DNA from: Haplodiscus bocki
Lineage: Eukaryota
NCBI GenBank assembly: GCA_965655095.1
Contig: OZ296653.1
Span: 9,858,001-9,922,000 of the forward strand
Length of the DNA: 64,000 bases
Direction of reading: 5' to 3'
Under the pieces are notes generated by a model. It worked only from the letters and a program-made list of their open reading frames with translations, made no database searches and was not told the DNA's origin. The translations under genes and the position numbers were made by a program. Below, in pieces: positions 1 through 64,000 of this stretch (the stretch's first letter is position 1; every line of letters starts with the position of its first letter).

Positions 1-864
1 TTGAGGAGGTGCTTTTTCCTCATTAAGTTTTTTTCTCTTGAGTGACCAACAGAATTTTACTGTATGGCCGGATTTTTTGCAATATGTACAAAACCGAGTG
101 AAATCCTGTTTCATTTTAGGATTGTTTGGATCATAGGTCACATTGATCTGATGATTCTTTACCATATTGCTGATTTCATTCAACGTTTTCTCAATACTTG
201 TGAAACGTGAGTCAGTGGTTACAGTATTGGACCTTGATTGCTGGAAACCAGACATTTCAGCGCTAATTACAAGACTTGTGTCTTTGTTTATTATTCACGT
301 CTGTAACGCATCCCATGTTTTGTTGGGGTCTTCAATTAGTGCCTGGTGGGCTTTCTGTTTAAGTCCAGGGGGTGTTAAACCACGTATAAAGTAATCTTTA
401 TACTTTCCAATTCGTTGGTTTTCACATGCTGTTCGTGCATTTGCGTCAGCGTCGGAAGGCGTTGGCCATCCTTTGTCAACTAATGTTTTTATTCTGTGTA
501 TATAACTTTTGATGTTTTCGTCGGGCTGTCTTTTCAAATTTTCAGCTTCGATTCGAAATCGGTACTGCATTTTCCCGTCAGTGAATCGAGCAATAAACAG
601 TGTTTTTATTTCGTCCCATATTAATGCAGCGTCGAGTGAATCGAACCACTCAGCAGCTGGCCCGCGTAAGACGGAACCGAAAAGGGCTTTCCTTCGATCG
701 CCATATACGGTTTGAATGTTATTTTCATTTGTAGCAGGTCTACTTCCTAGCGAGAAACTGATTTTCTTCTCTAACAAACTAATAAACGCTGTCGGGTCTT
801 CACTTGAGTCAATCCCGATAAATTTCTCTAATGCTAAGTCTGGATATGCAACAGTGTTCGCCAT
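1..864 (-). pseudogene. gag: Gypsy-like LTR retrotransposon gag with one in-frame TGA at 295-297; runs off the window
   Basis: The 189-aa ORF has a retrotransposon capsid-like segment (LRGPAAEWFDSL...WDEIKTLFIARF...LKRQPDENIKSY). Translating past the stop in the same frame stays open to position 1 and gives a CX2CX4HX4C zinc knuckle (CTYCKKSGHTVKFC). Confidence 0.9.
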
Positions 865-1120
865 TTTCTATTTAACAAGTTTTAGTTGCTCCAATTTTGT
901 TCGATTTTGTGCTCTTTGCACTACAATTATCTATTCAAGTTGCTTTAACTTGAAAATGCTCCTTTGTTTAACGATTAATCACGTAATTAAACTGTGATTT
1001 TGTTATTACGCTTTGTAATAACAAATGAAATTTTGAATTTTGTGTGGAAGAGTGTCTTTTACTCTTTCACGTGCTTCGCTTTGAATAAGAATTTTATTCA
1101 ACTCAAAATTTGTGTACTGG

Positions 1121-1258
1121 TTTCTTTGCTCCTGCACAAAATGAAATTTTTCTGTTGAAGTTTCTTTGCTCCTTCACAAAATGAAATTTTCCTGTTGGAG
1201 TTTCTTTGCTCCTTCACAAAATGAAATTTTTCTGTTGGAGTTTCTTTGCTCCTTCAAA
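1121..1258. repeat. 40-bp tandem repeat (~3.4 copies) in the retrotransposon leader
   Basis: TTTCTTTGCTCC starts at 1121, 1161, 1201 and 1241. Confidence 0.95.
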
Positions 1259-1438
1259 ATCAATTTTCAAAACAGTAAATTTGAACGGGTCTGTGTATTT
1301 AAGCCTTAACACGGAATAAATCCAAGGCAGCAGGCGAGGTGAATTTTGGGCTTTCCAAATTCTTGCTAAAACCTCACAGGGGTCGTGCAATTTAAGATTC
1401 CCTCTTGCTTCAGAACCGAAATTCGTCCACGGAATCCG

Positions 1439-1615
1439 CACACGCTAATACCGAAGCTAGCGTAGTGGATACAGGTTAGACTCGGGTACCAGGAGTATAT
1501 TGTGCAAATTAAGGATCACCCTTGTGTCAGAATAAATTCTTCAACGGAAACAGCACACGCTATTACCGAAGCTAGCAGTAGTGGATACAGGTTAGACTCA
1601 GGTACCAGGAGTATA
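1439..1615. repeat. ~60-bp direct repeat (2 copies) in the retrotransposon leader
   Basis: CACACGCTA.TACCGAAGCTAGC..TAGTGGATACAGGTTAGACTC.GGTACCAGGAGTATA at ~1439 and ~1554. Confidence 0.9.
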
Positions 1616-1740
1616 GACTTGAAATATTTGCTTTGAATATTTCAATTTTGCAAAAATAGAACCCACCCCGGGAAAAAAGATGAAAAAGTTGTACGCTCGG
1701 TGTTTTGGTCGTACAAAATGCGGAGTGATTTTTGTTCTTT

Positions 1741-1755
1741 GCTCTGGTCGCACCA
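1741..1755 (-). promoter_or_regulatory. Primer-binding site of the left LTR element
   Basis: The minus strand reads TGGTGCGACCAGAGC a few nt after the LTR's ...TACA end. The TGG start is typical; the cognate tRNA was not identified. Confidence 0.65.
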
Positions 1756-1760
1756 GATGT

Positions 1761-2275
1761 TGTAAGCCGGGGGTTTCTAAATTATTGCTTTGCTCTCACT
1801 TGCGCATAAGACTCAAAAAGTTGTTATAAAAAGAACATAAATTTTAGAAAGGTCGTTTACAATTATTGGAAAATTCTAAGTCATGAGCTTTTCTGACTTA
1901 GCTGTTTTTATAAATAAGTCTTAGTGAAAATCCAAGACTCTTTGTCAGTTGAATTTCAGGGGTGTTTTAGAGAGAGCAAAGGAAAGAGAGAAAAGAGGGA
2001 CTATTGCCTCCTTAACGTCCGCATAGGATCGTTTTTTTGTGTTAGCGTATTTTTCTCTCTAGCTCAGGACAGTTGTTTTGTCACGCGGCTTTTCCTTATT
2101 GGCTGAGCGTTAAAAGAATCGTCTTTTGCAATTTTATGCGAGCGCGTTGCTATTCGCTTAGACAATCTAAATGCTCGGATAATTCCTCTTCGGATATTAT
2201 TTCTCTCTGAGTCAATTTCCCTGGATATTCTCCTTTAGGAAAATGAACTAAATTAAACGGTAGCGCATTGCTACA
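1761..2275 (-). mobile_element. LTR (~515 bp) of the Gypsy-like element
   Basis: TGTA...TACA inverted termini. PBS on one side and purine-rich GGGGTGAG (PPT-like) on the other. TATAAAA on the minus strand near 1906-1912. Confidence 0.7.
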
Positions 2276-2486
2276 ACTCACCCCAGTTGACAGAGAAGAC
2301 TGCTTTAACCATAATACTCTTCAACTGATAATAGCATAAATAACAGAAGTATAAACCTTCGAATAATAATATAAGGTTTACAAATTAGGGTTTATATGTT
2401 TCAAAGAAAGATTATTGTTAGATTGTTTGTAAGCAAGAAAAGTTATTAAAAGGTTTTTGAGTTGGAAGTTTGAAGGGTTTTCTCAG

Positions 2487-2939
2487 TTACTTTTTCCGGT
2501 GGGAACATTCTTTTTCATCAATGGGCCATGGAAGTCGTGCACATTTTTGTGTCCAGTTCGGATCTTTATCAAAATTGTATGCAGTTGGGTAATATACTGT
2601 TGAGAGTCGAGACTTGATGTTTCCTCGTTTAATGTTGAAAATTGAGTACTTCTTGTACTGTTCAACGTCCCAATGTTCAGCATGAGTAAGAAGGGCATGG
2701 AGACATCTTTCTAGCTTCTCATACTGCTGACCATCAACAGCTTGAATTAGGTGTATGGCTTCAGCTCTTTGGATGACTATTTCCACTCTCATTACTTGTA
2801 ATTGTTTGACCAGTTTCTCGATTTCGGTCAGCTCTTTGATCTGGGCAGCTTTTTTATTCAAAGACTCTTGAAATCGTTTTTTAGCCAGATCATACTCATC
2901 GAGTTTTTTCTTTAAGAGAATATTGGTTTTTAAACTCAA
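2487..2939 (-). CDS. Unknown 150-aa ORF, probably the 5'-truncated accessory ORF from the 3' region of an LTR element
   Basis: Long open frame with a charged, coiled-coil-like N-terminal half. Same orientation as gag; ends ~200 bp before the PPT-like tract and LTR. No ATG at the track start. Confidence 0.45.
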   Translation of the reverse strand: MSLKTNILLKKKLDEYDLAKKRFQESLNKKAAQIKELTEIEKLVKQLQVMRVEIVIQRAEAIHLIQAVDGQQYEKLERCLHALLTHAEHWDVEQYKKYSIFNIKRGNIKSRLSTVYYPTAYNFDKDPNWTQKCARLPWPIDEKECSHRKK

Positions 2940-3179
2940 CTATCCGGTAGATTTGAGTTGTATTGTTATGGTTGTTCTCAATTGAAAAAAATTGAAAAGA
3001 TTTTCAATCTTGATAGTTTCGGCCTGTCAGGATTCGGACAGGAAAAAGCATTGATTTCATTTGTTTTTGAAAGCCCTGCACAGTTAAAAATTCGTCGACT
3101 GAGATAGTAGCGACAAAATTGCACATTGTAACTATGGAGAAAAGTTGTTTCAATGTTAAACAAAAACAAAACTTCAGAT

Positions 3180-3470
3180 TACATCCACTCAGGCACATTT
3201 TGGGAAAAATTTTTTGGAAAAAACTTTATTTAGCACTTCATCGGATGTTGAACAAACTCTTTCAATTTCTGAGCGGATATTCTTCAGCAGGGTTGCCAGA
3301 CCTGCATTCTAGGTATCCAGAGAGTTTTTGGGAAACAAACTTCCGAAAAGTTATGAACTTTTTTGGACTTTGAGCTATAAAAATTTCGGATTTTCACCAA
3401 AATTTTTCGGTAGTGTTGTCGAAACTACATCTTGAGTGTACCGACAAACATTTTCGGCTTTAAAAAACTG
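3180..3470. repeat. Dispersed repeat family member (related inverted copy at ~26460-26560)
   Basis: GACTTTGAGC...TTTTCGGTAGTGTTGTCGAAACTACATC resembles the reverse complement of GAATGCAGTTCTGACAACACTGCCGAAAACTTTTCGCTCAAAGTAC. Confidence 0.5.
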
Positions 3471-5499
3471 GACATATCCACTAGGATTTAGCTAATTCGG
3501 GAGGAGAGAGTCTACTTACTGATGATTGATTTTTGTTTTGTAATTTGCTACAACGGTATTCCACAGGCCGGCGCTGGGGAGACGCACTCCGACCGATGGT
3601 TACCAAAAAATCAAATTTCACACCGCTGAAAACGGGGCCTACTTGTTCACGTGCCAGCAACAAGTTAGAAGAAATAAAAGGGAGGAAATGAAGCATCTCT
3701 TGAGCTCGGCGAACTAGTGACAAGAAAAACGGTCCCAACTTATGACGCACGTAAAATTAAATACGTTGTTTCTATTGCAAGTTAAAATTTATTTCTCGGT
3801 ATAAAGGTCCCTCTCAGACTTTTTTTCCTGCTCAAAAAAACCCAGCTAACGGTTAGTTAGATTAGCTCTAGGGCAAAACAAAGCAAAAAAACAGTTTTAC
3901 AGAATCACGTGTTGGATGAACAAAGCAATTTAAATGTATTTCCAAGGTTTCCAACGAAAACTAAAGTGCTGTGAATGGAGAGTGCAAAAATGGAGCCGTT
4001 TCTTTCCTGGCAAACACCTTTTCTACTGAACTGGGTATTTGATTAAACGCTAGATGAATGCAATCTGATCACTGCTGATCCAGAGGAATATTTCTAACGG
4101 AAGATGAGGTTGAGAAACGTTTTGGATTTTTCAAGCCAAAGTTATATACTTTATGGTGAAAGTAGGAAAAAGACCTAAACAGCTCCTTCGTAGAGAATCC
4201 AGGAACTGAGCAGCTAAATAAGCTCAAGTAAACACAATATAACCACTGGTCATCAAAAAAGCAGTTTTACCGGAAGATGTCGAAAAAAAACATTTTTTTG
4301 AAATGAAGGTCAAAATTCATGGAAGTAAACTTAGGAAATTAGACCAAAGCTGCTGCAAGGCCAACTGTGCAGGCACTGGATAGAATTTTACTACGTATTT
4401 GGACACAAACCGACTCCTGGATAAGACTTAAAACAGTTCCAACAAACCACGTAACTCAAAATTTACTGATTCTTCCTTTTTACTCATTTTACTTCGCTTT
4501 GACCTTAAGAAAAAAAAACTTTTTGCACTACTCCATAGAAACTCGACAATACAAGTATTACAACTAGCTCTATAGTATAATAAGGCAAGTTGATTGTTGA
4601 GTTGCGCATAAACTTTCAACGAAGAAACAAAAACGTCAAATTTCGACAATTGGGGTTTAGATTTTTTGCATTTTGTAACATATGTGCCTTAGCACGGAAG
4701 AATTCACCATGCTGGCAAGCACGTGCGCAAGGAAACAGGCCATATGAACAACTAAAAACAGGATATCTAGAACCCATGAACTAAGTGTCGGGACATTGAA
4801 GTTTCGGAACAATTGAGAGTTTGGAATGGACAGAAAAAACAAAAGTAGAACAAACAAAGGATGCTGCACTCTGCGAAAACCTACAGCAGCGTGAAAGTAA
4901 GGCTTTCAGAGAGAATGTCCCATCAAAAAACCTCATCTAGGAAAAAATTCGTTTCCTTAACTTCTCGGAAACCAATTCAAACTCTTCATATGGAAAAGCT
5001 GTGGCAAAGGGGTAAAATGAAGGAAATTTAAAGTCATATTATCAGGCGCTGTACTGAGCTATACATTGAACTTACCTAATAGTTACCTGACAAAAACATT
5101 TTTCAAGACTATATGTCTGAAAAAAAATGAACATCTAAAAAGTAAATGAGTCAATTCGGGAAAAAAGCAAGTTTGTCCTGTCCCATCACCCAATTTTGTC
5201 AGTGTCATTTTGAGAGAATTTTCAGCGATTGCAATGCAAAAAACGTTTTGAGAAAATCATCTATAATTAGAGACGCGTCAAGAGCTTTTCTGCATGTTTC
5301 CGTTGACTTTGAGAATGCGCACGCAAATATGATATGTAGTAGGAGCAGAGAAGTCGAATCCGATTACGCTGAAAATATATCCAGGACGATGGCTTCTCGC
5401 ATTTGGGCTGGATGAACCCAAGCCTACCACTAGTTGTCAAGACTAACATTACTATAGAACGATGTGAAAAACATCTTAGCTCTTTCAACTATAGATCTG

Positions 5500-7300
5500 T
5501 CTAACCAGCGATGGAGTCCCGAATAGACCATCCCCGATGCTTGGCAGCATAGCCTGGCACGCAAAATTTTACAGGAGCCAGATTATTCTGATCACCGTAA
5601 GGGCATCCAGGAAACAAATCTTGACAGAACTCGCACGTGAAAAATTGATTATAATTCCAAGAATAAGATTCTTCGCAGCTATTTTATGTTAGGGCGTCCC
5701 AGCATTTCCGCTGAAAGTATAAATACTCTGCATCTATCTTTCTTTCCAGTTAGAAAGAGTTGGACACAACCACAACAATGAAGTGAAAAAGAAAGCGTCC
5801 TTTCTGGAGAACGACACATTGAAAACGTTATCAATTTTCTGATTACAAGTCAAGTTACTGCGCAATAAAAGACCATAACTGACCATCCTTGCTATTCAAT
5901 AGAGCCCCTGGAGTTTAAAAAATGCTGGGTTGATCCTTTTTGACCAACAGAAATTATGAGAAACAACGCAAGGCGTACGTTAAAAGTTCACTACTATGGT
6001 AAAAAAACTCAAGATGCTTAGCAAATTGCTTTGAATATTTTATTCCAGCGACTCTGCGGAACATGAACGTAGCCTGTTTACAAAATTTACTTTGAAAAAT
6101 TATTAGCTTAACCCAACGGGCCTCTTGAAATCCCAGAATAATTATTTTGACATGGAGTGCAAGAATTTTTGATTTTTCACTCCAACTCAAAGAGCTTCGC
6201 AACAAGAAACTGGAATTGTCCTTCACGCTGCTCCGCAAGCACTCTGGCTCTTGATAATGAAAACAAGTTATCTCTGGATCCAATTCCACGAATAGTTTTC
6301 AATGAAAGCATTTTCGAGGAAGTACGCGGGTGAAACAGATGATTTTCAAACTATAATTTTCAAAATTTTGTTAAAACGTAGAAAATACGTTGTTACAGGA
6401 CTTCGGCATTTGGTTTAGGTTCACGGACTTGTATATCAGAGGTTTTGAATGGAAAACCTGTTCACCAGCAATTCAAGTTGAACTTTATCTACTTTTAGGA
6501 AACAATTTTTGTTTTTGATTCTCCAACTACAATTCCAACTAGACGTTAAAGTTTCTGAAAAGTAGTGCAGAAACAACCACTATCTTTTGGTCGAGGAGAG
6601 GTTAGATAAGATTAGATTATGGAAAAGGAGTCACTAGTGATCCAACAGAACAACTCAATGATCAGTGCGAAAAGAAACCTAGTGGATTTTTCAATTTTTC
6701 AAATACTAAAACATCTTATTCGTTTCAAAAGCACAAAAACACCAATCCAGTAAAAGAGTTTGAGTAAGATTAGAATGGATGCTATCCGCCCAATAGTCGT
6801 GAAGGAAATCAATTTTAACGAATAACGAAGATAAACTTCCTGAAATTTTCCTATACAGTTCTGGATTTTTCGCATCAAACATTTTAAAGAAACCTTGCAA
6901 GCCATGCAGACGATATACTCGACTGTGGATGATGGAGTTATTGCCAGATGGTTCCAACAAGATCACAACCTTCTTTGCTCTCAATTGCCAGCCAAAAGTA
7001 TGCAAACAATTATCTACGAACTACATTCCAAGCGTCTCAGAGGAAGCTAGAGAAATCGATTATTTCATGTAGCCTAAAGAGAACCAAATTTTAACAACAG
7101 TTGATGAGAAATCAATGCTTATGGACAGCGACAGTACAAAAAAAAACAAAAAATACAATTTAAGTTTTTTGCTAGAAAGGGATGAATGACGCAAAACTTG
7201 CCACTTAACAAACTTGACCCTTTTCATTTGTTCGAAAAAATCCAACAGTTGAAACACCTTCGGAAGTACAATTAACTCATATGTAAACAAATTTCTTTTT
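5500..7300 (+). mobile_element. Possible heavily decayed LINE (endonuclease/RT) remnant
   Basis: Only scattered motif-like fragments in the expected order: DYSDH at 5581 (APE-like), ALNCQPKVCKQL near 6975 and KLDPFHLFEKIQQLK near 7210. Many stops. Confidence 0.3.
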
Positions 7301-8459
7301 AAATTGGCAAGAAACGCAGCGTTACCATAAATTCATACGAGTTTTGAGTCAACTCTCGGGAGCAGATGTTGCAATCGGTAGAGCAAAATCTATAAAAAGC
7401 GAAAAGTTTGAAAATTCTGGGCTTTTCGAGAACATCCGAATAATGCGAGTTTTGACCCAGTATGAAAAAACGGACACATGGAGAGTAATCAAATTGTTGC
7501 GCTTGTTTTCTTCAACTCGCAAGAGTAACACCAGTCGCAAAGTGGAAATTCGCAAACCGGTTCGAACAAACTCGAGCTAAAAGAAAATTCAGAACAGCAG
7601 TGTACCAAATAAAAAGGTAATGAAGTCTCTGGAGTAATGAGGCATTTCCAAATTGTGAAAAAGAATTTTTTCTCTTCCAAAAATTGGAAATTGACCGAAT
7701 GTGTCTAAAAGATCAGTTCTGAGGTTTTTGCAAAACTGCAAAATTTTTCCCGGTCATGATGAAAAAAAACGTTTGAAGCTTTAGGAAAAGGTGATTTTTT
7801 TACAGATGAGGTGTTGAGCTTATCTCATTTTTATACCAAACACAGGCGCGGGAAGCCGCGATGCGACTTTCTCGCCCGAGAAAGAATTGTTTCAAAAGAA
7901 CAAAGCTTGATGAACTTGCAACATTTTCATTTCAGTTTAACTGGATGCGTAGTCACGAAGTTATTTTGACGACAAAAGATCAACAATCGCAAATTGAGCC
8001 TTTTTACCAAACAAAAAAATGCTAAAACGACTACTTTTAGCGCAACAACCAAAATTTTATGCTTAGATGCAAACTATGAACTACTATATGTCTTATTATT
8101 GGTTTTTACTGAATTTGTTGCTAAAAACTGGACTTAAAGGTCATAGGAGAAAAGAGCGAAACTTCCTCAAAAGCAGAGAGAATAAAGTTCTGACTTAATT
8201 TAAATCAGCAAATACCTTTGACAAGGAACAATATAAAAATGCCGGAATTCTTTAAATGATCAAAAACTGAAAAAACTGCCAATTTTAGCCCCAAAATTAT
8301 ACAAAAAGCTTTTCGTAACTTTGAAGTTTTAAACTGACACTAACGTCAAATTAAAACAATTCTAGACTATATAAAAGTCATAGTACCTTTTAGTGAGGAC
8401 ATTCTTGGAAAATCCAAGTTGTTTTTGGTGATATTCGAATTTTAGATTTGTGCTTTGAT

Positions 8460-10347
8460 CAGGACCAGTCAAAAATTAATTGTACCAACAATTATTTGGT
8501 GAAATAATTTGATTGCTTAGCGTTTGATCAATCAAAAAATGATTTTTAGATGTATCATATATTTGCAATTAGTTTTGACGACCAGGAACCATGGGACAGT
8601 ATCAAATAATCCACCGCCATTCGGCTACAAGGTACTTAATCGGTTGTGTAAGCATTGTATATTGTAAATATTGGTAAAAATTTGTTTCAGATCGGTTTTG
8701 TTTACCATGTCGCTGCCACCAGTTTTTACTCCGAAAACCATATGCCTTCAATACTTCACCATGAACGATGCTGCTAATTTTGAATACAAGCTCAGGGAAT
8801 GCAATCATTGTATCGTCCAGAAGAAAAACTCTGCATGCACAACTTTAATGAACCTTATCAATTCACAGCACCCAGAGTATATTGAGTTGTGCTTGCAATG
8901 ACAACACCCAGTCTACTTTACCTGGCATGTTTACCAAAACGAAAGTGGTCACAAAAAAGGGCAAGAACATTTATTCTTGGATTAACTAGATTTGTTGCAC
9001 GCGCTAGCCCTTTCGTTTGTAGAAGACAAACTGAACCGTGAGTACAACAAATTGGAACCCGTTTGCGTCAACACTCTCATGAAGTAAAAGGAATTATTGA
9101 CCAAGAGAGTTGAGTCGAAGGTGAAAGAAAATATTCCTGAAAAGTTTGAACTTGTTATCGATGGCTGGTCAGAGTTCCTTGCACTACGTTGGAGTTTTTG
9201 CGTCATATGGATCGAATTCGCCTACCAGTTATAGCACGGTTTTGTTATCATTTTCACCTATGTTTTCAGAAACTAGTTTTACTGCAACCGACCACTACGA
9301 AGTTCTTGAATGGGTCATCTCGCTTTACAGTAAATCCTTCGAAAATGTCGCAATTTTTGGCGATAATGTATCCACAATTAAAGCAATTGCCAATATGTGC
9401 AGTAAACCACTTCTCGGATGTGCATCGCATCGTTTTAATCTGGGAATGAAAAAAAATCGATGCAGAAATTACTAAAGTCAACACATTGATGGGTAAATTC
9501 AAAACTTTAAAATTAGCAGGAAAACTTTCAAAGGCAACCCATTTGCGAGCAATGCAGAAAAATGAAACGCGCTGGTCGAGTACGGCAGAGATTTTGAGAT
9601 GAGACCAGAACCTGAAAATTCACTTGGCCGATGACCAGTTTACTAAGGATCCCAGTGTTGTGAACTATCTATTGAGTCATTCAGAAAACAACCAAATAGA
9701 AATTCTCAAAATTGAAAATATGGATTCAGTTACAAAATTTCTACAAAGAGAAAATGTAACCCTTCTTGACGTTAGAGTATTGTTTGATTCAGTTATCTCG
9801 AAATATCCACAGCTAGACAATTTAAGTGACCATTCGCCATTCATCCATTCCAAAGTATTCGAAACGGCACTTGTGAAAATTCAAGATGGAAAAGTGAATA
9901 AACTGGACGTGGACGAGGTCGCATCTACAAAGTGTCTTCAAGTCACGGCTGCCACCCAGGACATCAATGCGGAAAGTGACAACACTTCAGATTTTGCTGA
10001 AAGGATTCTGAAAAAAGGAAACAGGCAAAAAACGGCTTCGGAAGAAACGAAAGATTTTATCGACACAAGATTTTTTTTGCCGACGTCGAACATTTCGGAA
10101 CGCTTTTTCAGCAGCGCGGGTTACGCATTTAATGACTACAGGCAATCGCTCACACCCATGAACCTGGAAATGCAGCTTTTTCTGAAGTTCAATAAGAAAT
10201 TCCGGGATATTGAACTTGTCTCCAGAATGTGCTCCGAAAGAAACAATTAATTGCAATCATTGATTGTTGTAAAATGCAATTACAATTAATTGATTGTCTT
10301 GCAGATAATTGATTTTTTAGTGAGCAATCAGTGACTGACAGGCCCTG
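8460..10347 (+). mobile_element. hAT DNA transposon, full length but decayed
   Basis: TIRs CAGGACCAGTCA / TGACAGGCCCTG (10/12 match). 8-bp TSD GCTTTGAT / GCTTTCAT (7/8). Subterminal ATTGATT/AATCA repeats. Confidence 0.9.
8707..10250 (+). pseudogene. hAT transposase pseudogene (frameshifts and stops)
   Basis: Fragments in order: BED-finger-like N-terminus, LVIDGWS (first D), GDNVS...GCASHRFNL (second D and CxxH), NETRWSS, and LPTSNISERFFSSAG...RQSL (catalytic E / dimerisation domain). Confidence 0.9.
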
Positions 10348-10644
10348 GCTTTCATGCGTTTATTTTCATCACTAAAAATTTTTCAATTTATTAATTTTTT
10401 TAGATTCATGTTTCATGTACAATATACTCCACCACACTTTTGAAACACGGTTTTTGATGCGACCACACTTTGGAGCAAGAACCGAAATATATTCATTTTC
10501 TGAGGATACATTTGATTTAAATAAAATTTAACGATCTTTTGAATGTTCCTGCGAGTAAGAAACCACAGCACGGAAATTAAAACCACTGTCATCAAGTCAT
10601 AAAAGCTATAGTAATTAGTCAGTTCTGAAATTCACTCATCAAAA

Positions 10645-10715
10645 GCATCGGTGGTTCAGTGGTAGAATTGTCGCCTGCCACGCGATAGACCCGGGTTCGA
10701 TTCCCGGCCGATGCA
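10645..10715 (+). tRNA. tRNA-Gly (GCC)
   Basis: 71-nt cloverleaf: acceptor GCATCGG/CCGATGC, anticodon loop CTGCCAC, T-arm CCGGG-TTCGATT-CCCGG, A and B boxes, downstream T-run terminator. Confidence 0.93.
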
Positions 10716-11789
10716 CATTTTTCTACACAGAATTATTAACTACAATCGAATAATAATAACAATAGAACTGTAAGCAAATAAACGAATGATTCGTCAAAAG
10801 AAGCCGATCCTTCATTTCTGTCTCGATCGCTAAAACTCGTTCAAAACCTGTGTTATCATTTGCTTGGAAAAAAATATACAAAAATCTAAAAGGCTAATAA
10901 AGAAATTTTGAGGCAGTATCTTGCTGTCCTAAAGCTTGAAGCACCTTTGAGTGATGGAAAATCCAGGGTCCCAGAAAACTCTTGGATTGCAGGAAAACTT
11001 TCTGCTTCCCAGAACTCGGTTTGCGAATAATTATTCAATTCACAAGTCAAAAATTTCATCAAAAAAGGCGAAAAGTTCTCTGTCGTCTCTGGTAATGTTG
11101 ATATCAGGCAGTTGAGATTTCAGGGTAACTTTAGTTTCGGGTTTCTGTCCCTGTGTAATCCTCACAACAACTTCGCCGCCCGGAAATAAACTGAGTTGGC
11201 TTTGTAATTTTGATATAACTGAAGTCAGTCTAGAGTTGGAACTCGGAGACCAGTTTAGAATGAGTAACATGCGATGGTAGACTTTCTCGTTTGCGGTGCT
11301 GAGAAGTTTTTCGTCGTACTTTTTCACGATCACCGATTGGCTCGTTTCTTCACGCTTCAGTTTCAGTTCTACCGGCAGGTATCTTTGATGGCAGTGTATT
11401 GTACATTCAATGGGTTCGAATCAGGCCATGAGCCAATTTTTTTGACAGTGACAATTTTTTTGAGTCGATTTTGCATCACGTCGCATACGAAAACATCATT
11501 TATATTCGATACAAGACGCCCGGTTAATTCCGCCATCCATTTTTTCAACGGTAAATTTGATGAAATAAAATTTTGGGATGTGTAATTGGCAGATTTTGAG
11601 AACAAAACCTTAACGTTGATTGAATGATTTTCCTTCCTAATATGGCACATAGAGGAAAGTTACAGAGCAGGGCTGCCGCAAATTGGGCTGCCATTGTGTA
11701 CACACAAAATTATGCCACATATTTCCAACAACTTAAAAAAATTGAAAAATCAAAAACCCTGAAAAATAATTTTTTGCTGTATGTGAACA

Positions 11790-12187
11790 CTAGCTTTCTG
11801 GGCCGTGGCTCGCTTCGCTTCGCCACCTATCACTCAAGGCCACAAATTTCGCTAATTAGTAGTATCTTATTAGCCCCTGTTTTAGTCCCGAGCTGGATAG
11901 AAAGTTGAATTCCAGAAAAATCGGTTCTGTTTGGATTTCGTTTCGGTTCAACCACTTTCTCGCAATCTGATTGGCTGTCAGCTAAAATTTGGGTGTGACT
12001 GACAAAAAGGTGACGTAAAATCAATAGTAGGGTAAAATCGGCACCCGGAACCGGCTTACTCGCTGCTCCTTTGCTATTCATAGCTTTGTTCAAAATTTGA
12101 GCCAAATCGGGCAAGAAATGGCAGAGGAGTTTGATAATACACACACACACAAAAAAAAAAATTTTCGCATTTAGTAATATGTATAGA
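11790..12187 (-). mobile_element. Non-autonomous Helitron (398 bp)
   Basis: The minus strand begins TC, ends CTAG and sits between host A and T with no TSD. A GC hairpin GTGGC-N12-GCCAC lies ~11 nt before the CTAG. Confidence 0.8.
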
Positions 12188-14201
12188 TTGGTATCGGTAT
12201 TAAAAAACGGCGGTTTGGTCCTGCTCCCGTATTGGTAAAAATTTTCGATATCAACGCATATAATGTGTATCGATAGCCCCTACACTCTCGAATAACATCA
12301 CAAACAGATGATCATTTTTTCTATCGTGTACAATACACTTGAGTGTGACTACCTTTGGGCCAGTGGCGACTGGTAAGTGCCGGCAGTTCTAGTCAGAGTC
12401 CTCTGGACATGGAACTCCTTTAGACTGAAATATTTCTGGAGATCTTCTTTCAATAAAGTGTAAGTGTCGCCATACAACAGAATCAGGTACTCCGAAGAAT
12501 CACACACACTACCGAATGTCGACATTTTTTTGGTCAATCACATAGGAAGCAGCAACAATAAGCCAAGAAAGGTTTCATTTGCACCAAAAAAAGGATTAGA
12601 GTTGAAACCGATTGGATTAATAAATGAAGTTATAAGAGATGATAATCGGCAGCCGGGTGTTTAAAAAGATAACACTAAGGCAGGAATTAGCTAATTAATA
12701 ACCATCAAGTTGGCTGATAACAATTAAAAGCAAGAAGAGGCAAAATAAAATAATAATCCCATTGGATAAATTTTAGAAGGCAGGCAGACTAGCTGGCATA
12801 TGTTTTGAAAGCGGAAATTAAGAGCAGTTTCGATTTTCGAGAGAAAATTATAATTTCTCATTTATAAATTGTAAAACCATTCATAATTCAGCACATTATA
12901 ACGAAATAATTGTACGGTTACAATGAAAACAAATGCGTTGCAGAAATATTGTAGTTTACAGCCTAGGCACTGGTTAAGAATGTATTAATTTACTAGCATT
13001 ATAAACCAAAAAATAAATGTCAAATTTCAAAGAAATCTATAGCGAAGTGTTGATTTTACATGTAAATAATAACTCCCAGCACAAGTTCCGCAGGCCTTTA
13101 TATACTGGAAAACTGCTAATTTGGTTGTGCCTATAACTTTGAAAGCTAACACAAATTCGGTTTGCGATGAACTCTGTTCAAACGGACGACGAAATTTGAG
13201 CCCAAATTGATACACAGTGTCGATAAAGTTATGATAAATTACTCTGTTTAGTAAGACGAACATAGAGTTCTCCAATATTTGATATGCAACGAAAGAAGAG
13301 ATGTATCATTACATATATAACTTAGGCGACAGAATTAGAATTATATAATCTGGAATGGACGCTCTTGAGGATAAACTACTCTAAATTTCGGAACCACCGC
13401 AAGGATGGACAAAACAGTTCGAAGGTCGGGCAAAATACTTAATTGATGGTGGTGGCCCGTCTAGTTTAGTTATGCAAGAACTACTGTTTACTAATATAAT
13501 AACTGGTAGTTGATGATATATTTGAGTTAGTAGTTGAAAGTTAGGTGTGATTTTAGCCCAATTTGATGGCTCGTCATGCGGAACAGGAAGCCCCACCCGG
13601 TGTTTGTTCAGAGGGGGGCAGTAAATGAATTTAGACGAAGTGCAAAATGTCATCAAGTGATCTCTGAAATGTGATTGGCTGTTCGCTTTGCCCAAAGTAA
13701 ACTAAACTAAGATGATAGATACACATGTGACCTGAAAAGAATTTTGCCCTGTTAATTTACAAGTGAAATTGATGAATAAATTAGTAAGTAAGCATCTAAT
13801 ATTAGAAACGCTGACCAAACTTATATTTCTAAGCTTCGAAATTGGCGAGTTCTTTCGTTTTGATATTGAGCTTATTTCCGAACGAAGCTTCAAGCCCGAA
13901 GACGAAAGAATTTTTTCATTAGTTCTCGAGTGTTGAGCGAAACAAAACGATTACGTCATTTGATTTTGACTTGGCGTCGCTTTCGGAGGAGTTTCAACTA
14001 ATCAAGTTTAAAAAATACATTTCGCCCATATTTGGAAGAGTAGCTTCATATAACATTTATTTTCAAATACCAAGAATGACAACATGACACTTCCTTTGGA
14101 AGAATGTCAATCAAGTTAATCAATGTTCGAGCAGGTTTGAACATAAGTTGAAACTATTTCTGCAGATCAACAAATACGCATATTAGACTATGTGACGCAT
14201 A

Positions 14202-14991
14202 TGTGAGAAAAGAAAGGAACCTTTATTTGTGAATTAATACTGGACCGATACATATACTTGCGTAATACTCAAAAACGCAGAAAATCACAAATTATGTTCG
14301 AAACAAAAGTTTCCTAGAATTTCATCTAGTTTACAATGGTGTTTGTTTGAAACTTCTAGGATCACTATCATAGAAGTTAGGAGATTTTGCACCTCTATGT
14401 ATTAAGATAGGAGGTTGATTTTGCGTCACAACTTTCGATGTTTTAAGTACCTTCTACTCCGTTTTTGTTTACATTTCATATATTTTCAAGATGCCCGTCA
14501 TCCACTGATTACACTCAGAAGCCGGTAGCTCCCCAGTGTTTACACTATCAAAATGGCGAGACATTCTCTAAGAAAAAATAGTCATCCCAATGTTAATACG
14601 TTGTAAAGGGTGTCATTTCTTAGAGAATGTCTTGCCATTTTGATAGTGTAAACACTGGGGAGCAACCAGCTTCTGAGTGTAATCAGTGGATGACGGGCAT
14701 TTTGAAAATATATGAAATGTAAACAAAAACGGAGTAGAAGGTACTTAGAACATCGAAAGTTGTGACGCAAAATCAACCTCCTATCTTAATACATAGAGGT
14801 GCAAAATCTCCTAACTTCTATGATAGTGATCCTAGAAGTTTCAAACAAATACCATTGTAAACTAGATAAAATTTTAAGAAAATTTTGGTTCGAACATAAT
14901 TTGTGATTTTCTGTTGTTTTTGAGTATTACGCAAGTATCGTTCCAGTATTAATTCACAAATAAAAGGTTCCTTTCTTTTCTCACACTACGG
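14202..14991. mobile_element. Fold-back MITE copy 1 (left tip lost)
   Basis: ~375-bp inverted arms around a ~40-bp spacer; same family as the copies at 16573 and 48640. Confidence 0.9.
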
Positions 14992-16572
14992 TATTTGCTG
15001 AAGACCCAAAGTTCTGCGACCAACATGTGCGTGAAGTCAAAATCCGGTTGATAGAACGAAACTCCACAAAACGAAGGTTACACTTTTGCAACGTAAAACT
15101 ATGAACTCAAGCTGGTCGAGTTTTAATTTTGTACTTACCAAAAAAAATCTGAACAAACTGAAACCTGAAACTCCACATAACGTGAAAGAAATAACGCTGT
15201 TTTTAATGCGAGAAAGATTTTAGAGAAAACTCACTTCCAACTAAATCGAGAAGCTTCTATTACGATTAGAAAGAAATAATGAAACGAAGCACATTTACTA
15301 ATATAGAAGCTGGTTTTGCGGTTTTTGGCTCTTATTACTAATTTACCATTCACGATTCATCATCTAGTCAATTTTGAGAGACTTTGATGACAAATCAAAC
15401 GAATTTAGTTGACCTCTCGATCCAAAACAGAACTAAAATATAAAGAATAAACACGTCAGCAAATAATTTAATGATACTATTAAACAAGTTGATGAGTAAA
15501 CGTATTGAATGACCGCCAAAAAGAAGCTGGAGGGTTTCGTCAGTCATGAGTGTTACGTAATCAAATAAGCAGGGAACGGCTCAAGTCAGCGCTGCCCGTA
15601 TGGCTCAAAACATCAATGGGAGAACCCTTTCTGAGAAATTTTGCTTTCTTGACAAAACATGTTTGGCACAATCGCGTTTTTCTCTGGTAAAATTATTGTC
15701 TCACATGGCCGAAGATTTCACAGGTTGCCTTTGGTACGATGTAAACTGCTTTTGCAAAATTATAAATCAATTTTTTTTTACATTTTCCGGTCGTTGTAAG
15801 GGGGCTATCGAGAAAAAACGTTGTAACGAAGGTACAAAAATTTATTCCAATTTCTAGCCCTGGTGGTCAATTTTTGAAAATCTTGGTTTTTGCCGTAGAT
15901 AACTTTTTGCCGGTATACGTAATAGTCGTTAGAAATGGTATTTTTTGGTACATGTGCGAAAAGCTTAGTGGACGTGAGTGGTAAAGCCACAAAATATAGT
16001 GAAAGAAGGAGCGTCGTATATCCGGTTAGTTCATCGATCTTAAAAAAAATAAATACTGTAATAGTGAGGCTTTTTAGTAGAATAATACCAAGAAAAGCGG
16101 ACTGAAAATGAAAAAAAATTGAAATTACTTTGAAGTAAGTCAATTTGGTTTTTCCCAATTATAATTAAAAATGGAGGCAATTTTAAGGAACGTTCGTCGG
16201 ATATAACTTTTCTTAATTCTCCAAACTTTTCAACAAATTTCTTGACAGCAATACTTATACTTTGAGTCGAGACAAACTGGTACTGCATTATTCTATTCAA
16301 TAAATTGGCGCACAACGTAGCTGGAGTTTGGTGCCGACTGTCAAGAACTAGCTAGAAAATGAGATAGGAAAATTCACAAATAGGCTAATAAACTTAACGC
16401 TTCACGAATTTGTAAGAATTTGTTTCCAAGCAAGTAACAAAACTAAAAACCGAGGAATACAGGCTGTTTATAGCGTACTATGAACATAATTTTGTAAATT
16501 CGGATGAGCTGGGAACTAAAGTAAAAAAATATTGAACATTGAATACAAACAAGCATTTTGGGACATAGATTA

Positions 16573-17372
16573 CAGTAGTGTGATAAAAGAAAGGAACCTT
16601 TTATTTGTGATTTAATAATGGAACGCTGCATATACTTGCGTAATACTCAAAAACAACAGAAAATCACAAATTATGTTCGAAACAAAAGTTTTTTAGAATT
16701 TCATCTAGTTTACAATGGTGTTTGTTTGCAACTTCTAAGATCATTATTATAGAAGTGAGCAGATTTTGCACCTCTATGTATTAAGATAGGAGGTTGATTT
16801 TGCGTCACAACTTTCGATGCTTTAAGTACTTTCTACTCCGTTTTTGTTTACATTTCATATATTTTCAAGATGCCCGTCATCCACTGATTACACTCAGAAG
16901 CTGGTAGCTCCCCAGTGTTTACACTATCAAAATGGCGAGACATTCTCTAAGAAAAAATAGTCATCCCAATGTTAATACGTTGTAAAGGGTGTCATTTCTT
17001 AGAGAAAGTCTTGCCATTTTGATAGTGTAAACACTGGGGAGCTGCCAACTTCTGAGTTTAATCAGTGGATGACGGGCATCTTACAGTATATGAAATGTAA
17101 ACAAAAACGGACTAGAAAGTACTTAAAGCATCGAAAGTTGTGACGCAAAATCAACCTCGTATCTTAATACATAGAGGTGCAAAATCTGCTAACTTCTATA
17201 ATAATGATCTTAGAAATTTCACACAAACACCATTGTAAACTAGATAAAATTCTAAGAAACTTTTGTTTCGGACATAATTTTTAATTTCAGTTTTTTTTAG
17301 TATTACGCAAGTATATGTAGCGTTCCATTATTAAATCACAAATAAAGGTTCTTTTCTTTTATCACACTACTG
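16573..17372. mobile_element. Fold-back MITE copy 2, Tc1/mariner type
   Basis: TA|CAGTAGTG...CACTACTG|TA: 800-bp palindrome with TA TSD. Confidence 0.93.
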
Positions 17373-17884
17373 TAGATATGAGTCGTGTGCACATTAACAC
17401 ATAAAAAAATGCTGTCTGGAGCTTGCGATGTTTTTTAATATTTGAGATAAATCAAATTTTATTTTAGGAGATCAGAGTTAGTTTCACGACAAACAGAAAT
17501 GGAAAAGTTTTTATTAATCGAATTTTTGGAGATCAATTGGACCGTGCAATAAAAAAATATGGAGCACAAATTACATGAGCAGATTTTTTCTCGAAGAGTC
17601 ATGTACGAAGATTTTTTATTGAGCACAAACACGCTATATTTTATTTTAATATATTGTTAAATTAGCTGAAACTATCTAAAGTGAATTTATTTGGAAGATG
17701 TAATTTCATAGTTGTTATGGTACCTTACTTTTTGGTGTTTGCTCCGGCCAGAAAACTCAGTAATAATAAATAGTATTATTTAACAAAAATTTCCACTATA
17801 ACCCTCTCCTTGATATATTATAGAAATCGATCAACGGTGTTTGCTGATGGGTAGTTTCAATGATCTGCATTTGAATCAAAACAA

Positions 17885-18200
17885 TCCGCCCAGCAAGCAA
17901 GAGGATATCTTCCGCCCTCCAACTTTGTTATTTTCAAAAAGCATTCTACAGCAAAAATACAATTTTTCCTAATTTGAAAATCTTTCAAAAATCTATCTTT
18001 TGGTCGAAAAGGGCGTTTTGAAGAAATATTGCTATCTGGGACGCATTCTAGAGCACATGCAATTTGGTGCTAAAAAATTGGAAATCGTTTTATTTGCCAG
18101 AATCGTGCAATTGACCAGTAAACGTAGCAACGGCAATTGGATGGGATGATTTTTCTTCCAAATTCAAATATTCAAATACAAGCGGAAAATGAGAGGATCA
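17885..18200 (+). repeat. Old dispersed repeat (related copy at ~54243-54640)
   Basis: Shared blocks CGCCC.GC...TTCC.CC.TCCAAC and GTGCAATTG....GTAAACGTA in both copies. Confidence 0.5.
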
Positions 18201-18506
18201 TACAAATGATCTTTACATTCTTTTAAGCCTTTTTATTGGGATAATTTAAATGATATTCCATTCCTTTTACTTTTCCGCAAAAAAAAACGAAATTGAAGAG
18301 ATTTGAACTACCGACGCTGAGATTTTGAAGCAGCCAAAATGATCTGCTCGTTTTAAATTACTTGAAAAATGCTGGTCTGACCAAATGAAAACTGACAGGA
18401 TTTCTTCAAAAAACTGTTAATATTCTTCACACACACAGGTATAAATCCTTAGCGGAGTATTTGGGCCAATTTGTTCACTTTAACAAAAAATTGATTTTCC
18501 TTTTAG

Positions 18507-18615
18507 GACATTTGTATCTCGGCCAACAAAGAGAAAGACATAGACGCTAAACTCAAGGCAGTGGAGGCAGAATGGAACACTCACATCTTCATTTTCGCCC
18601 AATTCAAAAGCAGAG
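18507..18615 (+). CDS. DNAH5: Axonemal outer-arm dynein heavy chain, exon a
   Basis: TTTTAG|GAC...AGA G|GTAAAT. Encodes [37 protein letters not shown], matching DNAH5/8 (DICISAVKERDIEQKL...FKTRG). Too short for the ORF track. Confidence 0.92.
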
Positions 18616-20099
18616 GTAAATTACAATCGTATTATTTTTTTATCCCGCCACGTAAATTTTCCTACAAGTTAAACCAAGTTATGAAATTATGCATTAATTA
18701 CGAGTGAATTACATCATTAGTAGATCAATGAACTAACCTAAATCATAATTTGTATCGATTTGCACTTTGGTTTGACATTATTTGGAGCCTCTTGAGAGTT
18801 TCCCAGTTTTTATACAAAATTTCAACAGAGTCAGGGGCCTAAATTTTACCAATTGGACGAGCGTAGCAAATAATTGAGCAGTTGCCACGCCTCAAAAATA
18901 TCATTTAACAGCAAAGCAAAAAATTTTAATCTAGACAAGATAACGAAATGTTTTGAACTAATTAACAGAGTACTCTTCAATTTAAATTCTAGAAAGACAA
19001 TCACAGGTTTTCTCTTTTTAAAACTAGGAGACACTTGAAAATGAAAAACTAGAAGCAAAAAAGCTTCTGCATACGACCGAGGTATCTTTTTACAACACAA
19101 TTGAGGGCTTGCCGAAAACTTTCAAGTAATGTTTGATACCGTTAAACTATCGAATTGCAAAGTTCATAAAAATGACAAACCGATTTCGGTTGAACACTAT
19201 TAAGAAAAAGAATAGGTTAACTGAAAAATAGGCATTGGCTAAATCAACCAACATATAACAGGCTTTTGATAGACCGCTGAATGAAAGAAATTAAATGGGT
19301 AGTTTAGGAGAAAAACTTTTGAAAATTGAGGAAATTCGACACCACTTGTCTTAAATTTTTTTAAAATGCAATTTCTTGAAAGTGAAATCAATAATTGCAA
19401 ATTTGCTTGAATAACACCAACCTACAGACACATCTACCGATTATGCTGTGGACGAAAATTAAATCGGTAGTTGGAGAGAAAAACTATTATTAATAAATGA
19501 CTAACTACGACAGTATATGCTTCTGAGGTAAAGGCACGACCAACATTTTCAAAAAATAAGTCCATTAAATAAGTCCAAAAAGAAAAAGAACAAAATATAT
19601 AAGCGTCCTCCACTTTAACACACTTCCGCCAAAGCAAAACTAGAAAACAAGTATATATGTTTTTTATAGGAGCCACCGTACTACAAAAACTAATGATTAA
19701 AGAATTGAACAAATTTAATTGACTGAGCTAAGTCTTATACACTTTTGAAAAACGTGTACCAACTACAAACAGCTATAACAATTATTTCGCTTCATTGTTA
19801 AAACAATCGTGCACGGTGCAAAATGGCCTATGTGAACAAATTTTTGCAACTACGCAAGAGAGAATGAACAAAACTCAAGAACAATAGAGTCCAGGAAAAA
19901 ATGCGATTTGTGAACGGATCGGAAAAAAACAAAGTGCCAAAGCCTTTCAAACAGTACTTACTTGTGCAAGAGTAATCAATTTATACAGAACAGCCTTTCA
20001 AAAAAACCCAAGTCGAAGAATTCAATGCCTTGTCGAGGAGAGAAACGAATCAAAAAATTGGCAAAAATCTCCACCCTATGCTTTGAAGCAGTACTTCCA

Positions 20100-21010
20100 T
20101 AATCATTTTTAGAAACGGAAACGAAACGTCTGAAATGATCCATTTAAATCAATGTACATATGAAGCTCTGCTGTTCATGCTTCGGATGAGAAAAAGTTGA
20201 ACGGTTAAGAGAACCATTTTGAAAGCCTAAAATCGATATAATATGCGTCCCAAGCAGCAACGATTGGACCGTCATTTTCAAAAATTAGAACGACATTGCA
20301 AGAAATGCTCTATTCAAGTGAACTTACAAAAGAAAAGCTGTCGATTAAGCAATAAATGAATTGAGCGGGTAGGTTTACAGCAAAAGCATTTGAAAAATTG
20401 ACTGAAATCGACATCTTTTGGACGTGCAGCAATAATTGGACCTCAATTTTTGAAAGTTGGAACAGAATTTCTCCAATTAATTGAATTGGGTATTAAAAAG
20501 CTCTCATTTAGATTGTAAATGAAAACGATTCAGCTGGTATATTGAAAAAAAACACTTGGAAAAATGACGAAAATCGAAGCCATACGCATCCATGCGTATA
20601 TTTTAACTGTAATTTTTAGGATATGGAACGACATTTGGAAAAACTGCACCACTTGAACCGATGCACATATTTTGAAAAGTCGATTAATGCGTAAATTGAA
20701 AAATTGAGTGGGCAGGGTAGAAGAAAAGGCGTTAGGAAAAATGACTTCGAGAAATCGACTTTATATGCATTTTTAGCAGTGTTTCGACCATCATCTCTAA
20801 AAACAAAGCAAATTTTGGAAGAAGAGCTCCACTTAAGTCAATCTACATATAGTAAATTTCGATTAAGCCATAGATAAAACGAATTCAGTAATCAGTTTAG
20901 TAGGAGAAAGATCATTTTCAAAATGTACTAAAATCAACTTCTTAGGCCTTTTGGTCAGATTTTGGCCATCCTAATTAGAAAATAGAAACACGCAAAAATC
21001 GGTTCGACTT
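20100..21010. repeat. Diverged ~170-180-bp tandem repeat
   Basis: TCGATTAA...AATT(G/C)AG...AAATCGAC-type blocks recur at 20341, ~20504, 20680 and 20859; related block at ~19290. Confidence 0.55.
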
Positions 21011-21196
21011 AAACTCTTTAGATTTCTTTGGAAGGAAAAACTTTGAAAAGGTGAAAAAAAAACAGAAAACGATTGTCGACAATGAGGATTTTGAGGTAGA
21101 TGAAAAAAACTATACGATATCTTACACTTCCTCGGAAAATTTTTTCTTCGGTCGTAAAAAATCTCGAGTTGGGTATGTTGATTTGTATGCGTTTAG

Positions 21197-21287
21197 GCAA
21201 CTTGCTGTTGAGAGGAGACAATATCCAGGTAATCAACACTGCCCTGGAAGACTCACTCATGGTGCTCAGCTCACTTTTGAGCAACAG
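21197..21287 (+). CDS. DNAH5: Dynein heavy chain exon b
   Basis: TTTAG|GC...AAC AG|GTGAG. Encodes GNLLLRGDNIQVINTALEDSLMVLSSLLSNR; phases match neighbouring exons. Confidence 0.95.
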
Positions 21288-21714
21288 GTGAGAAAACTCT
21301 CAAATGACACAATCTTTCTGTGCTCATTATCAAAACAAACAACAGAAAAACAAAGTTCAAGTAGTCAGGAGCCAGCATTAAAACTTCTCATTTGACATGA
21401 AAGTCCACAAATCCAATTGGGGGTCTCTGAGATTACTTTTACTGACACTTCTATTGTGTAATAATTGAAAAAAAAAACGAAACGCGGAAACGCTAGGCCA
21501 AAATTCTCATTCTCAGTCTCTCAGCTTGAGTTTATAGATTACATACTCTTATTGCTATCAGTATTATTTGATGAAAAATGAAGTTCCATATCGATTATCG
21601 TGCAAAACAAGACATGCACTAACTATTATTCCATAGTACATCATGAAGGTTCATTATTCCTGACAAAATCATGACTCTTTGATCAATTACTATTTTTCTT
21701 TTTTTTCTGCTCAG

Positions 21715-22032
21715 GTATAACGTGCCCTTCAAAAAGAAGATCCAGCAATGGGTCACTGACCTGTCCAACACGCAGGAGATCCTAGAGAACTGGATGATAG
21801 TGCAGAACCTGTGGGTCTACCTCGAGGCAGTGTTTGTGGGGGGAGACATCGCAAAGCAGCTGCCCCAGGAGGCCAAGAGGTTCACCAACATCGACAAGTC
21901 TTGGGTGAAGATCATGACCAAGGCTCAGGAGACAACTAATGTCAAACAGTGTTGCACTTCTGACGACACTTGCAAAGATATGTTGCCCCACTTGAAAGAC
22001 CAGCTGGAAATTTGCCAGAAATCGCTCACGGG
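21715..22032 (+). CDS. DNAH5: Dynein heavy chain exon c
   Basis: CTCAG|G...ACG GG|GTAATT. Encodes [12 protein letters not shown]...[28 protein letters not shown]...[11 protein letters not shown]. Confidence 0.97.
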
Positions 22033-23923
22033 GTAATTTTTTTTTAAAAAGTTTAGAATTCATCCGAAGCATTCTTTGGTAGTATTGCCAATCATCTCTG
22101 ATTGACCTTCAAAAAGAAAAACGTCAAATAACCCCGAGGAATTTCATTGTCGCATGGCATTATTTACAGATATCTTAACAAAAGGTCCCATTGGAGACTC
22201 GAACATCGAAGCGAGTGCATTGAACGATCATCATTTTTTCAATCAATTTCCAAACATCTGCGAAACATCCTCAACAAACAATAGAAAAAACTCCATAAAC
22301 AAAAACTGTCAGAAATTATCAGAGTAAAAAAATCAAGGAGTTGAGCTAACTTCAGATAAACTGACGGATAAAGTTGAAAACGCAGGCAGTTATTACCTTC
22401 TCAAAAAATGAAAAAAAAAACGTGCCATCACTTGTTGATTCATGCATTGGTGGCAAACCCTTGAAACTATTCCTGAGAAAGATTGATTTTCAAGATTTTT
22501 TCTTTAAAAAACCAGACGAAAAAATTTCACACCAACTAAAAGTTACTCCATCTGATGTTACGGTTATAAAAAAATCGACGTATTTTGAAGACCAAGGAGC
22601 CGAGAAAAAAATACAATAAATTGACTTGAAAAATCTCAAAAATGACAAAAATAGCTCAATTTTGAAGTTTCGGTCGCAAAAAAATGGCACTACAATCAAA
22701 CTTTAGTATGCGACAAAACGGAGTTTTCTCGCTGAATCTTTGCAAAATTTAGGCGGCCCACTTGCGGAAATAATCGACTTCTTATGTGACAAACTATTGT
22801 CGAAGTAGAAAAATTGGCTTGATTATCATGTTTCTTTCGCAAAAAATCTATTGAAAAATGTCGAATCGCAACCAAAATTTAATATCTGGTAGACTGAAGT
22901 TGTCTTAGGAAAATATCAACAAAAATTTTGGCACTGATTTTTTTTTCATTCTTGGGAGCTAAAGAGGCTTCGCTCCAATTTCATTACGCTCGTCTAAAAA
23001 ACAAAATGCCAAAAAAATTGAAGAACGCACCGATTAGAAAATGCATCGAATTACTTAGCATCCAAAGAAAGTAAATGACGAAATCAACTGACAGCAGTAA
23101 TACCGACACTTTTCGTGACACCCCTTTGCACACGCCGAAAAAATCAACTCCCCTATTTCAAACTAATTATTGGCAGGCACACAATACAATTTTTTTCAAT
23201 ACAAAAAAACCCAGAAATTTGTGATGTTCTCGTTCACATTCCCAGCCTGTTCCTGGCTTGTTAAATAAACAACCCTGTTCCTGGCTTGAGTTGCAAACAG
23301 AAAAACTATTAAAGTTGAATACCGAATTTTAGTTTCAAAACTCTACAAAGTTGGCGTTTGTGGCGAATTGTCAAGTGGCGATTAATCGAGTGTGTAGTTT
23401 AGATGTAACCGAACACATCTACCTTTACATATTTTCACATACAGCAACCCCAGCTGTGCTCAGCTACATGAAAACTTAAATAAGCAGGTGAGAAAATTAC
23501 AACTGCTATATAGTTACAAGTTTGACGTTACAATTCATCGATATAAATATCTGGAAAAAAAGGTCAAGGCATGTCCCTATAATATCGAATACCTTCGACT
23601 TCGATAATAAAATATAGCACCCCAGAATGGAAATAGAATTCACAATGCCAAAAAAAAATGATACAAGCTCCCATTTGTCAAAATTTACAACATGCTAAAA
23701 AGATTCCTTAAGAGTAATATACCCGAAGAACGAAAAGCAGAAGATTTTCGAGATGCAACGTTCGACGAAACAACTGAACACCCTCTTTTAACATGGAAAA
23801 CACGACGTTAAAAATTCAAAATTTATGCAAAACTGAAATATGAGTAAAAAATTTCCACTAGAAACGGCCTTCTTCACAATACAACCTCTAATAACAATGT
23901 CAAGAAGCTTCTTTGGCTTTCAG

Positions 23924-24293
23924 ATATCTGGAAAAGAAACGATTGCTGTTCCCTCGCTTCTTCTTCGTCTCAGATCCGGCTCTTCTGGAAATTCTGGGCC
24001 AGGCCAGCGACCCACACACCATCCAGAACCACCTACTGTCCATATTTGACAACACGAAACGAGTTAAGTTCCACGAGAAGAACCGAGATCTGATCCTCAA
24101 AATAATTTCCTCCGAGGGCGAGGAGATAGAACTGGAAAAACCGGTCAAGTGTGAGAACACTGTGGAGAACTGGCTGACTACTCTGCTGAACATGGCACAG
24201 AAGTCTTTACACGGCGTCATCAGAGCTGCTTCTGTGATTATAAACGACTCCAGCTTCAACTTCATCGAGTTCCTGGACAACTATCCCGCACAG
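23924..24293 (+). CDS. DNAH5: Dynein heavy chain exon d
   Basis: TTTCAG|A...CAG|GTAAGA. Encodes [31 protein letters not shown]...NYPAQ. Confidence 0.97.
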
Positions 24294-24585
24294 GTAAGAA
24301 TTACACGCATTTACTGAAAACTAATATATATATAATTTGAGAGTTATTTGATAAGGCTACTTTATAATATTTCAAAATCATCTGGTCATAAAAATTCACC
24401 CAATTAAAATTACCGAAAAGGGATTAGAAGAAATAAAAATGAAAACCTTACAAAGATTGTTTAATTAAAATAATTGCAAACAAAAAATACTTCTAATCGA
24501 CAACGGCCTAATTAAAATGAGCCCAAAAACAGCTCAAGTATATCGCTAGCACCAACAGCTTAAGCACCAACATTTTGTATGCGCT

Positions 24586-25390
24586 CCCGGTTTGAGGTCC
24601 CAGAGACAATCAGCGCTGTTTCAGAGATTTGACATTTCTCAGCGCTGATTGAGATCACGCAAAATACCAGTGCTGTGTCAGATCTGATCAGCTCTGATTT
24701 TCTGAACGCTGAAACAATTGGTTTTCAGCACTGATTTACTCTGAATCAGCGCTGATATCTACACGTGCAGATGAGAACAATAACTTGTGATAAAGTAGTC
24801 AAAAAGTGATGGGAACGCATAAAGTGGTTAACGAAATGGCATTCCAGGTATTTGAAAAATTTAAATTTTCCTATTTTTCTGTTGAATTTTTCTGCGAAAA
24901 CTCAAAATTTCTGCAACATTCTTGAAAGCTCATTCCACTAAACGGGAAAATGCTTTTGAAAACTTCAACCATATCAGTTTCCTCACTTGAGCAGCATCAA
25001 AGGACCCAAAAAATTTAGTGTATTTTATATCTTTGGCCTGCCAAAAGATTGGGCCATTTAGACTGAAAATCAGAATTCTGTGCCTCGAAATTGAGGTACT
25101 TCAAAAAATACGAAAAAATTGAATTGAAAAATGTCATCCTAAATCCACGAAAAATCAGCGCTGATCAGAGCTGTTTCGGAGAAGATAAGCGCTGTTTAAG
25201 AGGAAATCAGCCCTGTTTTGCTGCACTGAAAAAATAGGTTTTCCGCGCTGGTAAAAGCTGAATCAGCGCTGTTCAGAGATTTTCAAGTAATGTACAGTGC
25301 TGAATCAGAACTGAAACAGCTTTGGTTAGCGCTGATAATTTCTGAACCACAGGTGATCAGCGCTGAAATCCTCTGAGACCTCAACCCGAG
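24586..25390. mobile_element. Non-autonomous TIR element, CACTA/EnSpm-like
   Basis: ~20-bp TIR CCCGGTTTGAGGTCCCAGAG / CTCTGAGACCTCAACCCGAG, 2-bp CT flanks, and many subterminal TCAGCGCTGA palindromes at both ends. The superfamily call is inference. Confidence 0.7.
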
Positions 25391-26990
25391 CTAGTATGCA
25401 TGCGCCGTAAATATTTTATTCATAATTTTACATCATTCAGAAAGACGTTACCGAGTTAAAAATGGAAGCCAAAATTAGCAGCTCGAAAGTTGATTTGAAC
25501 GCTCACTGTTATCCACAATCATCAGATAAATAGGGTAATAAAGATTCACTCTTTGAAGAAGAAGTTTGCAGTCTGTAATTTGATCCGTTGGGAAATGTAA
25601 CAAAAATAGAGGAATTCTACAGACGGCTTAATTAACATATTTTCCCGCGCAACAAATTTGTAATTATGGTGAATGAAGAGAGATTGCTCGACTTTTGGGA
25701 AAACTAAAGAAGACAATTCGGGGCCCAAAATCTAGCTCAAATCTCTTAAGGGTAACATGCAAATCCTGCAGCGTTACATGAAAACGGTGTCTAGTAATTT
25801 ACAATCTACATGATCTGCAACTAGTGAACACTTAGAAAAATGTACCAAATTTACATTCACTACAAGAAGGTGCACATAACCCACAAACTCAGCGTACACA
25901 GGTTACCTTATTTATTACCAGTTACGTATCACCAAACACTTCATTTTCGAAAAACTCATTTTCTATACTTCGAAGTCTAGAACTGAAGGGGCGTAATTTT
26001 AAAGCTTTTTTACGGCGTTTCATGGAATAATTGAGCAATGAATTGAGAAACCTTTATATTTTTCTCAAAAAAATCACAATGGAGCCCGGGAGAATTTTTC
26101 AATTTTAGCGGCACCAAAAAAGGTTTGAACAACGGAGTGGTCTAACAGGGTCCACCGGAGCTTAACAATCGAAGCTGAGGTTACTGACCAAAATCATCCC
26201 TCGCAGCATGCTTTCTGCAAAAGTAAAAGAAGTGAGAAACCGTCTCTCGTTCCAATTTATAATTAAGTCTCGAGAAATTCTAATTGAAAGGAGAAACCAA
26301 CTTTATTCGCAAGTTTTTCAACTGGAGAAAAGGGGTCAATAGTTTTGCAGGGAAAGCTAGAATACGTAATTCAACAAACTTTCAAAGTTACAAACTATTT
26401 TTGCGGTTTTTCCTACTTTTAACTGTTTCCGGCTGCGTTAACTGTGTAATTTTTGAAAAAATATTATTCGGCCAAAATGTTTTTCCAGACACGCAGAATG
26501 CAGTTCTGACAACACTGCCGAAAACTTTTCGCTCAAAGTACGAGAAGCTTTATAAATTTTATTTTTTTCAACAGTTTTTCCCTATTTCCTTCTAAACAGA
26601 TATAATCTTAGGTTTTGCTTTTGCTGAAACTAACTTTTCTCCCTAACCACTGGTTGAATTCTTTTATCATGGTCTCAGTCGACAGCCTTTTACTTCAGGA
26701 GTACTTTTCAAAAGCGAAAACATCACTGTTTTTCTTTGCATCAGAATCCTGACATGCCAAAAAAGATAATACAGATTTCGGTTTTCAAACTCACGATTTT
26801 CCAAAATCACTAGCTTGCCTTTCTGCATCAAAAATTCAACCGAAAGCTCTCTAACAAGAGGTAAAGAAATCATTCTCTCGCCGCGCGCACATTTCACTTG
26901 AACTTTTAATTTCACGCATTTACAAAATTGCACTATTTTCGCTCAAAATATACACGAGGACACTGTTTTTGAAAAATTTAGTTTTTCTGA

Positions 26991-29900
26991 CAAAAAGTTG
27001 GTACAATGACGTTTCTTTTCGGTTTCACAGTGCCGACAAAAAGGGCAAGCGAAAAAATTGGTATACGGAAAGGTGTTTCAGATGTTGAATATAAATTTTT
27101 TGAAGAACACAAAAAGTAGCAGAGTTCTTGCCCGTGTTCGTCAGTCCTTAAAAATGACAACAAAATTGAAATTGAAATGTAGAGTCTGAATGGTTCAACA
27201 TCAAAACTGTTGAAACAGGATCATTTCCGCCGGGCACTATTTTTACAAAAAGCACCGACTAAAAAGAGCAGTTTCCATTTCCTGAAATATGCGTTCACAT
27301 TGCGGAAAATTCTAAGAAACTTGACTTCGAGATTATGTTGAAATAAGGCCCAATTTTTGTGGCGCTTTACACGAAAAAAAGCCCAACTAATACAGTGGCT
27401 TTTTTGTTCACTTTTTCCCAACACTGATCACCAAAATTTTTCATTGTCCCGCCACGCCCTTCCCAAAAAACATTGAGTCAAATAGGCAGCGTTGACGTCA
27501 ACATTCCTCTCTTGCTAAGATTTTTATTCAGTCATAACATTCCTCCATAACATTCCCAAAAAAGAAAAAACTTTTCATCCTGGTCCAATTTAATTACATA
27601 CATTGGGAGAAATTACAAAAATGATGGTAAATTAATAACTAAAGGGCAATTATACTTCAATTTTGGGTATTATAGTATTGGTAATTATCAGGGATCGTAT
27701 TTTGATGTTAATATTTCGATCAATTTATGTCATTGAATGTGTTCGTAAAAACAAAACAATATGCTAATCAGCGCTTCAAACATTAAGTATCCAGGCAGTT
27801 ACAGATTATTACAAGGCGATGTTGGACTGTCCGTTCATGCCTTTGTGGACAGAGAAATACGAGTGAATCCTCAACGAGCAGAAATTGCATACGAACTTTT
27901 AGATATTCAGGGAAATCCGAAACTTTTTTTCGTAGAGTGCAAGGCAATTTCTTATTTCTCCGAAATATGGAAGTGAGCATTGCGAGCTTCCTTTTATTTC
28001 TCCAAAATATGTCAATGACGTGTCAATTCATCAATAATGAAGCAAAATATGTTTGAACAATTGTTTTATGCAAAAAAAAACATGAAAATCCGAGCCTGCT
28101 TATTGTGTCAAATTGGACATTTTGTTCTGACTTCCTAAACCTCAGATAGTTTCATCATTTTGCCATTTTGATTTGTAAAGAAATGGCGATTCGGTTTCCA
28201 TTAGTTCTGGGCAGTTTCAAAACTTGTCCTTTGGAATCGAATTCCTTTACAATCGAAAGTTGAATCAAATATTTTAAACATCGAAAATCCTAGCATCGAA
28301 TAATAATACACTGAAAATTGCAACTTTTTGATATCGAAAAGCGTCGCAAACCAATTGCAAAGTTAGTTAGCTAATTGTATTGCAGAACTGTAATAAGTTT
28401 GTCACCGAACACTATGTATAACAGGTTACAGTAGCTTTCTTAGATTTTTCTTGGAATTGTTGTTCGAAAATTATTGAAGAAAATTTCTATAATGATTTTT
28501 GAGACTTCCATAATTAAGATTATTGTTTAATTATCTCAAGAAAATTAATTTGAACAAGCTTTTCTTCACTATGACGCATATTTGTGGTTCACTCCCTTGG
28601 TATACCCTACTTCATTTCACAAAATTTTTGGTGTTAGCTGCCCAGACAACCAAGTAACCACGTTAAAAAAGTGACAATAGAGTAATCATCATGACTCTAT
28701 TATTTTATTAAAGTAAATACTTGGTTGTCAAAGCAGCAAACACCAACTACTTTGTGAAATGAAGATAGGTATAACAAGGGAGGTACTTGGTTGTCGACTC
28801 GAGTTTTGATCAAAACTGTTATTGACTTCAAAACATTTCCGCAAACAAATCGATCCTAAATAAAGGGCAATTATACTTCAATTTTGGGTATTATAGCATT
28901 GGTAATTATCAGGGATCGGATTTTGATGTTGATATTTCGATCAATATATGTCATTGAATGTGTTCTTAAAAACAAAACAATATGCTAATCAGAGCTTCAA
29001 ACATTAAGTATCCAAGCAGTTCCACATTATTACAAGGCGATGTTGGACTGTCCGTTCATGCCTTTGTGGAGAGAGAAATACGAATAAATCCTCATCGAGC
29101 AGAAATTGCATCCGAACTTTTAGATATTCAGGGAAACCCGAAACTTTTTTTCGTAGAGTGCAAGGCAAATTATTTCTCAGAAATATGGAAATGAGCATTG
29201 CGAGCTTCCTTTTATTTCTCAAAAGTATGTCAATGAGGTGTCAATTCATCAAGAATGAAGCAAAAAATGTTTAAAAAATGGTTATATGCAAAAAAAAAAC
29301 ATGAAAATCCGAGCCTGGTTATTGTGTCACATTGGACATTACTTTCTGACTCACTAAAACTCAGATAGTTTCATCATATCGCCATTTTGATTTGTAAAGA
29401 AATGGCGAATCGGTTTCCATTACTTTTGCGCAGTTTCAAAAATTGTCCATTGGAATCGAATTTCTTTACAATCGAAAGTTGAATCAAATACTTTTAACAT
29501 CGAAAATCTTAGCATCGACTAATATTAAATTGAAAACTGCATTTTTTTTGAGATCGAAAAGCGTCGCTAACCAATTGCAAAGTTAAATAGCTAATTGTAT
29601 TGCAGAAGAACGGTAGTGAGTTTGTCACCGAACACCATATAGAACAAGTTACAGTAGCTTTCTTAAAATTTTCTTGGAACTGTTGTTCAAAAGTTAGTGA
29701 ACAAATTTCTTCATTGAAGATTTTGGAGACTTCCAAAATGAAGATTAATGTTTAATTATCTCAATGAAAACTAATTTGAACAAGCTTTTCGTCACTTTGA
29801 CGCATATTTGTGGTTCCCTCCCCTGGTATACCGTACTCCCTTGGTATACCCTACTTCATTTCACAAAATTTTTGGTGTTCGCTGCCCTGACAACCAAGTA

Positions 29901-32900
29901 AACACGTTAAAAAAGTGACAATTGAGTAATCATCATGACTCTATTACTTTATTAAAGTAATTACTTGGTTGTCGAAGCAGCAAACACCAAAAACTTTGTG
30001 AATTGAAGTTAGGTATACCAAGGGAGGTACTTGGTTGTCAACTCGAGTTTTGATGAAAACTGATATTGATTTCAAAATTGGTACAATGACGTTTCTTTTC
30101 GGTTTCACAGTGCCAAAAAATTTGGTGAGCGAGAAAACTTGTGAATGGAAAGGTGTATCAGATGTTGGATATATGTCTTCTGAAGAACACAAAAAGTAGC
30201 AGAGTTTTTGCCCGTGTTCGTCAGTCCTTAAAAATGACAACAAAATTGAAATTGAAATGTAGAGTCTGAACGGTTCGTCATCAAATCTGTGGTTGAAACA
30301 GTATCATTTCTGTCGGGCACTATTTTTACAAAAAGCACCGACTAAAAAGAGCAGTTTCTGTTTCCTGAAAAATGCGTTCACATTGCAGAAATTCTAAGAA
30401 ACTTAACTTCGAAATCATTATGAAAAAAGCCCAGTTTTTGTGGCGCTTTACACGAAAAAGTGCCCAACTAATACACTGGCTTTTTTGTTCACTTTTTCCC
30501 AACACTGATCACCAAAACTTTTCAATGTCCCGCCACCCCTCCCAAAAAACATTGAGTCAAATAGGCAGCGTTGACGTCAATATTCCTCTCTTGCTAAGAT
30601 TTTTATTCAGTCATAACATTCCTCCGTAACATTCCCAAAAAAGACGAAACTTTTCATCCTGGTCAAATCCAATTACAAACATTGGGAGAAATTACAAAAA
30701 TGATGGTAAATTAATAACTAAAGGGCAATTATACTTAAATTTTGGGTATTATAACATTAGTAATTATCAGGGATCGGATTTTGATGTTAGTATTTCGATC
30801 AATTTATGTCATTGAATGTGTTCTTAAAAACAAAACAATATGCTAATCAGCGCTTCAAACATTAAGTATCCAAGCAGTTCCACAATATTACGAAGCGATG
30901 TTGGACTGTCCGTTCATGCCTTTGTGGACAGAGAAATACGAGTGAGTCCTCAACGAGCAGAAATTGCATACGAACTTCTAGATATTCAGGGAAAACCGAA
31001 ACTTTTTTTCGTAGAGTGCAAGGCAAGTTCTTATTTCTCCGGCATATGGAAGTGAGCTTTCCGAGCTTCCTTTTAATTCTCCAAAATATGTCAATGACGT
31101 GTCAATTCATCAATAATGAAGCAAAATATGTTTGAACAATTGTTTTATGCAAAAAAAAACATGAAAATCCGAGCCTGGTTATTGTGTCAAATTGGACATT
31201 TTGTTCTGACTTCCTAAACCTCAGATAGTTTCATTATTTTGCCATTTTGATTTGTGAAGAAATGGCGATTCGGTTTCCATTATTTCTGTGCAGTTTCAAA
31301 AATTGTCCTTTGGAATCGAATTCCTTTACAATCGAAAGTTGAATCAAATATTTTAAACATCGAAAATCCTAGCATCGACTAATATTAAATTGAAAACTGC
31401 ATTTTTTTTGAGATCGAAAAGCGTCGCTAACCAATTGCAAAGTTATATAGCTAATTGTATTGCAGAAGAACGGTAGTGAGTTTGTCACCGAACACTATGT
31501 ATAACAGTTTACAGTAGCTTTCTTAGATTTTTCTTGGAATTGTTGTCCGAAAATTATTGAAGAAAATTCTATAATGAAGATCTTGGACACTTCCATAATT
31601 AAGATTAATGTTTAATTATCTCAAGAAAACTAATTTGAACAAGCATTTCCTCACTATGAGGCAAATTTGTGGTACCTCCTTTGGTATACCCTACTGCCTT
31701 GGTATACCCTACTTCATTTCACAAAAAATTTGGTGTTGTTAGCTGCTTTGACAACAAAGTAATTACGTTAAAAAAGTGACAATTGAGTAATCATCATGAC
31801 TCTATTACTTTATTAAAGTAATTACTTGGTTGTCAAAGCAGCAAACACCAACTACTTTGTCAAACGAAGATAGGTATACCAAGGGAGGTACTTGGTTGTC
31901 AACTCGAGTTTTGATCAAAACTGTTATTGATTTCAAAACATTTCCGCAAACAAATCGATCCTAAATAAAGGGCAATAATACTTCAATTTTGGGTATTATA
32001 GCATTGGTAATTATCAGGGATCGGATTTTGATGTTGATATTTCGATCAATATATGTCATTGAATGTGTTCTTAAAAACAAAACAATATGCTAATCAGCGC
32101 TTCAAACATTAAGTATCCAAGCACTTCCACATTATTACAAGGCGATGTTGGACTGTCCGTTCATGCCTTTGTGGAGAGAAATACGAATAAATCCTCATCG
32201 AGCAGAAATTGCATCCGAACTTATAGATATTCAGGGAAATCCGAAAATTTTTTTCGTAGAGTGCAAGGCAATTTCTTAGTTCTCCGAAATATGGAAGTGA
32301 GCATTGCGAGCTTCCTTTTATTTCTCAAAAATATGTCAATGAGGTGTCAATTCATCAAGAATGAAGCAAAATATGTTTAAACAATGGTTATATGCAAAAA
32401 AAAACATGAAAATCCGAGCCTGGTTATTGTGTCACATTGGAAATTACAATCTGACTTCCTAAAACTCAGATAGTTTCGTCATGTCGCGATTTTGATTTTT
32501 AAATAAATGGCGATTCGGTTTCCATTATTTTTGCGCAGTTTCAAAAATTGTCCATTGGAATCGAATTCCTTTACAATCGAAAGTTGAATCAAATATTTGA
32601 ACATCGAAAATCCTAGCATCGACTAATATTAAATTGAAAACTGCATTTTTTTTGAGATCGAAAAGCGTCGCTAACCAATTGCAAAGTTAAATAGCTAATT
32701 GTATTGCAGAAGAACGGTAGTGAGTTTGTCACCGAACACCATATAGAACAAGTTACAGTAGCTTTCTTAAAATTTTCTTGGAACTGTTGTTCAAAAGTTA
32801 GTGAACAAATTTCTTCATTGAAGATTTTGGAGACTTCCATAATTAAGATTAATGTTTAATTATCTCAAGAAAACTAATTTGAACAAGCATTTCCTCACTA

Positions 32901-35900
32901 TGAGGCAAATTTGTGGTACCTCCTTTGGTATACCCTACTGCCTTGGTATACCCTACTTCATTTCACAAAAAATTTGGTGTTGTTAGCTGCTTTGACAACA
33001 AAGTAATTACGTTAAAAAGTGACAATTGAGTAATCATCATGACTCTATTACTTTATTAAAGTAATTACTTGGTTGTCAAAGCAGCAAACACCAACTACTT
33101 TGTCAAACGAAGATAGGTATACCAAGGGAGGTACTTGGTTGTCAACTCGAGTTTTGATCAAAACTGTTATTGATTTCAAAACATTTCCGCAAACAAATCG
33201 ATCCTAAATAAAGGGCAATAATACTTCAATTTTGGGTATTATAGCATTGGTAATTATCAGGGATCGGATTTTGATGTTGATATTTCGATCAATATATGTC
33301 ATTGAATGTGTTCTTAAAAACAAAACAATATGCTAATCAGCGCTTCAAACATTAAGTATCCAAGCACTTCCACATTATTACAAGGCGATGTTGGACTGTC
33401 CGTTCATGCCTTTGTGGAGAGAAATACGAATAAATCCTCATCGAGCAGAAATTGCATCCGAACTTATAGATATTCAGGGAAATCCGAAAATTTTTTTCGT
33501 AGAGTGCAAGGCAATTTCTTAGTTCTCCGAAATATGGAAGTGAGCATTGCGAGCTTCCTTTTATTTCTCAAAAACATGTCAATGAGGTGTCAATTCATCA
33601 AGAATGAAGCAAAATATGTTTAAACAATGGTTATATGCAAAAAAAAACATGAAAATCCGAGCCTGGTTATTGTGTCACATTGGAAATTACAATCTGACTT
33701 CCTAAAACTCAGATAGTTTCGTCATGTCGCGATTTTGATTTTTAAATAAATGGCGATTCGGTTTCCATTATTTTTGCGCAGTTTCAAAAATTGTCCATTG
33801 GAATCGAATTCCTTTACAATCGAAAGTTGAATCAAATATTTGAACATCGAAAATCCTAGCATCGACTAAAAATATATTGAAAATTGCATTTTTTTGAGAC
33901 CGAAAAGCGTCGCAAACCAATTGCAAGTTAATTAGCTATTTGTATTGCAGAAAAACGGTAGTAAGTTTGTCACCAAACACTATATATAACAAGTTACAGC
34001 AGCTCTCTTAAATTTTTCTTGGAATTGTTGTTGGAAACTTAGTGAAAAAATTTCTAGAATGAAGATTTTGGAGACTTCCACAATGAAGATTAATGTTTAA
34101 TTATCTCAACGAAAACTAATTTGAACAAGCTTTTCGTCACTATGAGGCAAATTTGTGGTACCTCCCTTGGTATACCGTACTCCTCTGGTATACCCTACTT
34201 CATTTCACAAATTTTTTGGTGTTAGCTGCTTTGACTACCAAGTAATCACGTTAAAAAAAGTAACAATTAAGTAATAATCATGACTCTATTACTCTATTAA
34301 AAGAATTACTTGGTTGTCAAAGCAGCAAACACCAAAAATTTTGCGAATTGAAGTTAGGTATACCAACGGAGGTACTTGGTTGTCAACTCGAGTTTTGATC
34401 AAAACTGTTATTGATTTCAAAATTGGTACAATGGCGTTTCTTTTCGGTTTCACAGCGCCGAAAAATTTGCTGAGCGAGAAAACTTGTGAATGGAAAGGTG
34501 TATCAGATGTTGGATATATGTCTTCTGAAGAACACAAAAAGTAGCAGAGTTTTTGCCCGTGTTCGTCAGTCCTTAAAAATGACAACAAAATTGAAATTGA
34601 AATGTAGAGTCTGAACGGTTCGTCATCAAATCTGTGGTTGAAACAGTATCATTTCTGTCGGGCAAAAATTTTACAAAAAGCACCGACTAAAAAGACCAGT
34701 TTCTGTTTCCTGAAAAATGCGTTCACATTGCGGGAAATTCTAAGAAACTTAACTTCGAAATCAATTTGAAAAAAAGCCCAGTTTTTGTGGCGCTTTACAC
34801 GAAAAAATGCCCAACTAATACACTGGCTTTTTTGTTCACCTTTTCCCAACACTGATCACCAAAATTTTTCAATGTCCCGCCACCCCTCCAAAAAAACATT
34901 GAGTCAAATAGGCAGGGTTGACGTCAATATTCCTCTCTTGCTGAGATTTTTATTCAGTCATAACATTCCTCCATAACATTCCCAAAAAAGACGAAACTTT
35001 TCATCCTAGTCAAATTCAATTACATACATTGGGAGAAATTACAAAAATGATGGTAAATTAATAACTAAAGGGCAATTATACTTCAATTTTGGGTATTATA
35101 GCATTGGTAATTATCAGGGATCGTATTTTGATGTTAATATTTCGATCAATTTATGTCATTGAATGTGTTCTTAAAAACAAAACAATATGCTAACCAGCGC
35201 TTCAAACATTAAGTATACAGGCAGCTACAGATTATTACAAGGCGATGTTGGACTGTCCGTTCATGCCTTTGTGGACAGAGAAATACGAGTGAATCCTCAA
35301 CGAGCAGAAATTGCATACGAACTTTTAGATATTCAGGGAAATCCGAAACTTTTTTTCGTAGAGTGCAAGGCAATTTCTTATTTCTCCGAAATATGGAAGT
35401 GAGCATTGCGAGCTTCCTTTTATTTCTCCAAAATATGTCAATGACGTGTCAATTCATCAATAATGAAGCAAAATATGTTTGAACAATTGTTTTATGCAAA
35501 AAAAACATGAAAATCCGAGCCTGCTTATTGTGTCAAATTGGACATTTTGTTCTGACTTCCTAAACCTCAGATAGTTTCATCATTTTGCCATTTTGATTTG
35601 TAAAGAAATGGCGATTCGGTTTCCATTATTTATGGGCAGTTTCAAAACTTGTCCTTTGGAATCGAATTCCTTTACAATCGAAAGTTGAATCAAATATTTT
35701 AAACATCGAAAATCCTAGCATCGACTAAAAATATATTGAAAATTGCATTTTTTTGAGACCGAAAAGCGTCGCAAACCAATTGCAAGTTAATTAGCTAATT
35801 GTATTGCAGAAGAACGGTAGTAATTTTGTCACCAAACACTATATATAACAAGTTACAGTAGCTCTCTCAAATTTTTCTTGGAATTGTTGTTGGAAACTTA

Positions 35901-38900
35901 GTGAAAAAATTTCTAGAATGAAGATTTTGGAGACTTCCACAATGAAGATTAATGTTTAATTATCTCAACGAAAACTAATTTGAACAAGCTTTTCGTCACT
36001 ATGAGGCAAATTTGTGGTACCTCCCTTGGTATACCGTACTCCCCTGGTATACCCTACTTCATTTCACAAATTTTTTGGTGTTAGCTGCTTTGACTACCAA
36101 GTAATCACGTTAAAAAAAAGTAACAATTAAGTAATAATCATGACTCTATTACTCTATTAAAAGAATTACTTGGTTGTCAAAGCGGCAAACACCAAAAATT
36201 TTGCGAATTGAAGTTAGGTATACCAACGGAGCTACTTGGTTGTCAACTCGAGTTTTGATCAAAAGTGTTATTGATTTCAAAATTGGTACAATGGCGTTTC
36301 TTTTCGGTTTCATAGCGCCGAAAAATTTGCTAAGCGAAAAAACTGGTATATGGAAAGGTGTATCAGTTGTTGAATATATATCTTTTGAAGAACACAAAAA
36401 GTAGCAGAGTTCTTGCCCGTGTTCGTCAGTCCTTGAAAATGACAAAATTGAAAATGAAATGTAGAGTCTGAACGGTTCGTCATCAAATCTGTGGTTGAAA
36501 CAGTATCATTTCTGTCGGGCTCTATTTTTACAAAAAGCACCGACTAAAAAGAGCAGTTTCTGTTTCCTGAAAAATGCGTTCACATTGCGGGAAATTCTAA
36601 GAAACTTAACTTCGAAATCAATTTGAAAAAAAGCCCAGTTTTTGTGGCGCTTTACACGAAAAAATGCCCAACTAATACACTGGCTTTTTTGTTCACCTTT
36701 TCCCAACACTGATCACCAAAATTTTTCAATGTCCCGCCACCCCTCCAAAAAAACATTGAGTCAAATAGGCAGCGTTGACGTCAATATTCCTCTCTTGCTG
36801 AGATTTTTATTCAGTCATAACATTCCTCCATAACATTCCCAAAAAAGACGAAACTTTTCATCCTGGTCAAATCCAATTACAAACATTGGGAGAAATTACA
36901 AAAATGATGGTAAATTAATAACTAAGGGGCAATTATACTTCAATTTTGGGTATTATATCATTGGTATTTATCAGGGATCGGATTTTGATGTTGATATTTC
37001 GATCAATATATGTCATTGAATGTGTTCTTAAAAACAAAACAATATGCTAATCAGCGCTTCAAACATTAACTAGCCAAGCAGTTCCATATTTTTACAAGGC
37101 GATATTGGACTGTCCGTTCATGCCTTTGTGGACAGAGAAATACGAGTGAATTCTCATCGAGCAGAAATTGCATACGAACTTTGAGATATTCAGGGAAATC
37201 CGAAACTTTTTTTCGTAGAGTGCAAGGCAATTTCTTGTTTCTCCGAAACATGGAAGTGAGCATTGCGAGCTTCCTTTTATTTCTCCAAAATATGTCAATG
37301 ACGTGTCAATTCATCAATAATGAAGCAAAATATGTTTGAACAATTGTTTTATGCAAAAAAAAACATGAAAATCCGAGCCTGCTTATTGTGTCAAATTGGA
37401 CATTTTGTTCTGACTTCCTAAACCTCAGATAGTTTCATCATTTTGCCATTTTGATTTGTAAAGAAATGGCGATTCAGTTTCCATTATTTATGGGCAGTTT
37501 CAAAACTTGTCCTTTGGAATCGAATTCCTTTACAATCGAAAGTTGAATCAAATATTTTAAACATCGAAAATCCTAGCATCGACTAATAATATATTGAAAA
37601 TTGCATTTTTTTGAGATCGCAAAGCGTCGCAAACCAATTGCAAAGTTAATTAGCTAATTGTATTGCAGAACTGTAATAAGTTTGTCACCGAACACTATGT
37701 ATAACAGGTTACAGTAGCTTTCTTAGATTTTTCTTGGAAATGTTGTTCGAAAATTATTGAAGAAAATTTCTATAATGAAGATTTTGGAGACTTCCATAAT
37801 TAAGATTAATGTTTAATTATCTCAAGAAAACTAATTTGAACAAGCATTTCGTCACTATGAGGCAAATTTGTGTTACCTCCTTTGGTATACCCTACTGCCT
37901 TGGTATACCCTACTTCATTTCACAAAAAATTTGGTGTTAGCTGCTTTGACAACAAAGTAATTACGTTAAAAAAGTGACAATTGAGTAATCATCATGACTC
38001 TATTACATTATTAAAGTAATTACTCGGTTGTCAAAGCAGCAAACACCAACTACTTTGTGAAATGAAGATAGGTATACCAAGGGAGGTACTTGGTTGTCAA
38101 CTCGAGTTTTGATCAAAACTGTTATTGATTTCAAAACATTTCCGCAAACAAATCGAGCCTAAATAAAGGGCAATTATACTTCAATTTTGGGTATTATATC
38201 ATTGGTATTTATCAGGGATCGGATTTTGATGTTGATATTTCGATCAATATATGTCATTGAATGTGTTCTTAAAAACAAAACAATATGCTAATCAGCGCTT
38301 CAAACATTAACTAGCCAAGCAGTTCCATATTTTTACAAGGCGATATTGGACTGTCCGTTCATGCCTTTGTGGACAGAGAAATACGAGTGAATTCTCATCG
38401 AGCAGAAATTGCATACGAACTTTGAGATATTCAGGGAAATCCGAAACTTTTTTTCGTAGAGTGCAAGGCAATTTCTTGTTTCTCCGAAACATGGAAGTGA
38501 GCATTGCGAGCTTCCTTTTATTTCTCCAAAATATGTCAATGACGTGTCAATTCATCAATAATGAAGCAAAATATGTTTGAACAATTGTTTTATGCAAAAA
38601 AAAACATGAAAATCCGAGCCTGCTTATTGTGTCAAATTGGACATTTTGTTCTGACTTCCTAAACCTCAGATAGTTTCATCATTTTGCCATTTTGATTTGT
38701 AAAGAAATGGCGATTCGGTTTCCATTATTTCTGTGCAGTTTCAAAAATTGTCCTTTGGAATCGAATTCCTTTACAATCGAAAGTTGAATCAAATATTTTA
38801 AACATCGAAAATCCTAGCATCGACTAATATTAAATTGAAAACTGCATTTTTTTTGAGATCGAAAAGCGTCGCTAACCAATTGCAAAGTTATATAGCTAAT

Positions 38901-41900
38901 TGTATTGCAGAAGAACGGTAGTGAGTTTGTCACCGAACACTATGTATAACAGTTTACAGTAGCTTTCTTAGATTTTTCTTGGAATTGTTGTCCGAAAATT
39001 ATTGAAGAAAATTCTATAATGAAGATCTTGGACACTTCCATAATTAAGATTAATGTTTAATTATCTCAAGAAAACTAATTTGAACAAGCATTTCCTCACT
39101 ATGAGGCAAATTTGTGGTACCTCCTTTGGTATACCCTACTGCCTTGGTATACCCTACTTCATTTCACAAAAAATTTGGTGTTGTTAGCTGCTTTGACAAC
39201 AAAGTAATTACGTTAAAAAAGTGACAATTGAGTAATCATCATGACTCTATTACTTTATTAAAGTAATTACTTGGTTGTCAAAGCAGCAAACACCAACTAC
39301 TTTGTCAAACGAAGATAGGTATACCAAGGGAGGTACTTGGTTGTCAACTCGAGTTTTGATCAAAACTGTTATTGATTTCAAAACATTTCCGCAAACAAAT
39401 CGATCCTAAATAAAGGGCAATAATACTTCAATTTTGGGTATTATAGCATTGGTAATTATCAGGGATCGGATTTTGATGTTGATATTTCGATCAATATATG
39501 TCATTGAATGTGTTCTTAAAAACAAAACAATATGCTAATCAGCGCTTCAAACATTAAGTATCCAAGCACTTCCACATTATTACAAGGCGATGTTGGACTG
39601 TCCGTTCATGCCTTTGTGGAGAGAAATACGAATAAATCCTCATCGAGCAGAAATTGCATCCGAACTTATAGATATTCAGGGAAATCCGAAAATTTTTTTC
39701 GTAGAGTGCAAGGCAATTTCTTAGTTCTCCGAAATATGGAAGTGAGCATTGCGAGCTTCCTTTTATTTCTCAAAAATATGTCAATGAGGTGTCAATTCAT
39801 CAAGAATGAAGCAAAATATGTTTAAACAATGGTTATATGCAAAAAAAACATGAAAATCCGAGCCTGGTTATTGTGTCACATTGGAAATTACAATCTGACT
39901 TCCTAAAACTCAGATAGTTTCGTCATGTCGCGATTTTGATTTTTAAATAAATGGCGATTCGGTTTCCATTATTTTTGCGCAGTTTCAAAAATTGTCCATT
40001 GGAATCGAATTCCTTTACAATCGAAAGTTGAATCAAATATTTGAACATCGAAAATCCTAGCATCGACTAAAAATATATTGAAAATTGCATTTTTTTGAGA
40101 CCGAAAAGCGTCGCAAACCAATTGCAAGTTAATTAGCTATTTGTATTGCAGAAAAACGGTAGTAAGTTTGTCACCAAACACTATATATAACAAGTTACAG
40201 CAGCTCTCTTAAATTTTTCTTGGAATTGTTGTTGGAAACTTAGTGAAAAAATTTCTAGAATGAAGATTTTGGAGACTTCCACAATGAAGATTAATGTTTA
40301 ATTATCTCAACGAAAACTAATTTGAACAAGCTTTTCGTCACTATGAGGCAAATTTGTGGTACCTCCCTTGGTATACCGTACTCCTCTGGTATACCCTACT
40401 TCATTTCACAAATTTTTTGGTGTTAGCTGCTTTGACTACCAAGTAATCACGTTAAAAAAAGTAACAATTAAGTAATAATCATGACTCTATTACTCTATTA
40501 AAAGAAGTACTTGGTTGTCAAAGCAGCAAACACCAAAAATTTTGCGAATTGAAGTTAGGTATACCAACGGAGGTACTTGGTTGTCAACTCGAGTTTTGAT
40601 CAAAACTGTTATTGATTTCAAAATTGGTACAATGGCGTTTCTTTTCGGTTTCACAGCGCCGAAAAATTTGCTGAGCGAAAAAACTGGTTTATGGAAAGGT
40701 GTATCAGTTGTTGAATTAATATCTTTTGAAGAACACAAAAAGCAGCAGAGTTCTTGCCCGTGTTCGTCAGTCCTTGAAAATGACAAAATTGAAACTGAAA
40801 TGTAGAGTCTGAACGGTTCGTCATCAAATCTGTGGTTGAAACAGTATCATTTCTGTCGGGCAAAAATTTTACAAAAAGCACCGACTAAAAAGACCAGTTT
40901 CTGTTTCCTGAAAAATGCGTTCACATTGCGGGAAATTCTAAGAAACTTAACTTCGAAATCAATTTGAAAAAAAGCCCAGTTTTTGTGGCGCTTTACACGA
41001 AAAAATGCCCAACTAATACACTGGCTTTTTTGTTCACCTTTTCCCAACACTGATCACCAAAATTTTTCAATGTCCCGCCACCCCTCCAAAAAAACATTGA
41101 GTCAAATAGGCAGCGTTGACGTCAATATTCCTCTCTTGCTGAGATTTTTATTCAGTCATAACATTCCTCCATAACATTCCCAAAAAAGACGAAACTTTTC
41201 ATCCTAGTCAAATTCAATTACATACATTGGGAGAAATTTCAAAAATGATGGTAAATTAATAACTAAAGGGCAATTATACTTCAATTTTGGGTATTATAGC
41301 ATTGGTAATTATCAGGGATCGTATTTTGATGTTAATATTTCGATCAATTTATGTCATTGAATGTGTTCTTAAAAACAAAACAATATGCTAACCAGCGCTT
41401 CAAACATTAAGTATACAGGCAGCTACAGATTATTACAAGGCGATGTTGGACTGTCCGTTCATGCCTTTGTGGACAGAGAAATACGAGTGAATCCTCAACG
41501 AGCAGAAATTGCATACGAACTTTTAGATATTCAGGGAAATCCGAAACTTTTTTTCGTAGAGTGCAAGGCAATTTCTTATTTCTCCGAAATATGGAAGTGA
41601 GCATTGCGAGCTTCCTTTTATTTCTCCAAAATATGTCAATGACGTGTCAATTCATCAATAATGAAGCAAAATATGTTTGAACAATTGTTTTATGCAAAAA
41701 AAACATGAAAATCCGAGCCTGCTTATTGTGTCAAATTGGACATTTTGTTCTGACTTCCTAAACCTCAGATAGTTTCATCATTTTGCCATTTTGATTTGTA
41801 AAGAAATGGCGATTCGGTTTCCATTAGTTCTGGGCAGTTTCAAAACTTGTCCTTTGGAATCGAATTCCTTTACAATCGAAAGTTGAATCAAATATTTTAA

Positions 41901-44900
41901 ACATCGAAAATCCTAGCATCGACTAAAAATATATTGAAAATTGCATTTTTTTGAGACCGAAAAGCGTCGCAAACCAATTGCAAGTTAATTAGCTAATTGT
42001 ATTGCAGAAGAACGGTAGTAATTTTGTCACCAAACACTATATATAACAAGTTACAGTAGCTCTCTCAAATTTTTCTTGGAATTGTTGTTGGAAACTTAGT
42101 GAAAAAATTTCTAGAATGAAGATTTTGGAGACTTCCACAATGAAGATTAATGTTTAATTATCTCAACGAAAACTAATTTGAACAAGCTTTTCGTCACTAT
42201 GAGGCAAATTTGTGGTACCTCCCTTGGTATACCGTACTCCCCTGGTATACCCTACTTCATTTCACAAATTTTTTGGTGTTAGCTGCTTTGACTACCAAGT
42301 AATCACGTTAAAAAAAAGTAACAATTAAGTAATAATCATGACTCTATTACTCTATTAAAAGAATTACTTGGTTGTCAAAGCGGCAAACACCAAAAATTTT
42401 GCGAATTGAAGTTAGGTATACCAACGGAGCTACTTGGTTGTCAACTCGAGTTTTGATCAAAAGTGTTATTGATTTCAAAATTGGTACAATGGCGTTTCTT
42501 TTCGGTTTCACAGCGCCGAAAAATTTGCTAAGCGAAAAAACTGGTATATGGAAAGGTGTATCAGTTGTTGAATATATATCTTTTGAAGAACACAAAAAGT
42601 AGCAGAGTTCTTGCCCGTGTTCGTCAGTCCTTGAAAATGACAAAATTGAAAATGAAATGTAGAGTCTGAACGGTTCGTCATCAAATCTGTGGTTGAAACA
42701 GTATCATTTCTGTCGGGCTCTATTTTTACAAAAAGCACCGACTAAAAAGAGCAGTTTCTGTTTCCTGAAAAATGCGTTCACATTGCGGGAAATTCTAAGA
42801 AACTTAACTTCGAAATCAATTTGAAAAAAAGCCCAGTTTTTGTGGCGCTTTACACGAAAAAATGCCCAACTAATACACTGGCTTTTTTGTTCACCTTTTC
42901 CCAACACTGATCACCAAAATTTTTCAATGTCCCGCCACCCCTCCAAAAAAACATTGAGTCAAATAGGCAGCGTTGACGTCAATATTCCTCTCTTGCTGAG
43001 ATTTTTATTCAGTCATAACATTCCTCCATAACATTCCCAAAAAAGACGAAACTTTTCATCCTGGTCAAATCCAATTACAAACATTGGGAGAAATTACAAA
43101 AATGATGGTAAATTAATAACTAAAGGGCAATTATACTTCAATTTTGGGTATTATATCATTGGTATTTATCAGGGATCGGATTTTGATGTTGATATTTCGA
43201 TCAATATATGTCATTGAATGTGTTCTTAAAAACAAAAAAATATGCTAATCAGCGCTTCAAACATTAACTAGCCAAGCAGTTCCATATTTTTACAAGGCGA
43301 TATTGGACTGTCCGTTCATGCCTTTGTGGACAGAGAAAAACGAGTGAATTCTCATCGAGCAGAAATTGCATACGAACTTTGAGATATTCAGGGAAATCCG
43401 AAACTTTTTTTCGTAGAGTGCAAGGCAATTTCTTGTTTCTCCGAAACATGGAAGTGGGCATTGCGAGCTTCCTTTTATTTCTCCAAAATATGTCAATGAC
43501 GTGTCAATTCATCAATAATGAAGCAAAATATGTTTGAACAATTGTTTTATGCAAAAAAAACATGAAAATCCGAGCCTGCTTATTGTGTCAAATTGGACAT
43601 TTTGTTCTGACTTCCTAAACCTCAGATAGTTTCATCATTTTGCCATTTTGATTTGTAAAGAAATGGCGATTCGGTTTCCATTATTTCTGGGCAGTTTCAA
43701 AACTTGTCCTTTGGAATCGAATTCCTTTACAATCGAAAGTTGAATCAAATATTTTAAACATCGAAAATCCTAGCATCGACTAATAATATATTGAAAATTG
43801 CATTTTTTTGAGATCGCAAAGCGTCGCAAACCAATTGCAAAGTTAATTAGCTAATTGTATTGCAGAACTGTAAAAAGTTTGTCACCGAACACTATGTATA
43901 ACAGGTTACAGTAGCTTTCTTAGATTTTTCTTGGAAATGTTGTTCGAAAATTATTGAAGAAAATTTCTATAATGAAGATTTTGGAGACTTCCATAATTAA
44001 GATTAATGTTTAATTATCTCAAGAAAACTAATTTGAACAAGCATTTCGTCACTATGAGGCAAATTTGTGTTACCTCCTTTGGTATACCCTACTGCCTTGG
44101 TATACCCTACTTCATTTCACAAAAAATTTGGTGTTAGCTGCTTTGACAACAAAGTAATTACGTTAAAAAAGTGACAATTGAGTAATCATCATGACTCTAT
44201 TACATTATTAAAGTAATTACTCGGTTGTCAAAGCAGCAAACACCAACTACTTTGAGAAATGAAGATAGGTATACCAAGGGAGGTACTTGGTTGTCAACTC
44301 GAGTTTTGATCAAAACTGTTATTGATTTCAAAACATTTCCGCAAACAAATCGAGCCTAAATAAAGGGCAATTATACTTCAATTTTGGGTATTATATCATT
44401 GGTATTTATCAGGGATCGGATTTTGATGTTGATATTTCGATCAATATATGTCATTGAATGTGTTCTTAAAAACAAAACAATATGCTAATCAGCGCTTCAA
44501 ACATTAACTAGCCAAGCAGTTCCATATTTTTACAAGGCGATATTGGACTGTCCGTTCATGCCTTTGTGGACAGAGAAATACGAGTGAATTCTCATCGAGC
44601 AGAAATTGCATACGAACTTTGAGATATTCAGGGAAATCCGAAACTTTTTTTCGTAGAGTGCAAGGCAATTTCTTGTTTCTCCGAAACATGGAAGTGAGCA
44701 TTGCGAGCTTCCTTTTATTTCTCCAAAATATGTCAATGACGTGTCAATTCATCAATAATGAAGCAAAATATGTTTGAACAATTGTTTTATGCAAAAAAAA
44801 ACATGAAAATCCGAGCCTGCTTATTGTGTCAAATTGGACATTTTGTTCTGACTTCCTAAACCTCAGATAGTTTCATCATTTTGCCATTTTGATTTGTAAA

Positions 44901-46718
44901 GAAATGGCGATTCGGTTTCCATTATTTATGGGCAGTTTCAAAACTTGTCCTTTGGAATCGAATTCCTTTACAATCGAAAGTTGAATCAAATATTTTAAAC
45001 ATCGAAAATCCTAGCATCGACTAATAATATATTGAAAATTGCATTTTTTTGAGATCGCAAAGCGTCGCAAACCAATTGCAAAGTTAATTAGCTAATTGTA
45101 TTGCAGAACTGTAATAAGTTTGTCACCGAACACTATGTATAACAGGTTACAGTAGCTTTCTTAGATTTTTCTTGGAAATGTTGTTCGAAAATTATTGAAG
45201 AAAATTTCTATAATGAAGATTTTGGAGACTTCCATAATTAAGATTAATGTTTAATTATCTCAAGAAAACTAATTTGAACAAGCATTTCGTCACTATGAGG
45301 CAAATTTGTGTTACCTCCTTTGGTATACCCTACTGCCTTGGTATACCCTACTTCATTTCACAAAAAATTTGGTGTTAGCTGCTTTGACAACAAAGTAATT
45401 ACGTTAAAAAAGTGACAATTGAGTAATCATCATGACTCTATTACATTATTAAAGTAATTACTCGGTTGTCAAAGCAGCAAACACCAACTACTTTGTGAAA
45501 TGAAGATAGGTATACCAAGGGAGGTACTTGGTTGTCAACTCGAGTTTTGATCAAAACTTATTGATTTCAAAACATTTCCGCAAACAAATCGAGCCTAAAT
45601 AAAGGGCAATTATACCTCAATTTTGGGTATTATATCATTGGTATTTATCAGGGATCGGATTTTGATGTTGATATTTCGATCAATATATGGCATTGAATGT
45701 GTTCTTAAAAACAAAACAATATGATAATCAGCGCTTGAAACATTAAGTATCCAAGCAGTTCCACATTATTACAAGGCGATGTTGGACTGTCCGTTCATGC
45801 CTTTGTGGACAGAGAAATACGAGTGAATCCTCATCGAGCAGAAATTGCATACGAACTTTGAGATATTCAGGGAAATCCGAAACTTTTTTTCGTAGATTGC
45901 AAGGCAATTTCTTGTTTTATGCAAAAAAAAACATGAAAATCCGAGCCTGTTTATTGTGTCAAATTGGACATTTTGTTCTGACTTCCTAAACCTCAGATAG
46001 TTTGATCATTTTGCCATTTTGATTTGTAAAGAAATGGCGATTCGGTTACCATTATTTCTGGGCAGTTTCAAAGCTTGTCCTTTGGAATCGAATTCCTTTA
46101 CAATCGAAAGTTGAATCAAATATTTTAAACATCGAAAATCCTAGCATCGACTAATAATATATTGAAAATTGCATTTTTTTGAGATCGAAAAGCGTCGCAA
46201 ACCAATTGCAAAGTTAATTAGCTAATTGTATTGCAGAACTGTATTAAGTTTGTCACCGAACACTATGTATAACAGGTTACAGTAGCTTTCTTAGATTTTT
46301 TTCTTGGAACTGTTGATCAAAAATTATTTAAAAAAATTCTATAAAGAAGATTTTGGAGACTTCCATAATGAATGATGTTTAATTATCTCAAGAAAACTAA
46401 TTTGAAAAAGCTTTTCGTCACTATGAGGCAAATATGTGGTACCTCATTTGGTATACCCTACTGCCTTGGTATACCCTACTTCATTTCACAAAATTTTTGG
46501 TGTCCAAGTATATACGTTAAACAAGTGACAATTGAGTAATCATCATGACTCTATTACTTTATCAAAGTAATTACTTGGTTGTCAAAGCAGCAAACACCAA
46601 CTATTTTGTGAAATGAAGTTAGGTATACCAAGGGAGGTACTTGGTTGTCAACTCGAGTTTTGATCAAAACGGTTATTGATTTCAAAATATTTCAGCAAAC
46701 AAATCGATCCTAAATAAA
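26991..46718. repeat. ~19.7-kb tandem array: 13 core units with short (~1.24 kb) and long (~1.86 kb) periods and a ~6.2-kb higher-order repeat
   Basis: Marker ATG(C)TAA(T/C)CAG at 27761, 28982, 30840, 32087, 33330, 35187, 37044, 38285, 39532, 41385, 43242, 44482, 45721. Spacings 1221, 1858, 1247, 1243, 1857, 1857, 1241, 1247, 1853, 1857, 1240, 1239. Confidence 0.98.
31672..31891. repeat. ~220-bp palindrome present in every array unit (representative copy)
   Basis: GTACCTCC.TTGGTATACC...GCTGCTTTGACAAC.AAGTAATTAC pairs with GTAATTACTTGGTTGTCAAAGCAGC...GGTATACCAAGGGAGGTAC. Confidence 0.92.
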
Positions 46719-48639
46719 ATTGCGTTGACTCTCGATTCAAAATAGTTTTTGAAACAATTCGATTCCAAATAATTCAACACTACATAGCATCCCCTCTGAA
46801 AATAGAAAAAATGTGTATTAGTTTCCTTCCCAGAAACCGATGAAGTTTGATCGATCAACGCATCAAAATTACAGATTTAACAGAAAGCTTTGTTTTCTCG
46901 AGTACTTCAAATCTTTCTGAAGTGGAGCGAATCTGACAATTCAAGAGCTGCTTCATGGCATTAGATCATTCTACTGTTTAAAATTATCGCCATAGTAGTT
47001 TACACCTCAAATACGAACAATGAGAATCAATCAAACAAAACTTCACTCAATGAGGCCCGCATGAAGAAGATTCTGTTCCATGAAGTTATCAAAATGCTGA
47101 AAACTTTTTGCTTTTACTCAAAAAATCTCGTAGTTAAAATAATCCAAATGAACTGGAAGATCTTTGAAGAGGTCACGACATCATCGAGTAACTACAATTA
47201 ATTAACCTGTGATATAATTATTTCACAATTGTTCTCTCTGTTTTGAAATTGCATCTCTTCCTCTCAAATCATGAATGCGAGAGAACAAGACAAGCAGCCA
47301 ATTCAGCGGGAATTTCTTAATCGTCATAATAACCTGTCATCTTATTCCTTCAATAAATGCAATTCTTATTACTTTTAACTTCCTTGATTGCAGAAGTTAT
47401 CACCAAGTAATCACAATTTATTCAGGTTAATTAAACCATCATTTGTAGTAAAATCAAGTTCGGTTCTCAAAGGAAAACTCTTACAACGATAATCTAAAAA
47501 CTGTGGAAAATCTACCAAAATACTACTAAAAGGTCATATTACTTTTTTTCGATGAAAATAATTTGCCATTACGATGAGAGATTTCGCTGAAAGAGATCTA
47601 TTTTGTTTCATTTTCCAAGTTTTCAGTGCATGTAAAAAGTTGCGAAAAAAACCAACGGATAGATAAAGCATACAGTATTTAAGTAAGAGAGGAGGCTATG
47701 ATTTTTTCAAAGTTCTGAAATACTTCTTTTTCCTCACTGAAAGATACAGAAGTAAGAATATAAATTTCACAGAACTCGGATGTTGCTTGTGGAGACGTTT
47801 AAGTGTGTGAACATCGGAAAATCTTTGATCAAAAAATATGCCAAAAAATCATCCTCAACGATGCATGAAAAACGGAAATAACGGCTCCCAATATTTTTTT
47901 AAAAAAATGAAAAGTATCGTTCCTTCAGGACTATGCCAAGAACATTAATATTCAAGTTCTTGCTAAAATTCTATAGAATCCGGTAGTGGCACCTTAATGC
48001 TACGTTTTTCTTTGTTATCAATAGTTTTACTGGCATTTCCTGCCGCGAAATCTGACATCAATTTTTCAATCTCGCCGTGCTGGAATCATTTCGGAACATT
48101 TCTCCCAAATTTTATCAATCATTTTTTGCATCAAATACAATAAAAAAAAAAGATTACAAAATACCATCACGCACCAATACAGGTGTATAGCTCTTTATTC
48201 GTTGCTAATTCGAAGGAATGAAGTAACATCCTATTGGGAGGAATGCTTCAAATCGAGCGTGAACAATTTTTTTAGTCTGTTTTTCCTTGTCTTTTTTTAA
48301 CAGCAAAGAGCATTAGGATTATCCCCTATTCAGTTTTTGGTTTTCCTTGGGCTGCTAAATTGAATCCGCAGTACATCACAGGAAAAAGTATCTTTGTACC
48401 AACCAATCTACTTACCTGTGCGTACCTGCCTGCTACCTTATGATACCCCTTTGTGAAATATTATTACACCACTGTCGACCTTTTATTGATCATCACGCAA
48501 ACCCAAATTAATGCATTCAGTAAAGAGCTCATCCAATATACAGCAAAAAAATGAAACCCCTCGTTTTGTTTACCAACATTGTAACGAGTATTACGTAACT
48601 ATTGTGGTTATTATTGCATAACGGTTGCGGGCATTGATA

Positions 48640-49438
48640 CAGTAGTGTCAGAAAAGAATGGAACCTTTATTTGTGAATTAATTCTGGAACCCTACAAATA
48701 CTTCCGTAATACTCAAAAGCGACTGAAAATTACAATATAAGGTCGAAACAAAAGTTTCTTAGAATTTTATCTAGTTTACAATGATCTTCGTTTGAAATTT
48801 CTAGAATCATTGTTATAGAAGTTCGGAGATTTGGCATCTCTATGTATTAAGATAGAAGGTTGATTTTGCAATCACAACTTTCGATAATTTAAGTACCTTC
48901 TGCTCCGTTTTTGTTTACATTTCATATACTGAAAGATGCCCGTCATCCACTGATTACACTCAGAAGTTGGCAGCTCCCCAGTGTTTACATTATCAAAATG
49001 CGGAGACATTCTCTAAGAAAAAGTAGTCATCCCAATGTTAATACGTTGTAAAGGGTGTTATTTCTTACAGAATGTCTCCGCATTTTGATAATGTAAACGC
49101 TGGGGAGCTGCCAACTTCTGAGTGTAATCAGTGGATGACGGGCATCTTACAGTATATGAAATGTAAACAAAAACGGACTAGAAGGTACTTAAAACATCGA
49201 AAGTTGTGACGCAAAATCAACCTCCTATCTTAATACATAGAGATACAAAATCTCCTAACTTCTATAATAATTATTCTAGAAGTTTCAAACAAAGATCATT
49301 GTAAACTAGATAAAATTCTAAGAAACTTTTGTTTCGACCTTATATTGTAATTTTCAGTCGTTTTTGAGTATTACGCAAGTATTTGTAGTGTTCCAGAATT
49401 AATTCACAAATAAAGGTTCCATTCTTCTGACACTACTG
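48640..49438. mobile_element. Fold-back MITE copy 3, Tc1/mariner type
   Basis: TA|CAGTAGTGTCAGAA...TTCTGACACTACTG|TA; 799-bp palindrome. Confidence 0.93.
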
Positions 49439-50006
49439 TACATAACGGTTGTGCGGGGATTCATAAATCACTGAATTTGAGACCCTCTTTTTCTATTGTC
49501 AAGCTTCTAATGACCAGCCTAGACTTTATTACATTTATAACAGATTGTTATTATTACTGGCATTACTGAGTTAGTCCTTGATTACAACATTGGTCAAGTT
49601 TCAACTGAGGGGTTTGAACCAAAGGGATCGAATGTTGGAAGAGAAGGGTTCTACCAAAAGTGTTGCAGAAAATGTAGATGTATGTTTCCGGTGTACTGAA
49701 AAATCCAGCCTCTTTAAACCACAAAATGTTATTTTATATAGATTTTTTCAAAAGTGCATTTCTATGAAAAACCCTTTCAACAACCATTTCCTCAATTTTC
49801 CAGTAGCGGTGGTTTTTGGGTGTTCCTAATTGACAAAAAAATTGGAGGAAAAGTGAAGAAAAACGACGGGAACTTTTTTAAAACAGCACGTGATAGAAGC
49901 AAAATGTTTTGCTGTAACTATACTTTTCAACAATTCATGATTACTTGGTTCAAATCCAAAAATTTGTTACATAATTCAGAAAATCATTACGATACATTAT
50001 CAAAAA

Positions 50007-50221
50007 ATGCGTTCCGCGCCATCTCTGAGCAGAGCTCACATTCAACCGCTGGTTAGGAACGTGAGAGAAAACCACAAGAGCTCAATCCAAATTCTATCTT
50101 TGCTTCCTCTGGTCTTTCTCTACCTCTACCTGGGCACAGCTTTCGGGTGCATCCGGGTCTATCTTACCAATCTACCTTTTCGGTGTTATACCCCCATAGA
50201 AAACGACCCAATTTTTGATGA
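50007..50221 (+). CDS. Nested SLC22-like MFS transporter, exon 1
   Basis: ATG at 50007. TM1 (ILSLLPLVFLYLYLG) is followed by LPFRC, like SLC22 P.HRC. The phase-2 donor GA|GTTGAG fits the next acceptor. Confidence 0.65.
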
Positions 50222-50608
50222 GTTGAGAAATTCAAATAAAATCAAAGGCCCGTATAAATGATGACCATTTCTTATATTATATTTAAAAATTGTTGATGAA
50301 ATACTAGAGCTCCACAAATTTTTCTAAGAAAACGTCCAGAATTATCAAATTTGAATAAAAAAATCCTAAAGTTAATGGCCCGGACCTCACTCACAATTTT
50401 CAAAACATTTCAATTTCAAAACGTATCAAATGTAACGATTCGCTGACAAGTTGCCGTTGAATTTTCATCCAAATTAATAATTTCAAAATTTTCAACATAC
50501 CTTTTCATTAATTATCGAAAACTTTTTCGGCAGGCTTTGAAACTTTCTTGACCTACCAAAAAATAGCACGACACAAAATTGTGCCCCAATAAAAGTTCAA
50601 CATATCAG

Positions 50609-50865
50609 TGATATGTTTGGAATCTGGAATGGTCAACATGGAAAAGGTCAGAGAATGGTTGAACAACTGTTACTTCCTGACCGTGATCTGACCACGAATC
50701 CCCGAAGATTTGAGACTCCTCACAGCTGCAAGAAGTACAACTCTGATCACGTGCAGTCGATTCTCACTCGACAGAACGGAAGCAAGATCACCAAGACACA
50801 GTTCGATGCATATGTCACTGAAATGGCAAACAAACAACCAGAATACATTAACTGCGGACCTCTAG
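50609..50865 (+). CDS. Nested SLC22-like transporter, exon 2 (large extracellular loop)
   Basis: ATCAG|T GAT. Contains SCKKY...INCGPLG with the loop cysteines. Probable donor AG|GCAAAA; alternative in-phase GT at 50872. Confidence 0.7.
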
Positions 50866-51283
50866 GCAAAAGTTTTGGAAACAGGGGGCAAACATTTTGA
50901 CTAAACATATTTTTGAGAATAAAAGTCACGGTTGATTTGAAAATGACTTGCGATTAGAAAAACAGTTTAGTTCGCAAAGGTATCGTTTTTACGTTAAAAA
51001 TTATGGAAAATTGAAATAAGTTCATCAAACAAAGTTTAAGCACGGTATCTTTTACCCACGTACTACCAAATTAGGATCTCTCATTGATAAAAAACTTCAT
51101 GCTTTTATTTGAGAAAGTTGCCGAAAACTTCATTGGCATTTGTAATTTTGTAAAAATCAGTAATGAATGTTAGGAAACAATTATATCGCCAAAGCTGAGA
51201 ATTTGACCAAGAAACAATTTTCCGATATCAATCGAATTAAGTTCATTAAAACTAACCCTTGTTGTTGAAACCTTTGCTTGCAG

Positions 51284-51629
51284 GATGGCAGTTCGACCGC
51301 GCAGACATTCAAAGCACCTTACAGTCTCATTACAAATTAGTGTGTGAGCGTAAGGTGTTGATAAACACGATGCGCTCTCTCGGCTCCTTAGGTCAATTTC
51401 TCGGCTCCGCCTTTCTCTGTTTCGGAGACGTCGTTGGCCGAAGTTTTCTCTTCTTCGCTGCGTCATTTATTCACGCTGGTTCTGGCTTTCTCATGATAGT
51501 GATGCCGGATTTCATGGGCTTTGTCATATGCTACATGCTCTACATGGGCGCAGCCATTACTATTTTCGCTTTGGGGTTCATAAGTGCGTGTGAGTTTTGG
51601 AATGACAGTCCCAATAAACGGATTATAAG
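51284..51629 (+). CDS. Nested SLC22-like transporter, exon 3
   Basis: GWQFDRADIQSTLQSHYKLVCERK matches the SLC22 GW.YD....ST...W.LVC motif, and GDVVGR matches MFS motif A. TTGCAG| ... AG|GTAGTA. Confidence 0.85.
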
Positions 51630-52112
51630 GTAGTACTGTTCCTCCGAGTGAACTTTTTAGTTTAGCACTCCTGTCACATAACAATTTAGTGCTTTTGAAA
51701 TTGAGAAAAAATGTTCGATGATAATAATTTAGGATTATTTTGATCAATTTGCGGTCAAACTCTTCACAGAAACATTCAATGCACACATTTGAACAACTAA
51801 TTGAACTTTTTAGCGGAAATTCCAAATTAAAGCGCTCAAATCGTAGGCACAAAATTTTGATGAGTACCGACATTGAAACTTCAGCAACTTTTTGAATTTT
51901 ATGAAGCACTAATTTTTGTTTCATAAAATTTTACAAACAAAATGAAGTGGACGTGTTGTAATGCTACAACTATCATTATCTATCCTCAAACTGACCTTAA
52001 AAATAAACCAACCAAGTCACACGAAAGACGAACCAACTGAAAAACTTTACCAACAAGCAAAATTTTGAAGTTATTCAACGATGGTTTGCTAAAACTATAT
52101 TAAAATATACAG

Positions 52113-52460
52113 CGTGGGCCTTCTTGGCGCCACCTTCGGAGTCGGAATCGCCTTATCGGGATGCTTCTCCCTTTACATGACCGATTGGTCCTCCCTTCTT
52201 TGCTTGATTACTTCAATCTACCTGATAGTGGCAGCCGGGATCACCCCCCTGTTAGTAGTGATAGCTAACCCGGATATAACTACGGGTAGACGACGCATTT
52301 CGTGTTTGCAGTTCCTTCGACTAGCTTTCTTCCCAAAAAGCAACTTTCCTTCCACACCGAGCGAGACTCCACAAAAACGAAGGGCTAGTTTCATTGAAGT
52401 TCCCAAAGCTTATATAAAGACAAGTATTCTGTTGAGATTGTATGACAATGATAGCTTCAG
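52113..52460 (+). CDS. Nested SLC22-like transporter, exon 4
   Basis: TACAG|C GTG. Encodes TM5-TM6 (…YMTDWSSLL…) and the central loop; phase-2 donor AG|GTCGTC. Confidence 0.7.
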
Positions 52461-52855
52461 GTCGTCGGTCAAGCTACAAAACTTGCTATTTTTTTCCAAT
52501 TAATTGCACAATCAAAGTTTCCAAAAACTTGCAGCGATTTTTTTGTTAGTTAACCATCCTTTGGAATACGGAAGTAGTAAAATATTGATTTTTCCTCTTT
52601 GCCTGAAATCCAGTTATTAATTTGTGTATATTGAGTAAAATACACAACACACACCAAGTCATTTGTGCATTTCACTTTCCTTTCATTTTTGCCAAAATGT
52701 TCTGAAATCAATTTACAAGTTTTTGATTCTCATAACAAAATTCTTATCGATTAATTTAAAGGAATCAACTGGATCTAAAATCTTGAAGAACTCCATCAAA
52801 TCAAATCAATACCTTTTCTAACAAGTGACTTGACCTCTGACCTGGTGACCTCCAG

Positions 52856-52986
52856 ATTTGTTTCGTGGCTCCTCGTTCTCAACTGGACAGCCACTACAGT
52901 CGCCTATTACAGCATCAACTACTACAGCGCCCCCATGAACTTACAATTCGTTCCCCCTACCTTAGAGTGGATGCTATACGAAGCAG
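52856..52986 (+). CDS. Nested SLC22-like transporter, exon 5
   Basis: CTAAC branch site, then CTCCAG|A. LNWTATTVAYYSINY matches the SLC22 W....VYYGL motif. The best-fitting donor is the non-canonical CAG|GAACAC. Confidence 0.65.
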
Positions 52987-53239
52987 GAACACATCTATTC
53001 TTTATTTTCTCTTTTCTCTCCATACTTTTTTGTGAAATTTTCAAAAGAGACCTTTTCTAAATTAAATACATAGTCACCTAATGAAGATTTCTAGCATCGG
53101 AAAATACCAAAAATCTTTCTTTTTTTGAAGAGTTTTACTTAACATCAATTCGTTTTTGGTCCTTTCTAATATAAAATACGAAACATTTTGGTACTTAACT
53201 TAATTTAAACTCGGGGAGAAAAAGAAAAAAGTTCTCCAG

Positions 53240-53491
53240 GAACCTTTGAGGCGGGTTCTAATCTTGTCTACCTGGCAGTTGTCCTTTTATGGAAAGATAG
53301 AGTCAAGTCTTACTGCTTGTTTCTGGTTATTAGTGGAGCTACCAGAACATTTGCTCTCTTTTTCCATTCCTTCCCTGTGGTTGAGTTTATCCTTACTCGA
53401 ATTGGAACAATTACAGTTGCAGGAGCCTTTACTGGTCTTTATTTGACAACAATGGAACTGTTACCCGACTGTCATCGGAGCACGCTTTTAG
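53240..53491 (+). CDS. Nested SLC22-like transporter, exon 6
   Basis: CTCCAG|GA. IGTITVAGAFTGLYLTTMELLPDCHRSTLLG matches the ELFPT..R...G motif; donor G|GTTATA. Confidence 0.85.
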
Positions 53492-54038
53492 GTTATATAA
53501 TCGACAGGTCATATATTTGAATACGAAAAACCACCACACGGAAAATTAACTAAGAAGTGAAAGTTACTGGACCCAAAAGTTTAATATTTATGGATGTAAA
53601 TTTCCAATAATTTGAATCCTTAAGGGTTATAAAAATTTGACATCACTTTCCGCTTGACAATGTTTGCGAATCACAGCAAGAAAGAGATGGCTCAAGCCGG
53701 GAACGCCTAAAATCGGCGCCGTCCATAAGGCTCAAAATATACCTGGGGGCGCCATTTTTGGAAAAATTCAGCTTTTACGAAGAAAAATTGTACAAAAACG
53801 TTTTCTCTTGGTCTCGCATTGCCGAAAAATGCGCAAAGGGACTTTCTAGTACAAAAAATACTGCCTGAGAAAGGCATTAGTTTAAGATAATTTGGTTCAA
53901 GCGTTTTTGAAAACACAGAGGATCGAACGTTTCTCCTTGAAATTGAATCTGAACAATTTAAACAGTGGGGCTCTTTTCAAAAGTGCCGACTAAAAGTCGA
54001 AATTGCCCAACAGATTTGACCAGTCCCTTTTCGAACAG

Positions 54039-54238
54039 GAATAAGTTCGGGTGGAGGTCGGCTGGCGGGAGTGATTCTTCCTTATTTGGAGCCGTACGTC
54101 AACGAAATATTCGACAATCTCCTGTGGATGGTCTGTGGCTGCATAGCTGTTGGCGCTGCTCTCAGCTCTCTAATGATCAGGAATGTCTGCAGTAGGAAGA
54201 TAATCTTCCAAGATACGAGCGAACTACCAAAAAACTAA
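54039..54238 (+). CDS. Nested SLC22-like transporter, exon 7 (terminal)
   Basis: AACAG|GA. Encodes GISSGGGRLAGVILPYL...TM12...ELPKN with TAA at 54236-54238. The seven exons total 1749 nt = 582 aa plus stop. Confidence 0.8.
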
Positions 54239-54907
54239 CAAGACGCCCGGCTACCACCGGGTTATTTTCCACCTTCCAACTACTAGAAACAATGTATTTC
54301 CGAAAAGATACTTTTTTATATGCTGCCTTCCACAGCATTTAAAAAATTTTCCCGCAAATTTGAGTTTTTCATCGAAAAAACTCAAATTTTTGTCGGAAAA
54401 CGTTTAAAGGAAATTTTACCAATACGTACCAATACTGTACAACAAATTTCCCACCTTCTTCTGATTTTGAAAAAAAAATATTTTTCAAAAAAAAAGTTTT
54501 TTCAAAAAAGACTTATTTTCTTACGTATTTGAGAAACACGATTATTCAAGTCGCAAATTTCCTACTTCACAGTTGTAAAAAATTCAAAGTTAGACTTGTG
54601 CAATTGGCAGGTAAACGTAAAACACGCCCGATTTGTTTGAATTTCTTTGCGGTCTGAGGAACCAAACTTTTTCTGTTTCAAATATTTATTTCCTGTGCTT
54701 CAAAACTTGAAAAAATATTTATAGGGGCCGCCGCACTGTTTCTAAGTTTCAAAAACTGGCGACTTCAAGTGTCAGACGAACAATTGTCATATTTGCATGG
54801 AAAGTCCTCACAGAAAAAACCGCAAGTTTTTACCAACGACTTTCTACAATTTTTCGCGAGTAAACTGACGCATGTATTTACGAAATTAAACAAATAGGTT
54901 TTTTTTT

Positions 54908-55173
54908 AATGCTGATCAAAAATATGTGGACATTCGTGTGTGGTGGTCGGCAGTGGTGGATCTAATGTGAAGAAACTGGGTACCACGTTTGAGCAATGTG
55001 TCAACAAGAAGATGTATTACACCATGATCGACAAAGATAACGACCAGATTAAAAAGTTTGTCATGGAGAGAGCAGATAGAGAACTGCAACAGGAACTCAA
55101 CGCTAAGATGAGGGTGAACTGCTTCAAAAACAAAACATTCTCCACACAACAAACTCACGCTGATATCAACTGA
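54908..55173 (+). pseudogene. Unidentified coding-like fragment
   Basis: Open, exon-like codon composition (KKLGTTFEQCVNKKMYYTMIDKDNDQIKKFVMERADRELQQELNAK) with AATAAA at 55498. No clear start codon or acceptor. Confidence 0.35.
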
Positions 55174-57663
55174 AACTAGCGATGCTCCGGATATAGTCTG
55201 GCCGGATTTTTTTTTGTCTTGCGTCGGATCTTTTGGAAAGTGCGGCTGTGCTCAAATTGTGCTATAACGCAGCTGGATCTCAAATTAGATTTACATCGTG
55301 AAAACCAAAGTGAATGACAAGTTCTAAATCTTTCAAATTCAACTTTTCACTCGTTTTTGAAATCAAAGGATTCTGTTCTTCTTCGTAAATGTTTCCGAAC
55401 TCTGAAAACACTGTCTCTCAATATTCCGTTGTTGAATGCAAGCTCTTAATGTGTATTTGTTAAAAATGATTTTATTTTGATTTTATGTGGGCTCTGGAAT
55501 AAACTTAGTACAGCATCAATTTCAACCCGGTCCGATTCCGGAACAAAAATTAAGCGTTTCAATGTATACCTAATCAAAACCAAATGTCAGTTATTAATTC
55601 ATTAATAATCAGTGATGTCAATTAAAAATGACATTTTAGTACAGCATTTCTCAAAATAATTATTTACAACCAAAAAAAAATTTGCTTTGATTCAATAATT
55701 GCTCATAAAATCCGATAATTAGCAAATTCGGTTTTCAGAGCCCAAAAAATTTTCATTAGGAGGGCAAAGAATTTTTTAGCCAATCATTTTAGCGCTAGTT
55801 CAGCTAGCTGGATTTTCTCAGCTTTTCGTCAATTCTTTGTTTCTGAAATCTCAACTTTAAAAAATCATCATTTCTTTCGAGTCAAACTAAAGATTTTGGA
55901 AAATTGACATCACTGATGATGAGTGGTGATCAAGGATGTGGGTGAATTAAATGTATGCTCAATTAATGCGAGGAGATCGAATCTCATAAAAACAAAGCAT
56001 GATGAAATGTCGGTTGATTTATGTTTAGCGGGATCTTTTCTAAATGTGCAAAATTGAGATCTTAGTTATGAGAACAAAATCCGGATTTGGATATAATTCA
56101 CATCAAAATCGCAGTCAGACACAACATTAGCGAAAAGATCCATGTTTAAGTATATGAGCTTGATGATACTATTTTTTTCGCTTCTCTATGGATGCAAAGA
56201 ATTCAAAACTGCCGATTTTAAATTTTTAAAATCTATTATAAGATTACCTGAATAATTCTGAATGAATATTTACTATAATTTCTGCTGACAAGCTTGCTAT
56301 TTTCTTGAAGTTGAGTTACAGGAAGAGGCTAAATTGATTTGGTATCAAACCAAACCTGAGACGACATCGCAGAAGCGAACAAGCCCGCAAGGCTCCAAAT
56401 ATTTAAGGGGGCCCCGTACATCACATTGCCGGTAAATCATAATCTTGGGAGTGGCGAAGTCTCAATAAAATGGGACATTTCCTAGAAAACATTTTTGTAC
56501 TCGCCGAGTCTGGAATCCATATATTTGTCTCAAAAATCTTTCTGTCATACCCTGTAGACCGACCAACTTCTCAAATTCGTATCAAGTAATTCCCCAGTTT
56601 TCAAGACAAGCTGATTTGACATCATTTAGGATGACATGCACTCATAGGGATGTTGTTGATGGTTCTTTCAAAGAACATTTAAGCCATAAGGGTGCAATCA
56701 TTTTTAGGAAGAGCGCTAAGATTCACGAACCTCACTGAATGTGAAGACGTTACTTAACATTCTAAATGAAAGTTAGCTTCATCAAAGATCTCGAAATATA
56801 CACCTAAAAAAGTTAATCTTATAAACAAAATACACAAATCAATCCCATCAAAAACCACAGAGGCGAGCGAAGCAGAACTTCGCAACAAATTCTGACTTGT
56901 CAGTAGAGATAAAAATTAAAAATTACACATCAAAGGTCCTGAGAGACATTTGAAAACATGATCGGAGAAGTGATTGACACTCTCAGACTAACTACATTAG
57001 ATGTCAAATGAATGTTTGTCCCAAAAAGTCAAATTCAGATAAGTACTTGTCACAGTGCCTCATGCTCAAACATAAAATCTGTCAACCATTCCTTTTTAGA
57101 TTTTGCCATTTTGTTTACGATTTGAACAGTAAACAACGCGGAAATGAACAATAAACCACCAACAGTGCACCATATTCATGATATTGATAAGTAAAACATG
57201 ATTTTTTAGGAGGCTGTTGTTCATTTTTTCAGACCATATTTTTACAAAATTCCTGCTATTCACAACGCGAAAATAAACAACAACTTGCCACAAGTCCCAA
57301 AAATGTCATATTTGATCGTTTTCACTACACCGCTAGGCTCTCTCATGACATCACAAAATGCAAGTTTTGGACGGGATAAAAAATTAAGTGTAACCCGGTT
57401 TCTATACGCATTCTTCCTTTCGGGCAGAATGTGTAAAAACAAAAATTCAAAGACAACCCCAGTATTTTTACAATGCAAGTTGACGAACGATAATTGAAAT
57501 AAACTTGATACATGCGGAGAAGCTAACAACTTTTCAGACATTGCTGCCCATATTGAATGGAATAAAACTCAAACACAGAACGAAAAAGTTGATCGTCGAA
57601 TGTTTCGTGCGATTTATTTTCGTAGAAAACATAATTACTACATAAAAGTTTTTTTTATCCTAG

Positions 57664-57897
57664 ATCGGCCTTTTGGGAATCCAGCTGTTGTGGACGAGAG
57701 ATGCGACCGAGGCACTGGCTAACACCAAGTATGACCGGACTATCATGAAGAAGACAAACGACCGTTTCCTGGAGATGCTGAATACTCTCATTCACCAGAC
57801 GACCAAAGACTTGGAGTCTGTGTGGAAGTTCGAGAGACGAAAGTATGAGACACTCATCACCATCCACGTGCATCAGAGAGACATTTTCAATGAACTC
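57664..57897 (+). CDS. DNAH5: Dynein heavy chain exon e
   Basis: CCTAG|ATC GGC...CTC|[19 protein letters not shown]...[19 protein letters not shown] directly continues NYPAQ of exon d. Confidence 0.97.
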
Positions 57898-58385
57898 GTA
57901 AGTATTCTGAAGCACCAATCAGCTCGACTTCAAAAACGGGCACGTTTAAAAACACATATTTATTCTGGTAAAATGTTTATTCCAATATTTGCACTTTATT
58001 GATGGCAATTTTGAATTATTAGAACAATACTGACTGAAAATTACCAGAATGAACTTTTTCAAGTCATTCAAAAATTATTTTTCATTACATGCATCAAGAT
58101 AGTCTAAAATCGATTTGTGTTTTTGAACTTCGCTTCGATAATGCAACCGTAAAGCATGAGAATAATGAAAAGTCACGCATACAGAAATCTTATACATAAT
58201 ATTCACCAGTCGAAAATGTTATCCACTACTTCAGGAGTTCCATGGCGAATTTGATTCATATTGGCAAAAATTTTCAACATTCTAGTCCGTATCAAGTCAT
58301 GGGTTCGAGTCCCGATGGGTTTGTAAAAGAGGCATTATTGGAATGTAGTTAATCGTCCTTTAAAATGGCATTTTTGTTCGTTTAG

Positions 58386-58558
58386 GTGTACAAACGAATC
58401 CGTTCCCCGACAGACTTTGAGTGGCTGAAACAGTGTCGCTTCTACTTCGCAGAGGATATTGACAAGTTGGAGATTAGAATCACTGATGTCATGTTCCTCT
58501 ACCAGAACGAGTTTGTGGGATGCACAGAGCGACTTGTCATTACTCCTCTCACTGACAG
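58386..58558 (+). CDS. DNAH5: Dynein heavy chain exon f
   Basis: TTTAG|GTG...GAC AG|GTCAGT. Encodes [15 protein letters not shown]...[20 protein letters not shown]. Confidence 0.97.
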
Positions 58559-58901
58559 GTCAGTCAAAACGTCTGAGAAAAACTCAAGCACACCTTTTCG
58601 ACTTAAGAACAAAAAAAAACAGTTCAAAAATTATTCGCATCCTTAAAAATTCGCAAACCTTTTTTTAAAAAGCATTACGAATTTAAGCTCAGGAACCTCA
58701 ATTGCACGCTAGAAGACAAACACCGAGGAAAACGGAACACCGAAAAGGTCTTAGAGGATTCAGAATAAACTGAGAAAATTTTGAAATATCAAACATTTGT
58801 CGGAATTCTTTCACTAATCCAAGCTTTTGAGCACTTTTTTCGCCAAGATAATAATCGGCACATCATCAAGTTTCGCTTTTCAAAGACTTTTTCATCTTCA
58901 G

Positions 58902-59268
58902 ATGCTATATAACTCTTGCACAAGCCCTGGGCATGTCAATGGGCGGAGCACCTGCAGGTCCAGCTGGAACAGGAAAGACTGAGACCACCAAGGACATGGG
59001 AAGGTGTCTGGGCAAGTACGTGGTAGTGTTCAACTGTTCCGACCAGATGGATTTCAGAGGTCTAGGTCGTATCTACAAGGGTCTGGCTCAGTCTGGATCC
59101 TGGGGATGTTTCGACGAGTTCAACCGAATTGAGCTTCCAGTGTTGTCTGTGGCTGCTCAGCAGATTGCGATTGTGCTGAATTGTAAGAAGGAAAAGAAGA
59201 AACAGTTTATATTTTCTGATGGTGATACTGTCGATATGAACCCGGAGTTCGGAATTTTCTTGACCATG
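58902..59268 (+). CDS. DNAH5: Dynein heavy chain exon g (AAA1)
   Basis: TTCAG|A TGC...ATG|GTTGGT. Walker A GPAGTGKT and Walker [10 protein letters not shown]. Confidence 0.98.
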
Positions 59269-62200
59269 GTTGGTGATTTTGAAAACACCTGATTTTGGCG
59301 ACCCATTTCCAAGTTCCTAGTACTTCGACGTCTTCTAAAAGGCTCCGAGAGTTTTTGTGATATTTTTAAACATCCTAAAACTTCACCTGCATTTTTTTAC
59401 ACAGAGGCGACGCTGCGCTTCTCAGCACTTGCGCCAACGGAATAATAGCGAACAAATTGAACAAGTATAACTGATTTTTGAAGGTGTCACAACACCATGA
59501 AAACTGATGACTTCCCATCGTGCCGAACATTCAAAGCGCCAAAATCTCCAAACAATTCAAAGCACCGAAGAAAAATGCAGCTCCCCATGGCTAAATATTT
59601 ACGTTTAGGAGCTTTGAATCGTCTGATATATTTCAGCACTTCATGAATCGATAATATTTAGGCACGCTAAACCCGACAACTACTGATTAAACAGAAATTT
59701 AAAAAACTCAATTGATTCTCATAAACTTATATACAAGAGTAACGAGGAAAAACGGCTAAATCAATTAAATTATATTTGAAACAAGCGCGCACGCTGGAAA
59801 AAAGGCCGCCTGAGTAGTTTTTTCTTTCAGAAGCCCAGAAAAAATTTGGAAGATTTTTGCCCCAACTGGAACAACTTCGCAGCATTGGAAGATTTATGCC
59901 CCTTTTGAGAATTTTACCACAATTTTCGAATTTTGCCAATTGGCTTATTTATAGACTAAAAAAAACGCATATCCCCTAAACCCTAATTATAATCAATAAC
60001 AAGTTGACAGAGAATCTTGTGGCAGACAGCTCCATGTGTTGAAAATGGGTACCGTTAATTCGCAAGGGTTTCTTGTTCAAAATTGTCCAGTGAATTTAAC
60101 TAAGCAATTCAGCAAAGTTTTTGAACCTAGGAGTATTTACACTATTGTGGCGGTACAATGCTTCAATTTCCACTACACCTGTATTTGATTGAAAGCTTCA
60201 AAATTTTTTTATGAATCCATCAAATTCAGTATATAACAACTTCGCAACATTAAAAGGAAGGTCAGGAATGTTGCTAGTCATGCTCATATTCCGCTGACCG
60301 GATCGCCAGTTTTGTACCATCCATTATACACTTTTTTCATGCTTCACATTCTCTCCAGTTCTTCGTGTCGAGTTTTGCTCACTCTCAAGTTCGGCGGTTA
60401 TGAAATCCACCGCCTGATGGAAAAAGAATTCCTTCTTTTTATAACAATTGTCAGAATCGCAATAAACGGAAGTTTGAAAGTTCAAAAGAGAGCAAAGCAC
60501 AATTTAGAACCTTCTCCGAAGAATGTTTGCAAGCTGTATGGTGAAACCAAGACAAAAATTGATAATTTCAAATTTAAACGACATCTCAGCACTCACGGCT
60601 CAAAAGGCAATTCCTCCGAAAGCATCATTTCACCACAGCGTACAGACCAGTAACCAGGACAAAGAAAACGAAGTTCTACAACACCTGCCTTGTGTTAACA
60701 GACCACTAGTAAGTTTGATTACAAGGAAGAAAGCAGTAGACTGAATTTCGTCACAGTTATTTCAATGAAACCCAAGAGTAGCTTAATACGTCCGACATAT
60801 TTCATACAAGAGTTTCAACAAAATCACTGATAATTCCTAAGATTGAAATGGGGAAGTATCACAGATTACAACTTCAATTATCCTTGTGCGTACTGCTTTA
60901 CAAATCAAATACCGAAAGTGAAACCCGCTTCAATTCAAAAATGAACGCAGATTATTCAGAGGGCCCGACAACCAAATATTATAAAATGAAAAATCAAATT
61001 CTCAGGAGTTTCGGTTTTGCAAACATGGTTCTGGATGGAGAGTTAAAACAATAACGAAACTGGGTCTGAATTTCTGTTGAAAAATCCACCGAATCCGGAA
61101 CCTGATGCATGAAAAACACTGCAGAAGGTAGGTTTTCTATCTACTAAACTCACTTCAGCAAACTTTTAGTTTGCTTACAAACTTCAGCTTTTGGTGTGCT
61201 TCTTTTCAAATGTCAAACTATGTCCATCATTTTTTCTGTTCGCTCCTTTTTATTGATACTTCTTTTCCACAGCCTTCCAAGCATCTTTGCAGTAGAGACG
61301 TCGCTTCTCGTTTGCTTTCCGACGAACTCCTTTCTTTTTGTACCTCTATCGCAGACAATTTTTGCGATCATGAAGTTCGTGTTTTACGAATGAAGACTGA
61401 ATCAATGAAACATGATCAGGAAATGACCCAGATATCTCATCTCTGACGTCAACATATCGATTGCCTCAAATTTTGGCGAATGTGATTAACACATCGGGCT
61501 AATAGACATGTGGGTGCGTGCAAAGACCATCTTCATCTCTTCTTCCAATGCCCTGCTCATCTCGGCGACAATTATATCGAAGAACGCCCATGGTATCATC
61601 CAAACACTCGCTCTTCTTGAAAGTAATTTTCCTTGATTGTATATTATACAATTTAGGCATATTCTTTAACAACTTACCAAAGCATGCGAGCGTAAATGGG
61701 CTTCCAATTTATCCGAAGGAACAATTTCAGAGCGACACCAACAGTAGGCTTTATTTGAACTCGGATGAGCGAGATATGCTGAAAATTCCTCAACGGAAAT
61801 TTTTGAATGATACCATTCTTCACACTGGGTCGCCTTTTGAAATATCATCTTAGTTTGCTACTCTCAACTTCAAAGAGTTGATCAAGTGGCTGTAGACTGA
61901 CTTAAGCATTGTAAAACGGAAACTTTCATCCACCCAATAAGTTATCATACATGGCTGAGCTAGTGGATTAATGGAGTGAGAGTGGACAAGACCAAATTCT
62001 CTGGATTCTCTTCTACCTAATCAGGTACATGTACACACGACTGCAAACAAGAGTTTATAAGTAAATTTTATTTCGAATCGTGCTCGTCAATGTTCACCTG
62101 TGCTTTAACGCGATTTATCGTTTTGACGCTCCATCTAGAACCGTGTTGGCAAGAGTTTTCGAATATCCAGAGAACTTGATCTTTCATTGTTGTAGATCAT

Positions 62201-62502
62201 CTGGTTGTCGGGCCCTCTGATTAAATTGCGTGCACTTTCGAATTGAAGCAGGTCTCAATTTCCATTTCGGGTTCTAGTTTGTCAAGCAGTAGGTACTATA
62301 GCAGCAGAAACTTTCTTAAAACCTAAATTAAATTTTCCTTCATTAAATTTTCTTTCTTAAAACTTGAACTAAATTTCATTTCTATTTTCGTCTGATTTAT
62401 AAACAGCTCGCGCTGAGTCAAGTACCCTCGAGTGCTTTTGCTAAACAAAGCCCCTTTTCATAACAGTATTTTACAAACAACAAAATCCTCTTATCACTAC
62501 TC

Positions 62503-63310
62503 TGTAATTTACATACAACACTCTTTCTATTCTTTCTTCTTACATGCAATAATCTTCCTTTATAACAAGTGTACAATTTAATCACATACGTAACGTTTCA
62601 ACAACTTTAATACAACACATTTCTTATCATTGACATAAAATAACGTTTAATATTTTCCGTTATAATTCACTGCTAGTATTTTATTATAATATACACTCTC
62701 CATAAATACTTCGCACAACAATTACATAGCAGTGCTGTACTTTCTGTTTTGTTTTCGTAACCCGCTGACCCTTACCCCTCATCCAGGCCCGCATTTAAAT
62801 CAGTGCAAATTTCGAAGTCTCTCTCTTAATCCTGACCAAAAATAATATCCGCCTGAAAATTCCTACTCATTCGTCGACAACAACACAACGAAAGAAGGAC
62901 GACCCAGCAAACAGACGAACTCAGCCGCAACAGTTTCCAGCTCTTTCCCGAAGAAAAGAAGAAGCAAATCTCCTCTCTACAATTTGACAACCAGTCCTCC
63001 AGAATCTTCAACTTTCTCTATCCAGAAGTGCAATTGCCCCTCTTTGCCTCAACCAACAAAAGACATTATGTAAGCGTATAATTTATTTAAACTTTACTTC
63101 AAAAATATCTTCCTTTTTCTAATTAAAATTCTTTCCCAAAAAGCCAAAAACATTTTGTATTCACTTGAGATATCCCGCTAGCAACCACCAAACCAAAAAC
63201 ACCTAAATAGTAATTTTAGAAATTACTGAAGTACCATTTCCAATAACAGTCGTCCTCCGCATCCAAAACTAATTTCTAGCGAACTGTTTTAAAAGCATAC
63301 GACTGTTACA
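62503..63310 (+). mobile_element. 5' LTR of a second LTR retrotransposon (left boundary uncertain)
   Basis: Ends TGTTACA at 63310, three nt before a PBS. Candidate TGTAA starts at 62503 or 63069. Confidence 0.5.
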
Positions 63311-63313
63311 AAA

Positions 63314-63331
63314 TGGTGACAGGAGTGGGAT
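63314..63331 (+). promoter_or_regulatory. Primer-binding site, tRNA-Leu type
   Basis: TGGTGACAGGAGTGGGAT matches 17/18 of the complement of the metazoan tRNA-Leu(CAG) 3' end (TGGTGTCAGGAGTGGGAT), recalled from memory. Confidence 0.85.
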
Positions 63332-63474
63332 ACCTCAAGTGAAAGGTCGTTTAAAAACGATCCGCGTGCGATTTTCGAAAATTGTAAAAGTGATTTAGTT
63401 TTTCCCCTTTCTTAGCTTTGGCCCAAGACCTTCGCCCACTGTTTTTCTTGTCACTGAATTTCAGTGCCCGCCAG

Positions 63475-63554
63475 CTAAGATCCTCTTCACCGGACTGTGT
63501 CCGAGCCTAGTTTTCCTAAGATCCTCTTCACCGGACTTTGTCCGAGCCTAGTTT
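63475..63554. repeat. 41-bp tandem duplication in the LTR-element leader
   Basis: CTAAGATCCTCTTCACCGGACT.TGTCCGAGCCTAGTTT at 63475 and 63516. Confidence 0.95.
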
Positions 63555-63714
63555 CTCCAGCTTCGTGCTGTGTATTCCGCGTTATGCGAGTTCTGGCAAG
63601 ACCCGCTAAGATGGCCCTTAAGTTTTAAGGATCTCACGTGAGTACTAGCTAAAACTTCAATTTTTCTTGAAATTTTTTTTGTACATTTTTGCTTTTATTA
63701 TCCCTTTTCCTTTA

Positions 63715-63984
63715 ATGTCCGTTCAGTTTTGTGCGCATACATCACCCCATGCCCGAGTTTTTTCTGTGAGTCCACCTTCACCCCCACCAGCGTACCGACC
63801 CCTGCAAAACCGTTTCCCGATCATCAGTACAACCTGCCTTTTCAACATTTTTCTCGCACTGACTGTCATTACGCTACTCCTACTGATAGCCGCCATAACC
63901 GGATTAGCTTTCGAAGTTCACGAAACCAGAAAACAGTGTTTCCGCGCAGTAAACGCTAAATTTTCAACAAAAGACACCTTTTGA
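63715..63984 (+). CDS. 89-aa leader ORF of the LTR element: proline-rich PPxY segment plus a single transmembrane helix
   Basis: ATG at 63715. Contains SPPSPPPAY, a hydrophobic run LFNIFLALTVITLLLLIAAITGLAF, and a basic tail. Confidence 0.55.
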   Translation: MSVQFCAHTSPHARVFSVSPPSPPPAYRPLQNRFPIISTTCLFNIFLALTVITLLLLIAAITGLAFEVHETRKQCFRAVNAKFSTKDTF

Positions 63985-64000
63985 GTAGAATTTGTAATTC

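What the first reader, a model, noticed from the sequence alone, without database searches (positions are those of the whole stretch)
50007..54238. Complete multi-exon transporter gene nested on the same strand inside the dynein intron
Seen: seven phase-compatible exons give an uninterrupted 582-aa SLC22-like protein with MFS motifs in the right order, entirely within intron 24294-57663 and co-oriented with the host. Known: nested genes are more often antisense. A sense, intron-containing guest forces the host transcript to skip 12 splice sites and read through a poly(A) site. The protein is divergent (no clear PESPRWL or LPET motif), so its substrate may be unusual.
Basis: partly seen in the sequence, partly recalled or inferred. 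Interest (0 to 1): 0.75.

Follow-up and report, generated by a model that had tools for sequence, protein, structure and literature searches.

The report
Transporter gene nested in dynein intron
A working, divergent organic-ion-transporter-like gene sits in the same direction inside one long intron of a cilia motor (dynein) gene; a distantly related worm has the same layout, so it is a real but fairly ordinary nested gene whose most unusual feature is that two of its introns seem to start with GA instead of GT.

Summary

- **Host intron:** the flanking dynein exons abut at residues 1828|1829 of axonemal dynein heavy chain 5. So 24294-57663 is a single phase-0 intron.
- **Conserved layout:** one related genome (locus L001) has the same dynein exon, transporter, dynein exon order on one strand.
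- **Selection:** introns do not align between the two genomes, but every exon does. Differences by codon position are 70:43:316, with pN 0.086 against saturated pS 0.76. This rules out a pseudogene.
- **Family:** exon 3 matches only SLC22 organic-ion transporters (profile E 5e-17). Exons 5-7 match weakly but in the right order. The PESPRWL and PET motifs are absent.
- **Corrections to the model:**
  - Exon 1 runs to about 50251.
  - An eighth conserved coding exon (54954-55173) ends the gene, giving about 648 aa rather than 582.
- **Odd donors:** introns 5 and 7 need AG|GAA donors, the type known from Eurytemora and Oikopleura.

No RNA data exist, so transcription, the GA splices and host-guest chimeras are untested. 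Other notes of this scan report GA-start introns and a same-strand nested gene elsewhere in this genome. Overall this is a new member of a known kind, of moderate interest.

The parts
23924..24293 (+). Host exon (DNAH5-like axonemal dynein heavy chain). It ends in phase 0 with the donor cag|GTAAGAAT.
   Evidence: phmmer against PDB: aligns to 8j07_n0 residues 1706-1828, E 5e-45. Flanks. 96% aa identity to L001 598-975.
24294..57663 (+). Single 33.4-kb host intron that holds the guest gene, a repeat array and transposon debris.
   Evidence: No dynein residue is missing between the two flanking exons. The acceptor is ttttttttatcctag|A.
57664..57897 (+). Next host exon.
   Evidence: Aligns to 8j07_n0 from residue 1829, E 3e-27. 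99% aa identity to L001 17068-17304.
48473..48581 (.). Conserved non-coding block 1.4 kb upstream of the guest ATG. Candidate promoter or enhancer element of the guest, or an intronic enhancer of the host.
   Evidence: blastn: 74% identity to L001 6362-6461. The alignment shows long exact runs and no 3-base periodicity.
50007..50251 (+). Guest exon 1: ATG, TM1, the FRCYTP motif and the start of the large outer loop. Donor ccc|GTATAA at 50252. Alternatively the exon ends at 50247 with aag|GC, the site homologous to the relative's aag|GT.
   Evidence: tblastn: 91% aa identity over the first 58 aa to L001 7096-7269, with position differences 4:2:38. Coding similarity continues through ...SNK(I/V)KG.
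50609..50871 (+). Guest exon 2: outer loop with Cys residues and an NGS site. The start may be 50596 if the GC donor of exon 1 is used.
   Evidence: 72% aa identity to L001 9542-9775. Position differences 13:15:42. The donor aaa|GTTTTG is conserved in position.
51284..51629 (+). Guest exon 3: end of the loop, the STLQSHYKLVC signature, TM2-TM4 and a degenerate MFS motif A (GDVVGRS).
   Evidence: In PDB it hits only SLC22 chains (OCT1, E 2e-4). hhalign against SLC22 profile columns 125-235: E 4.8e-17, probability 98.8. 81% identity to P0001/L001.
52113..52460 (+). Guest exon 4: TM5, TM6 and the central loop. There is no PESPRWL motif. The relative carries an extra intron inside this exon.
   Evidence: 82-86% aa identity to L001 12073-12240 and 12575-12763. 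Hydropathy, motif scan.
52856..52986 (+). Guest exon 5: TM7 (WLLVLNWTATTVAYYS). It ends cag|GAACAC, a non-GT donor.
   Evidence: 93% aa identity to L001 13264-13392. Nucleotide conservation ends at 52987. Weak colinear match to SLC22 columns 357-378. Junction options.
53240..53491 (+). Guest exon 6: TM8-TM10 and the ELLPDCHR motif.
   Evidence: 90% aa identity to L001 13943-14185. hhalign against SLC22 columns 412-474, E 1e-3.
54039..54180 (+). Guest exon 7: SSGGGRLAGVILP, TM11-TM12. Proposed donor cag|GAATGT at 54181, identical in the relative.
   Evidence: 92% aa identity to L001 14388-14534, ending at ...MIRNV. hhalign against SLC22 columns 478-494, E 8e-4. Junction enumeration.
54181..54238 (+). 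Here it is read as the start of intron 7.
   Evidence: No conservation beyond 54187. The relative's read-through tail is unrelated. Repeat boundaries and loose ends lie at 54235-54238.
54954..55173 (+). Guest exon 8: hydrophilic 72-aa tail and the TGA stop. The conserved acceptor ggcag|T is phase 2.
   Evidence: 86% aa identity to L001 14941-15129. Position differences 5:4:29. A stop falls at a similar place in both species. It is not dynein, because no dynein residues are missing.
55498..55503 (+). First AATAAA after the stop; candidate poly(A) signal of the guest.
   Evidence: Pattern scan. The relative has AATAAA about 30 nt after its stop. No RNA evidence.

Best explanation
A functional, divergent SLC22-type (organic ion transporter-like) major-facilitator gene of eight exons (about 648 aa; coding sequence 50007-55173, + strand) lies wholly inside one 33-kb phase-0 intron of a DNAH5-like axonemal dynein heavy chain gene, in the same orientation.

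Shown:
- The exons are open and phase-compatible.
- They are under strong purifying selection.
- The host-guest arrangement is shared with a relative whose synonymous sites are saturated, so the nesting is old and stable.

Inferred:
- The guest is transcribed from its own promoter upstream of 50007 and ends at its own poly(A) site near 55.5 kb.
- The host polymerase reads through the guest, and the host's strong splice sites (cag|GTAAGA ... polypyrimidine-tag|A) remove the whole guest as intron.
- Five guest introns are GT-AG. [quoted passage not shown]
- All seven guest introns are phase 1 or 2, so any cross-splice with the phase-0 host intron would be out of frame.
- The protein most likely moves small organic ions across the plasma membrane. 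Its loss of the PESPRWL and PET motifs leaves the substrate, and even transport activity, open.
For: - Host intron: dynein exons abut at DNAH5 residues 1828|1829.
- Synteny: L001, from a 695-kb contig of another assembly, carries a DHC_N2 exon, the guest exons, then AAA_6 exons, all on one strand.
- Selection: 597 aligned codons differ 70:43:316 by codon position, with pN 0.086 and pS 0.76. The host exons beside it give pN 0.021 and pS 0.68. Introns do not align at all.
- Family: exon 3 hits only SLC22 chains in PDB. Among 1.84 billion representatives it hits only SLC22-like proteins, which all carry Sugar_tr plus MFS_1. hhalign gives E 4.8e-17 at columns 125-235. Exons 5, 6 and 7 match columns 357-378, 412-474 and 478-494, in order. 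Hydrophobic segments fit TM1-TM12.
- Eighth exon and GA donors.
- The AG|GA+A consensus of known GA-AG introns: PMC7072748.
- Sequence check: DNA contigs of four runs from two samples reproduce 52300-56901 letter for letter, including both GA donors.
Against: - No RNA run exists for this organism. No transcript, splice junction, start site or poly(A) site is shown.
- Pfam finds nothing in any single exon.
- Exons 1, 2, 4 and 8 have no detectable family match.
- Two invariant SLC22 motifs are missing.
- Intron 5 has a GC-AG alternative, and the relative has a GT alternative for intron 7.
- Short-read contigs break in high-copy repeats at 56.9-57.35 kb. They do not physically bridge the guest to the downstream dynein exon.
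- Only one related genome was available.
Confidence: 0.8

Rival explanations
1. Seven-exon transporter. Exon 7 reads through to the stop at 54236-54238. The conserved block 54954-55173 is an alternative terminal exon reached from a canonical phase-2 GT donor (exon 4 at 52461, exon 3 at 51630 or exon 1 at 50252), giving a shorter isoform. No GA donor is then needed at intron 7.
For: The exon 8 acceptor is phase 2, and exons 1, 3 and 4 end in phase 2 with GT donors. The relative could reach exon 8 from a good GT donor at 14627. GA donors are unproven here.
Against: The read-through tails are unrelated in the two species: 18 codons in the window against about 32 in the relative. The window's stop lies at a repeat edge. 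The 15 nt ATGATCAGGAATGTC around the proposed donor are identical in both species, although third positions are otherwise only 47% identical. cag|GAATGT matches the U1 consensus at every position except +2 and +4. This model still needs a non-GT donor at intron 5.
Confidence: 0.2
2. Decaying pseudogene or chance open frames inside a long intron.
For: Non-canonical splice sites, missing family motifs, no Pfam hit on single exons, and no RNA data.
Against: Eight blocks stay open and colinear in two genomes whose introns no longer align. Differences are 70:43:316 by codon position and pN/pS is about 0.11. The start codon, the stop region and five GT-AG sites are conserved in position.
Confidence: 0.03
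3. Assembly artefact: the transporter was placed into the dynein intron by a mis-join across repeats.
For: The intron holds a 20-kb repeat array and high-copy repeats. Short-read contigs break at 54.24 kb and 56.9-57.35 kb.
Against: An independent assembly of a different organism has the same order and strand on one 695-kb contig. Contigs overlap by their k-mer ends at 54241-54269.
Confidence: 0.03
4. The guest exons have no promoter of their own. They are alternative exons of the dynein transcript, either as a fusion or as a bicistronic product.
For: Same strand. An AG at 49978-79 would give a phase-0, in-frame acceptor 27 nt before the guest ATG.
Against: That acceptor is absent in the relative. 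All guest introns are phase 1 or 2 against the host's phase 0. The guest keeps a conserved ATG in an A-rich context and its own stop and AATAAA.
Confidence: 0.05

Closest known systems
SLC22 family (OCT, OCTN, OAT, URAT1; invertebrate 'organic cation transporter-like' and 'carcinine transporter-like' proteins)
   Same: Exon 3 aligns to the end of the outer loop, the ...LVC signature and TM2-TM4 (about 30% identity, E 5e-17 against a profile). There is a large Cys- and N-glycosylation-bearing loop after TM1, a P-x-R-C-x-x-P motif after TM1, an E...R motif after TM4, and colinear weak matches for TM7 and TM9-TM11.
   Different: The invariant ES..WL (PESPRWL) motif after TM6 and the PET motif after TM12 are absent. 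Motif A is degenerate (DVVGRS). There is a 72-aa conserved hydrophilic tail with no known relative. The nearest proteins in 1.84 billion representatives are only 28-35% identical over exon 3.
Same-strand nested (intronic) protein-coding genes of animals
   Same: The guest lies wholly within one host intron, is co-oriented, and has its own ATG, stop and AATAAA. About 37% of human nested genes are co-oriented (PMC3192792). This scan's notes report a second case in this genome (methionine synthase in NDUFA13, an unchecked AI note).
   Different: The guest has eight exons (about 41% of human guests have a single exon). The nesting is conserved across saturated synonymous divergence. The guest has no phase-0 intron, while the host intron is phase 0.
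GA-AG introns of Eurytemora affinis and Oikopleura dioica
   Same: The donors read AG|GA followed by A (cag|GAACAC, cag|GAATGT), the consensus reported for those species (PMC7072748). The relative shows cag|GGA donors at two places and cag|GAATGT at the shared one.
   Different: A different animal lineage (an acoel according to earlier notes of this scan; not tested here). No RNA support. Intron 5 also has a GC-AG alternative.

Membership tests
SLC22 (organic ion transporter family of the MFS) | Sequence similarity over TM2-TM4, including the signature before TM2 (STIVTEW[DN]LVC) | tested here: met
   The STLQSHYKLVC signature is present. phmmer against PDB returns SLC22 chains only. hhalign gives E 4.8e-17 at columns 125-235. 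Best library hits are OCT-like proteins.
SLC22 (organic ion transporter family of the MFS) | Large extracellular loop between TM1 and TM2 with conserved cysteines and N-glycosylation sites | tested here: met
   The end of exon 1, exon 2 and the start of exon 3 form a hydrophilic stretch of about 150 aa with RC, HSC, NC and LVC cysteines and an NGS site.
SLC22 (organic ion transporter family of the MFS) | Twelve transmembrane helices in a 6+6 arrangement with a central loop | tested here: inconclusive
   Exon-wise hydropathy and weak colinear profile matches fit TM1-TM12. No fold or whole-protein profile was run, because the joined protein has no reference.
SLC22 (organic ion transporter family of the MFS) | PESPRWL motif after TM6 (E, S, W, L invariant in the reference alignment) | tested here: not met
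   The sequence after TM6 reads ANPDITTGRRRISCLQFL. No PE[ST]P or ESP is found in any exon.
SLC22 (organic ion transporter family of the MFS) | (L)PET motif after TM12 | tested here: not met
   No PET or LPE in exon 7 or exon 8.
SLC22 (organic ion transporter family of the MFS) | MFS motif A, D-[RK]-x-G-R-[RK], between TM2 and TM3 | tested here: inconclusive
   A degenerate DVVGRS is present: D, G and R are kept, but both basic positions are lost.
SLC22 (organic ion transporter family of the MFS) | Pfam Sugar_tr or MFS_1 above the gathering score | not testable with these tools
No single exon scores.
Sense-nested gene | Guest entirely inside one intron of the host, on the same strand | tested here: met
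   Host exons abut at DNAH5 residues 1828|1829. All guest exons lie at 50007-55173 on the + strand. The same layout is seen in L001.
Sense-nested gene | Guest has its own transcript (own start site and poly(A) site) | not testable with these tools
   No RNA run for this organism. Only a conserved ATG, a stop and AATAAA are seen.
GA-AG (AG|GAA) U2-type introns | Donor GA preceded by AG and followed by A, with an AG acceptor | tested here: met
   Intron 5 is cag|GAACAC...ctccag|G. Intron 7 is cag|GAATGT...ggcag|T. The consensus is taken from PMC7072748.
GA-AG (AG|GAA) U2-type introns | Spliced junction seen in RNA | not testable with these tools
   No RNA run.
U12-type introns (considered for the odd donors) | Donor /RTATCCTT and branch site TCCTTAAC near the acceptor | tested here: not met
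   The donors read GAACAC and GAATGT. No TCCTTAAC lies before either acceptor.

The most novel reading that the evidence does not exclude
This worm lineage routinely splices AG|GAA (and AG|GGA) donors, as only a copepod and a tunicate are known to do, and the nested transporter keeps two such introns. One of them (intron 7) is unchanged between species whose synonymous sites are saturated. Together with the absence of any phase-0 intron in the guest, this would mean the guest's weak or odd splice signals have been kept because they stop the strong phase-0 host intron from cross-splicing productively with a same-strand guest.
Probability: 0.3. Interest if true: 0.6.

Novelty: new member of a known kind. 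Interest (0 to 1): 0.42.

Why it matters
It gives a clean, evolutionarily stable example of a multi-exon gene living in sense inside an intron of a large gene expected to be active in ciliated cells. With RNA data it could be used to ask how host and guest transcripts are kept apart: splice-site strength, intron phase and poly(A) read-through.

It also adds candidate GA-start introns in a third animal lineage, one of them conserved between species. Separately, it flags a strongly selected SLC22-like protein that has lost two hallmark motifs and gained a conserved tail. That protein is worth a transport assay.

In itself, nesting of this kind is common, and the transporter belongs to a well-known family.

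Tried and rejected
- **Pfam on each exon:** nothing.
- **hhalign of exons 1, 2, 4 and 8 against an SLC22 profile:** nothing.
- **PDB search with exon 6:** only chance hits.
- **My first GT donor for intron 5 (53032):** rejected. With the 53240 acceptor it makes a TGA junction codon. With the 53279 acceptor it replaces a conserved segment by non-conserved sequence.
rejected, because coding similarity continues to 50247-50251.
- **Acceptor 52826 for exon 5:** rejected because it is absent in the relative.
- **Block 54951-55140 as a missed dynein exon:** rejected, because no dynein residues are missing.
- **Block 48473-48581 as a coding exon:** rejected, because it shows no 3-base periodicity.
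- **RNA evidence:** none available. The four runs that hold the stretch behave as DNA.
- **More distant SLC22-like relatives (P0003, P0005):** intronless genes with no dynein neighbours, so they say nothing about the age of the nesting.
- **Literature search for GA-AG introns in acoels:** found nothing.
- **Two-sequence exon profiles (A4-A7):** built but not used further, because at about 90% identity they add no sensitivity.
- **Joined protein:** the spliced protein was never assembled for a search, a family scan or a fold. All protein evidence is exon by exon.
Full report
**What is in the sequence.** I listed every GT, GC and AG site by phase. Five junctions can be made with GT-AG sites in compatible phases.

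Intron 5 cannot be made this way:
- The only GT near the end of exon 5 is at 53032. With the good acceptor at 53240 it gives a TGA junction codon.
- With the acceptor at 53279 it would swap a conserved segment for non-conserved sequence.

**The host.** The exon ending at 24293 aligns to residues 1706-1828 of axonemal dynein heavy chain 5 in PDB entry 8j07. The exon starting at 57664 aligns from residue 1829. No residue is missing, so 24294-57663 is one phase-0 intron. Its sites are strong: cag|GTAAGAAT and ttttttttatcctag|A. The other dynein introns in the window are also GT-AG.

**A relative with the same layout.** A word search with exon 3 found one protein, P0001, at 81% identity. Its 695-kb contig (locus L001) carries, all on one strand, a dynein DHC_N2 exon, the guest exons, and then dynein AAA_6 exons.
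- blastn of the window against L001 aligns only the dynein exons, guest exons 2-7 and two further blocks. The introns do not align.
- Exon 1 was missed by blastn but is 91% identical at protein level, with the ATG conserved.
- The exhaustive search of 1.84 billion representatives found no other close relative.

**Selection.** Over 597 aligned codons the two genomes differ at 70 first, 43 second and 316 third positions. pN is 0.086 and pS is 0.76, which is saturated. The dynein exons beside it give pN 0.021 and pS 0.68. So the whole locus diverged together long ago, and the guest has been under purifying selection throughout. This excludes a pseudogene and makes a mis-join very unlikely.

**Corrections to the gene model.**
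- *Exon 1.* Coding similarity continues through ...FRCYTP(I/V)ENDPIF..LR.SNK(I/V)KG. The exon therefore ends at 50251 (GT donor) or at 50247, where the relative's aag|GT is aag|GC in the window.
- *Exon 7 tail.* Conservation stops at ...SLMIRNV (54187). The stop sits exactly where repeat copies begin in the DNA contigs.
- *Exon 8.* The block 54954-55173 is 86% identical at protein level, differs 5:4:29 by codon position, starts at a conserved cag|T acceptor and ends with a stop in both species. Its acceptor is phase 2.
- *Joining exon 7 to exon 8.* In the window this is possible only from cag|GAATGT at 54181, a site identical in the relative. No phase-2 GT or GC exists in the 3' part of exon 7. 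The only phase-2 GT or GC sites (54061-54124) would remove most of the conserved TM11-TM12 coding sequence.

The resulting model has eight exons, 1947 nt and 648 codons before the stop. Intron phases are 2, 1, 2, 2, 1, 1, 2. The first AATAAA lies at 55498.

**The odd donors.**
- Both window donors read AG|GAA. [quoted passage not shown]
- The relative shows cag|GGA donors at its intron 5 and at an extra intron inside exon 4, which the window lacks. It shows cag|GAATGT at intron 7.
- They are not U12-type, because there is no ATCCTT donor and no TCCTTAAC branch site.
- DNA contigs of four runs from two samples reproduce 52300-56901 without any change at either donor. They are not assembly errors.
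- Earlier notes of this scan report GA-start introns in two other genes of this genome and call it an acoel worm. I did not test the organism's identity.
- Without RNA these splices remain inference. Alternatives exist: GC-AG for intron 5, and exon 8 reached from exon 4 or another phase-2 GT donor.

**What the protein is.**
- Pfam finds nothing in single exons.
- Exon 3 alone hits only SLC22 chains in PDB: OCT1, OCT2, OCTN2, OAT1 and URAT1, at the right residues.
- In the large library it hits only proteins that carry Sugar_tr plus MFS_1 and are named organic cation or carcinine transporter-like.
- Against a profile of eight of these (A1), exon 3 scores E 4.8e-17 at columns 125-235.
- Exons 5, 6 and 7 give weak matches at columns 357-378, 412-474 and 478-494, in the correct order.
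- Exons 1, 2, 4 and 8 give nothing.
- Hydrophobic segments and motifs fit an SLC22 topology: P-F-R-C-Y-T-P after TM1, a Cys-rich glycosylated loop, STLQSHYKLVC, DVVGRS, E...R and ELLPDCHR.

This limits the family assignment to 'SLC22-like, divergent'.

**Assembly.** Short-read contigs cover 52300-54269, 54241-56901 and 57354-58200. They break in high-copy repeats, so they do not bridge to the dynein exon. The conserved synteny in L001 is the main argument against a mis-join.

**Context and verdict.** About 63% of human nested genes are antisense, so roughly a third are co-oriented (PMC3192792). Another sense-nested gene is on record in this scan's notes for this genome (an unchecked AI note, not tested here). 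The finding is therefore real, and well supported as a conserved, selected nested gene, but it is of a known kind. The points of added interest are:
- the multi-exon guest;
- its stability over deep divergence;
- the absence of any phase-0 guest intron inside a phase-0 host intron;
- the two candidate AG|GAA introns.

None exists in the runs on hand.

Noticed in passing
window 48473-48581 (L001 6362-6461): Conserved non-coding block 1.4 kb upstream of the guest ATG (0.64 kb in the relative). It is 74% identical, with long exact runs (AAATTAATGCAT, CAGTAAAG, TTGTTTACCAA, which contains a forkhead-like TGTTTAC core) and no codon periodicity. Candidate promoter or enhancer for the guest or for the cilia gene host.
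   Followed up: partly
L001 about 12231-12581, against window 52267-52271: The relative has an extra intron of about 350 nt inside exon 4, with boundaries cag|GGATGA...acgcag|AC. The window reads straight through (ANPDITTG). This is an intron gain or loss, with a GG donor in the colinear model.
   Followed up: partly
window 52984-53243; L001 13394-13950: Under the colinear protein model, intron 5 sits 15 nt further 3' in the relative (YEAGILEAG|SNLV) than in the window (YEAG|TFEAGSNLV). Both have non-GT donors. The window intron is flanked by a 7-bp direct repeat, CAGGAAC. This could be intron sliding or independent insertion.
   Followed up: partly
window 52826-52855: The 30 nt just upstream of the exon 5 acceptor are conserved in the relative and hold three TGACCT repeats (TGACTTGACCTCTGACCTGGTGACCTCCAG). 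Possibly a splicing or branch-site element.
   Followed up: no
window 50252-54953 (guest introns) against 24294-57663: All seven guest introns are phase 1 or 2, while the host intron is phase 0. Any host-guest cross-splice would therefore shift the frame.
   Followed up: partly
window 49978-50006: An AG at 49978-79 would make a phase-0 acceptor, in frame with no stop, 27 nt before the guest ATG. In principle this allows a dynein-transporter fusion. The AG is not conserved in the relative.
   Followed up: partly
window 54236-54490 and 56830-57420: High-copy repeats. Summed contig depth rises from about 15-50 to 250-10,000, and short-read contigs break there. Pieces of the same repeat family also lie in intron 6 (about 53745-53811). 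Variants seen in the contigs are 54011 C>T, 56466 T>C and a T inserted after 57648.
   Followed up: no
window 295-864 (-) and 9146-10250 (+): A gag-like ORF and a hAT-transposase-like pair of ORFs lie upstream of the dynein exons. They were not examined.
   Followed up: no
L003 10001-11713: A distant SLC22-like relative (P0005, 570 aa, 30% identity to exon 3) is a single intronless ORF on a contig from a sister ENA assembly series. It has no dynein neighbours.
   Followed up: partly
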